Source: a virus (Duplodnaviria; Caudoviricetes). From it: DNA of 64,000 nucleotides. How positions within the stretch are numbered: position 1 is the stretch's first letter; the number at the start of each line of letters is the position of its first letter. Both the position numbers and the translations under genes were made by a program. Positions 1 to 64,000 of this stretch are shown in pieces. Under the pieces are notes generated by a model. The model made no database searches. It worked only from the letters and a program-made list of their open reading frames with translations, and had not been told where the DNA came from. Location: IMG/VR virus record IMGVR_UViG_3300034061_004620; one strand, 5' to 3'.

Positions 1-240
1 AGTTTTAATTTTATAGAATTAGATAATGGACAATATGCAGCACAACCAAATAATCGTTGTCTATTCTTTGATGCAGCAAGTAACCCTACAGATATGAAAT
101 TTCCAGACTTTAAAGTCTGTACTCGAAAGTATGTAGTTGAACAAAATCCTAAATGGCGATTGGGTGACACTGATACAGTCATGTATGAAAAATCTCAACC
201 CAACGACGAATATTACGGAAAAAGCCAAAAATTCAAATAA
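1..240 (+). CDS. 5'-truncated hypothetical phage protein
   Basis: Frame 1 is open from base 1 (SFNFIELDNGQYAAQPNNRCLFFD...) to TAA at 238-240. Translated by hand. Confidence 0.6.
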   Translation, partial: SFNFIELDNGQYAAQPNNRCLFFDAASNPTDMKFPDFKVCTRKYVVEQNPKWRLGDTDTVMYEKSQPNDEYYGKSQKFK

Positions 241-258
241 TTATTCAAGGAGAAACAA

Positions 259-405
259 ATGGCAAAACCATCAACATCATCAAATAGAAAAACAATTAAA
301 CACGTAGTCAAACTCACCAGTCAAGGTGGTCGCAAAGCCAAAACCAGCGCACTAAACAAAAGTGAGAAGCGATCACACAAGGCCTATCGCGGACAGGGCA
401 GATAA
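259..405 (+). CDS. 48-aa basic protein ending YRGQGR
   Basis: AGGAG before ATG 259; MAKPSTSSNRKTIKHVVKLTSQGGRKAKTSALNKSEKRSHKAYRGQGR. Below the ORF-track size cut-off. Confidence 0.6.
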   Translation: MAKPSTSSNRKTIKHVVKLTSQGGRKAKTSALNKSEKRSHKAYRGQGR

Positions 406-422
406 ATACTCTTATTAGGGTA

Positions 423-863
423 ATGATTATGGATGAATTACAACGAGCACTTAAGATAGCATTCGCAAGTGAATATGCTTTTTACTTGAAAGCACACTAC
501 TTTCATTGGAATGTAGAAGGACCAAGTTTTCCACAATTACATGAACTTTTTGGTAAAATTTATGAAGAAGTTTATGGAAGCATAGACACTTTTGCTGAAG
601 AAATTAGAGCAACTCGTACTTATACACCAGGATCATTTACCAAGTTCAGTATTTTAAGTTTAATAGACGACGATGTTGAAGTTCTTCCTGCTGAATCCAT
701 GCTTTTTGAATTATTACAAGACAGTGAAAAAATGGAAGAAATGTTCAAAATTGTATTCAGAGCCGCAGAAGAACTGGGCATGCACGGATTAAGTGACTTC
801 TTGGCCAGCCGACAAGATGCTCATGCAAAACATTCTTGGATGTTACGCAGTACACTTAAATAG
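423..863 (+). CDS. dps: Dps/ferritin-like DNA protection protein
   Basis: HYFHWNVEG, LHELF, DTFAEEIR and HAKHSWML are Dps ferroxidase motifs; ATAAATA at 402-408 upstream. Confidence 0.9.
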   Translation: MIMDELQRALKIAFASEYAFYLKAHYFHWNVEGPSFPQLHELFGKIYEEVYGSIDTFAEEIRATRTYTPGSFTKFSILSLIDDDVEVLPAESMLFELLQDSEKMEEMFKIVFRAAEELGMHGLSDFLASRQDAHAKHSWMLRSTLK

Positions 864-866
864 TGT

Positions 867-2021
867 ATGTCTTATAAACTTCACTCAGAAATTGGAAAAA
901 ATTTCTGCTATGCTCCATGGACAAATATCCATATTAACACAACAGGAACATATAAAACCTGTTGTGCAGGTACAGAAGAAATTGGTGATTTAAGAATAAT
1001 ACCAATTAACGATCTGCTACAAAACCGCAAACTATCAAATATTAAAGATTCTGTTCACAATAACTTGGAACACAGCAATTGTAACATATGCCTACGACAA
1101 GAAAAACATAGCTCAGTAAGTGAACGTACATGGTACAACAACATTGCAGAGCATGAAATCATTGAAGTTAAAGATATCAATGCCACTAATCTACAAAATT
1201 TAGACATCCGTTGGTCAAATACTTGTAATTTAAGCTGTGTATATTGTGATCACGAAGCAAGCAGTCAATGGGCTATGTTGAAACAACAGCCAGTGCCAAG
1301 ACTTGATTATTCAAATACACTCCCAAGTATTTTAAATCTAATAGAAAATAACAAGTCAACAATAAAAAACTTAGCTTTATTAGGCGGCGAGCCATTATTA
1401 CAAAAAGAAAATGACAGTCTATTAGATGTCATTGGAGATCATGTTAATATCAATGTGATTACAAATTTAAGTGTACCATTGGAAAATAACAAAATCTTTA
1501 ATAAACTATTAGAAAAACATAATGTCATGTGGGATATTAGTTTCGAGACTGTAGAAGATCGTTTTGAATATGTGCGTAGAGGCAGTAGTTGGGATTTAAT
1601 TAGAAAAAATATCAAATATCTTATTGAGCTAACAAAAAACACCAAACATAATATTGGTATTACCAGTCAATATAGTGTTTATAATGCATTAAATTTATCC
1701 GAGTTACATCAATATTTTGCAGACAATAACTTACCATCTATTAGATGGAGTGAACTACATTATCCAGAAATTCTTAGCGTTTCAAGTTTGCCCCAATCGT
1801 ATATCAATAAGGCTATCGAAGAATTAAAACTTTCAGAATCGTATCATAATTCAATGCCTGTACAAAAACAATTTTTACAAGATATGGCAAATAGTTTAAA
1901 AAATTTAAAACCAACAAAGCTTAATTGTGATGATCTCAACAAATGGCACTTGGATCAAGAAACAAAGTATTGGCCAAACAGTCCACTCAAATTTTCCAAA
2001 CTTTGGCCGGAGTATTCGTAA
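867..2021 (+). CDS. Radical SAM protein with N-terminal SPASM/twitch-like domain
   Basis: CYAPW..TCC..CNIC, then CNLSCVYC (CxxxCxxC) and GGEP. Confidence 0.9.
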   Translation: MSYKLHSEIGKNFCYAPWTNIHINTTGTYKTCCAGTEEIGDLRIIPINDLLQNRKLSNIKDSVHNNLEHSNCNICLRQEKHSSVSERTWYNNIAEHEIIEVKDINATNLQNLDIRWSNTCNLSCVYCDHEASSQWAMLKQQPVPRLDYSNTLPSILNLIENNKSTIKNLALLGGEPLLQKENDSLLDVIGDHVNINVITNLSVPLENNKIFNKLLEKHNVMWDISFETVEDRFEYVRRGSSWDLIRKNIKYLIELTKNTKHNIGITSQYSVYNALNLSELHQYFADNNLPSIRWSELHYPEILSVSSLPQSYINKAIEELKLSESYHNSMPVQKQFLQDMANSLKNLKPTKLNCDDLNKWHLDQETKYWPNSPLKFSKLWPEYS

Positions 2022-2596
2022 TGACACAGTTAGTTTATATACATGGAGCTAATGCCACAAGTGAAAGCTTTAATTATCTTAGAGAACATATTGACGGAAA
2101 TGATTTAGTTATAAATTATGACAGCAGAAATGGATTCCAACACAACTTAGACGATATGTACAATCAATTAAAAGATATTCAAAATATATTTTTTATTTGT
2201 CATAGTCTTGGTGGTATATATGCTTTACATTTAGCCAATCGTATACCAAAAAATGTATTAGGCGCCGTTACAATTAGTACTCCGTATGGCGGTGCAGAAG
2301 TTGCAGATGTGGCAAAATATTTTTTACCATACAGTAGATTACTTAAAGATATAGGACCAAACAGTTGGGCAATGAGAGAGGCAAACAAAATCAAAGTAAA
2401 ACACCCGTGGTGTAATATTGTAACTATTAACGGAGACACGCCCTGGGTGATGGGAAAAAATGACGGGGTGGTTACAATTGCAAGTCAAAAACATCATGGC
2501 GAGGATATGGATTTAATTGAAGTTGCATATAATCATTATGAAGTGGTTCTGAGTGATCAAGTAATTAAAATTATTCAAGGAAGATTACCAAAATGA
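2021..2596 (+). CDS. Alpha/beta hydrolase
   Basis: YIHGA oxyanion motif, CHSLGG nucleophile elbow, NDGVV, NHYEVV; TAATG coupling to the upstream gene. Confidence 0.8.
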   Translation: MTQLVYIHGANATSESFNYLREHIDGNDLVINYDSRNGFQHNLDDMYNQLKDIQNIFFICHSLGGIYALHLANRIPKNVLGAVTISTPYGGAEVADVAKYFLPYSRLLKDIGPNSWAMREANKIKVKHPWCNIVTINGDTPWVMGKNDGVVTIASQKHHGEDMDLIEVAYNHYEVVLSDQVIKIIQGRLPK

Positions 2597-2772
2597 TAGG
2601 AGAAATATTGGTCTGGGGCTTTTTTAGTGCAATGGGTTGGATGGCAGCTAACTGGACTGTAGATCAAGTGTTGCCAGAAAAAACAGAAACACAGGTATGT
2701 ACGGAGTGGCGAGAAGAGCGTCAACCAGATGGCACTATGCAAAGAACCAGGACCTGTGAGCCCAAAAAATAA
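2593..2772 (+). CDS. 59-aa protein with hydrophobic N-terminus
   Basis: ATGA overlap; MIGEILVWGFFSAMGWMAANW...CTEW...TCEPKK. Translated by hand. Confidence 0.5.
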   Translation: MIGEILVWGFFSAMGWMAANWTVDQVLPEKTETQVCTEWREERQPDGTMQRTRTCEPKK

Positions 2773-2848
2773 GTCTTCACCTTAGGACCGTGAAGGCGCG
2801 GCTGCTGCGCTATCCAAAGGAGTCGTGCCCAGAGGATTAAAGTGAGCA
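2773..2848 (+). ncRNA. Candidate structured RNA (unassigned)
   Basis: GC-rich intergenic stretch with stems CTTCAC/GTGAAG, GCGC/GCGC and ATCC/GGAT. Confidence 0.35.
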
Positions 2849-2856
2849 AAGTTTTC

Positions 2857-2885
2857 TTGCAATTCTAAATATATTCATATACAAT
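2857..2885 (+). promoter_or_regulatory. sigma70-like promoter
   Basis: TTGCAA-N17-TACAAT; TAAATA lies in the spacer. Confidence 0.5.
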
Positions 2886-2910
2886 AGTATTTTTACACAT
2901 AGGAGATTTT

Positions 2911-3171
2911 ATGAGCTCACGTATGTTCTCTTCCGAACAAAAAGCTAAACTTACACAAATTATCAACGAAGGTATGACTATTATGCAAGAAGTCGAAGAC
3001 CTCAACGCTGGATTGAGTGACACAATTAAGGCTGTAGCAGAGGAAATGGAGATTAAACCTTCTATTCTTAAAAAAGCTATTCGTACTGCATTCAAATCAA
3101 AACTTGGTGAAGAGAACGCTGATAATGAAGAACTAAATACCATTCTTCAAACAGTAGGCAAAACTCTTTGA
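2911..3171 (+). CDS. Small dsDNA-binding protein (T4 DsbA/GapR-like)
   Basis: 86-aa helical protein, EVEDLNAGLSDTIKAVAEEMEIKPSILKKAI pattern; AGGAG RBS. Confidence 0.55.
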   Translation: MSSRMFSSEQKAKLTQIINEGMTIMQEVEDLNAGLSDTIKAVAEEMEIKPSILKKAIRTAFKSKLGEENADNEELNTILQTVGKTL

Positions 3172-3461
3172 TAGATTCTGTATCTGGAATAGCTACTTGG
3201 ATACGAGATGATTGGCGTAGTCATCCTTTGCGCTTTGTTGCCGAGCTGGTTGCTTGGGCTATTAGTCTTGGGTGTAGCGTTATCATGGCTGTCACCGTAC
3301 CAGACCCTCCCTTCATGGTTCTTTACCCTATGTGGATTACTGGCTGCGCTATCTATAGTTGGGCAGCTTATAGTCGTGGTAGTTTTGGCATGCTGGCTAA
3401 CTACCTCTTGCTTACTACCATTGACGCTTTAGGTTATATAAGAATACTTGCCAATGCTTAA
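3168..3461 (+). CDS. Hypothetical membrane protein
   Basis: Hydrophobic segments; ATGA coupling. Confidence 0.6.
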   Translation: MIDSVSGIATWIRDDWRSHPLRFVAELVAWAISLGCSVIMAVTVPDPPFMVLYPMWITGCAIYSWAAYSRGSFGMLANYLLLTTIDALGYIRILANA

Positions 3462-3562
3462 TATCTTTTTATCTATACTTGGCTATTGGATAGGTATGGG
3501 GGTGTTTATTGCTGGTTTAATGTGGTTGGCGCTACGATTTGCAATTGTTTGCGAGCAAATAA

Positions 3563-3591
3563 TTGACTTACTTTTTTATAAAAAATAAAAT
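3563..3591 (+). promoter_or_regulatory. sigma70-like promoter for the DNA polymerase gene
   Basis: TTGACT-N17-TAAAAT, 6 nt before ATG 3598. Confidence 0.5.
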
Positions 3592-3597
3592 ACACAC

Positions 3598-6258
3598 ATG
3601 AGTTATGTTGATGCATTATATGACCGGGGTCAGGATCGTATTCACATTGTTGAACGTGTCGGTAGTGAACGTGTATACAAGGAATATCCCGCGACCTATA
3701 TCTTTTACTACGATGACCCGCGTGGTAAATTTCGTACTGTGTATGGTACTCCTGTTAGCAGGTTTTCGAGTCGTTCGCAGAAAGAATTTCAAAAAGAACT
3801 ACGTATCAATTCTAACAAACGACTTTGGGAGTCGGATATTAATCCGGTATTTCGCTGTCTCGAAGAAAACTATCTGGGGGCAACATCTCCCCAGTTACAT
3901 ACTGCGTTTTTCGACATTGAGGTTGACTTTGATCCAGTAAGGGGCTTTAGTCGACCTGAAGATCCATTTAATCCAATTACTGCTATTAGTGTCTATCTTG
4001 ACTGGATGGACAAAATGGTCACGCTTGTTGTCCCTCCAAAAAGTTATAGTTGGGAGACTGCACAAGAAATTTGCAATCAATATGATAACTGTTTCTTGTT
4101 TGAACGCGAAGAAGATCTACTTAACACTTTCCTTGACATAATCGACGACGCAGACATACTAAGCGGTTGGAACTCAGAGGGTTTTGATATTCCTTACATG
4201 GTCATGCGTATTACTAAAGTATTAAGCAAAGACGATACACGTAGATTTTGTCTTTGGGGGCAACTGCCCAAGCAAAGAACATTTGAACGCTTTGGTGCAG
4301 AAAACTTGACTTTCGACTTGATTGGCCGAGTGCATATGGACTATATGCAACTGTATCGCAAATACACTTATGAAGAACGACACAGCTATAGTCTGGATGC
4401 CATTGGCGAATACGAACTCGATGAGCGTAAAACACAATATGAAGGTACGCTGGATCAACTATACAACAAAGACTTTCCTAAGTTCATTGATTACAACAGG
4501 CAGGATACCATGCTTGTTGCCAAATTGGATAAGAAATTAAGATTTTTAGATTTGGCCAATGAACTGGCACATGATAATACTGTATTGCTTCCTACTACAA
4601 TGGGAGCGGTAGCTGTAACCGAGCAGGCGATTATTAATGAAGCACATCAACGAGGTATGGTTGTACCTAATAGGAAAGGAAGAGATGACCAAGGAGACAC
4701 ACAAGCAGCAGGTGCCTATGTTGCTTTCCCCAAGAAAGGCATGCACGACTGGATCGGCGCAATTGACATCAACTCGCTCTACCCGTCAGCAATCCGCGCT
4801 CTTAACATGGCACAAGAGTCGATTATTGGACAACTCAGACCGATAATGACCGACAGATATATTCAAGACAAAATGGCCTCGGGCAGTAGCTTTGCAGATG
4901 CCTGGGAAAACATGTTTGGTAGTCTTGAATATACTGCTGTGATGAACGGCGAACCCGGAACAGAAATTACCATCGACTGGGAAGCCGGCGGCAGTGATGT
5001 CATGAGTGCAGCTGACATTTGGCGTATGGTATTTGACAGCAATCAACCTTGGATGATAAGTGCCAATGGTACAATTTTTAGTTATGAACAAAAGGCTGTA
5101 GTACCTGGATTGTTAGAGAGGTGGTATGCAGAACGCAAGGAATTGCAAGCCAAGAAAAAAGAAGCTACTACTAAAGAGGATCAAGCTTTCTGGGATAAAA
5201 GACAGCTGGTCAAAAAGATTAATCTTAACAGTCTCTACGGAGCAATTCTCAATCCAGGTTGTAGATTTTTTGACAAAAGAATTGGTCAAAGTACTACTCT
5301 CACCGGGCGTATTATTGCCCGACACATGGATGCGTATATCAATGAGTGCATATTCGGAGAATACGATCATGTCGGCAAATCCATCATCTATGGTGACACT
5401 GACTCATGCTATTTCACAGCTTGGCCTGCAGTTAGAAGCGAGGTTGAAGCGGGTAGAATGGAATGGAACAAAGACATCTGTGCCCAACTATATGATAGCA
5501 TCGCGGATCAAGTCAATGATTCCTTTCCTGCCTTTATGGAGCGAGCTTGTCATGTACCAAGATCAATGGGTACGCTCATCAAAGGAGGACGGGAACTTGT
5601 TGCTTCTAAGGGATTATTCATAAAGAAAAAACGCTATGCTGTGTTGATTTACGATCTCGAAGGCAATAGACTGGATACACATGGTAAGCCAGGCAAAGTC
5701 AAGGCCATGGGTCTCGATCTCAAGCGTTCTGATACTCCTAAAGTTGTGCAAGATTTTTTGAGCGAATTGTTACATGATGTACTGACCGGATCAGGACAAG
5801 AACATATATATGACAAAGTACGTGAATTTAAATTGTCTTTTCAGGATAGACCGGCATGGGAAAAAGGAACACCCAAGCGGGTCAACAATTTAACAAAGTA
5901 CACCAAGGAAGAAGAACGACTGGGTCGTGCAAATATGCCCGGTCATGTACGAGCTGCAATGAATTGGAATAACTTGCGTCGTATGCATGGCGACAACTAC
6001 AGTATGGCTATTGTGGACGGCATGAAAACTATTGTGTGCAAGCTTAAAGATAATCCACTGGGGTACACAAGCGTAGGATATCCCACAGACGAAAGTCATA
6101 TTCCTGCATGGTTCAAAGAATTGCCATTTGATGATTCAGAAATGGAGGCCACTATTGTTGACCAAAAAGTAGAAAACTTGTTAGGGGTATTGGAGTGGGA
6201 CATTCCAAATCATACAGATATTAAAACAACTTTTGATACGCTATTCACCTTTGAATAA
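3598..6258 (+). CDS. polB: Family B DNA polymerase with 3'-5' exonuclease
   Basis: DIEVD, GWNSEGFDIPY and YNRQD (Exo I-III); DINSLYPS, KINLNSLYG and YGDTDS (Pol A-C). No intein-sized insertion. Confidence 0.98.
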   Translation: MSYVDALYDRGQDRIHIVERVGSERVYKEYPATYIFYYDDPRGKFRTVYGTPVSRFSSRSQKEFQKELRINSNKRLWESDINPVFRCLEENYLGATSPQLHTAFFDIEVDFDPVRGFSRPEDPFNPITAISVYLDWMDKMVTLVVPPKSYSWETAQEICNQYDNCFLFEREEDLLNTFLDIIDDADILSGWNSEGFDIPYMVMRITKVLSKDDTRRFCLWGQLPKQRTFERFGAENLTFDLIGRVHMDYMQLYRKYTYEERHSYSLDAIGEYELDERKTQYEGTLDQLYNKDFPKFIDYNRQDTMLVAKLDKKLRFLDLANELAHDNTVLLPTTMGAVAVTEQAIINEAHQRGMVVPNRKGRDDQGDTQAAGAYVAFPKKGMHDWIGAIDINSLYPSAIRALNMAQESIIGQLRPIMTDRYIQDKMASGSSFADAWENMFGSLEYTAVMNGEPGTEITIDWEAGGSDVMSAADIWRMVFDSNQPWMISANGTIFSYEQKAVVPGLLERWYAERKELQAKKKEATTKEDQAFWDKRQLVKKINLNSLYGAILNPGCRFFDKRIGQSTTLTGRIIARHMDAYINECIFGEYDHVGKSIIYGDTDSCYFTAWPAVRSEVEAGRMEWNKDICAQLYDSIADQVNDSFPAFMERACHVPRSMGTLIKGGRELVASKGLFIKKKRYAVLIYDLEGNRLDTHGKPGKVKAMGLDLKRSDTPKVVQDFLSELLHDVLTGSGQEHIYDKVREFKLSFQDRPAWEKGTPKRVNNLTKYTKEEERLGRANMPGHVRAAMNWNNLRRMHGDNYSMAIVDGMKTIVCKLKDNPLGYTSVGYPTDESHIPAWFKELPFDDSEMEATIVDQKVENLLGVLEWDIPNHTDIKTTFDTLFTFE

Positions 6259-6280
6259 ATATCCAAAATGGTGATAATCA

Positions 6281-7237
6281 ATGAAGTTACATGAACTTAT
6301 CAATTTCAGAAACAGCTTACAAACAGCGATTGATTTAGAGTCTATGGCTTATGTTATCGAAAAAAACAAACAAAATCTTAAAACAGTTTCATATGGTGTA
6401 AATGAAGAATATCAAAAATCCATAGACAACATTATTAGTAAATATGATCAGATTCAAAAAGATTTATCTACCCCGTTAATTGATGCCAAAATATTGTTAG
6501 ACGAAATACAAAAAAAGATAACAGAATTAAGTTCTAAATTTTTTGAAAAAAACTATGATCTTGAAATGAGTTTTCCTGATAACGACATGTTACCACAAAA
6601 CATCAGAAACTATAGACACTGGCGTCGTATTAGAATGGACATCGACGACAGCCCTGATAAACACTTACTAAGTAGAATATATTTACACAGTAACTTTAAA
6701 TACCCTGCTCTTGAAATTGGTTGCAGAGATGGTGAATACACTCAATATTTAATTGCCAGTGATCCACTCTACATTGCTGACGTACATCAAGAATTTTTGG
6801 CATCAGCTGTAGAACATTATCACGATCAATACAAATCGCGTGTGAGGAAATATTTGATTAAAGATAATAAAATTGACAATTTGCCTTTTAATCAATTTAA
6901 CTTTATTTTTAGCTACAATTTTTTTAACTATTTAAGTTTTGATAGTATCAAGCAGTGGATGCTATCTGCGTATCAATGGTTACGACCAGGCGGAGTAATT
7001 CTTTTTACTTACAATAACTCCGACATCGGTGTTGGAGCGGCCTATGCCGAAAGTTGCTTCATGAGTTACGTGCCTCGAAGCATGTTGGTACCCATGTGTG
7101 AAAGTATTGGATTTGAGTTGATTGATCATCGCGATTACGATCCAAACATATCCTGGGTAGAATTTAGAAAACCCGGCGAACTGAAAACTATCAAAGCTTC
7201 ACAGGCACTTGGCGAAATAAAAAATATCAACCATTGA
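6281..7237 (+). CDS. Class I SAM-dependent methyltransferase-like protein with N-terminal helical extension
   Basis: LEIGCRDG, FIFSYNFF and WLRPGG motifs. Confidence 0.7.
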   Translation: MKLHELINFRNSLQTAIDLESMAYVIEKNKQNLKTVSYGVNEEYQKSIDNIISKYDQIQKDLSTPLIDAKILLDEIQKKITELSSKFFEKNYDLEMSFPDNDMLPQNIRNYRHWRRIRMDIDDSPDKHLLSRIYLHSNFKYPALEIGCRDGEYTQYLIASDPLYIADVHQEFLASAVEHYHDQYKSRVRKYLIKDNKIDNLPFNQFNFIFSYNFFNYLSFDSIKQWMLSAYQWLRPGGVILFTYNNSDIGVGAAYAESCFMSYVPRSMLVPMCESIGFELIDHRDYDPNISWVEFRKPGELKTIKASQALGEIKNINH

Positions 7238-7262
7238 CAAATCTAAATAGATTTGTTATATT
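7234..7262 (+). promoter_or_regulatory. sigma70-like promoter containing a 9-bp inverted repeat
   Basis: TTGACA-N17-TATATT; ACAAATCTA-AA-TAGATTTGT at 7237-7256. Confidence 0.6.
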
Positions 7263-7285
7263 AACAACTATTATTGGAGAAACAC

Positions 7286-8008
7286 ATGAAAGATTATTTA
7301 CACGATATCGTACAACACACTCACGGTCTTGGTTTTATTGATTTGATTAAAATTACCGGCACAGACTCTACAACAACTATTGATGCAGTTAGCGAAGATA
7401 GAATTGCCATTATTCAGGCTCAATTTCACAATCCTGTTCCAGAATTCATTGGCACATTTGGCATGCCAAACTTGGGTAAACTGAATACCATTCTCAACAT
7501 TCCTGAATACAAAGAAGATGCCTCTATTGTAATGACTCAAAAGAATGATGGCGAACCTGACGGAATTTCATTTAAAAATAAAAATGGTGATTTTAAAAAT
7601 GATTATCGACTGATGACTGCCAATGTAGTTAACGATAAATTAAAGACCGTAAAATTCAAAGGTGTCAAGTGGGGAGTAGAAATTGAACCAAGTGTAGCTG
7701 CCATTCAAAGATTAAAATTTCAAGCACAAGCAAACAGCGAAGAAACAACTTTTATTGCCAAAATTGAAAACAACAACTTGATATTTTATTTTGGTGATCA
7801 TAGTAGTCATGCTGGTAATTTTGTGTTTGCACACGATGTAGCAGGATCGCTAACCAAAGCATGGAATTGGCCGGTAGCTGCGGTAATTAGTATTTTAAGT
7901 CTACCAGGAGATAAAATGATTCGTTTCAGTGACGAAGGTGCTGCACAAATCACTGTTGATTCAGGTCTTGCGATCTACAATTATATTTTGCCAGCACAGA
8001 CTAAGTGA
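7286..8008 (+). CDS. Putative sliding clamp (gp45-like)
   Basis: GGAGA RBS before ATG 7286; about 240 aa, beta-rich two-part pattern, near polB. Family inferred from size, pattern and context. Confidence 0.55.
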   Translation: MKDYLHDIVQHTHGLGFIDLIKITGTDSTTTIDAVSEDRIAIIQAQFHNPVPEFIGTFGMPNLGKLNTILNIPEYKEDASIVMTQKNDGEPDGISFKNKNGDFKNDYRLMTANVVNDKLKTVKFKGVKWGVEIEPSVAAIQRLKFQAQANSEETTFIAKIENNNLIFYFGDHSSHAGNFVFAHDVAGSLTKAWNWPVAAVISILSLPGDKMIRFSDEGAAQITVDSGLAIYNYILPAQTK

Positions 8009-8670
8009 TAGTACATCCGTTACGTAATAATTATTGGACCCGAAGAGGTTACGTAACTGGTACGTGTATGTATCACAGTGAACTTAAACAGTGCTATATT
8101 AACATTCCAAAAAATGCAAGTAGTTTTTTAAGGGAAGTGTTTAAAGATACCGGTTGGAAACACATGCATCTTGGAATGACTATGGATATAGAAAACTACA
8201 TAGTAATATTACGTGATCCGGTTGAAAGATGGATTACGGGAATAGCGCAACATATCACAACCAACATCTTAGGTGAAAATTTTGGTAGTACACATTATCT
8301 TGAACAAAGTAATGAATTAGTCGATCGTTTGATTTTTGATCAAATAGTATTTGATGATCATACTGAACAGCAATCATGGTTTTTAGAACCATTTGATCTT
8401 AAAGATGGTGTATTTTTTTATTGTGATGCAAATCTCAATCAAAATCTTGATAGTTATTTTGATTATAAATTTAAATTCGCCAATAGGCCTTATGTGAATA
8501 CAAGTGCATCGCAGTTTGATAATCAGAACTTAGTTGCTTATTTCAAGAAGCTTGTATACAATAACAAAACATATTATAATAGAATTAAATCCTACTTTCT
8601 CAGAGATTACGACTTAATAAACTCTGTAAACTTCTATGACTCAAGACAATCTTACAGCCAAACAAAATGA
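8005..8670 (+). CDS. Sulfotransferase family protein
   Basis: YINIPKNASS (5'-PSB loop) and ILRDPVERWITG (3'-PB). Confidence 0.75.
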   Translation: MIVHPLRNNYWTRRGYVTGTCMYHSELKQCYINIPKNASSFLREVFKDTGWKHMHLGMTMDIENYIVILRDPVERWITGIAQHITTNILGENFGSTHYLEQSNELVDRLIFDQIVFDDHTEQQSWFLEPFDLKDGVFFYCDANLNQNLDSYFDYKFKFANRPYVNTSASQFDNQNLVAYFKKLVYNNKTYYNRIKSYFLRDYDLINSVNFYDSRQSYSQTK

Positions 8671-10201
8671 CTATGCAGTGTTTTTGCCTGCTATATCTGG
8701 ATTCTATGCAACTTTTATAGGAAAACAACGTGTTAACAATGACTATGTTGATCCTGCTCGTATGCCGCAGGCATTACAAGACATGGAGCAATTCAACTGG
8801 CTTAACAGCCATCACGCTCTCTTTCCGTACCGATGGAGTCTTTACTCCGGAGGACACGCCAACCTTGATCTAACCAAAGAAGACCCTTCGGAAGATATGG
8901 TTCGTAAGCGAGAACCAGGTACTTTTATGTTAGGTGACTCTGGCGGGTTCCAAATTGCCAAAGGCTTGTGGGAGGGCGACTGGAAAGCCAACTCAGGATG
9001 TCCTCGGGCACAAAAGAAAAGAGAATTAGTACTTAAATGGTTGGATGGTATTGCAGACTATGGAATGATTTTAGATATTCCAACTTGGGTAATTCACGAC
9101 AAAAAGGCAAGTATCGCATGTGGAATAACTACATTACACGAAGCCGTTGCTGCAACCAAATACAATAATCAATATTTTATGCAGCATCGCAAAGGTAAGA
9201 ACAATGGCGGAGCAAGATTTTTAAACGTGCTGCAAGGCGATAATCATACATCAGCCGACGAGTGGTATCAAGAAATGAAAGAGTTTTGTGATCCTAATAA
9301 ATACCCAGACACACACTTTGATGGGTGGGCCATGGGCGGACAGAACATGTGTGATGTTCATCTTGTTCTAAAACGATTGGTAGAACTTAGATATGACAAC
9401 CTGTTACAAGAAGGAGTGCATGATTGGATGCACTTTTTAGGCACAAGTAAACTTGAATGGGCAGTGTTGCTTACTGTAATACAGCGGTCAGTACGTAAAT
9501 ATGTCAATCCAAAATTTACCATTTCATTTGATTGTGCAAGTCCTTTTCTGGCTACTGCCAACGGTCAAGTTTACCACCACATCGATTTACCTCACAATGG
9601 TAAATGGTGCTACCGTATGAGCCCTATAGTAGATGATAAAAAATATGCTACTGATACCAGACTATATGGCCAAGCTGTGCTGGCAGATGGACTTATTGAT
9701 ATTTTTGATGAAAGTCCTATTAGTAAAAATATGATGATGAAGGATGTGTGTGTTTACAAACCTGGAGATCTGAACAAGAATGGCAAAGAAGGTCGAACCA
9801 GCTGGGATAGTTTTAGTTACATGCTGCTCATGGGGCATAATGTTTGGACCCACATAGAAGCAGTTCAACGAGCCAACAGAGAATTTGATGCTGGATTTCA
9901 TCCTGCCATGATGCGACATGATCATATCGAAGCAGAATATTTTGAAGATATCGTAGAACGTATATTTGCAGCGCCAACAAAGCAAACTGCATTAGATATA
10001 GTCAATGCCGACAAATATGCCAGACCAAAAGGTTATTGGGAACAGATTGTCGGCACAAGAGGTTTCAAAGGAGAAAAAACTACTAATTCTTTCACAATGG
10101 CAAATCATCATTTAGAGATAGAAGGATCAGTTAAAGTGGATAAAGTTAAAAAAGAACAACCAAAACCAATTTTATTGCCTAATTTATTTGAGGAGACCTA
10201 A
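8636..10201 (+). CDS. dpdA: TGT-like 7-deazaguanine DNA transglycosylase (DpdA type)
   Basis: GDSGGFQ, ILDIP, LQG, GWAMGG, HFLG and SFDCASP match the TGT fold; no CxCxxC zinc site; folE/queD/queE nearby. Confidence 0.8.
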   Translation: MTQDNLTAKQNDYAVFLPAISGFYATFIGKQRVNNDYVDPARMPQALQDMEQFNWLNSHHALFPYRWSLYSGGHANLDLTKEDPSEDMVRKREPGTFMLGDSGGFQIAKGLWEGDWKANSGCPRAQKKRELVLKWLDGIADYGMILDIPTWVIHDKKASIACGITTLHEAVAATKYNNQYFMQHRKGKNNGGARFLNVLQGDNHTSADEWYQEMKEFCDPNKYPDTHFDGWAMGGQNMCDVHLVLKRLVELRYDNLLQEGVHDWMHFLGTSKLEWAVLLTVIQRSVRKYVNPKFTISFDCASPFLATANGQVYHHIDLPHNGKWCYRMSPIVDDKKYATDTRLYGQAVLADGLIDIFDESPISKNMMMKDVCVYKPGDLNKNGKEGRTSWDSFSYMLLMGHNVWTHIEAVQRANREFDAGFHPAMMRHDHIEAEYFEDIVERIFAAPTKQTALDIVNADKYARPKGYWEQIVGTRGFKGEKTTNSFTMANHHLEIEGSVKVDKVKKEQPKPILLPNLFEET

Positions 10202-10414
10202 ATGTCATATAAGGGAAAAATCAAACATCTTGAAGAAATGCATCGTTTACTTGATAAACAGATTAACGAAATGCAAACCAATCATCCAGGAGTAGAAGTT
10301 GAACATCTTGCTGAATTAAAAAAGAAAAAATTGCTTTATAAAGATGAAATCAGTAGACTTAATAAATTACAATGGGAAGAAGAAAATGAACGAGTGGGCT
10401 ACGGCGACCAATAA
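10202..10414 (+). CDS. Small coiled-coil protein (DUF465/YdcH-like)
   Basis: HLEEMHRLLDKQI...LKKKKLLYKDEI; GAGGAG RBS. Confidence 0.55.
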   Translation: MSYKGKIKHLEEMHRLLDKQINEMQTNHPGVEVEHLAELKKKKLLYKDEISRLNKLQWEEENERVGYGDQ

Positions 10415-10420
10415 TCTTAA

Positions 10421-11968
10421 ATGACCAAAGTTGTAATATTAAGCGTCCCATGGTGTGAAGCTTTTCCTTTGGTAGCGCCTGCATTATTAAGTAAATGTCT
10501 ACAACAGGCAGGCATTGACTCAGCTGGATTAGATTTAAATATAAAATTTATTCAAGAATTTTATAATAAACCCTATTGGAGTAATTTAAAGATTTTTTTG
10601 TCAAATGGATATGTAGATAAACAACTAAATTATCGTAGAATGATAATTGATTTATTTAAATTTATAAAAAGAGAACTTTTGGCAATTAATTTAGAACATA
10701 ACCCAACTCATTTAGGTTTGTCTATCTTTACAAACGAAAGTATTAACTTTAGCTATCTTTTAATTCATTATATCCGAAAATATCTCCCCCATGTAAAAAT
10801 TATTGTAGGCGGACGAGGTATAGAATCTGATTGCTCTTTAGAAAAAAAACCGCATTACCAGAAATATTTTGATCACGGTCTGGCAGATTTGATAGTAGTT
10901 GGTGATGCCGAAACAGCCATAATTGAATCTATTAAATCCAATCATGATGGCATATATTTTTCTAAAAAACAAAATCAACAAGACCTTGATAATATTCCGG
11001 CTCCGGACTGGAGTCACTATAATTTTTCTTTATATAGTACGCTTACAGACGAATTTGCACCTGCTGATAGATTAGCCGCCACATTTAATCCACAGGCTAT
11101 ATCTATTACTGCAAGTAAAGGATGTGTAAGAAAATGTACATTTTGTGATGTTGCCAATTATTGGCCAAACTACATTTATCGAGACGGTGCAAATGTAGCA
11201 AGAGATATAATAACCACTTACAGAACAACTGGAATTAAAAATTTTGAATTTACAGATAATTTGATAAATGGTAGTATCTCTCACTACAGAAAAATGAACA
11301 CTATCTTGGCAGAAACTATTCCAAGAGAAATTGCCTATAGTGGGTATGCGATTTTTAGACAAAAAGAATCAATGCCGGCCGAGGATTTTAGGTTAGCCTC
11401 ATTAGCAGGATGCGAAGCATGGGGAGTTGGTGTTGAATCAGGAAGCGAAACTGTTAGATACCACATGCGGAAAAAATTCAATAACGACGACTTAGATTTT
11501 GGAGTCAAACAATTACACAAAAACAATATAAGACAAACTTGGTGTTTAATGGTTGGATATCCAACTGAAACTGAGGATGATTTTAAAGAAACACTAAATT
11601 TATTACGTAGATACAAGAATTATAATAACAACGGTATGATTTCATTAAATATTACACAACCGTTTCAATTAAATCAAAATACTCCTTTGATGCAAGAAGA
11701 AGAATTTACATCAACACTTAATTGGGCACACGAAGGAGATAGTAATCACCATGAAAGATTTTTTTGGGTCACTCCTGGAAATCCTGGTAACAATTTCTTA
11801 TCACGATATAAAAGATGGCACCAGCTTATTGATTTATCCGAAGAATTAGGTTATTCTTACCATATGCGAATGGCTCTGTTATTTTCAAAATGGCGAGACG
11901 AACTTGAAAGTTTAAAACAAATTTATGAACAATCAAATAAAAAAATTTTCTTTTTCAGTCGAGCTTAA
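10421..11968 (+). CDS. B12-binding-domain (class B-like) radical SAM protein
   Basis: N-terminal Rossmann-like region (IIVGGRG, VVGDAE), ASKGCVRKCTFCD, GVESGS, MVGYPTET. Confidence 0.85.
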   Translation: MTKVVILSVPWCEAFPLVAPALLSKCLQQAGIDSAGLDLNIKFIQEFYNKPYWSNLKIFLSNGYVDKQLNYRRMIIDLFKFIKRELLAINLEHNPTHLGLSIFTNESINFSYLLIHYIRKYLPHVKIIVGGRGIESDCSLEKKPHYQKYFDHGLADLIVVGDAETAIIESIKSNHDGIYFSKKQNQQDLDNIPAPDWSHYNFSLYSTLTDEFAPADRLAATFNPQAISITASKGCVRKCTFCDVANYWPNYIYRDGANVARDIITTYRTTGIKNFEFTDNLINGSISHYRKMNTILAETIPREIAYSGYAIFRQKESMPAEDFRLASLAGCEAWGVGVESGSETVRYHMRKKFNNDDLDFGVKQLHKNNIRQTWCLMVGYPTETEDDFKETLNLLRRYKNYNNNGMISLNITQPFQLNQNTPLMQEEEFTSTLNWAHEGDSNHHERFFWVTPGNPGNNFLSRYKRWHQLIDLSEELGYSYHMRMALLFSKWRDELESLKQIYEQSNKKIFFFSRA

Positions 11969-12308
11969 TAATCTTTGCGACAGGTATGTTATAACTGTAA
12001 ACGAACAATTAATTCCAGTCACAAATGAAGCCATAAATTATTATGAATTAGATTTAGATATAACAAAACGCAATATAATCAAAGTAACCTACCTTGAAAA
12101 GAATAAAGATTCATTTTTACACATCAAACAACTTGAATTTAATAAAATACCATTGTATAATTTAGACATATTTTCAACTTATCGCGTAAAAAACACAGTT
12201 AAAAAAACTTACGGATGGATGGATGAACTTGGTACATATACAATAAATCTTCACAGCAATGCAGTTACTCAAAATTTACTAACTTTTTTATTATCAAAGA
12301 AAGAATAA
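11925..12308 (+). CDS. Hypothetical beta-rich protein coupled to the B12 radical SAM
   Basis: 127-aa ORF overlapping the upstream gene. Confidence 0.55.
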   Translation: MNNQIKKFSFSVELNNLCDRYVITVNEQLIPVTNEAINYYELDLDITKRNIIKVTYLEKNKDSFLHIKQLEFNKIPLYNLDIFSTYRVKNTVKKTYGWMDELGTYTINLHSNAVTQNLLTFLLSKKE

Positions 12309-12309
12309 A

Positions 12310-12822
12310 ATGAACAGAAATGGTCATACTAACACAAAATTATTTGTAGGACAAGAAGTGGAACATACCCCTGCACATGGTCAAAAAACTTTGTTTGTTG
12401 TAGGAATTCAGGATAAAGACTTGATCGAAGCTGCCGCGGTTGCTCATAAATGTACACATGTGTATTTTGGTGCCAATCAAAGCTTTCCTAAAATTAATAC
12501 TAATAGTGCAGAGTGGACTCGTTGGGAGAATATGATATTTCCTTTTCTTGGCCAAGGCTATTGGTGTACATTGGATATTGATGTAAATCAAGTTGAAGGT
12601 TTATTGGAAAGTGGACTCACCGAACATTATAAATTTATTCCCATGATATCGGTAAAATTACCCTATTTACAACAATTAGGATATAATGCTACAATTAAAC
12701 TTGATGACAAAGATTTTGCTGCAACTAATCCTGGTGTATGGTGTCATCAAGTTCATGACTTAGCAAGTAGAAGAAAGTTTACCGATTGGTCAAAATATAC
12801 AAGTGACGAGATTATAAGATGA
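12310..12822 (+). CDS. Hypothetical protein directly upstream of dpdL
   Basis: 170-aa ORF; EVEHTP, HVYFGANQSF, WCTLD. Confidence 0.7.
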   Translation: MNRNGHTNTKLFVGQEVEHTPAHGQKTLFVVGIQDKDLIEAAAVAHKCTHVYFGANQSFPKINTNSAEWTRWENMIFPFLGQGYWCTLDIDVNQVEGLLESGLTEHYKFIPMISVKLPYLQQLGYNATIKLDDKDFAATNPGVWCHQVHDLASRRKFTDWSKYTSDEIIR

Positions 12823-13253
12823 ATCAAACACAAAGAGAATCAGCGGATAGAATTATGCAATTTGCCGCAAGACAAATATGGGTAACCTTCCAAAAAGAAG
12901 GTATTCATAAATACCCGGCAGCATTGGAGGATCCCGGTCTTGCGGATGTTAATTTTCTTGGTTACCCTCACCGTCACATCTTTCACTTCAGGGTGTCAAT
13001 TGATGTGTTCCACAATGATCGGGACATCGAGTTCATCCAATTCAAACGATGGCTGGAAAGCCTGTATAATAGTGGGAACCCGGTTTTAGAACTGGATTAT
13101 AAAAGCTGTGAAATGATAGCTGACGATTTATACGTCCAAATAGCTAACAGATATCCCAACAGAAATGTTACAATAAGCGTAAGTGAAGACAATGAAAATG
13201 GTTGTACGATTACTTACGCCACTCATCAACCCTCTCTATCAATAAAAATTTAA
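12819..13253 (+). CDS. dpdL: QueD-like T-fold protein, DpdL-like (predicted CDG decarboxylase)
   Basis: LGYPHRHIF fits LxxxHRHxF rather than the QueD CxxxHGH; DIEF, SCEMIA and VSEDNENG are T-fold features. Confidence 0.7.
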   Translation: MNQTQRESADRIMQFAARQIWVTFQKEGIHKYPAALEDPGLADVNFLGYPHRHIFHFRVSIDVFHNDRDIEFIQFKRWLESLYNSGNPVLELDYKSCEMIADDLYVQIANRYPNRNVTISVSEDNENGCTITYATHQPSLSIKI

Positions 13254-13263
13254 GGAGAACAAA

Positions 13264-13482
13264 ATGGCCGCAAAATGGCTAAAAAAATATCTGGTAATGA
13301 AGCCGGAAGTGTCAACTATCTTTGACGATCTTGATCGTTATCGAGAATTTTGTGTCAAATACGGACATCCATTTGATGAGCGTCATTTATACAATGAGCG
13401 TAGTCCGTGGGGCGAATTTCAGAGGAGTTTACGAGGTCGCGAACCACGTAATATGTGGTATGTTAAAAAAGAACGTACATGA
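13264..13482 (+). CDS. Hypothetical protein
   Basis: 72 aa; AAGGAG RBS. Confidence 0.65.
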   Translation: MAAKWLKKYLVMKPEVSTIFDDLDRYREFCVKYGHPFDERHLYNERSPWGEFQRSLRGREPRNMWYVKKERT

Positions 13483-13742
13483 CATTAGTTCTTAACTTTA
13501 TTAAAAATCACATTCCGGCATTTGAAATGCTGGGTGTGATTATGCGTATCATAAGTTTTACATTAGTATCATGGTTAGGGTCTGCAAGTCCGTTTATGTT
13601 TGTTTGGATATTTAATACAGTTGATGCCGTACTATTAACTTATTGTGCTATGCTTAAACAAGATCGTGCATACACCTTACTAAACGCTTTTTGGATTGTG
13701 GTTGGTATCATTGGCATTGCAAGAGCAGGAGGATGGTTATGA
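13479..13742 (+). CDS. Hypothetical membrane protein
   Basis: Three hydrophobic segments; ATGA coupling. Confidence 0.6.
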   Translation: MTLVLNFIKNHIPAFEMLGVIMRIISFTLVSWLGSASPFMFVWIFNTVDAVLLTYCAMLKQDRAYTLLNAFWIVVGIIGIARAGGWL

Positions 13743-14203
13743 GTGGTGCACTGAGAGAAAAAGACGCGGCCGATTTTGATTTAGAACAATTTACAGAAAT
13801 GTTTGATCGGGCTATAACCAGTGATGATCCCAGGGTAAAGAACGCCTTACGTCAACTGATGATGATGGTTATTCTTACCGATACCGATGATCACGAAGGC
13901 AAGCAAAGAGCCAGTCATGGTCCTCTGCGTAGAATGCAACAAGACATGCGTGACCAGTTCAGATGGATTCAGCGACTTGAAAATGACTTAGAGAGTTTAA
14001 AAAAACAAATGGCGTACAACGAAACACAAATTAAAGTACAAAGTGAACCTGGATTTAAAGCCCAAGGCGTCTCTCCCAGTGAATATTGGCAAAAGGCTAT
14101 AGCACAAACAAACATGCTAAAGCCACAAGGATTAGAAAATATTTCTAACAACGCATTACAAGGTCTAAATATCAAGGTCGCCGCAGATACAGGAGAAAAA
14201 TAA
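13739..14203 (+). CDS. Hypothetical coiled-coil protein
   Basis: Start moved to ATG 13739 (ATGA overlap). Confidence 0.6.
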   Translation: MSGALREKDAADFDLEQFTEMFDRAITSDDPRVKNALRQLMMMVILTDTDDHEGKQRASHGPLRRMQQDMRDQFRWIQRLENDLESLKKQMAYNETQIKVQSEPGFKAQGVSPSEYWQKAIAQTNMLKPQGLENISNNALQGLNIKVAADTGEK

Positions 14204-15399
14204 TGCGTAAGTTATGGTACATGGGCTTAGAGCCTTACAAAGCAAGATACACCCTGCAACTACAAGAATGGAATCGTGCTGTATTTGAACGTAGAGGTAT
14301 TGACTATGAGATTGTGCCTGGCGAAACGCTTAGTAATGATCAGGCTATTGTAACCGGCCAAGTGTTAGATGCACATGGTCGTACATATTTTGGCATGAGT
14401 CAGTTAATGAATCTCATTCGTCTAATGAAAGCAGGAGAAGTTACCAATGAAGATGTTATCTACTTTGAAGACATGTTTCAACCCGGCATCGAGAGCTTAC
14501 CTTACATTCTTGATCAAGTGTCTGCTAACATGCGTCCTCGCATTGCCGTTCGTTGTCTTGCACAAACTATTGACCCAGATGACTTTGTTCATGTCTGGGG
14601 CATGCAGGAATGGATGGGGCATTATGAAAAGATGGTAGATAGCTTTGCCGACATTGTGTTAGCTACCAATGAAGAAATGGTCATGCACATGAAAGTGGCA
14701 GGATGGAAGGCTCCCGTCTATAACATCTCAGGACTGGCATTTGGTAAGGATGAAGTTCGCAGTCGAGTGCCAGGAATGCTAAAACCTTTTGTAGAAAGAG
14801 CATTTCGTGTAGGCTTTGCTGCTCGTTGGGATCAAGAGAAACAGCCCGACTTCTACATGGATCTAATTGAAGAATATTATAAACTGCAAGCACTACCGTA
14901 TAACGATTGGCCTCAAGTAGAATTCTGTGTGTTTAGTGGCAGCAAGTTGCGTTCCAATAATAGTTCGTATATGGAACGTACACGTAGACTACAAGCAGAA
15001 GGTAAACTGACTGTATATGAAGATCTTGAAAAGAATGACTACTACGCTTTACTCAACGATACGCGAGTGCTTTTTAATTGTGCTCTTCAGGATTGGGTGT
15101 CAAATACTGCCAGCGAGGCGGACGCTCTTGGGGCTAATATCTTATACCCCGCATACCGTAGCTTTCCCGAAGCTTTTGCAAATGATCCTGAACGACTTTA
15201 TGTCCCGTGGTCGTTACGAGATGCTGTACAAAAACTTGTCCCCCTCCTCCAGCGTCCGCATGCAAACATGGGTAAATTTAGTGCGTGGAATGATGGTACC
15301 ATTGATCGTGTCTGTGACATAATCGAAGGCAAAGGCGAACAGTGGTTGCGTATGACCACCGATTATAGAAAACATACGCATGAATCAAAATACTACTAA
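14203..15399 (+). CDS. GT-B fold glycosyltransferase
   Basis: RWDQEKQPDF, VLFNCALQDWVSNTASEADALG and YPAYRSFPE resemble the GT4/phage glucosyltransferase donor-binding region. Confidence 0.75.
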   Translation: MRKLWYMGLEPYKARYTLQLQEWNRAVFERRGIDYEIVPGETLSNDQAIVTGQVLDAHGRTYFGMSQLMNLIRLMKAGEVTNEDVIYFEDMFQPGIESLPYILDQVSANMRPRIAVRCLAQTIDPDDFVHVWGMQEWMGHYEKMVDSFADIVLATNEEMVMHMKVAGWKAPVYNISGLAFGKDEVRSRVPGMLKPFVERAFRVGFAARWDQEKQPDFYMDLIEEYYKLQALPYNDWPQVEFCVFSGSKLRSNNSSYMERTRRLQAEGKLTVYEDLEKNDYYALLNDTRVLFNCALQDWVSNTASEADALGANILYPAYRSFPEAFANDPERLYVPWSLRDAVQKLVPLLQRPHANMGKFSAWNDGTIDRVCDIIEGKGEQWLRMTTDYRKHTHESKYY

Positions 15400-15409
15400 G
15401 GAGATAGAA

Positions 15410-15601
15410 ATGTTAAAAATTAAAGACAAACTTGAAAAAATTAATGATAATTTTAATGTATACATGTACGATAATGGATACATGATGGAAATTAGTGGTC
15501 GCGACGATAACGGAGATTGGGCTACCGCAAAAATTATCTGTAACACGTTAGATGATTTAGTTACTTTAATTAAAGAAACATCAACATTAGAGCGCGATTA
15601 A
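15410..15601 (+). CDS. Hypothetical protein
   Basis: AAGGAG RBS before ATG 15410. Confidence 0.6.
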   Translation: MLKIKDKLEKINDNFNVYMYDNGYMMEISGRDDNGDWATAKIICNTLDDLVTLIKETSTLERD

Positions 15602-15604
15602 TAA

Positions 15605-16570
15605 ATGAAAGTGGTAGTTACTGGAGGATGTGGCTACATTGGTAGTCATATCGCTCGTTATCTCAAACAACACAATGAAAATTGTAGTGTGTACGTTATT
15701 GATCGTGAGCGTAGAGACCATACCTTAAAGAATGTTGATGGTTTCTTACATACCGATTATGTTTCTCGACAGACTTTATTGTGGTTAGATGAACTACAAC
15801 CAGACGTCATTGTTCATTGTGCCGGCGACATATCTGTTAGAGAAAGTGTAGAAGATCCTGCGAAATATTATGACAACAATGTTGCAAGGACAATTACCTT
15901 TTTAAATCATGTTAAAAATTATAAAAAGAAACCGCAAATTCTTTTTAGTAGCAGTGCCAGTGTGTACGGCAATCCTGATCGCGTTCCATTGGTTGAAACA
16001 GATCGGATAAAACCAATTAGTCCATATGGACACACTAAAGATATAATAGAACAAGTTTTATTAAATTATAATCAAGCATACGGATTACCAGCAGTTTGTT
16101 TCAGATATTTTAATGCAGCAGGTGCGGAACCCAATAACTATGATTTAGGTCAAGCTGCAGGAGCGGGACATATCATTGCAAGACTGTTAGAATCAAAAAT
16201 ACGTGACGAGTATTTCACATTAAATGGTGTAGATTTCAATACTGCTGACAGAACTTGCGTACGAGATTATATTCATGTGTGGGATCTTGCTGACGCACAT
16301 AATCGAGCTATACATTGGAACAAGAACCAACAATTTGCAGTATTCAATTTAGGTACTAATAGTGGCATCAGCAATCAGCAAATTATAGATTACATCTCTA
16401 TAAATTATGGTCCGTTAAAAATACACGTAGGCCCTCGCAGACCAGGGGATCCTGATCAATTGATAGCTGATGCTGCGCTGGCAAATAACGTTCTTGGATG
16501 GCAACCAAATCATTCAACCTTGAATCAAATCGTTGATTCAGCCTACAAATGGTACACTCGTGGCATTTGA
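15605..16570 (+). CDS. galE: UDP-glucose 4-epimerase-like extended SDR
   Basis: GGCGYIGSH, FSSSASVYG, YGHTK, RYFNAAGA, RDYIHVWDLA, RRPGDP. Confidence 0.88.
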   Translation: MKVVVTGGCGYIGSHIARYLKQHNENCSVYVIDRERRDHTLKNVDGFLHTDYVSRQTLLWLDELQPDVIVHCAGDISVRESVEDPAKYYDNNVARTITFLNHVKNYKKKPQILFSSSASVYGNPDRVPLVETDRIKPISPYGHTKDIIEQVLLNYNQAYGLPAVCFRYFNAAGAEPNNYDLGQAAGAGHIIARLLESKIRDEYFTLNGVDFNTADRTCVRDYIHVWDLADAHNRAIHWNKNQQFAVFNLGTNSGISNQQIIDYISINYGPLKIHVGPRRPGDPDQLIADAALANNVLGWQPNHSTLNQIVDSAYKWYTRGI

Positions 16571-17147
16571 AGAAATTGCACAATTTGAACAACTATTAGC
16601 AAAGAAAACTGGGGCACCTTATGCCATCATGACCGATTGTTGCACTCATGCAATAGAGCTTTGCTTGAGATATCAACGTGTGAATCAAGTGGCCTTTACA
16701 GCCTATACCTATTTGAGTATTCCCATGCTCATGCACAAATTAGGTATCATGTACATGCACACCGATGAAGCATGGATTGGCGAATATCAATTCCACGGAA
16801 CCAACATATGGGATAGTGCCAGAAGATTAGAAAACAACATGTATAGACCTGGTATGATGCAATGTTTGAGTTTTGGTCATAACAAGCCTTTACAAATAGG
16901 CCATGGTGGTGCTATACTATTAGATGACAAAGAGGCATATGATGTTTTATTACAACAGAGATATGATGGACGGAACCTTAGTATCCAACCATGGCAAGCC
17001 CAGCAGGTTTTCAAGGTGGGTTACCATTATAGGCCAACTATTGAAGATGCAAGGATCGGTTTAGAAAAATTGTATTTTGTTAACGAACCGCCTAAATATC
17101 ACGACTATCCAGATCTTAGAAACATACAAATTATTGGAGACACTTAA
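16560..17147 (+). CDS. Short DegT/DnrJ-like PLP enzyme
   Basis: DCCTHAI, DSA, SFGHNKPLQIGHGGAIL (PLP Lys loop), GYHYR; only about 195 aa. Start uncertain (16533 or GTG 16560). Confidence 0.7.
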   Translation: MAFEEIAQFEQLLAKKTGAPYAIMTDCCTHAIELCLRYQRVNQVAFTAYTYLSIPMLMHKLGIMYMHTDEAWIGEYQFHGTNIWDSARRLENNMYRPGMMQCLSFGHNKPLQIGHGGAILLDDKEAYDVLLQQRYDGRNLSIQPWQAQQVFKVGYHYRPTIEDARIGLEKLYFVNEPPKYHDYPDLRNIQIIGDT

Positions 17148-17911
17148 TGGTTTATAACAAAGTATACGAAAGCAATGACGAAACAGGATTAGATGCAATG
17201 GCCGGTGACGGTGGTTACAAAGAATCAACATTGTCAGCTGCTATTCGTGCCAGAATGAAACGTGACGGTAAAAGGTATTGGGCCGGAGACAACATTAGTG
17301 ATTACTTACACGAAAGCGATCGAGAACATTTGATCAATGAGGCTACCGAAGCATTTGAGAAGGTGTTAGACACGCTACTAATTGATAGAGAAACAGATCC
17401 TAACAGCCAAGGTACTGCACGCCGACTTGCAAAAATGTACTTCAATGAATTGATGGCAGGAAGATATGACCCAACACCTAACGCAACTGCGTTTCCAAAT
17501 GACACCGAAGGAGCATACGACGGCATGCTCGTCGTCCGTTCTGAGCTTAAGAGTGTTTGCAGCCATCATCACCAACCTGTTACAGGCGTTGCATATATTG
17601 GCATTATTGCTGGTCCCAAACTCATTGGGCTTTCTAAATACACCCGAATTGCCCAATGGTGCGCTCGTCGTGGAACGCTACAAGAAGAACTTTGCATGGA
17701 CATTGCACGAGAAATTGAATTTGCAACTGGAAGTAAGGATGTGGCTGTATATATCCAGGCGACGCACGGATGCTGCGAGAATAGAGGAATTATGGCACAC
17801 AGTAGTCTTACCCAGACCACAGTGTTAAGAGGTGCGTTTAAGGATGATCAAAGCACCAAGAAAGAGTTCTTTGACAACATTAAACTACAACAGGAGTTTG
17901 CTCCGCGATGA
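17147..17911 (+). CDS. folE: GTP cyclohydrolase I
   Basis: CSHHHQP, IGLSKYTR, LQEEL, HGCCENRG. Confidence 0.95.
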   Translation: MVYNKVYESNDETGLDAMAGDGGYKESTLSAAIRARMKRDGKRYWAGDNISDYLHESDREHLINEATEAFEKVLDTLLIDRETDPNSQGTARRLAKMYFNELMAGRYDPTPNATAFPNDTEGAYDGMLVVRSELKSVCSHHHQPVTGVAYIGIIAGPKLIGLSKYTRIAQWCARRGTLQEELCMDIAREIEFATGSKDVAVYIQATHGCCENRGIMAHSSLTQTTVLRGAFKDDQSTKKEFFDNIKLQQEFAPR

Positions 17912-18156
17912 AATGTATCACTTGCGATCGAGAATACTCAACGACCTGCGACTGGAATCAAGGTCGTTGCCCCCATCATCCGCCATTGCTAAACGTACAA
18001 CCAAAAGATACCAGTAGAGGACATTTTTATGTTAGTCTTGCAAAAAGTGCTATTAGAATATTTGCAGGCGGCGTACTAATGGCCGGTAACATTTGGTTAG
18101 CTGGTTTATGTATTGTGTTAGCCGAATTATTAGGTGTTATTGAAGAGATTGTTTAA
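17908..18156 (+). CDS. Hypothetical protein with Cys-rich N-terminus and hydrophobic C-terminus
   Basis: CITC..C..CPHH; ATGA coupling. Confidence 0.5.
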   Translation: MKCITCDREYSTTCDWNQGRCPHHPPLLNVQPKDTSRGHFYVSLAKSAIRIFAGGVLMAGNIWLAGLCIVLAELLGVIEEIV

Positions 18157-18181
18157 GATAATTATTAATAGGAGACAACAA

Positions 18182-18859
18182 ATGGAATACGCATTGCCTT
18201 ATAGAACAGCCACCGAAATCAACAGTGCCATGGGTCGTGTATACGGTAATATGGCTTTAGCAGTTATTACCAGTATGATTGTTAGTATGTTTGTGGCATC
18301 TAACGCAGACTTAATGGCTTTCTTTTTTACCGGAATTGTAAAATGGATCGTGATCTTTGCTCCACTGGCGGCAATTTTTGCAGTAGGTTATGTGTTAGGA
18401 AATAATCCAAGCAAAGTTACCGCTCAACTATGTTTGCACGGCTTTGCGGCACTTATGGGCCTTAGTTTTGCAACTATTTTTGTAATCTATACAACAGCAA
18501 GTATTGTGAACGCATTTCTTGGTGCAGCAGTATTGTTTAGTACAATGAGTTTCTATGGCTATTTTACTAAAAAAAGTTTAGATAGTTTTGGAAAATATTT
18601 GATAGTAGGACTTATTGCAATTATTATAGTTAGCATTATTAATATTTTTATCGGATCGTCTGCATTGCAGATGTTCATCAGTGCCGCAGCAGTCTTAATC
18701 TTTTTAGGGTTAACTGCCTACGACACACAAAAAATTCGAGAGCAAATTATGGAAAGTTCAAGCCCGGCCATTGAAGCGATGGGCGCATTAACATTGTATT
18801 TAGACTTTATTAATTTGTTCTTGAGTCTATTACAATTATTCGGAGGTAGGAGAGAATAA
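18182..18859 (+). CDS. Bax inhibitor-1/YccA family membrane protein
   Basis: About 7 TM segments; AYDTQKI and ALTLYLDFINLF signature. Confidence 0.88.
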   Translation: MEYALPYRTATEINSAMGRVYGNMALAVITSMIVSMFVASNADLMAFFFTGIVKWIVIFAPLAAIFAVGYVLGNNPSKVTAQLCLHGFAALMGLSFATIFVIYTTASIVNAFLGAAVLFSTMSFYGYFTKKSLDSFGKYLIVGLIAIIIVSIINIFIGSSALQMFISAAAVLIFLGLTAYDTQKIREQIMESSSPAIEAMGALTLYLDFINLFLSLLQLFGGRRE

Positions 18860-18865
18860 TAATAA

Positions 18866-19114
18866 ATGTCAGATAATAATAATAACAATAATAATGACGA
18901 CAACGATGTCAAAGCAAATTTAAAAAAGTTTAAACCTAAAAAACCAAAAATTACGGTTCCGGAAGAGTTTTTAAAAGGAGCCAACAGTTACGATGATAAA
19001 CTTATGTTAGTAAAATACCTAACTGAAAAGGAAAAAGGTCGAGTATTACTAATTTTTAAAAAAATGATAGCTCAAGGTATGGCAGAATCGAAGAAAAAGA
19101 AGGGTTTGAAATAA
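18866..19114 (+). CDS. Hypothetical protein with poly-Asn N-terminus
   Basis: An AAT-rich tract encodes NNNNNNNDDND. Confidence 0.55.
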   Translation: MSDNNNNNNNDDNDVKANLKKFKPKKPKITVPEEFLKGANSYDDKLMLVKYLTEKEKGRVLLIFKKMIAQGMAESKKKKGLK

Positions 19115-20200
19115 TTAATCAAAGGGCATCAAAAGTTCATTAAGAATTTCTTGATGCCAATTTGTTTCCAGAAAATGATGCAAGTTATAATCCAAAATAT
19201 TTTGCAATTGAGCATAAACAAGTGTAGGATCTTTACTGCATAATTGTTCAACTTGATTCCATGCCATTTGCCATCTTACCCTGTCGTTGGGCTCATCATC
19301 ATATGATTCGTCAATAACAGTCTTTCCATCAATATCTATAACATCACCAAAAGTCTTAAATCCTAAGGATCTTAAATTACGTAGATAATATTGTCCACAA
19401 AAAGCTACAAAAGGACGACGGGCCAATATTGGTTTTATCACTTTTTCAGTGTATTGATTATAACTATTAAACGCTGTTGTTTCTGCCACAATTGAATAGT
19501 ATGAATCGTTATAGATATAATACGGAATTATTGCATATAGAGACATACCAACGACGCCACCATAGTTTATGTCTGGTACAAATCTATATAGATTGTTAAA
19601 TGTGTTTTTTTTATCATAATAATCTCCCCATGATCCCTGTGCGGGATCATCTTTGTAGTATGTAAAATAAACTTTGTTTTTGTAAATACTCTTGAGATAT
19701 AAATTGTGTACGATGTCCCTGTGATTTTTACGAGATCCAAGAAGACAATCAAACATGTAAGATCTTGGTTGCCAAGATCTTGGTAACTCTATTTTGGTAG
19801 TTAAGTCTTTGGCCCATTGATATTGGGCATAATAATTGCGAGAATCAACAAACCAAGAAATTTTAGTTTTAAAGTTATCACTGTTTTCGTCGTTGGTTAC
19901 TATATCAGTAAAAATTTTAATTTTTTTATTAGATATAATATTAATAAATTTTAGGATATAAGGATCAGTAGGTTCGGAGATGTTTAACAGCAATTTTTTT
20001 GTTTTTGGTAACAACTTATCTATTATAGGCAAGTACGAAGCATAAAAATTGGTGTAAAAACTGATACCAATAGCATCACAATCATCTGGTAAAGTTTCTA
20101 TCCAATTGGTTAGATTGTATTGACAATAATTTGAAATCTTGTTGTGATCATGATCAACAAAAATTTCACTAAAAAAGTGTTCGAGAAAAATCTTTGACAT
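19115..20200 (-). CDS. Glycosyltransferase-like protein, paralog family A
   Basis: SIVAETT..TEKVIKPILARRPF..LRNLRSLGFKTF; shared with 42702 and 51219. Confidence 0.6.
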   Translation of the reverse strand: MSKIFLEHFFSEIFVDHDHNKISNYCQYNLTNWIETLPDDCDAIGISFYTNFYASYLPIIDKLLPKTKKLLLNISEPTDPYILKFINIISNKKIKIFTDIVTNDENSDNFKTKISWFVDSRNYYAQYQWAKDLTTKIELPRSWQPRSYMFDCLLGSRKNHRDIVHNLYLKSIYKNKVYFTYYKDDPAQGSWGDYYDKKNTFNNLYRFVPDINYGGVVGMSLYAIIPYYIYNDSYYSIVAETTAFNSYNQYTEKVIKPILARRPFVAFCGQYYLRNLRSLGFKTFGDVIDIDGKTVIDESYDDEPNDRVRWQMAWNQVEQLCSKDPTLVYAQLQNILDYNLHHFLETNWHQEILNELLMPFD

Positions 20201-20222
20201 TTAAATAATAATGCTTTAATAT
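20194..20222 (+). promoter_or_regulatory. sigma70-like promoter, divergent arrangement
   Basis: TTGACA-N17-TAATAT; TATTTAT at 20228-20234 gives ATAAATA on the - strand. Confidence 0.5.
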
Positions 20223-20245
20223 ATAGGTATTTATTTAGGAAAATT

Positions 20246-21037
20246 ATGAACATAGGTATAGTCGGAATGGGCTATGTTGGGCGGGCAGTTCAGGCATCGT
20301 GGTTGGGCTCTCAACACAAAGTGAAATATTATGATCCTGCTGTGGACGGATCGGTGAGTGATTTACAAGAATTAGTTAGTGGTAATCCGTCGGCGATTTT
20401 TATATGCGTACCTACACCTTCTATAGATACTGGCGAATGTGATCTTAGTATTATAATAACAACATTAGATCAAATAAAAACAACGTATTCAGGTATGATT
20501 GTTATCAAAAGCACAGTACCACCAGATTTTTGGCAGGCTTATATCGCACATGATAACATCTTTCATGTGCCTGAATTTTTAGTAGCAAGTCGGGCCATTC
20601 AAGATTATCTTAATCCTGAATTTATTTTTATTGGTGGAAATAAAAGTCAGACTCATAAAGTTTCACAATTACTTGCTTCAAGTGCCGTTAACACAGCCGT
20701 TCCTATATATTATACAGATCTAATCACTGCAAGTCTTGTGAAATATTTTATGAATACCTTTTTAGCTACCAAAGTAACAGTACTAAACCAGTTCAGTCAA
20801 CTGAGCAACGCAATTGGTGCCAATTGGGATGATTTTACTCAAATGATTGAAATAGATAATAGAATGGGATCGAGTCATACTCAAGTTCCCGGTCCAGACG
20901 GCAAATACGGATACGGAGGTGCTTGCTTTCCCAAGGATGTTCGTGCTATAATACATTCCATGCAAAAGCACAATGTAAGTGCAGGCATAATCGAAGCAGT
21001 TGACGCTGCTAACACACAATTCAGAGGTAAAGAATGA
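20246..21037 (+). CDS. ugd: UDP-glucose/GDP-mannose dehydrogenase family, lacking the C-terminal domain
   Basis: GMGYVG, ICVPTP, IKSTVPP, PEFL, KYFMNTFLATKV, GYGGACFPKD. Confidence 0.8.
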   Translation: MNIGIVGMGYVGRAVQASWLGSQHKVKYYDPAVDGSVSDLQELVSGNPSAIFICVPTPSIDTGECDLSIIITTLDQIKTTYSGMIVIKSTVPPDFWQAYIAHDNIFHVPEFLVASRAIQDYLNPEFIFIGGNKSQTHKVSQLLASSAVNTAVPIYYTDLITASLVKYFMNTFLATKVTVLNQFSQLSNAIGANWDDFTQMIEIDNRMGSSHTQVPGPDGKYGYGGACFPKDVRAIIHSMQKHNVSAGIIEAVDAANTQFRGKE

Positions 21038-21585
21038 GCAAAGTATACTACACCAATAAACACGTTAGATCGTGGATACACTCTATCGTAAGAGAAATGA
21101 CGAATCAAAATTGGCGTCCAGATTATGTTGTAGGCTTGACCCGTGGTGGCCTTATACCTGCCGTCCTTATTAGTCAATATTTAGGCGTTCCTATGCATAC
21201 CCTGAATGTTAGTTTAAGAGATAGTAATTTAGGCCCAGAAAGCAATTTATGGATGGCCGAAGAAGCGTTTGGATATGTACCCGACGACGAAAGAAATGGT
21301 AGTGATACCAAAGTTGATCCAGCATATAGAAAAAAAATCTTAATCGTAGATGATATCAATGATACTGGTGCCACTCTCGAATGGATAAAAAATGATTGGA
21401 CCAGTGGATGTTTGCCCAACCACAGTGCGTGGGATAGCGTTTGGAATAAAACAACGCGATTTGCTGTGTTAGTGAACAACGAAGTAAGTAATTTTAAAGA
21501 CGTTGATTATGTTGGAACATCTATAAACAAACATGAAAATCCTATGTGGGCAGTATTTCCTTGGGAAGCGTGGTGGGAGAGATGA
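21034..21585 (+). CDS. Type I phosphoribosyltransferase (Gpt/Hpt-like)
   Basis: VGLTRGGLIPA, ILIVDDINDTGATL, WAVFPWE. Confidence 0.88.
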   Translation: MSKVYYTNKHVRSWIHSIVREMTNQNWRPDYVVGLTRGGLIPAVLISQYLGVPMHTLNVSLRDSNLGPESNLWMAEEAFGYVPDDERNGSDTKVDPAYRKKILIVDDINDTGATLEWIKNDWTSGCLPNHSAWDSVWNKTTRFAVLVNNEVSNFKDVDYVGTSINKHENPMWAVFPWEAWWER

Positions 21586-21920
21586 TCGCCCTGCCGCCTG
21601 GTTGTACAGTAACTTATGCTGTCTGGGTTGATGTAGATAAACTTACAGACGAAATGGTAGAGTGGTATCGTCTAATAGATGGCGAAGTATATCAAGACCG
21701 ATGGTACGATACTCGAGGTCGAGAACAATCAGTGTATTATGTAAGTTACGGTAAAGGTAAAAGATGTCACCACCATCAAAACGGCGCAGGTGGTACTAAA
21801 TTACATTTTCATGGCGACGATGCCAGTGCTGCCAGTATGTTTATTATGAAATTTTTTGAACATGTAACAAATAGCAATTTGAGAGAACAAATGGAACGGT
21901 ATAGTCGTGAAATAGCATAA
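21582..21920 (+). CDS. Hypothetical protein
   Basis: ATGA coupling at 21582. Confidence 0.6.
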   Translation: MIALPPGCTVTYAVWVDVDKLTDEMVEWYRLIDGEVYQDRWYDTRGREQSVYYVSYGKGKRCHHHQNGAGGTKLHFHGDDASAASMFIMKFFEHVTNSNLREQMERYSREIA

Positions 21921-21927
21921 ATAGTTT

Positions 21928-22104
21928 ATGTGGTCCTTAATTATAATGTTACATGCTGTTTCTCCAAACGTTCCGCCATCAAAGGGTTCAATTAGTTTTG
22001 CTACACAAAATTTTGAAGAATGTCAAAAAGTGAGAGATCAGGTAATAAAATCATGGGCATCTGACCGGTATCGTGTTACAGCAAATTGTATCCCTAACAA
22101 ATAA
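21928..22104 (+). CDS. 58-aa hypothetical protein
   Basis: MWSLIIMLHAV...EECQK...ANCIPNK; ATAAATA at 21917-21923. Confidence 0.5.
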   Translation: MWSLIIMLHAVSPNVPPSKGSISFATQNFEECQKVRDQVIKSWASDRYRVTANCIPNK

Positions 22105-22128
22105 AATAAAATAAATATTTTTCCACAC

Positions 22129-22195
22129 AGCGGCCTTTCTGGCATTCATCCCGCTTTACAAATTCTGCAAGCCTATGTTAATATTAATATAGGAG
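22129..22195 (+). promoter_or_regulatory. Candidate cis-regulatory RNA in the queD leader
   Basis: AGCGG/CCGCT stem, A-rich tail, then a CCTATGTTAATATTAATATAGG hairpin overlapping the SD. Confidence 0.45.
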
Positions 22196-22202
22196 AATCA
22201 AA

Positions 22203-22718
22203 TTGGCAAAGTTTTACTCAACAAAAACATATGGTAATGACCGAGGACTGTCATGTTGTTTTAGACAATGGCGTGCCACACACAGTCATTGTTCAACATT
22301 ACATGGCTACTCAATTGGCATTAAATTGATCTTTGAATGCGATACACTGGATGACAAAAACTGGTGTATGGACTTTGGTGGACTCAAAGAATTCAAAGCA
22401 TGGGCTGATCACATGTTTGATCACACCTTGATAGTCGCCGAAGATGATCCGATGTTGGATTTTTTTAAACACATGAACGAAATAGTAGATATTGATAGCA
22501 AAGATCATTTAAGTAAATTTCCATATGCACGTGGCGCATTATGTGATTTACGTATTGTGCCGGGTGTAGGATGCGAAATGTTTGCCAAACTATGCTATGA
22601 CAAAATGGCTGAACTATTAGCATCGGGAGAAATGCGTTATCCAATCAATCCAACAGTGCGTGTTAAATCAGTAGAAGTATTTGAACACGGTGCTAACTCA
22701 GCCACATACGAAGGTTAA
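22203..22718 (+). CDS. queD: 6-carboxytetrahydropterin synthase
   Basis: CSTLHGY, MDFGGLK, FDHT, VEVFEHGANSA; TTG start after AGGAG. Confidence 0.9.
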   Translation: MAKFYSTKTYGNDRGLSCCFRQWRATHSHCSTLHGYSIGIKLIFECDTLDDKNWCMDFGGLKEFKAWADHMFDHTLIVAEDDPMLDFFKHMNEIVDIDSKDHLSKFPYARGALCDLRIVPGVGCEMFAKLCYDKMAELLASGEMRYPINPTVRVKSVEVFEHGANSATYEG

Positions 22719-22720
22719 CA

Positions 22721-23584
22721 ATGAGCAAAATTAAAGTAGCAGAACTGTTTTACAGCATACAAGGTGAAGGACGCTACATGGGTGTTCCCAGTGTGTTCTT
22801 GCGTACATTTGGATGTAATTTTAAATGTGCAGGCTTTGGTATGCCACGTGGCGAAATCAGTATTGAAGCAGATGATGTTGCATACACACATGCAAATATT
22901 GAATACTTTCACAAATATGAAGAACTTCCGTTAGTTAAAACTGGTTGTGATAGTTATGCCAGTTGGCACCCGGCATTCAAGGATCTTAGTCCGGTAATAG
23001 ATTCTGACGGTATTGTAGAGCGCATCATGCAAATTCTTCCGCACGGAAAATGGAAGGATGAACATCTGGTAATCACTGGTGGTGAACCTCTGTTAGGATG
23101 GCAGCGTAGTTATCCAGACTTGCTCAACCACCCACGTATGCGTAAGTTAAAAGAAATTACTTTTGAAACTAACGGTACTCAAGAGTTAACTGCTGATTTT
23201 GCAGATTATCTTGTACAATGGCAAATGCCTGGTCCTAATTTTTCTCGCGAGGTAACTTTTAGTGTAAGTGCAAAGTTACCAGCCAGTGGAGAATCGTGGA
23301 TCGAGGCTATTCGTCCAGAGATTGTACGTCAATATCAGACTATTGGACATACATATCTTAAGTTTGTTGTAGCCACAGATGAAGATGTAAAGGATGCGCT
23401 AAAGGCAGTTGAACAATATCGCAATGCCGGCTTTCATGGATCTGTTTATCTAATGCCCGTAGGTGGAGTAGAAAGTGTTTATTCATTAAATAATAGGCGA
23501 GTGGCAGAATTAGCTATGCGACATGGATTACGTTATAGTGATAGATTGCAAGTACCATTATTCAAGAACGAATGGGGAACGTAA
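22721..23584 (+). CDS. queE: 7-carboxy-7-deazaguanine synthase (radical SAM)
   Basis: ELFYSIQGEG, FLRTFGCNFKC...GCDS, ITGGEP, ETNG. Confidence 0.92.
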   Translation: MSKIKVAELFYSIQGEGRYMGVPSVFLRTFGCNFKCAGFGMPRGEISIEADDVAYTHANIEYFHKYEELPLVKTGCDSYASWHPAFKDLSPVIDSDGIVERIMQILPHGKWKDEHLVITGGEPLLGWQRSYPDLLNHPRMRKLKEITFETNGTQELTADFADYLVQWQMPGPNFSREVTFSVSAKLPASGESWIEAIRPEIVRQYQTIGHTYLKFVVATDEDVKDALKAVEQYRNAGFHGSVYLMPVGGVESVYSLNNRRVAELAMRHGLRYSDRLQVPLFKNEWGT

Positions 23585-23748
23585 CTTCGCCTTGCAATAA
23601 TATTTGCAAATTAAATACAAATGATATTTGTACAGGATGCTTTAGAACAATTGCCGAAATAAGCAACTGGGCCAAATATACTGATGAAGAAAAAAGTGCA
23701 ATAATTAGACAATTACAAAACAGAATTCAAGGAGATTCTTATGTTTGA
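23572..23748 (+). CDS. DUF1289-like Cys-rich small protein
   Basis: MGNVTSPCNNICKLNTNDICTGCFRTIAEISNW; 58 aa, missed by the ORF track. Confidence 0.7.
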   Translation: MGNVTSPCNNICKLNTNDICTGCFRTIAEISNWAKYTDEEKSAIIRQLQNRIQGDSYV

Positions 23749-24127
23749 TTGGTTAAAGAAAAAGCCAGAAATAAAACAAGAAAAACCAAAAGTTAAAGTT
23801 AAAGCTAAAACGGCTAAAGAGATGGCTACAGAAGCCGGCGAACCGTATATCAGTGTAGTAAGTGTTGAGCTTGATCCTGATGATGTAGGCAACGGTGCAT
23901 TTGAGTTAGACTGGAATGAGGTATTTGTTGCAAGACTGGTCAAAGCAGGTTATATGCAAAAAAAAGATGATTCTGATGCTGAAATAGTGGACCGTTGGTT
24001 TCAGAGCATTTGCCGTAACATACTAAACGAAAATTTTGAGCAATGGGAAGCTAATCAGCCCATTGATTCAAGACCAAGAAGAGTAGATAGGAACGATCTT
24101 GGCAATGGAAGAGCCGAAATATCGTGA
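23741..24127 (+). CDS. Hypothetical protein
   Basis: AAGGAG RBS; FELDWN..DRWF. Confidence 0.7.
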   Translation: MFDWLKKKPEIKQEKPKVKVKAKTAKEMATEAGEPYISVVSVELDPDDVGNGAFELDWNEVFVARLVKAGYMQKKDDSDAEIVDRWFQSICRNILNENFEQWEANQPIDSRPRRVDRNDLGNGRAEIS

Positions 24128-24807
24128 TTCTATATGTAAATGGCGATAGTCATAGTGCAGGAGCAGAAGCTGTAAATAATTATTGTTTTGCTCAAGATGA
24201 TCCGTTATACAAAAATTTAGGCCGAATTCCGCACCCAGAAAATGAACGTGCCAGTTACGGTTGTTTGCTTGCTAATGAATTAAATGCTATATTTCACTGT
24301 GATGCCGAAGCCGCCAGCAGTAATGATAGAATAATTAGGACAACCAGACAATATATAAAAGAAACCGGCTCCCCCGATTTTATAGTAATAGGATGGAGCA
24401 CATGGGAAAGAGAAGAATGGTTTTTGGATGGTGTCTGGTGGCAAGTAAATGCCGGCGGTGTAGGTCATGACTGGCCCGAAGCAATTATAACTCGATACAA
24501 AAATTACGTGTTGAATATTAATAGAGAGGCATGTGAACGAAAAGCACACGAGTTGATTTATAATTTTCACAATGAACTTGAAAACCTTAAAATACCTCAC
24601 CTATTTTTTAACACTTACAGCGATTTTGTAAATCAACCGATGGTTGATTGGAAAAACAGTTATATTGAACCATACGACCCAGATATGACATATTGGCAAT
24701 GGTTAACCAATAATGGCTTTATCAGTTTACCAAGCTATCATTTTCGAGCAGATGCCCACAGAAAATGGGCAGAATTTCTTTTACCGCACTTGACACGGTT
24801 GTTATAA
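24124..24807 (+). CDS. SGNH/GDSL-like protein
   Basis: NGDSHSAG, ASSND, IGWS, C-terminal HFRADAH. Confidence 0.6.
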   Translation: MILYVNGDSHSAGAEAVNNYCFAQDDPLYKNLGRIPHPENERASYGCLLANELNAIFHCDAEAASSNDRIIRTTRQYIKETGSPDFIVIGWSTWEREEWFLDGVWWQVNAGGVGHDWPEAIITRYKNYVLNINREACERKAHELIYNFHNELENLKIPHLFFNTYSDFVNQPMVDWKNSYIEPYDPDMTYWQWLTNNGFISLPSYHFRADAHRKWAEFLLPHLTRLL

Positions 24808-24818
24808 TATGCTAATAT
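24790..24818 (+). promoter_or_regulatory. sigma70-like promoter
   Basis: TTGACA-N17-TAATAT before ATG 24825. Confidence 0.5.
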
Positions 24819-24824
24819 TACTGC

Positions 24825-25814
24825 ATGAGATATCTAATTGTAGACACCGCAAACACATTCTTTCGTGCTCGTCATTCAGCTCACCGTCAATCGGACACCT
24901 GGGATAAATTAGGATTCGCTATCCATGTTACCCTTGGTTCGGTTAATAAGGCTTGGCGGGATCAGAAAGCCGATCACGTGGTATTTTGTTTGGAAGGACG
25001 GTCATGGCGAAAAGATTATTACGAGCCGTACAAAAAGAATCGTGCAGTCGCTCGTGCGGCCCTCACTGAATCAGAGCAGGAAGAGGACAAACTATTTTGG
25101 GAAGCGTTTGATAACCTTAAAACGTTCCTCGCAGAAAAGACTAATTGCACAGTTCTTCAACACCCGGAACTTGAAGCAGATGATCTTATTGCCGGCTTTA
25201 TACAAGCCCACCCCAATGACGACCATGTTATCATATCCTCAGACACTGACTTCTATCAACTTCTTGCGCCGAACGTCCAGCAATATAACGGTGTTGCCGA
25301 CGAACTCCACACGTTAGAGGGCATTCTTGACAAGAAAGGTAAGCCAGTAATTGATAAAAAGACTAAGGAACCCAAGCGTATCCCTGATCCGCAGTGGATC
25401 CTGTTTGAGAAGTGTATGCGCGGCGATCCAACAGATAATATCTTTTCCGCTTATCCGGGTGTTAGGACCAAGGGTAGCAAGAACAAAATTGGTCTCACTG
25501 AAGCTTTTGCTGACCAACATAAAAAAGGATATGCTTGGAATAACCTTATGCTTCAGCGATGGACAGACCATAACGGTGTGGAACATCGAGTGTTAGATGA
25601 CTACGAACGTAATAGAGTGCTTGTTGATCTCTCTGCACAACCTGCAGAGATTAAAGCAAAAATCGCAGAGACTATAGCAGTAGGTGCAGTCAAGCAAAGT
25701 AGACCAATGGTAGGTGCTCAATTCTTGAAGTTCTGCGGCAAATATGAACTAAACAGACTTAGTGAACATAGTTCAAACTACGCTGAACTATTGGGCGCGG
25801 AATATCCCGGATGA
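24825..25814 (+). CDS. rnh: 5'-3' exonuclease/flap nuclease (T4 RNase H-like)
   Basis: IVDTAN, CLEGRSWRK, EADDLIA, SSDTDFYQL, GDPTDNI. Confidence 0.9.
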   Translation: MRYLIVDTANTFFRARHSAHRQSDTWDKLGFAIHVTLGSVNKAWRDQKADHVVFCLEGRSWRKDYYEPYKKNRAVARAALTESEQEEDKLFWEAFDNLKTFLAEKTNCTVLQHPELEADDLIAGFIQAHPNDDHVIISSDTDFYQLLAPNVQQYNGVADELHTLEGILDKKGKPVIDKKTKEPKRIPDPQWILFEKCMRGDPTDNIFSAYPGVRTKGSKNKIGLTEAFADQHKKGYAWNNLMLQRWTDHNGVEHRVLDDYERNRVLVDLSAQPAEIKAKIAETIAVGAVKQSRPMVGAQFLKFCGKYELNRLSEHSSNYAELLGAEYPG

Positions 25815-26185
25815 CAACATGGCTCATATTGGCCTTGTTGTTTGTAAAACATTTCTTGGCAGACTTTTGCTGGCAAAGCGATAGAATGCTCAAGGACAAA
25901 GGACACTTTGGTAGACTGGGCGGATTGCAACATGCTGGTCTACATGGTGCTTTAACTTATGTGATCCTTATGCATTTTTTGGGGTTGCAAGCCTGCGTTA
26001 TGTTAGCAGTATTTGATGCTGTAATTCACTATACAGTAGATTTAGCACATCGTAGAGTAACAGTTAGATTATCCACTGATGCAGATGCTTTTTGGTTCTG
26101 GATTGGTGTGGATCAATTGATTCACGCTATCACTTATCTACTTATTGGATTTGTGGTTGCAATTTTGTTAGCAGAATACATATGA
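25811..26185 (+). CDS. DUF3307-like membrane protein
   Basis: KHFLADF, HAGLHG, HYTVD, GVDQLIH. Confidence 0.75.
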   Translation: MTTWLILALLFVKHFLADFCWQSDRMLKDKGHFGRLGGLQHAGLHGALTYVILMHFLGLQACVMLAVFDAVIHYTVDLAHRRVTVRLSTDADAFWFWIGVDQLIHAITYLLIGFVVAILLAEYI

Positions 26186-26526
26186 TAAAAAATATTCATA
26201 GTAGTAGTAATCATATACAAATTGGCGCTGGCTACAGTAATGTACCTCCAATGAGTCCAGGTGCACAAAGTGCCGGGATGTTGCGGTACAATACCAGCTC
26301 GAATACCATGGAAGTGTATAATGGAGTGGCATGGTTCTCTGTTGAAACTACCGCCGATATCTTGTTGAGTCCAATGGCACAACAAGCCATGGATTGGTCT
26401 ATTAAAAAAATGGAAGAAGAATCACGATTACAATCACTAATGGCCAGACACCCTGGACTAAAAGAATTAAATGACAAGTTTGAAATGATGAAGGTATTGT
26501 GTCAACAACAGGAAAATAAACAATGA
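26182..26526 (+). CDS. Hypothetical protein
   Basis: ATGA coupling; GMLRYNTSSNTMEVYNGVAW. Confidence 0.6.
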   Translation: MIKNIHSSSNHIQIGAGYSNVPPMSPGAQSAGMLRYNTSSNTMEVYNGVAWFSVETTADILLSPMAQQAMDWSIKKMEEESRLQSLMARHPGLKELNDKFEMMKVLCQQQENKQ

Positions 26527-26792
26527 ATTGGTTACGACGAATCATACGCAATTGGTTGCAACAAGAAGAACCTATAATGCTTAAAGAAACAGTAGTATCA
26601 TCAAGAGATCATTTAAGAAATGAGGGATTAAACTTTACATTGCATCGAGCAGTAGGCGGTCACATTTTTGAATCAAGAAAATACAACGAAAAAACAGATA
26701 GACACGAAAATACCTTGTACATGATTCACGAAGACCAAGACTTTGCAAAACAAGTAGCACAGGCAATCATGTTGGAACAAATGAAGATATGA
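26523..26792 (+). CDS. Hypothetical protein
   Basis: ATGA-coupled; similar to the next ORF (HRAVGGHI versus HTAHGGYV). Confidence 0.65.
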   Translation: MNWLRRIIRNWLQQEEPIMLKETVVSSRDHLRNEGLNFTLHRAVGGHIFESRKYNEKTDRHENTLYMIHEDQDFAKQVAQAIMLEQMKI

Positions 26793-27070
26793 GCACATAC
26801 ACCATGGCAGGATCATCGGCAGCAACTTTAGGTCCTTTAAGTATAGGACAAATATCACAAATTGATTTAGGTGCGGGTGCATACGGAATAGATAAAAAAT
26901 TACCAAACAAAAAAATATCCTTTGATGTACATACCGCCCATGGCGGATATGTGATTAGGGTATCGCAAGGTTACGGCAACGAGGATGATATGTATGTTAT
27001 AGGAGACAGTCAGGATCTCGGTCAAGAATTAGGAAAAATTGTAACACATCATACATTAGCAAAAAAATGA
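26789..27070 (+). CDS. Hypothetical protein
   Basis: ATGA-coupled. Confidence 0.65.
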   Translation: MSTYTMAGSSAATLGPLSIGQISQIDLGAGAYGIDKKLPNKKISFDVHTAHGGYVIRVSQGYGNEDDMYVIGDSQDLGQELGKIVTHHTLAKK

Positions 27071-27543
27071 CCACCCCAATCGCCAAACCAGTAGTTAAAA
27101 ATAAATTTTGGGTAGTTGAAAACCAAGGTGAAAAAATAGCAACCATACAGGCAGTTAATCATGGTGGTGTTGTTTACGTTCACAATGAACAAAGAGAATT
27201 TTTCCCGAGTGTTAAAGTTCTAAAACAAAAATATAATATAAAATTTTCATCAACAGCCAAATCACAAAAAAATAGTACCAGTAAAGTTTACGGATTTCCT
27301 ATCTCAGGTAAAAGTTATAACGTGGTTTATGATGTTAAAAATCGTATACCCATTTATACAAAAACAGAAAAAAGTAAGAGTCAATATTGTGCCGGTTATT
27401 ACTTGATACTTTCTAATAACGTATGGAGCAAACATTTTTGTCCAAAACGTATCACTATCACCAGATATCAATTTTGTGGACCTTATCAAAACGAAGAAGA
27501 CATAACGATCAAACTCAAGGAACTGACCAATGCAGAAACTTAG
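27067..27543 (+). CDS. Hypothetical protein
   Basis: ATGA-coupled; KSQYCAGYY..FCPK. Confidence 0.7.
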   Translation: MTTPIAKPVVKNKFWVVENQGEKIATIQAVNHGGVVYVHNEQREFFPSVKVLKQKYNIKFSSTAKSQKNSTSKVYGFPISGKSYNVVYDVKNRIPIYTKTEKSKSQYCAGYYLILSNNVWSKHFCPKRITITRYQFCGPYQNEEDITIKLKELTNAET

Positions 27544-27742
27544 TCTGGCATTTCGAAATTTCAACAACAAAGTGCAACAAATGAATCAAACCGGCGCCAA
27601 GCAATTGGTGCTTAATGCAGATGAGGCAAGAAATCTACATGCCGACATTTATATACTTTTGGCAAACTTGGCTGAAACGCAAGCCGAATCAGAACCCGTA
27701 GCAAATGCCCAAACGTTTATGGACGGTGGCGGCTTTAAATAA
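27530..27742 (+). CDS. Hypothetical protein
   Basis: AAGGA RBS; 70 aa. Confidence 0.6.
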   Translation: MQKLSLAFRNFNNKVQQMNQTGAKQLVLNADEARNLHADIYILLANLAETQAESEPVANAQTFMDGGGFK

Positions 27743-27786
27743 AATACGCCGTTTACTATGATAAATACATAATCAAGGATCAAGCA

Positions 27787-28074
27787 ATGGCAAGACCCAA
27801 ACCAACTGTGTTGTTAGAGCATGTAAATAAAACTAACTACAAGAGTGACCAAGTGCTGAGCTCAGAAGGTATTTGGGCAGTTTTTTACGACAATGCGCCT
27901 ATCAATTTAAAAACACATCACACCTTATTACACTATCCAGGACCAAAATACAAGAAGGTTTCGTTTAGCAATAGTGGACATGCTATTAATCTTTGCAAAA
28001 AACTTAACACCCTTTTTAAAACGGACAAATTCACTGTGGTCCTAATGAAACAAGGTGATCAAATCTACCCGTAA
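27787..28074 (+). CDS. Hypothetical basic protein
   Basis: ATAAATA at 27761-27767; YPGPKYKKVSFSNSGHA. Confidence 0.7.
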   Translation: MARPKPTVLLEHVNKTNYKSDQVLSSEGIWAVFYDNAPINLKTHHTLLHYPGPKYKKVSFSNSGHAINLCKKLNTLFKTDKFTVVLMKQGDQIYP

Positions 28075-28420
28075 TCAACAAAGTTACACCGAAGGTATAC
28101 TACAAGCAGGTGATCATAGTGCCACCGAATATCCACAGTATATCAAAGTTTGGTGGTGGAACCCCACCGATCCAAACAGTTTACGACTAAGCAAATCTGG
28201 TTGGCAATTTATTAAGAAGTTTACAAAAATTCCTTTATACGAATGCAGTTTAAGCGAACCTTTGCGTAATCGTACCCTTATACAACTAAGCCGGCTATTT
28301 ACTTGTCCCTATTATATTGAAAAACCAGATAAATTAATTCTATTGGGCGAGCAAGAAACTGTACTGCTTAAATTGCACGCCGACAATCTTCAACAATACC
28401 TGGACAACTTACAACTTTAA
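28055..28420 (+). CDS. Hypothetical protein
   Basis: 121-aa ORF in tandem. Confidence 0.55.
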   Translation: MIKSTRNQQSYTEGILQAGDHSATEYPQYIKVWWWNPTDPNSLRLSKSGWQFIKKFTKIPLYECSLSEPLRNRTLIQLSRLFTCPYYIEKPDKLILLGEQETVLLKLHADNLQQYLDNLQL

Positions 28421-28426
28421 CAACCG

Positions 28427-28455
28427 TTGCACATAATTCGCGTTTTGCATATAAT
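28427..28455 (+). promoter_or_regulatory. sigma70-like (early) promoter
   Basis: TTGCAC-N17-TATAAT, followed by AAGGAGG RBS. Confidence 0.65.
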
Positions 28456-28481
28456 GTACAGTCTCGTTAAAAGGAGGCTAT

Positions 28482-28829
28482 ATGCAAGCTCGTACATATA
28501 TTACAAAATATGCAACTCGCAATAGCAATAAAGCAATAGTTCAATATTACAAAATACCCGCTACAACAAAATGGGTAGAGTACATGTTAGACAAGCATGA
28601 TGTTAACAAAATACTAATGGATAGCGATTTTGCAACAAAAATGGACTTGTTAGAAGTTTTGCAAGTTTTAGAGCGCAAAATTGACTATATGTATAAGCAT
28701 CCAAATTTTAATTTTAAAAAAGCAACAGATTTGTTCCATATTATGAAAAATGCAACAAAAGTTGCACCTTTAGCAACACCCACAAATGTTGCTAAAAAGC
28801 AACAAAAAAAGAAGCTCAAAAAACGGTAG
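28482..28829 (+). CDS. Hypothetical protein
   Basis: AAGGAGG RBS. Confidence 0.65.
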   Translation: MQARTYITKYATRNSNKAIVQYYKIPATTKWVEYMLDKHDVNKILMDSDFATKMDLLEVLQVLERKIDYMYKHPNFNFKKATDLFHIMKNATKVAPLATPTNVAKKQQKKKLKKR

Positions 28830-28855
28830 ACTAAAAAGACCCATTTTGCTATACT
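28827..28855 (+). promoter_or_regulatory. sigma70-like (early) promoter
   Basis: TAGACT-N17-TATACT with TGn extension. Confidence 0.55.
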
Positions 28856-28901
28856 GTATGTGTTGTGTAGTTAATTTAACCCGTAATTTATAGGAGAGTA
28901 C

Positions 28902-29297
28902 ATGTCTAAGACTTTTACTTTTGCAGGCACTTGCGTTGAGAATGGTGCTGTTGTTTACAAATTTGCTAACGACGCTAATCGTGCTAAGGCACTTGAGCGT
29001 TTTGGTTGCACTGAGATTAACATTGTTGCACTACCCAATGCAATGGACAAGGATGCTGCCGTTGCATACTTGGCTACGGTGGGTATGACTGCTACTAAAC
29101 CGGCTCGTGCTGCTAAGGCTGCAAAGCCTGCTGTTGTCAAGGTTAAGGCTGCTAAGACTACTAAAGTAGTCGCAACCAAAGCCAAGCGAGTGCCAGCTGA
29201 ATTGAAGCCTGGCATGGATGCTGCCAAGTTCTTTGATGCATGGATGGCTGACAAGGCTGTTAAAGCAGATGAATGGCGCGAGAAGAACGGTCTGTAA
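28902..29297 (+). CDS. Lys/Ala-rich protein with H1-like C-terminal half
   Basis: KPARAAKAAKPAVVKVKAAKTTKVVATKAKR; AGGAG RBS. Confidence 0.7.
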   Translation: MSKTFTFAGTCVENGAVVYKFANDANRAKALERFGCTEINIVALPNAMDKDAAVAYLATVGMTATKPARAAKAAKPAVVKVKAAKTTKVVATKAKRVPAELKPGMDAAKFFDAWMADKAVKADEWREKNGL

Positions 29298-29304
29298 TAA
29301 AATG

Positions 29305-29334
29305 AGCGTCTGTTGTGTAAAAGCGACAGACGCT
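29305..29334 (+). terminator. Inverted repeat, possible terminator or processing hairpin
   Basis: AGCGTCTGT-N12-ACAGACGCT; weak U tract; TATAAT follows at 29350-29355. Confidence 0.4.
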
Positions 29335-29386
29335 TATTCGCGATTGTACTATAATATTGTTTCACACGTTGACAAGGAGAATATAA

Positions 29387-30490
29387 ATGGCAGTTACAGA
29401 AACCCGTACGGTTACGCCCGAAGAGGCTCGTAGTCGTATCCTAAGGTCGTTTAAACACAAACGACCTATGTTCCTTTGGGGACCACCAGGTGTTGGTAAA
29501 AGCGAGGTAATCGCTGACATTTGTCGCGAGCTCGGCGGGTACATGATTGACCTGCGTCTTTCGCAGATGGAACCTACAGACATGCGCGGCATTCCATTCT
29601 ATAACAAAGACAAGGGTCTTATGGATTGGGCACCGCCAATTGACTTGCCTGATGAAGAACTTGCGGCACAGTATCCGATTGTAGTATTACTCCTGGATGA
29701 GATGAATTCGGCTGCACCCGCAGTGCAAGCCGCAGCATATCAACTAATTTTGAATCGTCGTATTGGCAAGTATCGATTGCCAGACAATGTCGTAATGGTT
29801 GCAGCGGGTAATAGAGATTCGGACAAAGGCGTTACATATCGTATGCCAAGTCCACTTGCCAATCGCTTTGTACACTTGGAGGTCCGTCCAGACTTTGAAT
29901 CCTGGCAGACATGGGCTGTTAAGAACAAAATCCATGCGGATGTTGTTGGTTATCTGTCGTTCGCTAAGAGTGACATGTTTGACTTTGATCCGCGTAGTAA
30001 CAGTCGTTCGTTTGCTACACCGCGTTCGTGGACCTTTGCAAGTGACTTTTGCAAAGACACAGACATGCCCGCGTCAGAACTAACGGATCTTGTTGCAGGC
30101 TGCGTAGGCGAGGGTATTGCACACAAGTTTATGGCTCATCGCAAAGTGGCTGGTTCGCTGCCAAAGCCCGAAGACATTCTTGCAGGCAAGGTTAAAGAAC
30201 TCAAGACCAAAGAAGTGTCGGCTATGTATTCGCTGACCACCAGTATGTGCTACGAGTTACAAGACTTTCACACCAAGAATAAAGACAAGATCGCCGAGTT
30301 CCATAAGATGGCCGACAACTTCCTGCGGTTCATGATGGATAACTTTACTACCGAAGTCACTGTCATGGGTGCGCGAGTTGCGTTGACTACATACAATCTG
30401 CCAATGGTTCCAGGCAAGATGCCAAGCTTCGATGAGTTCCATCAGCGTTACGGCAAGTATGTTCTTGCAGCAGCCGGTTCGTCTAAATAA
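29387..30490 (+). CDS. MoxR-like AAA+ ATPase
   Basis: GPPGVGKS, LLDEMN, AAGN, PLANRF, TPRSW. Confidence 0.9.
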   Translation: MAVTETRTVTPEEARSRILRSFKHKRPMFLWGPPGVGKSEVIADICRELGGYMIDLRLSQMEPTDMRGIPFYNKDKGLMDWAPPIDLPDEELAAQYPIVVLLLDEMNSAAPAVQAAAYQLILNRRIGKYRLPDNVVMVAAGNRDSDKGVTYRMPSPLANRFVHLEVRPDFESWQTWAVKNKIHADVVGYLSFAKSDMFDFDPRSNSRSFATPRSWTFASDFCKDTDMPASELTDLVAGCVGEGIAHKFMAHRKVAGSLPKPEDILAGKVKELKTKEVSAMYSLTTSMCYELQDFHTKNKDKIAEFHKMADNFLRFMMDNFTTEVTVMGARVALTTYNLPMVPGKMPSFDEFHQRYGKYVLAAAGSSK

Positions 30491-30508
30491 TTGAGTCGCG
30501 TGTGAGGC

Positions 30509-30543
30509 AGGGGCAGGACTTGGTCCGTAAGACCCCTTTTTTT
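30509..30543 (+). terminator. Rho-independent terminator candidate
   Basis: AGGGG..GGAC-TTG-GTCC..CCCCT followed by a T run. Confidence 0.5.
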
Positions 30544-30546
30544 ATT

Positions 30547-30867
30547 ATGAAATATTTTGTTGAACAATTAGACAAGAGACATACAGGGCATTATCTGTGG
30601 CGTTATCGTTTGCGTATACAAGTCAATTTTGATCTTAACAGATCTCATTATAGAAATTTTCATGTGCTAAGATCTTGGATGATTGAGCAGTACGGTGTAA
30701 GTTGCGAACGAGATTTATATGGTAGCACCGCAATCAGTTGTAAAGGATATGAACCATTCAATCCGCCATGGTGTTGGCATGTGGATAAAGGTTATCCAAA
30801 CCATCAATACATATATGTTAAAGATGACACGGTCCTTAGTAACGTCACTCTTAAATGGATCGTTTGA
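30547..30867 (+). CDS. Hypothetical protein
   Basis: ATG 30547; ends TLKWIV. Confidence 0.55.
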   Translation: MKYFVEQLDKRHTGHYLWRYRLRIQVNFDLNRSHYRNFHVLRSWMIEQYGVSCERDLYGSTAISCKGYEPFNPPWCWHVDKGYPNHQYIYVKDDTVLSNVTLKWIV

Positions 30868-30892
30868 CTATAAATCCAGAACACGCTATAAT
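30864..30892 (+). promoter_or_regulatory. sigma70-like promoter
   Basis: TTGACT-N17-TATAAT; AAGGAG RBS follows. Confidence 0.65.
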
Positions 30893-30919
30893 AATACATA
30901 TAGTTAAGGAGCATAACAC

Positions 30920-32167
30920 ATGACAGCATCTACTGTAATTGACAAAGAAAAAGTTGTAACTGTAACCGATCCGCGCACTGATGCTGCGGCTCGTGAGAAA
31001 CTGACTACTGCTCGTATTGGCTTGCTACTAAAGGCGCCGTTTTTTGGACAGTTAGCTACCCGTATGACGCTAACTAATGCAGATGAATGGTGCGGAACCG
31101 CTGCAACTGACGGGCGTAAGTTCTATTATAATAGTGAGTTTGTAAACAAGATGCCGCTAAAACAGCTCGAATTTCTTGTGGGGCACGAGATCTTGCATGC
31201 GGTTTATGATCACATGGGACGGCGTGGCGACCGTATGCCACGACTGAGTAATATTGCTGCCGACTACTGCGTTAATCAAGACTTGGTCGAACAACGTATT
31301 GGTGAAAAAATCAGTGTGGTACCAATCTTGTTTGATAATAAATTTAAAGGTTGGAGCTACGAAGAAGTTTATAATTACCTATATGAGAATTCAGACAAGA
31401 TAGACATTAGTCAATTGGAGAAAATGATCCTCGACGACCATCTTGAAGAAGATGGTGACGGTGATAACGAAGATGGTTCGGGTAAGCCTAAACTAAGCAA
31501 GGAAGAAGCACAGGCTATCCGCGATGAAATCAAAGGAGCAGTGATTAGTGCTGCACAGGCGGCGGGTGCGGGCAATTTGCCTTCGGGTGTTAAGCGTCTG
31601 CTCAAAGACATCACTGAACCAGTTATTGGTTGGAAGGAACTGCTGCAACAACAGATTACAGCCGTAATTAAAAATGACTACACTTGGGCTCGACCAAGTC
31701 GTAGAGGTTGGCATATGGATGCTATCATGCCTGGACTCAAGCCCGGAGACATGATTGACATCTGTATTGCCATGGATCAATCCGGATCCATTAGTGAAGA
31801 AGATAGCAAGGCATTCTTGGGCGAGATTAAAGGCATCATGGAGGCGTTCGACGAGTACAAGATTACACTGTGGTGCTTTGATACCGAAGTGTACAATGTA
31901 AAGACTTATACTTCAGACAATATAGATGACATTATGACTTACGAACCCCAAGGTGGCGGAGGTACAGACTTTGAAGTCAATTGGGAATTCATGAAACAAG
32001 AAAACATTGAACCTAAAAAATTCATCATGTTTACTGACGGCATGCCGTATGATTCATGGGGCGATGAACAATACTGCGAAACAGTTTGGATCATCAAAGG
32101 CAACCCTGGATGTGAACCACCGTGGGGTATTTGGGCACACTACGAAGAAGCTGCGAAAGGACGATAA
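30920..32167 (+). CDS. Metallopeptidase-like plus VWA domain protein (DUF2201-like), partner of MoxR
   Basis: TAATDG, HEILH (HExxH), acidic linker, MIDAS DQSGS, GGGTDF, FTDG. Confidence 0.88.
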   Translation: MTASTVIDKEKVVTVTDPRTDAAAREKLTTARIGLLLKAPFFGQLATRMTLTNADEWCGTAATDGRKFYYNSEFVNKMPLKQLEFLVGHEILHAVYDHMGRRGDRMPRLSNIAADYCVNQDLVEQRIGEKISVVPILFDNKFKGWSYEEVYNYLYENSDKIDISQLEKMILDDHLEEDGDGDNEDGSGKPKLSKEEAQAIRDEIKGAVISAAQAAGAGNLPSGVKRLLKDITEPVIGWKELLQQQITAVIKNDYTWARPSRRGWHMDAIMPGLKPGDMIDICIAMDQSGSISEEDSKAFLGEIKGIMEAFDEYKITLWCFDTEVYNVKTYTSDNIDDIMTYEPQGGGGTDFEVNWEFMKQENIEPKKFIMFTDGMPYDSWGDEQYCETVWIIKGNPGCEPPWGIWAHYEEAAKGR

Positions 32168-32433
32168 TGAAACGAACATGGCGTTTTTTAAAATGGTTTG
32201 CGAGCAAGTGCGGTTGGCCTGAGTTAGTTCTTTTTACAACATCATTTTGTTTTTTTGCAGGACTTACAGCCGGCGAAGGTCCTACCCGCGATACATTTTG
32301 GACCATAGCTATAGGAGCAGTTGTAGGTGCCATGTTGATGTTCTTATGGTGGGGTGCAAAAAATACCTGGGCCGATTTTAAGAAGCACGACGAACAAGTG
32401 TTTGACATTCTAAAGAAGGATGATATTAAGTGA
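32167..32433 (+). CDS. Hypothetical two-TM protein
   Basis: TAATG coupling; hydrophobic segments. Confidence 0.55.
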   Translation: MKRTWRFLKWFASKCGWPELVLFTTSFCFFAGLTAGEGPTRDTFWTIAIGAVVGAMLMFLWWGAKNTWADFKKHDEQVFDILKKDDIK

Positions 32434-32603
32434 TAACCAAAGAATTTATTTTAGTTGCTATTGCTATTGCGATTGGTGTAGTTGTAGCTTTTGCAACTTA
32501 TCCTGTTAAAGAGCGCACTATTGATTGTAGTATAGCAGAAATCAGTCCTGACTATACCAATGCAATGAAGGAAGCCTGTAGAAAGGAAAGGATGGCCCGA
32601 TGA
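32430..32603 (+). CDS. 57-aa protein with N-terminal TM
   Basis: GTGA overlap; IDCSIAEISPD..KEACR. Confidence 0.5.
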   Translation: MITKEFILVAIAIAIGVVVAFATYPVKERTIDCSIAEISPDYTNAMKEACRKERMAR

Positions 32604-32818
32604 TAGTAGAATTAAATGACGAAGCGGTAGACGGATTAATCAAAAGTCTGCTTATCCAAGACTACAAAGGTCTTTGTTCAGACATTGAGAATTTAGAATC
32701 CGCAAAGGAACTGCGTGATTATCAACGGCAAGACCTTGAGCACAACTATCGATATCGTAATGCAATGGAAATATTAATGGAATATTATGTTGGTTTTGAT
32801 TGGAAGAAAGAACTGTGA
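32600..32818 (+). CDS. Hypothetical protein
   Basis: ATGA coupling. Confidence 0.6.
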   Translation: MIVELNDEAVDGLIKSLLIQDYKGLCSDIENLESAKELRDYQRQDLEHNYRYRNAMEILMEYYVGFDWKKEL

Positions 32819-33207
32819 AACACGTAGGTGTAGCTGTTGGCATGGATATGATTGAACGTATAGATCGTGTGCGCGAACTGGCCAACTTCTTTGGTTTTAG
32901 ATTGGGCCGACGACCTCACTCAGGTTTTGGTGACAGTACCATAGATCCAATTGCTTTATATCCCAAAGACAATCAACTACCCGTATACAGTCGCGATGCT
33001 TGTTTGTTTACAGGTTCATTGAGTGATGTTGAAAACTTTTTAGATGGCATTCAATGGGCAAGAAAATACGATAATCTAATAGGTGCCATGAGTGACAAAC
33101 GTCGCGAACAGTTTGAAGCCAAAGAGGTTGCTCGTTTAGAACGAATTGTACATAATAAAGCCAAAGCTGAAACTTTTAAAACTCTCAAGAAAGATTTCGC
33201 CAACTAA
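32800..33207 (+). CDS. Hypothetical protein
   Basis: In-tandem ORF; start uncertain. Confidence 0.6.
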   Translation: MEERTVKHVGVAVGMDMIERIDRVRELANFFGFRLGRRPHSGFGDSTIDPIALYPKDNQLPVYSRDACLFTGSLSDVENFLDGIQWARKYDNLIGAMSDKRREQFEAKEVARLERIVHNKAKAETFKTLKKDFAN

Positions 33208-33797
33208 TGGGAGTCCGAAGTCAATATTATATTCTGAATCATATAGATTCTCTACAAGGTGCTATTGTAGAAATTGGATGTGGTCGAGGCGAAGGATCTA
33301 CAGATTTCTTTGCTGGACTTGTAGTGGGCTGTAAACAATTTAATCATTATGCTGTGGACTTTGATCCAGAAGCGTATGGAGTGGCTAAAAGATACGCCGA
33401 CGTTATATCAAACAGTCATGCTTATATGCTTACTGGCGAAGAATTTTTAAGTTCTGTATTTTCAACATTGAACGAAAAAATTTGTTATGCTTATCTTGAT
33501 AACTTCGATTACAATTACGATCCAAATAATCCTCCTTGGTGGGTTCAAGGACAGATACAGAGATATAAAGAATTCGACATTGATATGACCAATGAGAACA
33601 GCGAAAAAGCACATTTAACTCAGGCGCAGCTTATTGTACCTTATGCCGCAGACTGTTGTATAGTTCATCTTGATGACACATTTTTACAAAATGATAGGTG
33701 GCATGGTAAAGGCGCAACTGCGGTTCCTTGGTTAATTGACAATAATTGGAAAATAGTTTATAGTTATAGTAATACAGTAGCATTATCAAACTTTTAA
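33207..33797 (+). CDS. Class I methyltransferase-like protein
   Basis: VEIGCGRGEGS, AVDFD, YLDNFD, LDDT..GKG. Confidence 0.6.
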   Translation: MGVRSQYYILNHIDSLQGAIVEIGCGRGEGSTDFFAGLVVGCKQFNHYAVDFDPEAYGVAKRYADVISNSHAYMLTGEEFLSSVFSTLNEKICYAYLDNFDYNYDPNNPPWWVQGQIQRYKEFDIDMTNENSEKAHLTQAQLIVPYAADCCIVHLDDTFLQNDRWHGKGATAVPWLIDNNWKIVYSYSNTVALSNF

Positions 33798-33805
33798 GGC
33801 CCATA

Positions 33806-34093
33806 ATGGAACCAGTCAATCTTGAAGAAATCAAAGCCAGTAAAAAAGTAAAACAACTTATTGCTGAATTACAAGAACGATTGTTACTTACAGAAGATGT
33901 TCTTGAAGACATTACTCGTGCTGCCGAGATAGTAGAGGTAACCGGGCAACGAGAAATTCTAAGCACATGGATCGAACAATCCAACAAGTTCTTGCAAGAT
34001 CGTATTGTGCGCCCTGATAGTAGTATTAGTGCTGATCAACAAAAGATTCTTGTTGTAACCGACGAAACCGAGTCAAATAAAAATGTTACGTGA
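33806..34093 (+). CDS. Hypothetical protein
   Basis: 95-aa helical ORF. Confidence 0.6.
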   Translation: MEPVNLEEIKASKKVKQLIAELQERLLLTEDVLEDITRAAEIVEVTGQREILSTWIEQSNKFLQDRIVRPDSSISADQQKILVVTDETESNKNVT

Positions 34094-34373
34094 CGGCGAA
34101 GCCAATCCGTTAACTGTGCATGGACTTAGAGAGATGGATCGTTGCCCACCTCATTTTGTACAGGTCAAATTTGATCTAATGAGTTCATATAAACAAATAG
34201 CAGATTGGATTTGGGAGAATTTTGAAGGCCGTTTTTGGTTAGGTGATTTGTATTATCCAACCGAAAGCGGTTCTATTGTATTAAACGCTTGTGCTGCATT
34301 TGAACTACCCGGCGAAGCCAGTATGTTTAGCTTGTGCCTTGATCAAATCAATTCTCATAACTATTCAAAATAA
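34083..34373 (+). CDS. Hypothetical protein
   Basis: 96 aa. Confidence 0.6.
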   Translation: MLRDGEANPLTVHGLREMDRCPPHFVQVKFDLMSSYKQIADWIWENFEGRFWLGDLYYPTESGSIVLNACAAFELPGEASMFSLCLDQINSHNYSK

Positions 34374-34397
34374 AAAATTCTATTGCTATCAATCAGA

Positions 34398-34419
34398 GTA
34401 AATAACTATAGTTATTTAC
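34398..34419. repeat. Perfect 22-bp palindrome containing TAAATA on both strands
   Basis: GTAAATAACTATAGTTATTTAC, immediately before the GGAG RBS. Confidence 0.85.
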
Positions 34420-34428
34420 GGAGAAGCA

Positions 34429-34650
34429 ATGGAAACAGAACAACCTCAACCCCCAAGTTTAGCCTTATCTGATTTAGTTCTATTACTGAATCTAATTCGT
34501 GCGTCCGCCGAACGCGGTGCGATTAGACCAGAAGAAATGTCAGAAGTTGGCGCAGTTTATCAAAAACTAATCCAATTCTTAGAGGCAAGCGGAGCACTAA
34601 AATCAGCGCAGACAGTGTCTGACTCGCAGGATATTGCTGATTCAAATTAA
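34429..34650 (+). CDS. Hypothetical protein
   Basis: GGAG RBS; 73 aa. Confidence 0.65.
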   Translation: METEQPQPPSLALSDLVLLLNLIRASAERGAIRPEEMSEVGAVYQKLIQFLEASGALKSAQTVSDSQDIADSN

Positions 34651-34666
34651 ATAAAGGAGATTCAAA

Positions 34667-35365
34667 ATGTTAAAACACGTTGGCAAACACAACGACAAAC
34701 GATGTGTGATTGTTTTTAGAAAAATACCAGATTTAGAGCACATGGCATTGGTAGTTTACAGTGATCTACTGCCACGCATGGTTCACGATGAAATTATGCG
34801 GGCGGTGGAAAGTCCACAAGGACAAGCCGCAGTCGAAATTGCTGATGTGCTTTTTAGAACAGTAATGTCCGACGGAACCAACTGTTTGGAAAGTTTACAC
34901 AGAAACGGCCTAATGAAAAAAGTTCCTACCAATCAAGTATTGGTTACGCCAACAACAACAAGTAGTGTTCGTTTAGATGAACTAAATGATATCCTTGATG
35001 AAATGGCAAAAGGTCAAGAAGCATTAGAGAAGTTGCAAAATCTTGATGCCAATCGAGGAATGACCGGCAAGAAAAACAATACAGCAATGAACCAACCTCG
35101 ACGAGCAGAAATTCAAGAAATTGGTGAACGCCGTACTCGTGAAGCTCAAGGTAATACCAGCGCAGCCGACATGCTAACTGGTATGTTAAGCGACAGTGAT
35201 CTCGCTGCTCAAAGAGTTGAACAAGCTCAAAAAATGGAATCAACTGCACAACAATTATTAGCCGAGGCTGCACGTCTCAAAGCCGAAGCAGAAAGTTTAA
35301 ATCCAAGAGCCGAAGATGCCGGAACAAAAACCAAAAAAACCTCGAACAAAAAGCAAGCGGCTTAA
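34667..35365 (+). CDS. Hypothetical protein with coiled-coil C-terminus
   Basis: AAGGAG RBS. Confidence 0.75.
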   Translation: MLKHVGKHNDKRCVIVFRKIPDLEHMALVVYSDLLPRMVHDEIMRAVESPQGQAAVEIADVLFRTVMSDGTNCLESLHRNGLMKKVPTNQVLVTPTTTSSVRLDELNDILDEMAKGQEALEKLQNLDANRGMTGKKNNTAMNQPRRAEIQEIGERRTREAQGNTSAADMLTGMLSDSDLAAQRVEQAQKMESTAQQLLAEAARLKAEAESLNPRAEDAGTKTKKTSNKKQAA

Positions 35366-35657
35366 CTTAGACAGCAAAGCAAAATGGGAATCTATTTTAA
35401 AATCAGTAGAGAAAAAAGAAATTCCTATTGCTATGCTGGAAAGTATGAGCGTTAATTTAACTGACGGCACTGAAGTTAGTATCAATATTAAAGAATTACT
35501 GGATGAAGGTAATGATCCCAATGAACTTGAAAAATTGATTAAGAAAAAATTGAGCGCCTTAGATCATATAATAAGTGATATTGATTTTTATATAAGTGTC
35601 AAGGCAGTAGCTAAAGTAGTACAGCCGGCTACAGATAACATTCTAAAAAATTTATGA
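35316..35657 (+). CDS. Hypothetical protein
   Basis: In-tandem ORF. Confidence 0.65.
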   Translation: MPEQKPKKPRTKSKRLNLDSKAKWESILKSVEKKEIPIAMLESMSVNLTDGTEVSINIKELLDEGNDPNELEKLIKKKLSALDHIISDIDFYISVKAVAKVVQPATDNILKNL

Positions 35658-36163
35658 TTTGTACAATATTTGCAACGGACCAAGTGGGCACATTTGGTAA
35701 CCGTGGCACGTTGCCATGGTCTGTTGATCCCGAAGACATGGCGTGGTTTCGAGAACACACTCAAAATCAAGTCGTGGTAATGGGCAGGCGTACTTGGGAT
35801 GATCCTAAAATGCGTAAACCATTGCCCGACCGTATAAACTGTGTAATTAGTAACAAGCCCATCGATGGATATCCGTCTGTTCGAAGATTATCCGGAGACT
35901 ATAAAAATCAAATACGCGATTTACAATCGTTGTTTCCTAAAAAGAACATTTTTATATTAGGTGGACCAGAAATAATAATGGATTGTAAAAATCTAATAGA
36001 CTATGCATATGTAACTCATAGAAAGGGTGCTGCTTTTTCTGATACCAGAATTGATATGCGAGCATTTATGATTGGTATGCGTATCACAAGTAGTAGACCA
36101 AGCGCAGATAAAATGTTAAACTTTAGTGTATACAAAAATGTAGACATTTTTAGACCTTTTTAA
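35654..36163 (+). CDS. folA: Dihydrofolate reductase
   Basis: GNRGTLPW, EDMAWFR, VVMGRRTW, PLPDRIN, ILGG. Confidence 0.9.
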   Translation: MICTIFATDQVGTFGNRGTLPWSVDPEDMAWFREHTQNQVVVMGRRTWDDPKMRKPLPDRINCVISNKPIDGYPSVRRLSGDYKNQIRDLQSLFPKKNIFILGGPEIIMDCKNLIDYAYVTHRKGAAFSDTRIDMRAFMIGMRITSSRPSADKMLNFSVYKNVDIFRPF

Positions 36164-37081
36164 ATGGAAAAACAATACTTAGATGCATTGCGTGATGTTT
36201 TAGAAACAGGAACACGCAGAGACGATCGTACGAGCGTAGGCACCGTATCAAAATTTGGTATGCAGCAACGTTATGACTTATCAAAAGGATTCCCGGCAGT
36301 AACTACAAAGAAACTGGCCTGGAAAGCTGTTATTGGTGAGTTACTTTGGATGATAGAAGGCAGCGGTGACGAACGCAGACTTGCTGAGATAACACACGGT
36401 ACGAAAGATGGTGTTGTAACTATTTGGACGCCTAATGCACTGGCGCCTTATTGGAAGCCCAAAGCCAAATATGAAGGTGATTTGGGTCGTGTGTATGGTG
36501 TACAATGGCGTCGTTGGCGCAGTATTAAAGAACGAGAAGCAAATGGATCATTTACTGACAGCTTTGGCTCTACTTATCGAAGAGTAGGTAATGCAGTTGA
36601 AGTAAAAGAAATTGACCAACTCAAGAATTTGATTGAAGGTATACGGGCGGACCCACACGGACGCAGGCATATATTATCTGCATGGAATCCAGGCGAATTA
36701 GATGCCATGGCTCTGCCCCCGTGTCATTGCTTTGCACAGTTTTATGTAGCAGACGGACGGTTGTCATGTCAGATGTATCAGAGATCCTGCGATATGTTTT
36801 TAGGCGTTCCCTTTAACATCGCGAGCTATAGTCTACTCACACACATGATAGCACAGGTGTGTGATCTGCAAGTAGGTGAGTTCGTTCACGTACTCGGCGA
36901 TGCTCATGTATATCTGAATCATGTAGAGCAGGTAAAAGAACAATTGCAACGTGAACCATTACCTGCTCCAACTCTTTGGTTAAACCCTGCTATTAAAGAT
37001 ATAACTAAGTTTAGTATCGATGATATTCAATTACATGATTATCGTCACCATGATCCTATAAAGGCTACAATGGCAGTATGA
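36164..37081 (+). CDS. thyA: Thymidylate synthase
   Basis: RDDRT, TTKKLAW, LPPCH, YQRSCDMFLGVPFNIASY, GDAHVY. Confidence 0.97.
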   Translation: MEKQYLDALRDVLETGTRRDDRTSVGTVSKFGMQQRYDLSKGFPAVTTKKLAWKAVIGELLWMIEGSGDERRLAEITHGTKDGVVTIWTPNALAPYWKPKAKYEGDLGRVYGVQWRRWRSIKEREANGSFTDSFGSTYRRVGNAVEVKEIDQLKNLIEGIRADPHGRRHILSAWNPGELDAMALPPCHCFAQFYVADGRLSCQMYQRSCDMFLGVPFNIASYSLLTHMIAQVCDLQVGEFVHVLGDAHVYLNHVEQVKEQLQREPLPAPTLWLNPAIKDITKFSIDDIQLHDYRHHDPIKATMAV

Positions 37082-38592
37082 AAATATTACTTATCGGAAA
37101 CGAAACCAGAGATACAGACTTACGTGCAAGTATTTTAGCAAAAAACTTAAAGTATGAAAAAAATGGCCTATTAGCAATGCCATTACCTGACACAATTGAT
37201 GACGGCATTTATCACACGAGTGTAGTAGACATCCACCCTGGTGATCTAATTAAGGTTTCTAATAATTTTGATCGTATAATTTTGGCCGATCAAAACATTA
37301 AAAGTTACCCACATTATAAAACTTTTGTTACTACAGTGCGATTTTTTATAGACTTAGAAAATAATAAAACCAATGTTACATTTAAAGAAAATAAAAATGT
37401 ACAAAGTTATTTACAATGGAAAAAATTTTTAACGCATAACAAAAGTTTTTGTTTTTATCCTTTTCTTGCTTTAATTGACAACTGGCAGGATACTACAATT
37501 TGCCCAAAAAACTTTGTTCCTATTGATAAAATTGGCCACACGTCTGAATGGCAAACAAATAAAAAATATATAGAAATAAGAAACAACATGGCACAGGGAA
37601 TACAAATGCCAGAAAGATGTCATGACTGCTACGATAGAGAAAATGAAGGACAGGAAAGTACGCGACAATTTGAAACACTGGAATGGACTCAACGCTTAGG
37701 CCTAAATTCAGTAGATGATTTTTTTAAAATTACTAATCCAGTTTATTATGAAATTAGACCAAGTTCAACTTGTAATATAATGTGCAGAACATGCGACGAT
37801 TTTCATAGCACACTTATAGAAAAAGAATGGAAAAAGATTAACATACCTTTAGTTACAGAAAAGTTAGGAAATTACAGAAATACTTCTTTTGATATTATAA
37901 ATTTTGATACGTTGGAGAGAATTTATGTAGGCGGCGGAGAGCCAACAATAATGCCAGAATTTTATTCTTTTTTACAAAAGTGTATAGCACAAGGTAAGAC
38001 ATCATTCGAATTAAACATTGGCACAAATGGTATGTTTTTTTCAAAAAAATTAATTAGCCTATTGGATAATTTTACTGATGTTTGTTTTTCATTTAGTTAC
38101 GATGGTTATGGTAAAGTAAATGACTACATTAGATGGAAATCAGATTTTGATACAATTGTCCAAAATGGACGTATGCTTAGAGATAGAGGACACAAAATAG
38201 CATTACAAACTGTATTTTCTATGTACAGTATTACAAGAATACACGAGGTTTTTGAATTTTTTGATCAAGAATATTTAGGGAGCGGTCTATTAGTACAGGT
38301 AGCCGGTGGATTTGATAATATATTCATGCCGTATAATCACCCACGCCCTGATCTTGTAGTGCAGTCAATGATACAATGTCAAAAAACCAAAATATATTAC
38401 ATGAATGGTAGGTCAATAAAATCAATGGTTGATCTTTTACTTGATTACTACTCTAATCCCAATTACAAATGTGATCCGGTGATGTTAGAAAAATTTTACA
38501 GTATCAATGATAAACTTGATATTTCAAGAAAATCAAATCTAATAGATTATATACCCGAATTAGCCGAAGCAAGACACTTGTATAACTTATGA
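37078..38592 (+). CDS. Radical SAM protein with extra N-terminal domain and SPASM/twitch-like domain
   Basis: CFYPF..ICP..CHDC, CNIMCRTC, GGGEP. Confidence 0.88.
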   Translation: MKILLIGNETRDTDLRASILAKNLKYEKNGLLAMPLPDTIDDGIYHTSVVDIHPGDLIKVSNNFDRIILADQNIKSYPHYKTFVTTVRFFIDLENNKTNVTFKENKNVQSYLQWKKFLTHNKSFCFYPFLALIDNWQDTTICPKNFVPIDKIGHTSEWQTNKKYIEIRNNMAQGIQMPERCHDCYDRENEGQESTRQFETLEWTQRLGLNSVDDFFKITNPVYYEIRPSSTCNIMCRTCDDFHSTLIEKEWKKINIPLVTEKLGNYRNTSFDIINFDTLERIYVGGGEPTIMPEFYSFLQKCIAQGKTSFELNIGTNGMFFSKKLISLLDNFTDVCFSFSYDGYGKVNDYIRWKSDFDTIVQNGRMLRDRGHKIALQTVFSMYSITRIHEVFEFFDQEYLGSGLLVQVAGGFDNIFMPYNHPRPDLVVQSMIQCQKTKIYYMNGRSIKSMVDLLLDYYSNPNYKCDPVMLEKFYSINDKLDISRKSNLIDYIPELAEARHLYNL

Positions 38593-38816
38593 TTTTCCAT
38601 GAGTTCAACTTAGGTGATGTTGAAGATCCTGAAATATACGCTGCCACACCACTTTGTGATTGGCAAAACTCTGAACAGGGTAGGTGGATCATGCAACATT
38701 GCAGAGATCCAAAATACAAGGTATCTGTGGATCCATACAACTATGGTTATAAGGTCATTGTGTATGGAGATCTTACACCCGAAGCCGCAACCTATTTTAC
38801 CTTAAAGTATAAATGA
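38589..38816 (+). CDS. Hypothetical protein
   Basis: ATGA coupling; ends YFTLKYK. Confidence 0.6.
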   Translation: MIFHEFNLGDVEDPEIYAATPLCDWQNSEQGRWIMQHCRDPKYKVSVDPYNYGYKVIVYGDLTPEAATYFTLKYK

Positions 38817-39781
38817 AAACATTTATCACCGGCGGAGCTGGTTTTATTGGACACAATGTTATTAAACTCTTACGAGATAAGGGTGTAGATTGTTACAGCG
38901 TAGATTCAAGAACAGACTACGGCTTCATACCCAACGATGAACTTGATTACTTGATTAAAGGTAGAATCAATAGATCAGGCTTTGCACCTTTGTTTGTGGA
39001 CATCAGAAATACAGAAACAATTAAAAGTCATATTGGTATTTTTGATATTAAATGTATCGTACATCTTGCCAGTTTTCCAAGACAAAAGGTAGTACAACAA
39101 GATCCTGTAACTGCAAGCCAGGTCATGGTAACTGGATTGATAAACTTATTGGAAGCTGCTGTCACATATAAAGTTCGCAGATTTGTGTATATCAGTTCAA
39201 GCATGGTGTATGGCGACTTTGAATCTGGTATTACTGAAGATGCTGTTTGTCAACCACAAGGTCAGTACGGTATAATGAAGTACATGGGAGAAAAATTAGT
39301 CGAGGATTATTGTAAACGACACAACATAGAATATGTTATCATTCGTCCAAGTGCAGTATACGGCGAATGGGATGTTGATGATCGTGTTGTGAGTAAATTC
39401 GCATTAGCTGCACTCAGAAATCAAGAATTAGTTGTACGTGGTGCCAATGAAAGACTTGATTTTACTCATGTACATGATACTGCACAAGGCATTGTGGATG
39501 CTATTTTAAGCCCCAATGCTACTAATAAAATTTACAATATTACTCGTAGTAATCCTGACACAATAACATTAGCAGATGCTGCAAAACTAATAACCAATAT
39601 TGTTGGTAAAGGATCAATTAGAATTGCTGATAGAGATTTAAGTTTTCCCAGTCGTGGTAGATTAAGTATTCAACGAGCACAACAAGATTTTAATTTTACC
39701 CCGACAATTGATGTCAAAAAAGGATTTGAAAAATACATTGATTGGTTACAATCTTCTTCATATTGGCAACATAAGTTATGA
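38813..39781 (+). CDS. NAD-dependent nucleotide-sugar epimerase/dehydratase
   Basis: TGGAGFIG, HLAS, ISSSMVYG, YGIMK, RPSAVYG, DFTHVHD. Confidence 0.9.
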   Translation: MKTFITGGAGFIGHNVIKLLRDKGVDCYSVDSRTDYGFIPNDELDYLIKGRINRSGFAPLFVDIRNTETIKSHIGIFDIKCIVHLASFPRQKVVQQDPVTASQVMVTGLINLLEAAVTYKVRRFVYISSSMVYGDFESGITEDAVCQPQGQYGIMKYMGEKLVEDYCKRHNIEYVIIRPSAVYGEWDVDDRVVSKFALAALRNQELVVRGANERLDFTHVHDTAQGIVDAILSPNATNKIYNITRSNPDTITLADAAKLITNIVGKGSIRIADRDLSFPSRGRLSIQRAQQDFNFTPTIDVKKGFEKYIDWLQSSSYWQHKL

Positions 39782-40878
39782 ATACCATTCCGTTCTTTGG
39801 TATCAATAGACAGTACAAAAATCTACGAGAAGAAATTTTAGATATTACTGATAGAATATATTCCACAGGACGAGTTCTTGACGGCGAATACACAAAACAT
39901 TTTGAAGAAAAAATAGCACGCCGGTGCAATAGAGCTTATGCTGTAGCTGTCAATTCAGGTACACAGGCTTTGATATTTGCTCAATTGGCAGCAATGCATC
40001 AACCTCCTTATTCTGTTCTTATTCCTACCATAAGTTTTGCTGCAACGATCAATAGTGTATTAATGAACGGTTACACACCGGTATTTTGTGATATAGATTA
40101 CAAAGGATTAATGGATCTAAGTTCTTATCAATACAAACTTGACCGAAGTGTAGGTGCAGTAATGTATGTAAATTTGTTCGGAAATTGCATTGATTGGGAT
40201 CAATTTAGAATCCAAACTGAATTTTTTAATGATGGTTTACTTATTATCGAAGATGCTGCTCAAAGCTTTGGTGCTTGTTACAAAGACATACCCAGCGGCA
40301 AGATGGGTGACATTAGTGTATTAAGTTTTGATCCAACAAAGAATTTAAATAACTACGGATCGGGAGGCATGATACTCACTGACGATTTTAAAATTTACGA
40401 AAGAGTTATGTCTCTAAGAGACAACGGAAAACCTCTACACGATCAACCAGGTACTAATAGTAAAATGAACGAAGCTGATTGTGCCCAAATGTTAATTAAA
40501 CTTCAACATTTTGATGCATGGCAACGACGTAGAACAGAGATAGCTAACTATTACATAGACAATCTATATCAATACGTAGATGTACTTGTTCCTAACGAAC
40601 ATGTTACACATGCCTGGCACAAGTTTGTAATTAGGACACACGAAAGAACTGCATTGCAATCAAGACTGGCTCAAAACGGAATTGAAACTAAAATTCATTA
40701 TCAAGATGCCTTATACGATTTAGAAGTAGGCTTTCATTATGTAGATCACGTAGAAGATAGATTTACAGAAACAGCCTCGTTTACCAGAGAATGTCTTAGT
40801 TTGCCTATCTATCCAGAATTGTCAGACTGCGAAGTAGAAACCATTGTAGATTGCATCAAACATTATATAGATTCTTAA
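39778..40878 (+). CDS. DegT/DnrJ/EryC1/StrS sugar aminotransferase
   Basis: NSGTQAL, EDAAQS, SFDPTKNLNNYGSGG, NSKM, LSLPIYP. Confidence 0.93.
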   Translation: MNTIPFFGINRQYKNLREEILDITDRIYSTGRVLDGEYTKHFEEKIARRCNRAYAVAVNSGTQALIFAQLAAMHQPPYSVLIPTISFAATINSVLMNGYTPVFCDIDYKGLMDLSSYQYKLDRSVGAVMYVNLFGNCIDWDQFRIQTEFFNDGLLIIEDAAQSFGACYKDIPSGKMGDISVLSFDPTKNLNNYGSGGMILTDDFKIYERVMSLRDNGKPLHDQPGTNSKMNEADCAQMLIKLQHFDAWQRRRTEIANYYIDNLYQYVDVLVPNEHVTHAWHKFVIRTHERTALQSRLAQNGIETKIHYQDALYDLEVGFHYVDHVEDRFTETASFTRECLSLPIYPELSDCEVETIVDCIKHYIDS

Positions 40879-42703
40879 ATCTTTGAGACAACCAAGGCCA
40901 ATCAAAACTTAACATTAGTTTATTATTGTTACCATTTACTTCATTGTAATAATTAATAGCGTCTTTCGCTCCACGTAAACACCACTCTGCGTTATCTCCA
41001 TTGGCTACGGTTAACCAAGTGTCTAATCTATGTTCTGTTTCAATGGTAGGACTTGTTTCCATGAACAATTTTAATTTTAAAACTTCTCTGAATGCTGTGC
41101 GCCAGGTCATCCAGGGATCGGCATTAAAATAGGCAATAGCACTGAGCTCAGGTATTACTGTGTGTTTTTGACTAAGTGTAAAATCTAATCCGGATTCTAA
41201 AGTTTCCAACACCAGTCTTTTATTATAAGCAATAACACCCATATGCCCGTATTCGAGTCCGTTTAAGCAATTACGACTATGGAATATATAATGTTTAGGT
41301 TCTTGCCAATAATCAGGTTGCCAACCAAAGTCAAAACTGCCCAACACTTCTAATTTTGCAAATACAGCGAAAAACCAGTCCGTGGTACTTGCCGAGGCGG
41401 CTGCATGATATGCAGCCGTTCGTCCGTTTACATTCTGTACTCTTTTTAAACGTTGTGTAGAATGTTTATGGTTCATGGTTACCAAAAGATGATCATACCA
41501 ACGTTCAGCATCAGGTTCACCGTTACTTATATAAACAATATCTAATTCTTTATCTGTATATGCATTTTCTTTACGTCGTAAAACGTATGGATAATCATAC
41601 AATTGTGTTTTAATATGCGCTTGAGCTTCTCTTGGTATTACACTTGTACTACCTGATATATTTAACGCTTCGGCAATACGATCCTTAGGGTGCCACATGC
41701 ACGGAGGAGTAAATACTGGATCAGTTGGAAGCGTATCTAATTTAAAAATAGCGTATGGAAAATTAAATTTGTACTCTTGTACAGTCGGAACTAAACTATC
41801 TTGCCGGTATTCTATTATTGGTACATCAATTGAAACAATTTGATCTGTGCAGTAATGAATCACATTAAACCAATCTAATAATTCTAATTCATACAATTGT
41901 GTTCGCAATGACGGCACATGAACATAAAAAGTATCGCCTCTTTTTTGAGGATACCATTTGTTACAAGATGTAGGAAACACATGTATCATTTCTCGTTGCT
42001 CGGGAGCAGGGTGCCAAGTAAAATCAAATTTTGAGTAATCGCAAAAGCTACTCGTAATCCAAACAAATTCTGTCGTGGCTAAATTTGCAATACGCTTGAA
42101 CACGTTTAAATGGCTATCAACATACCTGGTACTTTTTGCGTCAGGGTGTTGTTGTTGTATTCTGGCAAATTGTTCTGCACTTCCGTCGTTTAAGAAATCC
42201 ATATAAAAGATTCGTGTAGCACCATTACGTATGTGTTGTGCATTTACATATTTGATGCCAGCAGTACCTGGATATACAGGGCCTCCGTCCCGTTGCCACA
42301 ATGTGGGAAAATGGTATTCATAATCTTCTTCTAATTCGTCTGGATGCCAACTGTAATCAAATTTACTGTCGTCTATATTTGCAGGAACTATCCATTTTGC
42401 TTTCTCAACACAGCGTGTGACTTTTTGTTCTGTTCTAAAATGCCATTCTTTATTTTGCACGGTATCTTTATTAGCAAAGTAAGCACCTCCGGAACGTTGC
42501 CATTGTGTACCAAAACAATGCGTTTGATGGGCTTCCCAAGGAGCAGGACGCCAACTAAAATCAAAATTAGTGTAATCGTTACCGCCATAAATATACCAGT
42601 AATATCGAGTTCTACTTTTTTCCGCAGCATCCTCTAAACTACTTGCATATTTCTCAAATTCAAATTTATCGGGCTTAGAGCCGTAATAAAAAACATCAAA
42701 CAT
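40856..42703 (-). CDS. Multi-repeat GT-A-like protein, paralog family B
   Basis: Repeated FD(F/Y)xWxP; C-terminal unit similar to 59904-60851 (TAFREVLKL versus AGFREGVKM). Confidence 0.6.
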   Translation of the reverse strand: MFDVFYYGSKPDKFEFEKYASSLEDAAEKSRTRYYWYIYGGNDYTNFDFSWRPAPWEAHQTHCFGTQWQRSGGAYFANKDTVQNKEWHFRTEQKVTRCVEKAKWIVPANIDDSKFDYSWHPDELEEDYEYHFPTLWQRDGGPVYPGTAGIKYVNAQHIRNGATRIFYMDFLNDGSAEQFARIQQQHPDAKSTRYVDSHLNVFKRIANLATTEFVWITSSFCDYSKFDFTWHPAPEQREMIHVFPTSCNKWYPQKRGDTFYVHVPSLRTQLYELELLDWFNVIHYCTDQIVSIDVPIIEYRQDSLVPTVQEYKFNFPYAIFKLDTLPTDPVFTPPCMWHPKDRIAEALNISGSTSVIPREAQAHIKTQLYDYPYVLRRKENAYTDKELDIVYISNGEPDAERWYDHLLVTMNHKHSTQRLKRVQNVNGRTAAYHAAASASTTDWFFAVFAKLEVLGSFDFGWQPDYWQEPKHYIFHSRNCLNGLEYGHMGVIAYNKRLVLETLESGLDFTLSQKHTVIPELSAIAYFNADPWMTWRTAFREVLKLKLFMETSPTIETEHRLDTWLTVANGDNAEWCLRGAKDAINYYNEVNGNNNKLMLSFDWPWLSQRFKNLYNV

Positions 42704-43826
42704 GTATAATATTCACAGTCATTACGAAAATATATTTTCTTATCTAAAAACATTGGTACCACAACCCAGACTCGTTCATCTGCATCCATTTGGATCAACT
42801 AAAATTGATAATGCCGAGTCAATTAATATTGGGGGATACGGCCCGCTATTTTTTTGTTACGATCAAGAACCAATTATACCAAATTTTAACAGAGAACTAT
42901 TTCAACATGTACGTAATTATAAAGATGATTCAGGTCAACCAAGATCAACTATAGTACTTAACACAGAAAAAAATAGTCAAACTAAAAATACATTCTTAGA
43001 AGAATTTAATTTTGCCGATTGTTATTATTTTTTCCATGCATTTGCCGCGGCAGATTGGTATAGAGGCTATCAATATTGTACAGATTTAATACCAATAGAA
43101 CAACGAAAAATAAAGAAAAAATACATTTCTTTTAATCGTATTACCGGCGGTGCAAGAATGTATCGAACTATTTTAGTATCTGAACTACAAAGGCATGACA
43201 TTTTAAAATTTGGTAATGTAAGCTTTAGTCATAATTGCCCTGAATATGGATCCTATAAAGATTTTTTAACAGACGAAAATTACGTATATCAATTTAATCC
43301 TGGTTATTTAGATGAGGTTAAAGGAATATTAGACAATATAAATTTTCCGTTACGTATTGATAACTTTGGCTTAGAAACAATTCCAAATAACAGTCAGACA
43401 CTAAGTTGTATTCCGGCCTGTATGGAAAGTTTTGTTTATTTGGTTACCGAGACTTGTTTTTTTGATAAAAAATTGCATCTAACTGAAAAAGTTTTTAAAC
43501 CAATAGTGAGTAAGCAACCGTTTTTGTTGTTAGGTTGTGCTAATAATCTACAGTATTTAAAAAGTTACGGATTTAAGACTTTTAACAGATGGTGGGATGA
43601 AAATTATGATGCTATCGAAGATCCATTGACTCGTTTAAAGGTAGTTGTAAATATTCTTAAGGGTATTTGTGAAAAATCAAACGATGAACTCGAACAGATG
43701 CTGTTAGATATGCAGGAAGTTCTTGAATATAATTACAACTGGTTTTACAGCAAAGAATTTTTAGATTTAGTATGGAATGAACTTACAACTAATCTTCAAG
43801 CGGCAATTGCACAATTAAAACGTTAG
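42702..43826 (-). CDS. Glycosyltransferase-like protein, paralog family A
   Basis: LVTETC..TEKVFKPIVSKQPF..LQYLKSYGFKTF. Confidence 0.6.
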
Positions 43827-44232
43827 ACTTTTTCAAAAAATCAATCCCGGCAGTGTCTCGATAACTTTGACTGTAATAGACATCGGTTATCCCGCTTTGA
43901 TAAATTAATTTAGCACATTCCAAACAGGGACTGTGAGTAACAAACAAACTGGCGCCTTCTCCGCTTTCATTTGATCGTGCCAGTTTTGCGATTGCATTGG
44001 TTTCGGCATGCAAGACTTCAGGCTTTGTCGTAAGTCCTACTATTTCTCCATTGGGCCACTTACATTCGTCTTCACAGTCGTTGTCCCATCCCGCTGGCAT
44101 ACCGTTATAGCCAATACTAATTATTCTATCGTGTTTGGCAATGATACAACCTACCTTCAATCTGCGAGCATGACTAAGAGCTGCAAAAGTCTGAGCAGTT
44201 TGCATAAACGCACGTTTAAATTTCTCTTTCAT
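43789..44232 (-). CDS. dCMP deaminase
   Basis: GYNG, HAETNAI, SPCLEC. Confidence 0.92.
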   Translation of the reverse strand: MKEKFKRAFMQTAQTFAALSHARRLKVGCIIAKHDRIISIGYNGMPAGWDNDCEDECKWPNGEIVGLTTKPEVLHAETNAIAKLARSNESGEGASLFVTHSPCLECAKLIYQSGITDVYYSQSYRDTAGIDFLKKSNVLIVQLPLED

Positions 44233-44804
44233 TCCGCACCCATTTGCTTTCTAATAGCAGTGGCCGATATTGCCTGCGTGGCATCATCAAAGGTTTCTTG
44301 TTCAATCAAATAGCCAACATCGCGACCATATGTTATATTCACAATGTTAGGTACTACAATAATTTCGTACATACCTTTATATTCTGGATCTAAATCTGCA
44401 CGAATATAATTTTTAACTTGTTCAAGATCGAATGGATTACTATGATTCCAGCCTTGGCAATCTCTAATCATAATACATACTTGTCCAGTTTTCTTTATTG
44501 CACGGTCAAATAACGCACGATGCCCGGCGTGCCAAGGTTGCCAACGGCCTAACATTTGCACTGTGGGTTTACGCCAATCAAATATTGGCGTATTTGTTAT
44601 TTTAGCTGTATTGTTCATAATTGAGAGATATCCTTCACAATATACATTCCATTTTTCTATATTATTTTCTATAGTCACTTTATCTTTAACAGGCACCTGG
44701 ATATCTAAATGTTCAACCAAGTATTCAGTTTCATTTTCGAATACACGCCATACTTGGCCACTGTTGTTATGCTGATGATTAAATCTTATGTGATATTTGT
44801 TCAT
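44229..44804 (-). CDS. HxGH nucleotidyltransferase fused to an unknown N-terminal domain
   Basis: LGRWQPWHAGH, NPF, YGRDVG, ISATAIR. Confidence 0.75.
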   Translation of the reverse strand: MNKYHIRFNHQHNNSGQVWRVFENETEYLVEHLDIQVPVKDKVTIENNIEKWNVYCEGYLSIMNNTAKITNTPIFDWRKPTVQMLGRWQPWHAGHRALFDRAIKKTGQVCIMIRDCQGWNHSNPFDLEQVKNYIRADLDPEYKGMYEIIVVPNIVNITYGRDVGYLIEQETFDDATQAISATAIRKQMGAE

Positions 44805-45198
44805 AGATAGTTTTTGCCCATTTACCTGCGTCTTGTTCAGTTACTCTGATATCATATTTGTCGGGAGCCACAAATATTTGATTTGTATCTTTGTATCTAC
44901 CTTCTGTAATTGTATCTACCCAAATTAAAAAATGTGGGTCGTATATATCTCGCATTTCTTTAAGCGGACATACAAAGTCAGCTATTATAAAATCACGATT
45001 AGATGTGTCTGCAATTTCTCGCATTCTTTTACTTTGTCGTAGTCTACCCGCTTCACTGAAATCCCAATCATTGAATTTCCTACGTATTTCATCAGCATTT
45101 AACCATAATGCATCAGGAGAAAAATAATTTAATAAATTTATAGCAAGGGTGGTTTTACCTGCGCCTGGCAGACCCATTATAAGTATACGTTTTGTCAT
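44779..45198 (-). CDS. Adenylyl-sulfate kinase-like P-loop kinase (short)
   Basis: MGLPGAGKT, LNADEIR, DFS..GR, FVCP. Confidence 0.75.
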   Translation of the reverse strand: MTKRILIMGLPGAGKTTLAINLLNYFSPDALWLNADEIRRKFNDWDFSEAGRLRQSKRMREIADTSNRDFIIADFVCPLKEMRDIYDPHFLIWVDTITEGRYKDTNQIFVAPDKYDIRVTEQDAGKWAKTIYEQISHKI

Positions 45199-46676
45199 GA
45201 AAATACCTTCACGTTGTATTTACTTTCAAATCTATCCGCATCTACTCGATCGTTTACTATAGGCTCACCCTTAATATTTAAACTTGTATTAAGCAACATA
45301 GGGCAATCCGTTAAAACAAACCATTTTTCTAACAGTTCTCGGATTCCTGAACCATCTCGCGGTACCGTCTGTACTCGACTGGTCCCATCAACATGGCAGA
45401 TAGCAGGAAAACGGTTAGGAAACTTACAACGAGCGACTGACTGCATATAGCGACTATTAGTCCACCCAGGGCTGAAATCAAAGTACTGATCAGCCATCTC
45501 TTCCAATATGACCGGGGCGAAAGGTCTAAATTTTTGTCTTCTTTTGATTTCATTTACTCTATCCTTTATGTTGGGTCCTCTTGGATCTGCTAATAAACTT
45601 CTATTCCCCAAAGCACGTGGACCAAACTCAGCACGACCATTAGCAACACCACAAATACCGTCAGATAGTAAACTATCAAGTATGGATGTAACGGGATATG
45701 CGCCCGGAATATTGTGACCAAGATAAGCATTGACCCAATTAACACGCCGCCCATATTTAAGTGCGGCAGCACCAAGGCTGCTACCAGCATCACCAGGATT
45801 AGGCATAATCCAAATGTTTTCAAAATACTCTCCAAGATTTCTATTAGCCAAACAGTTTAATGCAACGCCGCCCATGTACACGAGATTAGTACTCCAGTTA
45901 AAATCTCTTGCGCGACGCATTACATTATAAATTAAATTTTCTACAGTCTTTTGTGCAGCAGCAGCTATATCAGCATCGTGTATATCTTGCATAAATGTGC
46001 GGTCTGCCCCGGCATGTAAATTGTGCTTAAACGTCACATTCCATTCGTTATTGATTAATGCATCTTGCATAGATGCAGCATGTCCTGTTCTTCCGTACGC
46101 TGACATTCCCATTAGAATATATTCGTCTTCGTTGGGCTTAAGACCAACTCTTTGTGTCATGGCAGAATAAAACAAGCCAATACTGTGAGGATATTGTTGC
46201 GACCATAATTTTTTATATTGTGCATAACCACGTCTATCATATTCTGCACCATATATACTGATAGTATCCCATTCTCCTATAGCATCAATAACAACCACTG
46301 TGGCACGATCATACGTACTGGTTTGAAATCCGGCTGCTGCATGACTGAGATGATGATTATGAGAACTATAACTGGGAATGTGTGCCCATCCTCCAAACTG
46401 TTCTGTTAAGATTTTCTTGGTAGATAGTTGATTCCACTCTATCCCTTCGCCGCTATATAACCTACGTAATTGCTTCTTCCATGGAGATTCATAATATGCA
46501 ACATGATGAATAGGAAAGTAGTCCATCACATCATCCATTAATGTGCGACAGATGTTTGAGTCGTTCTTCGACTTGCTATAGCGTTCGCTATGAGCAGCAA
46601 ATAGTATATCGCCTTGTGTATTAATTACACTAACTGCGGCGTCATGAAAGCCAGCTGATATTCCTAATATATTCAT
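45195..46676 (-). CDS. Carbamoyltransferase (CmcH/NodU/TobZ family)
   Basis: HDAA, HHLSHAA, GGVALNC, EFGPRALGNRS, FRPFAP, LNTSLNIKGEP; start at 46676. Confidence 0.93.
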   Translation of the reverse strand: MNILGISAGFHDAAVSVINTQGDILFAAHSERYSKSKNDSNICRTLMDDVMDYFPIHHVAYYESPWKKQLRRLYSGEGIEWNQLSTKKILTEQFGGWAHIPSYSSHNHHLSHAAAGFQTSTYDRATVVVIDAIGEWDTISIYGAEYDRRGYAQYKKLWSQQYPHSIGLFYSAMTQRVGLKPNEDEYILMGMSAYGRTGHAASMQDALINNEWNVTFKHNLHAGADRTFMQDIHDADIAAAAQKTVENLIYNVMRRARDFNWSTNLVYMGGVALNCLANRNLGEYFENIWIMPNPGDAGSSLGAAALKYGRRVNWVNAYLGHNIPGAYPVTSILDSLLSDGICGVANGRAEFGPRALGNRSLLADPRGPNIKDRVNEIKRRQKFRPFAPVILEEMADQYFDFSPGWTNSRYMQSVARCKFPNRFPAICHVDGTSRVQTVPRDGSGIRELLEKWFVLTDCPMLLNTSLNIKGEPIVNDRVDADRFESKYNVKVFS

Positions 46677-47295
46677 TGATATGTTCTGCTGTTTGTTGAT
46701 GACCAAGTTCTAATGGATGCCCTCTTGGACCCTTAAGACAATCGCCCATCCAATCCACCATTGCTTCATCGGGCCATCCTATAAAATACTGTGTATCAAT
46801 TTGTTTAATTAAATCATTGTTGCGTTCGTCGGTTCGTCTTAGGTCTTGATGATTTCCAAATACATCAAACATCAAATAAGGTTTGTTATTAAGTTTTAAA
46901 TATGATTGTACAAGTACAATGTTTAACAAGTATTGTCTATATAGATAATCATCATTATGGTGTCTACTATAATAATCAGTTACATTTGCTCGCCATGGAT
47001 ATTGATGTTTAAATGGTACATTAATTCTCCCGGGCCATGTATCAAATATATCATATTCGTCGGCTATTTCAATTCTATCAAAATGACTCCATGCTACAAT
47101 AACTGCATCAAAGTTATTTGATTCTTCTACGACTGTTCTAACCATGTGCGTATTGCCACGTCCTGGTTTACCTAAGTTAGTAAGTGTAGAATCAAGTGCA
47201 GCAGCTACTAATGCCGGCCATGCTGTATCCGCTGGGTTATCTAATTCGTCACCGTAGGTGAAACTATCGCCTACAGTTAATAATCTTTTTTTCAT
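46642..47295 (-). CDS. SGNH/GDSL-like protein
   Basis: VGDSFTYG, NLGKPGRGN, GHPLELGH. Confidence 0.65.
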   Translation of the reverse strand: MKKRLLTVGDSFTYGDELDNPADTAWPALVAAALDSTLTNLGKPGRGNTHMVRTVVEESNNFDAVIVAWSHFDRIEIADEYDIFDTWPGRINVPFKHQYPWRANVTDYYSRHHNDDYLYRQYLLNIVLVQSYLKLNNKPYLMFDVFGNHQDLRRTDERNNDLIKQIDTQYFIGWPDEAMVDWMGDCLKGPRGHPLELGHQQTAEHINEYIRNISWLS

Positions 47296-47393
47296 TTATA
47301 GATAAATGGATCTCGTTTACGTAATTCACGTAATTTTCTTCGATAACGTATTTCTAATACAATTCTATTCCAAATGTTTTTTAACCATGTCAT
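47292..47393 (-). CDS. 33-aa basic peptide
   Basis: MTWLKNIWNRIVLEIRYRRKLRELRKRDPFIYK; ATGA coupling to the next gene. Translated by hand. Confidence 0.55.
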   Translation of the reverse strand: MTWLKNIWNRIVLEIRYRRKLRELRKRDPFIYK

Positions 47394-48162
47394 TGAATTT
47401 CTCCTTGAGTAAATCTGCTGCGTCTATATGTGCTTGTTCAAGAGGGTGAGTTGTTCCTATTGGGTATTTGTTTTCAAGTGCCCATTGATAAAATCCTCTT
47501 GGAGTCTGTGTTTCATTGGGGTTAATTCCAGCCGGAAACCAAAACCAAGATTCTTGATCTTGAATTATTTGTCTATAAAGGCTTTGAATTGTTTCGCTAC
47601 TGTTTTTAACTGTTACACTATGTAAGAAATTATTATCTGCACACGTAAACAGATATCTCACACCATTCGTTTTTAGATAATTTTGAAGGTAAACAATTTC
47701 CTTTAAAGTCGAGTATACTTCCCAGTATTCCCCTGCTCCTACATGCTTGAAAAATAACGACGCAAACGTATAAATGCCGGAAAGTTTAGCACGATTAAGA
47801 GTGTCATGATGATCTTTTAGTATCTGAGCATCTTGGTTCACAAATTTTTTTTCAACCGACTGTTTATCCTCTATAGTCCACGGAGTTATAGAATACCAAT
47901 CTCTTGTAATCTGTCCGGTATCGTATGTGAATTTAAATTCATACCTGCCAGGAAATGTCCAACAAACAAAAACAAATAGTTCCTTGCCTAAATGTTTTTC
48001 AACAGCGTCAATAGTTCTTCTGGCGATGCCATCATTCCCAATTCCTGGCCACGCTATGCATTCATAATGATACTGGTCACTTAATAAAGCTGCAAAAGTG
48101 TTTTTTTGAGACTGTAATTCACTTCCGTAAATAAAGCTATCACCGGCTGCTACTATAATCAT
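47365..48162 (-). CDS. SGNH/GDSL-like protein
   Basis: AGDSFIYG, PGIGND, THPLEQAH. Confidence 0.65.
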   Translation of the reverse strand: MIIVAAGDSFIYGSELQSQKNTFAALLSDQYHYECIAWPGIGNDGIARRTIDAVEKHLGKELFVFVCWTFPGRYEFKFTYDTGQITRDWYSITPWTIEDKQSVEKKFVNQDAQILKDHHDTLNRAKLSGIYTFASLFFKHVGAGEYWEVYSTLKEIVYLQNYLKTNGVRYLFTCADNNFLHSVTVKNSSETIQSLYRQIIQDQESWFWFPAGINPNETQTPRGFYQWALENKYPIGTTHPLEQAHIDAADLLKEKFNDMVKKHLE

Positions 48163-49294
48163 ATCCTGGCTTCATCATATCAATTTGCATTTGTTTGTAA
48201 TTGTAATCACTCCAACAATAATCATAGGTATTTGAAATACCATTAACTTCAATTTTGTAAATGTCTAAATGATTACTTAATATTTGTTGCACGGTAGCTT
48301 CATGTAATGTTCCAAAACCTGTGCTAAGATTAACCTGTCCTACAGGTAGGTATCCTAAACTTAAATTTGGATCATTAATTTCTTTGTTATTTGTTTGTAA
48401 CCAAGCATAAAAATCATTCATTTGTTTGTTGTGCCATTCATGGGCGCCGTTATACACAACACTTTTCCCCCATTCAACATCAAATTCTCCACTAAAATAT
48501 TTTAGTTCTGTTATAGCTTCACACACAGTATCAGTCAACTGCGGTGCACATTCATCTCTAAATACTTCAAATAATGTTTTACCAATTTGTGTCCAATGCA
48601 TATATACTCCGCCAAATACACGGTCGTACCCATTGGTAATAAAACCTTGCTTATGTTCATTGGTTAGTGTATAACGTTCGGCGTGTAAAAAAGTGGTGAT
48701 TTGACTTGGACGTATCCACTCCGCAGCAGTTGCTTGTTTACGTTGACTAAGACAGAGATTCTCAATTTCATGGCATAAATTGTTTAGTTGTCGTATAGCA
48801 TATTTTGTGGTATAATCAGCATACTTGTAATAAGAACTTAAATTTTCAACTGTTCCTTGCAATATTTCAAAATAATTATGAAGTCTATTCATGACCTCGT
48901 GTTTTATGCTCAAACCTAAATTAGATTCATCCCATCCAATTGGATATTCGTCGCCGAATCTAATTGAATCAGGAACATAAAAATCGTCAATGACAAAAGG
49001 TTGTAATCCCATGGTTTCCCAAACTTTTGTTCTGTTAAACACGTTGATCCGATATACCGCATCATTTAACTCTTTACACAAATAATTTAAATTTCTGGGA
49101 GTATGGGGGAATCCCATAAAACAAAAATTTTTTTCAATTAAACGCTTTTGCACAAGTTCTTTTTGCAAAGCTTGTGCCCAATCTTGTGCTAACTGGGTAT
49201 CGTTTAGTTCTATATCGTAATCAATTTGATCGCTTTTTATTAAAGGATTACGTAAAACTACTTTAACCGATTGAATTCCACCACTCATAAACAT
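48140..49294 (-). CDS. Hypothetical protein
   Basis: 384-aa ORF; no motif recognised. Confidence 0.7.
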   Translation of the reverse strand: MFMSGGIQSVKVVLRNPLIKSDQIDYDIELNDTQLAQDWAQALQKELVQKRLIEKNFCFMGFPHTPRNLNYLCKELNDAVYRINVFNRTKVWETMGLQPFVIDDFYVPDSIRFGDEYPIGWDESNLGLSIKHEVMNRLHNYFEILQGTVENLSSYYKYADYTTKYAIRQLNNLCHEIENLCLSQRKQATAAEWIRPSQITTFLHAERYTLTNEHKQGFITNGYDRVFGGVYMHWTQIGKTLFEVFRDECAPQLTDTVCEAITELKYFSGEFDVEWGKSVVYNGAHEWHNKQMNDFYAWLQTNNKEINDPNLSLGYLPVGQVNLSTGFGTLHEATVQQILSNHLDIYKIEVNGISNTYDYCWSDYNYKQMQIDMMKPGYDYSSSR

Positions 49295-50558
49295 CCGCTC
49301 TCTTTGAAAGTATTTCGTCCATAGTTGTAGACTGTGTACGAATAGACTCTAATTGTAACACACGAGCTTTACCTTTTGCAACTCCTTTGAGATAAGCATC
49401 TAATCCATATTGTTCCAAAAAGGTAGGGCGTGTTTTTAACTGAACTAAGATATCCTTTAATGGTCCGGCTACTCCGGCGTTTAATATTTCATCTACCCAG
49501 GCATCTAAAATTGATCTTGGTAGGGATAAAGGCGACATAACTATGTCTGGTGTAAAACTAAAGACAACCTTAGCAAGGATGTCAACGCCCAAATCTTTAG
49601 CTAACTGCTGTATATTTAATACCTCAAACATACCAGGTAAGGTAAGTGTGAAGTCTAATCTCATTTGTCTCCGGTGTTTAGCGATTGCAACTCCTGCCTT
49701 AAAGTTTTCAAGCCATGCTTGATAATCGAGGCCTGTTCTGATATATTCTCCAATCGCTCCTGTGCCGTCGATGCTGGCACAAATTTGCCAATCACGTAAA
49801 TAAGCGAGTACATCTTTATAAAGATTACAACCTCTATAACTAACGCGGCTAAGATTAGTATTGTATCGAGCATAAACACGTGGTCCGTCTCCCAGTTCTA
49901 TAATACGCTGCATGTACCGCCAATGTTGTTCGTACATTAACGGTTCTCCCCCCACCCAATAAACTTCTTCTACACGGTGGTCCTCAACTGCTGCTGCAAA
50001 CTCGGCTTCAACTTGATTAGTCTGGAAATGTTCAATTTGTTTTTTGATTTCAGGGTTCATCCAATTGTTTTTTGGATTGGACCAATCGATCATATCATGT
50101 TGTCTTTGTTCGCTTTCCCACGAACTTGACAACATGTCGCCACACATACGGCATTTAAAGTTACAAAGATTACTAAATCTGTAATCCCAACTAACAGGTT
50201 GCATGGTTGTATAACCTGTTTCGTCGGTACTTTCAAGCACTTGCAAATACTTATGTTGGAATAAATTGTTGAAATAACTACGGTAAACGTCAGTGTTAAG
50301 CAATTTATTATTACACACTTCGCACTCAGGTAATGTTTCTCCGGCCATCATACGGCGACGTACACTACGCATATGATCACTGTTCCAATGCTGTTCAAGT
50401 GTTATAGGAATATAACTACCTGTCCCGGCATTGCTGTCAATATACTGCTGAAAATTGGTTGCGGATTCGCGGCTTGCACAACAAAGTCTTCTTTCAGTTT
50501 GTGGACTTAGATATGTGTGAGTCCACGGTGCCATACATAGTGTGCTTGGTTTATTCAT
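49263..50558 (-). CDS. Radical SAM with N-terminal SPASM/twitch-like domain
   Basis: CMAPW..LCC..CEVC; CNFKCRMC; GGEP. Confidence 0.9.
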   Translation of the reverse strand: MNKPSTLCMAPWTHTYLSPQTERRLCCASRESATNFQQYIDSNAGTGSYIPITLEQHWNSDHMRSVRRRMMAGETLPECEVCNNKLLNTDVYRSYFNNLFQHKYLQVLESTDETGYTTMQPVSWDYRFSNLCNFKCRMCGDMLSSSWESEQRQHDMIDWSNPKNNWMNPEIKKQIEHFQTNQVEAEFAAAVEDHRVEEVYWVGGEPLMYEQHWRYMQRIIELGDGPRVYARYNTNLSRVSYRGCNLYKDVLAYLRDWQICASIDGTGAIGEYIRTGLDYQAWLENFKAGVAIAKHRRQMRLDFTLTLPGMFEVLNIQQLAKDLGVDILAKVVFSFTPDIVMSPLSLPRSILDAWVDEILNAGVAGPLKDILVQLKTRPTFLEQYGLDAYLKGVAKGKARVLQLESIRTQSTTMDEILSKRADVYEWWNSIG

Positions 50559-51222
50559 TCAAATATTTTTCCATTGCTGTAAAAATTTCTTCTTTAGAGT
50601 AACACCATGGCTCAATTGATTGGTTAATTGTTTCTTTTTCGTTAAGAGTTAAATGTGGAAAAAAGTTGTTAACTATTTCCCTATTTGAAATTGGTTCAGA
50701 AATCAAATTTCTCTCAGTAACATCTGATGTAATAGAAAAATTAATATCTTCAGCAAGGTTCTCAAGATTGTACCATTGTATTCTTGCGTTTAAATTAATT
50801 TGATCCAAATACTGACTATATTTTAAGTCATATAAAACATTTTTTGTGATAGTAGAATGAATTAAAGAACTTAATCGTAAAATATTTGTTTTGAAGATGC
50901 CACTTAACTTTTGCTCTAACCACAATCTATTACTACCGTATGGTAAATGTGGTCTTAGTACACTATCTATTGTTCCTATTATTACTAATCTTTTAATTTT
51001 TGTTTGACTGATATTACTATATAACCAACGCACATTATCATAATCATTTTTAGCATCTGTGTTTGCTTTAATTCTATTTCCGCTTGGTGCAGCCAAATAT
51101 ACTATATCAAATTCATAATTATTGATACTTGTAATATTTGAAGAATTGAATTCATGTGTGGGGTTAACAATCTTATTAAGATAGTTTCCTATTAGACCAT
51201 TTGAGCCAACAACCGCTATCAT
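50551..51222 (-). CDS. Short NAD-dependent epimerase/reductase-like protein
   Basis: VVGSNGLIG, YLAAP, YGSNR, LRLSSL. Confidence 0.7.
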   Translation of the reverse strand: MIAVVGSNGLIGNYLNKIVNPTHEFNSSNITSINNYEFDIVYLAAPSGNRIKANTDAKNDYDNVRWLYSNISQTKIKRLVIIGTIDSVLRPHLPYGSNRLWLEQKLSGIFKTNILRLSSLIHSTITKNVLYDLKYSQYLDQINLNARIQWYNLENLAEDINFSITSDVTERNLISEPISNREIVNNFFPHLTLNEKETINQSIEPWCYSKEEIFTAMEKYLNE

Positions 51223-52172
51223 TCTAAATAATTTAAAATCTCGTCAATAATTTCTGATTTAATTTTTTGCTTAACCAGATCCTTATCAAAAAAACGAGCA
51301 TGATTATAAGCAAGTTTTTGTTTGGTTAAAGTATCTTCAAATATGTAATTTTTGTTTTCAAATTCATTGGTAAGTCTGGTAATTTCCGAAACTATCTTGT
51401 CCAATCTTAAATTTTCATTTTCTATTAGATCGTATGATTCATCTATTAGGTGGTCAAAGGTTTCGAAGCCCTGCTCATGCAAGTACTTTAGAGTATCTTT
51501 AGATCCCCAAACTATAAAAGGATGTTGATATGCAATTGGTTTGAATATTTTTTCAGATATAAATGGAGGCGATGTGACAAAGGTTTCGACTACTACACTG
51601 AATTCAGTGGCATCGTACCAATTTGGATTAAAATATCTTTGCCAATCTCCGTTAGCATAATCTACATCATCTTTTATTTTGATGCCGTTTTGAACATAAC
51701 TGTACATTGCATTTTTTAAGGAATTCTGCAACCTAAGGTATATTTGATCTCTATGACTACGTTTTAAATGCATTAACATCAGGAATGCCTTGGCATGGTT
51801 TCTATTGGGTACGTATTTGTGATATTTCAAATGCCTATACCAAAGACTTTCATTGTACCATATCCAGTTTTTATTTCTAACCGATAGTCTGTCTGTGACC
51901 TCGCTTGTTTTTGAAATGTCATTATCCCAAAAACAATCTACTACTAATTTATATCCTTTATTGACATAAGGCACATACCATGTAGCGTTAGTATTAAAAA
52001 AATCTGTTACACAAACAGTGTCACTTGGAGAATGGTTTACAGTTTCGTGCTCGTAAATTATGTTACAATAATCACTAATTATGTCTACAAACCAGTCAGA
52101 GCAAAAACTGTTAAGATCATTATTTGAAACTAACAAATTAATTTTGTTTGTCATATCCCATTGCCTTTGCAA
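51219..52172 (-). CDS. Glycosyltransferase-like protein, paralog family A
   Basis: SVVVET..SEKIFKPIAYQHPF..LKYLHEQGFETF. Confidence 0.6.
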   Translation of the reverse strand: MQRQWDMTNKINLLVSNNDLNSFCSDWFVDIISDYCNIIYEHETVNHSPSDTVCVTDFFNTNATWYVPYVNKGYKLVVDCFWDNDISKTSEVTDRLSVRNKNWIWYNESLWYRHLKYHKYVPNRNHAKAFLMLMHLKRSHRDQIYLRLQNSLKNAMYSYVQNGIKIKDDVDYANGDWQRYFNPNWYDATEFSVVVETFVTSPPFISEKIFKPIAYQHPFIVWGSKDTLKYLHEQGFETFDHLIDESYDLIENENLRLDKIVSEITRLTNEFENKNYIFEDTLTKQKLAYNHARFFDKDLVKQKIKSEIIDEILNYLE

Positions 52173-53358
52173 TCTCTTGATGAGTGTTGTAAAATGATTG
52201 TTGCCTATATGTATCAGTCTGCTTCATCTTGAATAAAAATTCTTCGCCATCTGATCCGTTACCCTGTTCGATAAATCGTATAATACGTAAAATTTCTGCA
52301 CGATGCTTGGGATTGATAAATGTGCCGGTACGCAATTTTTCTATAACAACTTCTTTGGCGATTGGGGTAAGACTATCAATACACATATGTTTTGGATCAT
52401 GTAACATGTTAAAATAATGATCGTTGAACTTTTGAGTATTCACCCAATTACACAAGTCTTCTAAATAGAAAACATTCTGTATATTGATTGTCATACATAC
52501 TTGTGTGGTAATCTTGTTCGGAAATTGATCGCGTAACTCATGAAATTTCTGAATATTTGTTACAACTTCATTCCAATAAGCACCATACCGTTCATATTCG
52601 AATCTTTCTCCGATATTGTCGATGCTAAATGCAATGTCTACACGTTTGAAGTGGCTCCACAGTTCGTGTGCATTGGGCCACTGTGTTCCATTTGTATTAT
52701 AATGGATATCAATATTTTTGGCATAACCTTGATCCACTGCGTATTGCAACAGATCAAAATGCTCTTGAATCATAAATGGTTCACCACCAGTGAATTCAAA
52801 ATATTTAATATTAGGAAGTAATTGACGCAAATTATCCCAAAAAGTTTGAGTCTTTCTTGGCCATGCTCCTTTTTGTAAAAATTTATATGCTAAATGTTCT
52901 TTTTTATTTGTTAATTCCGGAATATAATTAATCTCTTCTTGTGCCCATTTACTACTGGACCAAGACCCACATATTCTGCATTTAAGATTACATATATTAC
53001 CTAACTTTAAATCTACAAACCAAAGTTGATCAGGTGTATCATTTTCATAATCTACTTTGTCTGCTAATTCTTTTAATCGTATTTTGCTATATATACGTTT
53101 GCTTGCACGACCGGCATCTTCCTCCTGCCAGCAACGATTGCACGTTTCTGGTTTTTCTCCTGCGCGAAATCGTTGCCGCAAATTCTGCATGTAAGAACTA
53201 TTATAAATAGTTTCTAAATTTGTTTGATTTAAATCGTATTTGACTCCATTGTTGTCGCAGATTTCTTCTATCGCCAAACAACAGGGTCTGGCAGTCCCAA
53301 TTGGACTTGTCTCTATACTAATCCACGGCAACATACAAATTGTTTTAGGTAAAGTCAT
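52138..53358 (-). CDS. Radical SAM with N-terminal SPASM/twitch-like domain
   Basis: CMLPW..PCC..CNRC; CNLKCRIC; GGEP. Confidence 0.9.
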   Translation of the reverse strand: MTLPKTICMLPWISIETSPIGTARPCCLAIEEICDNNGVKYDLNQTNLETIYNSSYMQNLRQRFRAGEKPETCNRCWQEEDAGRASKRIYSKIRLKELADKVDYENDTPDQLWFVDLKLGNICNLKCRICGSWSSSKWAQEEINYIPELTNKKEHLAYKFLQKGAWPRKTQTFWDNLRQLLPNIKYFEFTGGEPFMIQEHFDLLQYAVDQGYAKNIDIHYNTNGTQWPNAHELWSHFKRVDIAFSIDNIGERFEYERYGAYWNEVVTNIQKFHELRDQFPNKITTQVCMTINIQNVFYLEDLCNWVNTQKFNDHYFNMLHDPKHMCIDSLTPIAKEVVIEKLRTGTFINPKHRAEILRIIRFIEQGNGSDGEEFLFKMKQTDTYRQQSFYNTHQEIAKAMGYDKQN

Positions 53359-54674
53359 TTAATTGTAATCAATTCAGGAAATGTGTTCCAAAAATTTTCA
53401 TTTCTTACGTCATCCAGTTTTTTCACTTCTTCTCTGAATCTATCAAGTAATTTGCTTTGGTTGTTTGCACGTAAAAAATTAAGTGCGCTCTTAAATCCAT
53501 TTGTGGCTCTTTGTAATTTATCTTGTGGCTCGAGCCATGCTATATGTTCTTCATAGGCCGGAATAACAACATTTTTTTTAAAATCTTCAGGCAATATATC
53601 AATACGATACCAGTCTGGACTTTGGCAAATATTTACATTAAAATCTTTTGCATCGATAAGACCCATTTGTACCCATTCTTTATGAAACGCCAATACATGC
53701 AATACATTCATAGCACTAATTGTTGCACTGATATAAAAATCTACATGAGGAACTTCTTGCATCATTCTATAGCGATTTTGTTCAACTTGTGTCCAATTGG
53801 TACCTTTCCGCATTAGTTCGGCACGAGCACCACTTGCATCAAGACTCGCTCCTACACTGACATTTGTAAAATTCTTCCAATAGTCAAATACATGTTTATC
53901 TTTAAATCTTAGTTCGCTAAAATTAGTATTGTATTGAATCCTAATATCTGTTTTTTTATGTTCGATCAATTTCTCTAACATGAAGTAATGTTCCTTCATT
54001 ATTAGAGGTTCGCCGCCGGCGAAATAAACTTGCTCAAGGTATGGAATATGTGGGAGCATTTGTTCAAGCATGGCATCTTCATCGCCGGCGGTATATTCAA
54101 CTCGCGCCATGTCTCTGCCAAGCACGTCGGGTTTACGATTATAAAGTTTGACATGATCATTGTACCAGTTGCTACTAAATATTGGACCGCAACTGCGGCA
54201 ACTAAAATTACATAGATTGCTAAATCTAACATCCCAATATCTTAGATTAAATTTAGGATTAGTTCCGTCTTCTAATGTAGCATCAACTTCTGCCACGTGA
54301 TGACCATAATTTCTATTTGCATCATGTCTCATACTGAAAAAACCGTTATCCTCTTGTTCGTAACATTTTGTGCATTCTTTACATGGCCGATCTTCGAGCA
54401 TGTTTTTACGCATTGTACGATAAGCGTCTTGATTCCAAACCTGCTCCATTGTATGTTTACGAAGGTCTCCCACAGGATGCCAATAATCAGCTAAACAGCA
54501 AGGATAAGCACGACCATCAGGAAAAGCATGCATGTGAACCCATGGCATCATACAAAACGTTTTACTCTCGGTTAATTTACTCCATTGATCCGGAGACAGT
54601 TTGTCTTTTTCAATGAAATAAGGAGCTCTTTCGTTATATACATACCCTTTATTGTAAAATGCTTTTACAGTCAT
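53355..54674 (-). CDS. Radical SAM with N-terminal SPASM/twitch-like domain
   Basis: CMMPW..PCC..CTKC; CNFSCRSC; GGEP. Confidence 0.9.
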   Translation of the reverse strand: MTVKAFYNKGYVYNERAPYFIEKDKLSPDQWSKLTESKTFCMMPWVHMHAFPDGRAYPCCLADYWHPVGDLRKHTMEQVWNQDAYRTMRKNMLEDRPCKECTKCYEQEDNGFFSMRHDANRNYGHHVAEVDATLEDGTNPKFNLRYWDVRFSNLCNFSCRSCGPIFSSNWYNDHVKLYNRKPDVLGRDMARVEYTAGDEDAMLEQMLPHIPYLEQVYFAGGEPLIMKEHYFMLEKLIEHKKTDIRIQYNTNFSELRFKDKHVFDYWKNFTNVSVGASLDASGARAELMRKGTNWTQVEQNRYRMMQEVPHVDFYISATISAMNVLHVLAFHKEWVQMGLIDAKDFNVNICQSPDWYRIDILPEDFKKNVVIPAYEEHIAWLEPQDKLQRATNGFKSALNFLRANNQSKLLDRFREEVKKLDDVRNENFWNTFPELITIK

Positions 54675-56026
54675 AAACTATTGTACCAATCTGATAAATC
54701 TTGAAAAGTTGACACAAAATCCTTGTCTCTACGGATATCATATTGGGAATAAAATTTTTTAAAATCTTTTTGTAAAATTTCTTGTTCGGCTGCACCCAAA
54801 TGCGGAGTTTTTACTACGTCTAAATAATCTATTAGTCTTTGTAACTGATTTAATTCCATTTCGTGAATTAATTCATTTTTTTGATTTTGCATCATCCAAT
54901 CTTGCAATTTATTTTTATATTTTGTTCTGAGTTCATCTGGTAAAACCAATGGACTCTGAAAACTGGGGAATCTTAATATATTTAATGTGAAAAATGGATA
55001 ATTTTTTCCATAACACATTTTCCACTGAACAATTTGATCTAAAAAATCAGTCAAACTTTCTAAACTTAGAGCATTTATTGTACACATAATGTGTAAGCCA
55101 CGTAACTTGTAGTTGGCAAAATTATCACATATCAGATCTATACTATTAATCCAATCGTTCCAAACCAATCCGTCTCTAATATACTCTGCATGAGCTCCGA
55201 CACTTTCATTACTTGTGTATAAGTCAATGGGTGCGTCCACACTTTGAAATAAACGATCGATATCAACTTGTGTTCCTAAATTAGAATTAATCGCAAGTCG
55301 TGTTTGCGATCGTCCTTTGTTGGCCTTAAACCAATCAAGTAATTGCCAGGTGTATCCTGACATTAGAGGCTCTCCACCGGTAATCCTTAATTCTGTTAGG
55401 GTTTTATGGAGGTCTGATTCCCACCATTGGAAGAAGGCATCGATGTAGGGGTTATTTTCACCAAATTTAAAAAGCTGCGAACTGTCATGGCTATGAGTAA
55501 AATGGTTCCTGCCGTCAGACACCAGATCCATGTAGGGTCCGTTATTATTGATGTCTTTAACCCAAGTACTGCTGAATGCAGGATTGCAATAAGAGCAAGC
55601 AAACTGACAAGTACGATCAAAACTGATTTCAAGAGTGCGAAGATTGACATCTTCTGTAAAATTTGATTTGAATGCATTATCTAAATCCTCATCTGTAAAC
55701 AACACAGTTTTGTACACACGATCGCTTATGTTATCACGACCGATGTCCTCAATTTTCCAACAATATTCACAACCGGCCGGCCTTTCGCCTTGTTGCATCT
55801 GACGGCGTTCTTCTTTTTTCTTTGCAGTATTGTGTAATGTCCGTGGATTAATTTTGGCTTCTTCTATATCAACTTTGTGTGGCAATGGGTGATGACAACT
55901 TGTAGTCATACCTGACCCTAACCAAATAGTGGCATTATACCATTTTGCGCCGCAGAATGATTCAGACTTGATATCAATTACTCTGCGTCTATATTCTAAA
56001 TCTGTTTCGTTATTAATTTTGGGCAT
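54671..56026 (-). CDS. Radical SAM with N-terminal SPASM/twitch-like domain
   Basis: CGAKW..SCHHP..CEYC; CQFACSYC; GGEP. Confidence 0.9.
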   Translation of the reverse strand: MPKINNETDLEYRRRVIDIKSESFCGAKWYNATIWLGSGMTTSCHHPLPHKVDIEEAKINPRTLHNTAKKKEERRQMQQGERPAGCEYCWKIEDIGRDNISDRVYKTVLFTDEDLDNAFKSNFTEDVNLRTLEISFDRTCQFACSYCNPAFSSTWVKDINNNGPYMDLVSDGRNHFTHSHDSSQLFKFGENNPYIDAFFQWWESDLHKTLTELRITGGEPLMSGYTWQLLDWFKANKGRSQTRLAINSNLGTQVDIDRLFQSVDAPIDLYTSNESVGAHAEYIRDGLVWNDWINSIDLICDNFANYKLRGLHIMCTINALSLESLTDFLDQIVQWKMCYGKNYPFFTLNILRFPSFQSPLVLPDELRTKYKNKLQDWMMQNQKNELIHEMELNQLQRLIDYLDVVKTPHLGAAEQEILQKDFKKFYSQYDIRRDKDFVSTFQDLSDWYNSL

Positions 56027-57395
56027 GATATCGGCATTCTTCCCAAAATTCTTTCATTTCCGGGAATGTATTTAAAAAGTTTGTATCTCTTCGTTTGTCG
56101 TGCTCGTTAAAGAATCTAAAAAAATCAGCACGTTGCATTATAACATATTCTTGATCTAATTTGCTACCTTCTTGCATCCAATCTACCACTCGTTGCATTC
56201 TTTGCACTTCGTAATCTTTAAATCCTTGAAATGGTTTATCTTCAGTTTCTAAATTGGCCTGCATCCAATTGACCACATCTTGTAATCGTTTTGCATATAC
56301 AGGTGGTAATATCTGTAAGCTTTGCCAGGTAGGTTGTCTGAGTATGGGTGTATCAAACCAAACTCGTTGATATGTTGTACTGTGTAACCTTCGTAAAGCA
56401 AGAACAGTTTCTAATTGTCTTTTTAAACCTAACACACTTAGATTATTCATAGTAATAATGAATGTTAGACTGTTACGATAAGGAATGTGTCTTAAGAAAT
56501 AATCAACTCTTGCTAAAACTCTTTTATATTCCATTCCATGTCTGATATATTCGGCATGTTCGGCTATTCCGGTATCCAAACTTACATACTGCATGAAATG
56601 TTCAATATTTGTGTTACATAATTGGCTTACATAGCCAAAGTATTGTTCCCATAACTTTTCATCTACACTAAAGTTACTGGTCACATCAATATGCAAATCA
56701 GGTTTAGGAAAGGCCAACACATAGTCAAACACTCGATATGTATTACGATCCATTAGGGGTTCGCCGCCGGTCATTCTAAAATGTTTTAGTCGTGGATATA
56801 AACTGGGCCACCACTCCCAGAATGCATCAACATAAGGGTTATCTTCTCGAACAGGAATAGGTCGTCGGCGACCGGTAAAATGGGAAACATCATTATGAGT
56901 AGTGCTGGTGGGATATCCTCCATAACGTCTAATTTCATCATCCCAGCTACTACTAAACTGAGGACTACAATAGGAACACTTGAGATTGCAAGCATGATTA
57001 AAATTGACTTCCACATAGGAAGGAATAGCATCTTCATCGCCTGATGAGTTCGTGATGGTTTCAAAATGCTCACTTGCCCACGGTTCACCTGATCGGTAAT
57101 GTCTATCACTTAAATTCCCCAAATCTTCTTGTGTCCAACAATAACTGCATTCCTGTGGACGTTCGTTGCGTAGCATAATTTTACGCTGTTCTTTTTTGTA
57201 TGGTGTGTTATGTAACGCACCGGGATTGTCTTTTAATAGTGTGGCGTCTATTTCATGTAATGGTGGATGATAGCAACTGTTTGTTAGACCTGTGGGTAAG
57301 TGTAGACTTACTTGTTGCCATTTAGCAAGGCAAAGACTATTACCAAGTCTGTCTTTCATATTTTCAGCAAGATTTAAAAAATCACTTTTAACCAT
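56013..57395 (-). CDS. Radical SAM with N-terminal SPASM/twitch-like domain
   Basis: CLAKW..SCYHP..CSYC; CNLKCSYC; GGEP. Confidence 0.9.
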   Translation of the reverse strand: MVKSDFLNLAENMKDRLGNSLCLAKWQQVSLHLPTGLTNSCYHPPLHEIDATLLKDNPGALHNTPYKKEQRKIMLRNERPQECSYCWTQEDLGNLSDRHYRSGEPWASEHFETITNSSGDEDAIPSYVEVNFNHACNLKCSYCSPQFSSSWDDEIRRYGGYPTSTTHNDVSHFTGRRRPIPVREDNPYVDAFWEWWPSLYPRLKHFRMTGGEPLMDRNTYRVFDYVLAFPKPDLHIDVTSNFSVDEKLWEQYFGYVSQLCNTNIEHFMQYVSLDTGIAEHAEYIRHGMEYKRVLARVDYFLRHIPYRNSLTFIITMNNLSVLGLKRQLETVLALRRLHSTTYQRVWFDTPILRQPTWQSLQILPPVYAKRLQDVVNWMQANLETEDKPFQGFKDYEVQRMQRVVDWMQEGSKLDQEYVIMQRADFFRFFNEHDKRRDTNFLNTFPEMKEFWEECRYHAQN

Positions 57396-57837
57396 GTTGC
57401 CATTCTAAACGATTAACATCAAATTGATTCCCTAACTCTAACATATATCCTAATGGCGAAGACCCAGTTAGATGCATAGTAATACAACCGTTAAATCCCC
57501 AATAATTTTCATGTGTAATGGTTTTATTTCCTTCCCGCTGACAATAAAATAATTTGTCAATCATATCAATATGAATTGCAAATCCATTAATTAAAATTCC
57601 CACGATTTCTACGGCTTTATCAGCAACAACCTTACCTTTATGAAAAACTGTATCACCATTGTTTTTATTAGAAGAATAAATGGTAATTACTGAAGGCCAA
57701 TTTACTGTAAAACTTATTTGCCTATGATCGTTATCAAAACTATCCTCTTCAAAGACCAATATATCTTTATCATAGATTTTAAGAGCCATTGATCCGTTAT
57801 TATTTTTTATCTTGGTTAAAAATGTTATATTAACCAT
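57388..57837 (-). CDS. Hypothetical beta-rich protein coupled to the B12 radical SAM
   Basis: 149 aa; ends NGFAIH..YWGFNG. Confidence 0.55.
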   Translation of the reverse strand: MVNITFLTKIKNNNGSMALKIYDKDILVFEEDSFDNDHRQISFTVNWPSVITIYSSNKNNGDTVFHKGKVVADKAVEIVGILINGFAIHIDMIDKLFYCQREGNKTITHENYWGFNGCITMHLTGSSPLGYMLELGNQFDVNRLEWQHG

Positions 57838-59245
57838 ATTGTGTTATTTCCTGCTGAGTAGATTTAAAAGTTAGACCGTCGCCTGCACCATGTGAAAAAT
57901 TTAATTGTGAAAGAATAGTTGTTAATGACTTGTGATAATTTAATCTATCTTGTGTAGATACGTTATTAACGTTTGAAATCCAGTAAGTTGGAATTTCACC
58001 TTGTGTTATATTATAATCTTTTTTCTTTCTATCTAATTCGGTGTTTGGCAAAATTGAAGCGAGACTGAATACTACATTCTTTACAGGAAATCGAGCATAC
58101 TGTTTTCTATCTATAAACCATTTTTTTGTGAATTCAAAATCTTCTTTTGTTTCTGTTGGATATCCAACAATTAACAATAGGTTTAAAGGTATTGAAAATT
58201 CTTTAGCCATTTCTAAATGATAATCAATGTCATCGTTAGTGAAGTTTTTTCCTAAATTTATTCTAACTTTTTCTATGACGCTTTCTATTCCTAACAATAG
58301 ACTCCCATTGCTTTCTTTAATTTTTTGCCATAATGTTCTTGGATGTTGATTTTGACCTCTAACTATAAAATAACCGTCCCATGAGATTACATTTGTAGCT
58401 TTGGAATTGTATTCACAAATATAATCTAACAGTTTATTAAACTCTTTCATATTTCCGTTAGTAAGACTATTATAAAAGAAAAAATTTGAAATTTTATATT
58501 TTTCAATTTGGTGCAACATTTCGGAAAAAATATTACTTGCAGATCGATATTGGTATTTTTTCCAATGTTCGATAATATCACAAAATTCGCATGCCCTCAC
58601 ACAGCCTCTACTATCACAAATTGGGATTCCACATTCTTTATATTGTTGAAAATTATAATTATCAAAATTAGGAAATGGAAGATTGTTTAAATCAGTTATT
58701 TGTTGCCAATTTGCAGAGTTAATTCCCGGAAACGACATATTATTCTTCAAATATTGAACTAAACTATATTCCCCATCACCATTTATATAATCATCAATTA
58801 AATTTCTTTCCTTTAGTAGCTCTGCATAACCAATACTTGATTCTGCAATGAAATTTTTAATACCACTGCCCCCAATAATAATTTTTACATTTGGCGCACG
58901 AAATCTAAGATGATAGCATAACCAGATTGTAAAAAATTGATTATCCTGACATAATAAAGATAATGCAATAATTTTTGGGTTAAATGAAATTATCCTATTT
59001 GTACAAAATTCAATAAAAGATTCAATTGCTGCATAATTTTCGCTTGGAATTTCTTGAAATAATAAAAAGTTTTCTAATATTTTCGTGTCTTTACTGTGTC
59101 TAATATACAAATTCGCTTCATTATTAAGATCTATTGCTACAGCAGAAAAACCAGCCGCAATAACCGATGATTTTAAAACTGCCGGTGCTAACACCGGCCT
59201 GGAACTAAAAGTTCCGGCGGTTGAACATATCAAGACGTCAATCAT
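57830..59245 (-). CDS. B12-binding-domain (class B-like) radical SAM protein
   Basis: IIIGGSG, NGDGE, DSRGCVRACEFCD, GIES, IVGYPTET. Confidence 0.85.
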   Translation of the reverse strand: MIDVLICSTAGTFSSRPVLAPAVLKSSVIAAGFSAVAIDLNNEANLYIRHSKDTKILENFLLFQEIPSENYAAIESFIEFCTNRIISFNPKIIALSLLCQDNQFFTIWLCYHLRFRAPNVKIIIGGSGIKNFIAESSIGYAELLKERNLIDDYINGDGEYSLVQYLKNNMSFPGINSANWQQITDLNNLPFPNFDNYNFQQYKECGIPICDSRGCVRACEFCDIIEHWKKYQYRSASNIFSEMLHQIEKYKISNFFFYNSLTNGNMKEFNKLLDYICEYNSKATNVISWDGYFIVRGQNQHPRTLWQKIKESNGSLLLGIESVIEKVRINLGKNFTNDDIDYHLEMAKEFSIPLNLLLIVGYPTETKEDFEFTKKWFIDRKQYARFPVKNVVFSLASILPNTELDRKKKDYNITQGEIPTYWISNVNNVSTQDRLNYHKSLTTILSQLNFSHGAGDGLTFKSTQQEITQYG

Positions 59246-59910
59246 ACTATAAAAAAAATTAGAAATTGCTTCACTAATCCAAATTTAGCAAAGTTATTAC
59301 TTATATGCCATTGATTGCGGTCCCATACTAAAATATCTCCTAATGTATGCCGATAGTCAATGTCAATTGGCAATTTTTTTATCAAGGAAAAATTTTTATC
59401 ATGATCAAAATCAGTAAGAACTAAATTATTTTCATCCGTAGAGTTCTGCACCATTTGCTCGTAACTTGGATTAAAATCAGACCATACCTTAAAGGTAATT
59501 GTACGAAAATTGTCCCCTTCAACTAACGGAATCAGAACTGCTTTGTTATGCCTTATAGTTTTTGATCCAAAGCTCATACAATCGGGATAAAGATCTTGTT
59601 GCTTACGACTGTCTACATGTAAAATATAAGGTTTTTTACTTGATTTATATGATCCGGTATCAAATTCGTGATCATTTCCAATTATTTCATTTAATATTGG
59701 ATTCATTGTTTTGTAAATAAAATTTTCTGGTATATGGTATTCAAGATTTTTATTTACAATTCCCACTTCTGCGTGTTGTTCAGGTTGGTTTTTGTAAAAT
59801 TCTTTTATTGACTCTATTGTCTTTAGCTCAAGTATATTTTTGTAAACTTTACTTTTATGATTGTTCATTATAATCCTATTTTGGTTATATTTTTTAGAAA
59901 ATATTACCAA
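59242..59910 (-). CDS. Putative 2OG-Fe(II) oxygenase-like protein
   Basis: LHVDS (HxD) and GDILVWDRNQWHIS (distal His). Confidence 0.55.
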   Translation of the reverse strand: MVIFSKKYNQNRIIMNNHKSKVYKNILELKTIESIKEFYKNQPEQHAEVGIVNKNLEYHIPENFIYKTMNPILNEIIGNDHEFDTGSYKSSKKPYILHVDSRKQQDLYPDCMSFGSKTIRHNKAVLIPLVEGDNFRTITFKVWSDFNPSYEQMVQNSTDENNLVLTDFDHDKNFSLIKKLPIDIDYRHTLGDILVWDRNQWHISNNFAKFGLVKQFLIFFIV

Positions 59911-60851
59911 CCTTCTATTCTACGTATGACATCAATTTCTGTCATCATTATTTCACTATTACGCTGCCCAATACTGTAGTGATGTTTAAAAAATTCACTT
60001 TGCTTGGGTGTGTAAGTTACTATAGGTAAACCCAATCTGTTTGTCAATGCACTTTCTATTCTTTCGCATCCTTCCTGGGGATCTTCAGTGCTAAAACTGG
60101 TCCATAGTTTTTCAAGCATATCAAAGTCCTGTACATGATGATGATCCCATCCTTCAAGCATAATCATGTATGTGCCTAATCTTGCTCCATACATTGCCCA
60201 GTAACCATTTTCAACGTCTGCACCCACTGAGTGCCAAATACATAAATGATCATAGTTTCTTTTATTCACCCCATCTTCAAATTCTTGTAAAGTGGGCTTG
60301 TGTCCTCTGTTAAGACACATCTTTACACCTTCACGGAATCCGGCTCGCCATGCTTGTTTGGCACTGCCATTGGGATATGTTGTCGAATAACAATTATGCA
60401 TAGCCACATACTTTGGGTCAAAACAAAATTCAACAGCAGTTTCTTCATCGCCCAGGCTGGCCTCATGAGTACGCATACGATTTACAAAGTCCTTGGTCCA
60501 ACAACTAACACCACCGTTGCCATACCTTAACCCATTTATAACATTACGTGCTTTCCATCTAAAAACGTGGTCATGATTCCGTTCATCCAGCGATAATTGT
60601 AAGTTAAAAAATTCTGGATCCGGAATATTGTCTCCATCAACGAGAACAAAACGGTCTGTGTCTGACGCAGCGGCGGCTGCTTTATGCGCTGCATCAGACC
60701 CTTTAACTCCATCAACTCTCTTTGCCCATGGCACCATGTTTTGAATTTGGATCCAAAATTCTTCTTTTTTAGGTTCATCATAGGTTAAGAAAATACAATC
60801 TAAATCTGCTATGTCAACAATTTTAGCCGCTGTAGAATTCTGTGCTGTCAT
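59904..60851 (-). CDS. GT-A-like protein, paralog family B
   Basis: FLTYDEP, RVDGVKGSDAAH, LVDGD (DxD), YGNGG, AWRAGFREG. Confidence 0.6.
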   Translation of the reverse strand: MTAQNSTAAKIVDIADLDCIFLTYDEPKKEEFWIQIQNMVPWAKRVDGVKGSDAAHKAAAAASDTDRFVLVDGDNIPDPEFFNLQLSLDERNHDHVFRWKARNVINGLRYGNGGVSCWTKDFVNRMRTHEASLGDEETAVEFCFDPKYVAMHNCYSTTYPNGSAKQAWRAGFREGVKMCLNRGHKPTLQEFEDGVNKRNYDHLCIWHSVGADVENGYWAMYGARLGTYMIMLEGWDHHHVQDFDMLEKLWTSFSTEDPQEGCERIESALTNRLGLPIVTYTPKQSEFFKHHYSIGQRNSEIMMTEIDVIRRIEGW

Positions 60852-61170
60852 ATGTTTCTTTTTCTTCTAAAAGTAATGCCGCATGATTTTTTACTACTTG
60901 ATAACCGCTTGTGCTTGGATGTAACTGAACTCTATATCCAGGATCGTGTACAATTTTTCTCAGTTTACCATTTATTACTCGATCATATCTAAAATAATTG
61001 TCGTAAGTTTCTTTATCAACTACAATATAATTAGAATTGACAGGATGATCAATCATTGTACAACTCACAATAGATCCTTTACTGTCGTAGTGTATTCTAT
61101 ATTCTATTTTTTGTTGTGGAATATCACGAATCAAGCCAATGGCTGCAATCAACTCAGGAGGTATGTTCAT
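60823..61170 (-). CDS. Hypothetical protein
   Basis: ATAAATA on the - strand just upstream (61174-61180). Confidence 0.6.
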   Translation of the reverse strand: MNIPPELIAAIGLIRDIPQQKIEYRIHYDSKGSIVSCTMIDHPVNSNYIVVDKETYDNYFRYDRVINGKLRKIVHDPGYRVQLHPSTSGYQVVKNHAALLLEEKETYDSTEFYSG

Positions 61171-61987
61171 ATCTATTTATTATGCTGTCAGTTGGCCAAT
61201 GTTTTACATGGTAGTGTACAGGATTATATTGATTGAGATTATTAATCCTTACAATTGGCGGATCTACTTCACATACAACCAATTCGTTCCAATCAACCTG
61301 TCCGGGCCAATTTTGTACATGAGTTTTCATATGTACAAAATTAAAAAAATCTAAACTGGGAACGGTGCAATTTTCTACCCCCGTTATTTTTGCTGCCAGT
61401 GCATAGATTACATCAGTGCTGGGACGATCTTCTCTGCAGTTTTTTAACACATTATCTTTTAAATAATCATAATGCTGATAAAGTTTTTTAGCTGTGTTAA
61501 AAAAAAGTGCGGCTTCTTGTGAGTATCTGTAGTACATCATACCATTATAGATATTTGGCAAATCATTATCAGACCAAAATTTTCTATATTCCGTGTCAAC
61601 AACAACTGTGTCCTCAATATTACGACAATTTGTACTTAAAACAATATTACGCAATCTGAGTGCATGCCACCAGTGTTCAATATTTCGAGTGATAATAAGA
61701 TCTGATTCAAGTTTGATTGTTTCCTTAAATGGAGTAAGCCAAAATAAATCTGGTTCTACTTCCATCGGCCATTCGCTATCTCTACCTTCCACTACATAAT
61801 CAAATACTTTTTCAATTTTAGAGGTTACATTTTTCTTGGTCTTAAAATCAACCACTACAGCCGTTTTGGCATTAGGCATAGTCGTCTTGATACTCATTGC
61901 CTGTAGATAAGCCAATTCTAAATAATCTACTTTATTTGAACTGTAGGCTAAAGTTAAAAATCCTTGTTGTTCTTTGTGATTAAACAT
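61154..61987 (-). CDS. GT8-like protein, paralog family C
   Basis: GFLTLA..DYLELA, TPFKETIKLESD, IYNGMMYY. Confidence 0.55.
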   Translation of the reverse strand: MFNHKEQQGFLTLAYSSNKVDYLELAYLQAMSIKTTMPNAKTAVVVDFKTKKNVTSKIEKVFDYVVEGRDSEWPMEVEPDLFWLTPFKETIKLESDLIITRNIEHWWHALRLRNIVLSTNCRNIEDTVVVDTEYRKFWSDNDLPNIYNGMMYYRYSQEAALFFNTAKKLYQHYDYLKDNVLKNCREDRPSTDVIYALAAKITGVENCTVPSLDFFNFVHMKTHVQNWPGQVDWNELVVCEVDPPIVRINNLNQYNPVHYHVKHWPTDSIINRYEHTS

Positions 61988-62813
61988 TATTAATCAGTTG
62001 TAAATAATTTTCAGTTAACAAATATTGCTTGTGCATTACGTGTATATTATGTTTCGGAATCATGTAAGCTTTGTCGGGAGTTCGTATTATTAACATGTTA
62101 TCCTTTATGTTTATTGCAGTGATTTCTTCGGATATAGTAAGCATGTGCCACGGAATGAGATTTCGTTTGTCAATACTATACCCATTAAGTATAATATTTG
62201 CCATTGCAAATGCAAAGTCGTTTCTGTATTGTGCGCCATCAACATTAAATAAACTTCTATAATAGCCCCAGTTTCTTTGTATACGCCCAACCAGATTAAA
62301 AAATAGTTTGCTTTTGGGTGTCTTTCTAAATAAAACTACTGTAGCCCAAACATACGGTAGTCCAATATTTCCCATTCGCGCAGGCATTGAATGTTTAAAA
62401 TCGTTACTCTTGCCCTGTATCAAATAATCATACGTCTGATCAAATAGTTTTAGCAATGAGGTATCTAATACCACATAATCTGTATCAATCATGAGAGTAT
62501 TATCATAAGGCGTATGTTGATAAACACTATGCCTATGAAAATTTTTCCATTGCACCTGTTTTTTTGTAACAACATCTGTGCGTTGATTCTGCCCGGTATA
62601 ATCCAATCGTATCACATGATCGTAATTAAACTTTGGAGAAGAAGTTTTATCTGTTATTAAAGTCACAGGTAACTTTAATAATTTAGAAACAAGTAACGCA
62701 CATCTATCTGCTATAGCAACGTAATCAACTGAATCCGTATTAAAAGCAAATAACACAACGCCTTTAGATTCTTCGCTGTTTCTTGAGATATTCATGTTGT
62801 TGATGCCACTCAT
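61980..62813 (-). CDS. GT8-like protein, paralog family C
   Basis: GVVLFA..DYVAIA, TPYDNTLMIDTDY (DxD), WATVVLF, YRNDFAF. Confidence 0.6.
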   Translation of the reverse strand: MSGINNMNISRNSEESKGVVLFAFNTDSVDYVAIADRCALLVSKLLKLPVTLITDKTSSPKFNYDHVIRLDYTGQNQRTDVVTKKQVQWKNFHRHSVYQHTPYDNTLMIDTDYVVLDTSLLKLFDQTYDYLIQGKSNDFKHSMPARMGNIGLPYVWATVVLFRKTPKSKLFFNLVGRIQRNWGYYRSLFNVDGAQYRNDFAFAMANIILNGYSIDKRNLIPWHMLTISEEITAINIKDNMLIIRTPDKAYMIPKHNIHVMHKQYLLTENYLQLINNV

Positions 62814-63078
62814 TCATGACCGTTTGATAATGTTGTTGTGCAGTTACTAAAAAAACTTGTCTGTCAATTTTGATAGGATTTTCATAAACATCTTCCAAGT
62901 ATAATTCATCAACAGGCCAAGTTTTAACAAAAGCTAATAATTCTGGTGTAATTTTAAATAATCCACCATTATGCGTCATGTGTAGGTCAGTTTGAATCTT
63001 TTCTCGAAGAGTTCTTTTATTGGCCTGATAGTCGGTTGCCTGCTTAATTTCGGCGACTAAGTCATCTAATTCGTTCAT
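62764..63078 (-). CDS. Hypothetical protein
   Basis: 104 aa; in tandem. Confidence 0.6.
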   Translation of the reverse strand: MNELDDLVAEIKQATDYQANKRTLREKIQTDLHMTHNGGLFKITPELLAFVKTWPVDELYLEDVYENPIKIDRQVFLVTAQQHYQTVMNEWHQQHEYLKKQRRI

Positions 63079-63149
63079 AGTAAAAAGAGAAATGGGTAGA
63101 TGTTTATTTTACATTCTACCCATAATAAAGTCAAATAATTAGTTGCTAA

Positions 63150-63998
63150 TTATCCGAGAGTTACTGTACCCCAGGAATTGGTCAAATTTGTTGTTTCTGG
63201 ATATATTATATCAATTCTATTAGGAATGGTAATATTAATAGTATCGTTATATCCACCGTCCAAAGTTGATTGAGCTGCTGATGTAAGCGTTATCACAAAG
63301 GTTATAATTGTTCCATTATCAGAATTGGCACCTTGGACGCCATTTGATCGAGCAACGATTGTGACGGTGTCACTTGGGTACGCAGTATACGGACTGGAAC
63401 TCGCTGTCAAACTCACAATAGTTTGATTAAGTGTGGTCAAATCATAATATCCAATAGACGTGTCATTGGTGTTTTGTGTCTGACCTGATCCTGTTCGCCC
63501 ACCATTGGTTAGAGATCTGAATGCAGTTACACCTCCAGCGGCAGTAGCCATGGTAATTAAGCCAGCGCCGCGCCCTGTTGCTCCAGTATTTGTACCAGCA
63601 CCAATAATTAAATTTAATTGACCGCCACTGTTAAAAAAATACCTTGCGGCATCTCCTGAAGAAAAAGTAGCTGTACGTGTAATTGTTAGTGTTTGTGCTG
63701 CTGCGCCTGTTACATTAAGAACTGAATTAGTAGTTGTTCCGGTAGTAGTTGTACCTTGTGTAGCAAAATTTAGTCTGTTTGTGTAACTGGTATTAATATT
63801 TGTAGCAAGTGTAGACAGATGATTTATTCTATCTCCGGAGACAACGGCAGAAATACCAGAACCTGATCCGCTTTGATGTGTTAATGCACTGTTCAAAGTA
63901 TTAATCAAGCTTGCCCATTGCGTAGCTGTTACAGTATTTCCAGCCGCTACAGCAGATATCGCAGTCTGGCCATAACCAGCATTACCTGAACCAGTAGA
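63150..63998 (-). CDS. 5'-truncated Thr/Gly/Ser-rich virion structural-like protein
   Basis: The frame stays open to the window edge (..GNAGYGQTAISAVAAGNTVTATQWASLIN..); fibre/baseplate-like composition. Confidence 0.65.
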   Translation of the reverse strand, partial: STGSGNAGYGQTAISAVAAGNTVTATQWASLINTLNSALTHQSGSGSGISAVVSGDRINHLSTLATNINTSYTNRLNFATQGTTTTGTTTNSVLNVTGAAAQTLTITRTATFSSGDAARYFFNSGGQLNLIIGAGTNTGATGRGAGLITMATAAGGVTAFRSLTNGGRTGSGQTQNTNDTSIGYYDLTTLNQTIVSLTASSSPYTAYPSDTVTIVARSNGVQGANSDNGTIITFVITLTSAAQSTLDGGYNDTINITIPNRIDIIYPETTNLTNSWGTVTLG

Positions 63999-64000
63999 CC

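Follow-up and report, generated by a model that had tools for sequence, protein, structure and literature searches.

A giant lake phage, known only from uncultured material, carries a row of radical SAM genes in which an auxiliary cysteine motif precedes the catalytic core. We analyzed a 64,000-nucleotide stretch of its DNA (hereafter the window) with three questions in mind: (i) which family these proteins belong to; (ii) whether the copies are distinct and conserved; and (iii) what substrate they would act on.

Seven paralogs of one radical SAM family

An initial annotation had placed five copies between 49263 and 57395 and two more at 867 and 37078. ORF coordinates and a tblastn search of the paralogs against the whole window confirmed this: exactly seven places matched, and no eighth copy or fragment was found. 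In all seven ORFs, an N-terminal four-Cys module is followed by CxxxCxxC and then by GGEP. Each matches the NCBIfam model NF033640 (N_Twi_rSAM; 398 positions, curated cutoff 170 bits) over nearly its full length (start 1-2, end 376-398), at 206-398 bits and E values of 1e-61 to 1e-119 that are far past chance. The seven genes, with their NF033640 scores, are as follows; we refer to each by its lower coordinate.

56013-57395, minus strand: N_Twi_rSAM paralog 1 of the array, AKW..SCxH type, 460 aa; 306.7 bits
54671-56026, minus strand: N_Twi_rSAM paralog 2, AKW..SCxH type, 451 aa; 282.9 bits
53355-54674, minus strand: N_Twi_rSAM paralog 3, PW..CC type, 439 aa; 397.9 bits; Pfam SPASM at residues 41-104, Radical_SAM at 150-298
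52138-53358, minus strand: N_Twi_rSAM paralog 4, PW..CC type, 406 aa; 348.3 bits
49263-50558, minus strand: N_Twi_rSAM paralog 5, PW..CC type, 431 aa; 279.3 bits
867-2021, plus strand: solitary N_Twi_rSAM paralog, 384 aa; 212 bits; Pfam SPASM at residues 14-75 plus Radical_SAM
37078-38592, plus strand: solitary N_Twi_rSAM paralog, 504 aa; 206.6 bits on residues 121-497

The motif series described earlier, Cxx(P/K)(W/F), a second Cys and CxxC ahead of CxxxCxxC and GGEP, is present in each of the seven. The second Cys lies in CC in the 867, 49263, 52138 and 53355 proteins, in SCxH in 54671 and 56013, and in a single ICP in 37078. The two subtypes first recognized from these motifs are real, the 54671 and 56013 clades being sisters in the tree. 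CxxxCxxC and GGEP are invariant in the seven window proteins and in all 77 sampled family members. Downstream of GGEP, the paralogs hold merely 1-4 scattered, non-conserved Cys, in line with the reported absence of a Cys-rich C-terminus. Identity is 20-31% among the five array genes and 18-31% among all seven copies, as expected of the diversified family that had been proposed. Judged from sequence, the seven copies are old, intact and diverged N_Twi_rSAM paralogs; we think it fairly likely that the five tandem genes encode functional members, and the two solitary ones probably do so as well. The 867 paralog lies directly downstream of a ferritin-like gene (423-863), and the 120-aa N-terminal extension of the 37078 paralog had no match in Pfam (residues 1-121), PHROGs or NCBIfam.

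A twitch domain ahead of the core

The N-terminal module spans residues ~8-105 in the seven paralogs, ahead of CxxxCxxC at 120-232. Searched against the PDB as a profile, it had a single match, the C-terminal twitch domain of BtrN (E 2.3e-9), in which all four Cys line up as C / PC / CxxC; a single-sequence PDB search of the module returned nothing, so that BtrN is visible to the profile only. In four of the seven paralogs, Pfam finds SPASM on the N-terminal side of Radical_SAM. Of 77 family members, at least 75 have Cys at the three fixed auxiliary positions, and 76 also have one at either of two adjacent middle positions. By profile match and cysteine pattern, the module is a true twitch domain, and N_Twi_rSAM is circularly permuted relative to the usual order of core, then twitch. 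The permutation recognized by the initial annotation stands; the layout is not new, being already curated as NF033640. That entry is a sequence catalogue record of 'subfamily' type, structurally identical in layout to the window proteins (N-terminal four-Cys twitch, CxxxCxxC, GGEP and a helical C-terminal part). N-terminal Cys motifs had also been remarked in the SPASM/twitch megacluster (PMC9477430). Literature searches on NF033640, N-terminal twitch domains, jumbo-phage radical SAM enzymes and radical SAM nucleotide-sugar epimerases gave no paper on the N_Twi_rSAM family, and no characterized single-function enzyme was found to map to it.

BtrN, the butirosin 2-deoxy-scyllo-inosamine dehydrogenase (PDB 4M7S/4M7T), shares a homologous twitch with four aligned ligand Cys. 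Its auxiliary cluster is ligated entirely by those four Cys, its substrate is sugar-like, and the cluster has been proposed to accept electrons in a two-electron oxidation (PMC9012708). However, the BtrN twitch follows the core whereas that of N_Twi_rSAM precedes it, the window proteins are 130-250 aa longer with an extra helical C-terminal region, and the BtrN core is absent from the best core matches of N_Twi_rSAM. In an AF2 model of the 53355 protein (pLDDT 94.6), a beta-hairpin and helices precede the barrel, and the core resembles BlsE, CteB, anSME, SkfB, MoaA, viperin and DesII at Z 11-13 (BlsE 13.2, MoaA 11.8, viperin 11.6, DesII 11.1). BlsE, DesII, MoaA and viperin, all with nucleoside- or nucleotide-linked substrates, are among the best barrel matches by structure or sequence, but their matches are limited to the core (residues ~122-410), none has an N-terminal twitch, and the window proteins fall far short of their family models.

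Viperin is the best PDB sequence match of the core (E 2.5e-14), and parts of the system have genes for dCMP deaminase, thymidylate synthase and DHFR next to them. Some phage DNA hypermodifications involve radical SAM enzymes and carbamoyltransferases. A nucleotide or DNA-linked substrate could be imagined, handled by viperin-like chemistry or by DNA hypermodification with carbamoylation. We regard this as very improbable. The viperin model NF038283 scores 18-29 bits against an equivalog cutoff of 180, ThyA passes the equivalog threshold for thymidylate synthase, and the window showed no hydroxymethylase. The genes of nucleotide metabolism are of the common T4-like core kind, and bacterial family members sit in export and glycosyltransferase loci.

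The core is as near to peptide-modifying enzymes as to the sugar enzymes. AlbA, SkfB, CteB, SuiB and anSMEcpe (SPASM peptide maturases and anSME) belong to the same SPASM/twitch branch and reach an equal Z of 12, an observation that counts against a sugar substrate; Pfam SPASM, moreover, matches the N-terminal module of N_Twi_rSAM. Unlike them, N_Twi_rSAM proteins have one auxiliary cluster motif rather than two, and have it at the N-terminus. A seven-Cys SPASM is not present in the seven paralogs or the 77 family members, which share four conserved auxiliary Cys only.

Five orthologous genes in a fixed order

In the tree, the array genes fall into five ortholog clades (support 98-100) that occur in the same gene order in five phage contigs (L001, L004, L007, L008 and L010) whose DNA polymerase is 72% identical to that of the window. 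Each array gene has its own ortholog, with order kept, in related lake and ocean contigs of jumbo phages. The 56013 paralog forms a clade with support of 99-100 and is 85-89% identical to its counterparts in L001/L004 and 56-59% to those in L007/L010. Identity with L001/L004 is 77-80% for the 54671 paralog and 64-66% for the 52138 paralog, each in a clade of its own, and 85% for the 49263 paralog, which belongs to a long-branch clade (support 100). The 53355 paralog is the array copy nearest to bacterial members, and is represented in metagenomes by more than 120 clusters at 78-99% identity. The 8.1-kb array itself recurs nearly identically in sequencing runs from 16 studies, nearly all labelled lake or freshwater. 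A megablast search of the array against GenBank phages gave no match, and no description of the five-gene ordered set was found in the searched literature.

Natural two-module fusions join neighbors in array order (56013-like with 54671-like, 53355-like with 52138-like, and 52138-like with 49263-like); each of the fusion proteins looked up came from a single low-coverage contig. A predicted complex of the 53355 and 52138 proteins scored 0.00, which weighs neither way. Two to six N_Twi_rSAM paralogs occur at 35 of 77 genome loci, in a sample drawn with a three-paralog alignment and biased to 53355- and 52138-like members. The family comprises ~10,000 clusters at 50% identity with E <= 1e-30 to the N_Twi_rSAM profile.

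Genes around the array

With no known substrate for any N_Twi_rSAM member, the case for a sugar comes from the neighboring genes, which counts against it. The neighbors in the window are:

59904-60851, minus strand: GT-A-like partner, 315 aa; Foldseek GT-A matches, weak Pfam GT2_3
57388-59910, minus strand: variable insert of a 149-aa ORF, a B12-binding radical SAM gene (57830-59245) and a 222-aa ORF; Pfam Radical_SAM and weak B12-binding
50551-52172, minus strand: variable insert between paralogs 4 and 5, a 223-aa ORF and a 317-aa ORF; no family match
48140-49294, minus strand: conserved partner, 384 aa; 50-58% orthologs after paralog 5 in L001, L004 and L007
46642-48162, minus strand: two putative hydrolase-like genes, DUF6071/GDSL-like (46642-47295) and with a GDS motif by eye (47365-48162)
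45195-46706, minus strand: NodU/NolO-type carbamoyltransferase; phrog_1601, E 1e-92
44229-45198, minus strand: P-loop (APS-kinase-like) and nucleotidyltransferase-like proteins; weak matches only
38813-40878, plus strand: NAD-dependent sugar epimerase/dehydratase and DegT-type aminotransferase; Pfam Epimerase E 1.5e-41, DegT_DnrJ_EryC1 E 1.5e-77

The 315-aa partner is the most conserved gene of the block (89-93% identity with L001/L004) and has more than 8000 homologs; its DGD motif at 72-74 is invariant. Foldseek searches with its AF2 model (pLDDT 83) returned GT-A enzymes (hyaluronan synthase, PBCV-1 A64R, WrtF, RmlT and SunS) and sugar-nucleotidyltransferases of related fold, with weak values (E 7e-5 to 1e-3, TM only 0.3-0.4). 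Its Pfam GT2_3 match is below cutoff, and a PDB profile search by sequence gave nothing. The carbamoyltransferase is 82-85% identical to its orthologs in L001/L004, and its family is found near N_Twi_rSAM genes at eight genome loci and in Ralstonia phage RsoM2USA. The epimerase/dehydratase and DegT genes lie just downstream of the 37078 paralog, and both families also adjoin bacterial N_Twi_rSAM genes. The pair at 44229-45198 matches APS_kinase (E 3.5e-7), CTP_transf_like (E 1.7e-3) and NMN adenylyltransferase models (E 1e-7), has 83-85% orthologs in L001, and is possibly a sugar-activation pair. The weakness of these kinase- and nucleotidyltransferase-like matches, like the low GT-A TM values, speaks against a sugar.

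Among the remaining neighbors, the gene at 46642-47295 matches Pfam DUF6071 (E 5e-9) and Lipase_GDSL_2 (E 1.5e-4), the one at 47365-48162 has an N-terminal GDS motif and no family match, and both have orthologs in L001/L004. The gene at 57830-59245 has weak similarity to NCBIfam models of B12-binding radical SAM proteins, a group that includes many methyltransferases (top score 57 bits, cutoff 282); its insert is absent from L001/L004, and L007/L009 hold a 31-32% relative of the B12 enzyme. The slot at 50551-52172 is filled in relatives by another gene, of 241 aa in L001 and 464 aa in L004; in the window, its 223-aa ORF has an N-terminal GxxGxxG-like motif. Nothing was found in PHROGs, NCBIfam or Pfam for the 384-, 223-, 317-, 149-, 222-, 277-, 277-, 252- and 265-aa neighbors, and ESM Atlas scores for the 384-aa partner stayed below 0.8, which is noise. 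That the first five of these have no recognizable family is a further observation against a sugar.

From 48140 to 59910 the genes overlap at each junction by 4-35 nt, so a precursor-peptide gene cannot fit inside the array; the initial annotation had likewise seen none. Promoter and terminator scans did no better than shuffles. The small ORFs closest to the array, of 115 and 104 aa, have no Cys- or Gly-rich core and are not RiPP-like, and general domain searches with Pfam and NCBIfam gave no RRE or leader-peptide-binding domain among their matches. These results bear on a protein or peptide substrate, such as a tail-fibre or other virion protein, that would be epimerized, cross-linked or oxidized at Calpha/Cbeta as by SPASM/twitch RiPP maturases and anSME. 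Besides the likeness of the core to anSME, SkfB, CteB and SuiB, such a substrate would fit the position of the block in relatives behind tail-fibre-like genes (Peptidase_G2 and Reelin-repeat matches), and the Peptidase_S74 genes near some bacterial members. Yet with no precursor gene, no RRE among the Pfam and NCBIfam matches, one four-Cys cluster in place of a seven-Cys SPASM, and bacterial relatives in polysaccharide-type loci, a virion-protein or peptide substrate is unsupported, and we consider it unlikely. Of the two substrates first proposed, glycans or virion proteins, the glycan is the one that the gene context resembles.

Bacterial loci with N_Twi_rSAM genes contain UbiA-like, Wzt ABC, GT2, carbamoyltransferase, NAD epimerase/dehydratase, DegT and UDP-sugar dehydrogenase genes. 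In Bacteroidota, the genes most often found alongside encode UbiA-like prenyltransferases (14 loci), PhyH dioxygenases (9) and WelO5-like oxygenases (5), a context that suits a lipid or small molecule equally well and so counts against a sugar; GDGT-MAS is also the top Foldseek match, weakly. The product might then be a lipid, an isoprenoid-linked compound or a small-molecule metabolite, with the phage copy serving host takeover. We give this little credence: the phage block is without UbiA, PhyH and WelO5, and has the GT-A-like, carbamoyltransferase and DegT/epimerase genes nearby. The same bacterial loci hold Wzt ABC, GT2 and UDP-sugar dehydrogenase genes, which fits a lipid carrier bearing a sugar polymer better than it fits a free lipid.

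Discussion

We favor, with some confidence, a role for the array in modifying an activated sugar or glycan step by step through radical chemistry. Its five copies stand in a fixed row, widely conserved and set among sugar-handling genes, and the row therefore most likely edits a sugar. SAM would be cleaved at the CxxxCxxC cluster to give a 5'-deoxyadenosyl radical, which would take a hydrogen atom from a sugar carbon. The twitch domain is predicted to hold a single auxiliary [4Fe-4S] cluster, bound by four Cys with no open iron site, which could accept or give back an electron as proposed for BtrN. The outcome would be dehydrogenation, epimerization, deoxygenation or a related rearrangement; the sequential oxidation or epimerization first suggested would be extrapolated solely from the likeness to BtrN. 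With five paralogs that are old, individually conserved and set in order, each would most likely carry out a separate step on a single activated sugar or glycan, nucleotide- or lipid-linked. The NodU-type enzyme would add a carbamoyl group to the product, and the GT-A-like protein would transfer that product, probably to a structure of the phage or the cell surface.

A more tentative proposal, which we think may well prove wrong, is that the five-enzyme row is an oxygen-independent radical assembly line, one that starts from a common activated sugar, rearranges it heavily and carbamoylates it to yield a sugar of undescribed type for placement on the phage tail or virion or on the host envelope. 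If so, each paralog would catalyze a different reaction type, making the family a source of several new radical SAM chemistries, and the natural two- and three-module fusions would imply that the enzymes act as a physical complex.

The family is very large, and we found neither an assigned reaction nor a solved structure for any member. Experimental access would come from the cultured carriers, Ralstonia phage RsoM2USA (gene 202, with the NodU-like gene 199) and Vibrio phages K566/K567 (genes 0303, 0305 and 0306 in K566). Phages that give 7-20 kb to ordered N_Twi_rSAM sets are common in lakes and oceans. Identifying the substrate would make a block of radical SAM sequence space accessible, would test whether N-terminal placement of the twitch alters the use of the auxiliary cluster, and would show which surface or virion chemistry jumbo phages invest in.

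Seven members of one radical SAM family

The array occupies 49263-57395 as five minus-strand ORFs of 406-460 aa, named here by their lower coordinates, in a row that is broken by two further ORFs at 50551-52172. Searching the whole window by tblastn with the paralogs returned exactly seven family copies: the five of the array and two solitary plus-strand copies at 867-2021 and 37078-38592. Each copy carries its cysteines in the order Cxx(P/K)(W/F), second Cys, CxxC, CxxxCxxC and then GGEP, with just 1-4 scattered Cys downstream of GGEP. The second Cys takes the form CC, SCxH or, in the 37078 copy, a lone Cys. The copy count and motif order therefore bear out the initial annotation, which described seven copies with an N-terminal Cys layout, no Cys-rich C-terminus and two subtypes (CC versus SCxH).

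The seven paralogs are 18-31% identical pairwise. All seven match the NCBIfam model NF033640 ("N_Twi_rSAM, twitch domain-containing radical SAM protein") at 206-398 bits (cutoff, 170 bits) over most or all of its length, so the permuted architecture is already catalogued, and judged by sequence the seven are plain members of this family. UniProt already contains close homologs under generic names, and, of 1.84 billion cluster representatives, approximately 10,000 score E <= 1e-30 with a profile of 77 family members. Our literature search found no paper naming or characterising NF033640. Some members of the SPASM/twitch megacluster are described as having their additional conserved Cys on the N-terminal side of the barrel, with no structures of these (PMC9477430).

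The N-terminal module resembles the twitch domain of BtrN

We built a profile from the N-terminal 90 residues of 73 family members and compared it with the whole PDB. The sole match was the C-terminal twitch domain of BtrN, the butirosin 2-deoxy-scyllo-inosamine dehydrogenase (E 2.3e-9), in an alignment that pairs the C, PC and CxxC cysteines. On this profile evidence, the module is a real twitch domain. SPASM and twitch domains have been described as extensions at the C-terminus (PMC9012708); the twitch of BtrN is C-terminal, whereas the homologous twitch of N_Twi_rSAM proteins is N-terminal, before the barrel. In BtrN, four Cys ligate the auxiliary cluster, which has been proposed to accept electrons during a two-electron oxidation; the MoaA cluster has three ligands, with substrate bound at the open iron (PMC9012708). 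In our family, the first Cys and those of CxxC are each present in at least 75 of 77 members, and one of two adjacent middle positions is a Cys in 76 of 77. This pattern suggests a cluster that, like that of BtrN, would be fully ligated and have an electron-transfer role.

A confident AlphaFold model of the 53355 protein (pLDDT 94.6, pTM 0.91) places a beta-hairpin and helices ahead of the barrel. Its PDB matches cover the core only: BlsE (Z 13.2), CteB (12.4), anSME (12.2), SkfB (12.1), GDGT-MAS (12.0), MoaA (11.8), viperin (11.6) and DesII (11.1). Full-length matches are only to predicted viral and metagenomic models, and the permuted form has no solved structure. Vibrio phages KVP40 and phi-pp2 (BFVD Q6WHP4, I6XCF1) are among the structural matches. 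In the cultured phage KVP40, the structural match of the radical SAM protein ("MoaA/NifB/PqqE family") extends along most of that protein (TM by target 0.73); by sequence the protein aligns to the 867 paralog in the core only, at 25% identity.

An old array in T4-like jumbo phages

The window belongs to the genome of a T4-like jumbo phage, whose DNA polymerase shares 51% identity with the Sinorhizobium phage Phosso enzyme and 47% with that of Atu_ph07; a DNA search of GenBank phages found no close relative. All five array genes have their own orthologs, in the same order, in two related contigs, L001 (338 kb) and L004 (38.5 kb), at 64-89% identity. Same-order orthologs at 43-62% identity occur in contigs assigned to MAGs of Legionellales, Haliscomenobacter, Rickettsiales, Porticoccaceae and Flavobacterium. 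The Haliscomenobacter contig (L008) carries, together with the array, a DNA polymerase 72% identical to that of the window; the Legionellales MAG has another such polymerase on a different contig, and the remaining MAG contigs have gene order in common with the phage array. At least some of these MAG contigs are phage. The MAG-labelled contigs (L006-L011), of which one is in RefSeq, are apparently jumbo-phage sequences that were mis-binned as bacterial.

A maximum-likelihood tree resolves five separate clades (support 98-100) with one gene per phage in each; the duplications are therefore far older than this phage lineage, and all five copies were retained. The 54671 clade is sister to the 56013 clade, and the 53355 clade is nested among bacterial members. 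Compared with L001 and L004, two inserts are present in the window, 57388-59910 (a B12-type radical SAM gene and two small genes) and 50551-52172; the second slot holds different genes in the relatives. The 8.1-kb array recurs near-identically in 20 sequencing runs from 16 studies, labelled almost entirely as lake or freshwater metagenomes.

Gene context and candidate substrates

The partners of the family copies are as follows.

59904-60851, minus strand: GT-A-like protein, 315 aa; best conserved gene of the block (89-93% in L001/L004), >8000 homologs, invariant DGD
45195-46706: NodU/NolO-type carbamoyltransferase, conserved phage partner
Conserved partner, 384 aa: family not recognised
DUF6071/GDSL-like protein: conserved phage partner
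Neighbour of the DUF6071/GDSL-like gene: GDS motif, by eye only
P-loop kinase-like and nucleotidyltransferase-like proteins: conserved partners, weak matches both
Downstream of the solitary 37078 copy: sugar epimerase/dehydratase, then DegT aminotransferase

The predicted fold of the 315-aa protein resembles GT-A glycosyltransferases and related sugar-nucleotidyltransferases, with matches to hyaluronan synthase, PBCV-1 capsid glycosyltransferase, WrtF, RmlT and SunS at a TM of only 0.3-0.4. It is conserved well above the surrounding enzymes, its homologs are apparently all viral, and the gene may itself be a hallmark of this phage group.

Every gene junction throughout the array run overlaps, by 4-35 nt, so the array cannot house a hidden small gene, in agreement with the earlier remark that no precursor peptide was evident. 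Modification of a protein or peptide is unlikely, given that the array has no precursor gene, a two-cluster SPASM is absent, and Pfam and NCBIfam searches detected no RRE. Nucleotide or DNA chemistry is more doubtful still. The viperin-like core and the neighbouring genes for dCMP deaminase, ThyA and DHFR hint at it, but the proteins fall far short of the viperin model, and the ThyA protein is of the canonical thymidylate synthase type.

The start of 37078, whose product has a 120-aa N-terminal extension (37078-37440, plus strand) with no family match, overlaps the stop of the thymidylate synthase gene (36164-37081), itself preceded by the DHFR gene (35654-36163). The dCMP deaminase gene (43789-44232, minus strand) ends the same-strand gene run, is syntenic in L001/L004, and is probably an ordinary T4-like nucleotide gene merely next to the cassette. 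Directly 5' of the 867 copy is a ferritin-like gene (423-863, plus strand; Pfam Ferritin, E 2.5e-17), which could be an iron-supply adaptation in a phage rich in Fe-S enzymes. Two B12-binding radical SAM genes, each with an overlapping small ORF behind it (127 and 149 aa), lie within 10421-12308 (plus strand) and 57388-59245 (minus strand); the latter module is absent from the close relatives L001/L004, but L007 and L009 carry, in this block, a 31-32% relative of its enzyme.

Family loci elsewhere and gene fusions

Among 78 genome loci retrieved with the family pattern, 77 carry family ORFs, and 35 of these have 2-6 paralogs within 17 kb. The gene types found repeatedly in the neighbourhood are UbiA-like (14 loci), Wzt ABC ATPase (10), PhyH (9), GT2 (9), carbamoyltransferase (8), NAD epimerase (7), DegT (6), WelO5-like oxygenase (5) and UDP-sugar dehydrogenase (4). 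The carbamoyltransferase count includes some of the phage contigs themselves; L033, L043, L050, L053 and L079 are not among these contigs. The UbiA, PhyH and WelO5 neighbours, found in Bacteroidota, would favour a lipid or small-molecule product, but the phage block lacks all three, and we consider such a product improbable here. Cultured Ralstonia phage RsoM2USA has a 305-bit family member two genes from a NodU-like gene, and Vibrio phages K566 and K567 have three family copies in a row.

Of the 150 best representatives, 33 have lengths of 700-1466 aa, and almost every one of these contains two or three full modules. Several match array neighbours in type and order (56013-like/54671-like, 53355-like/52138-like and 52138-like/49263-like), which suggests that array neighbours may work together; since each of the two fusions we looked up comes from one low-coverage contig, this is suggestive only. 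A 950-aa double module in a bacterial contig (L087, 1153-4005) adjoins clpX/clpP and PadR genes and has no sugar genes close by.

The chemistry of any N_Twi_rSAM member and an ordered multi-paralog phage cassette are not described in the literature we searched. The best-supported reading, which we hold to be reasonably probable, is that the array enzymes would tailor an activated sugar or glycan step by step through radical chemistry, and that the product would then be carbamoylated and transferred.
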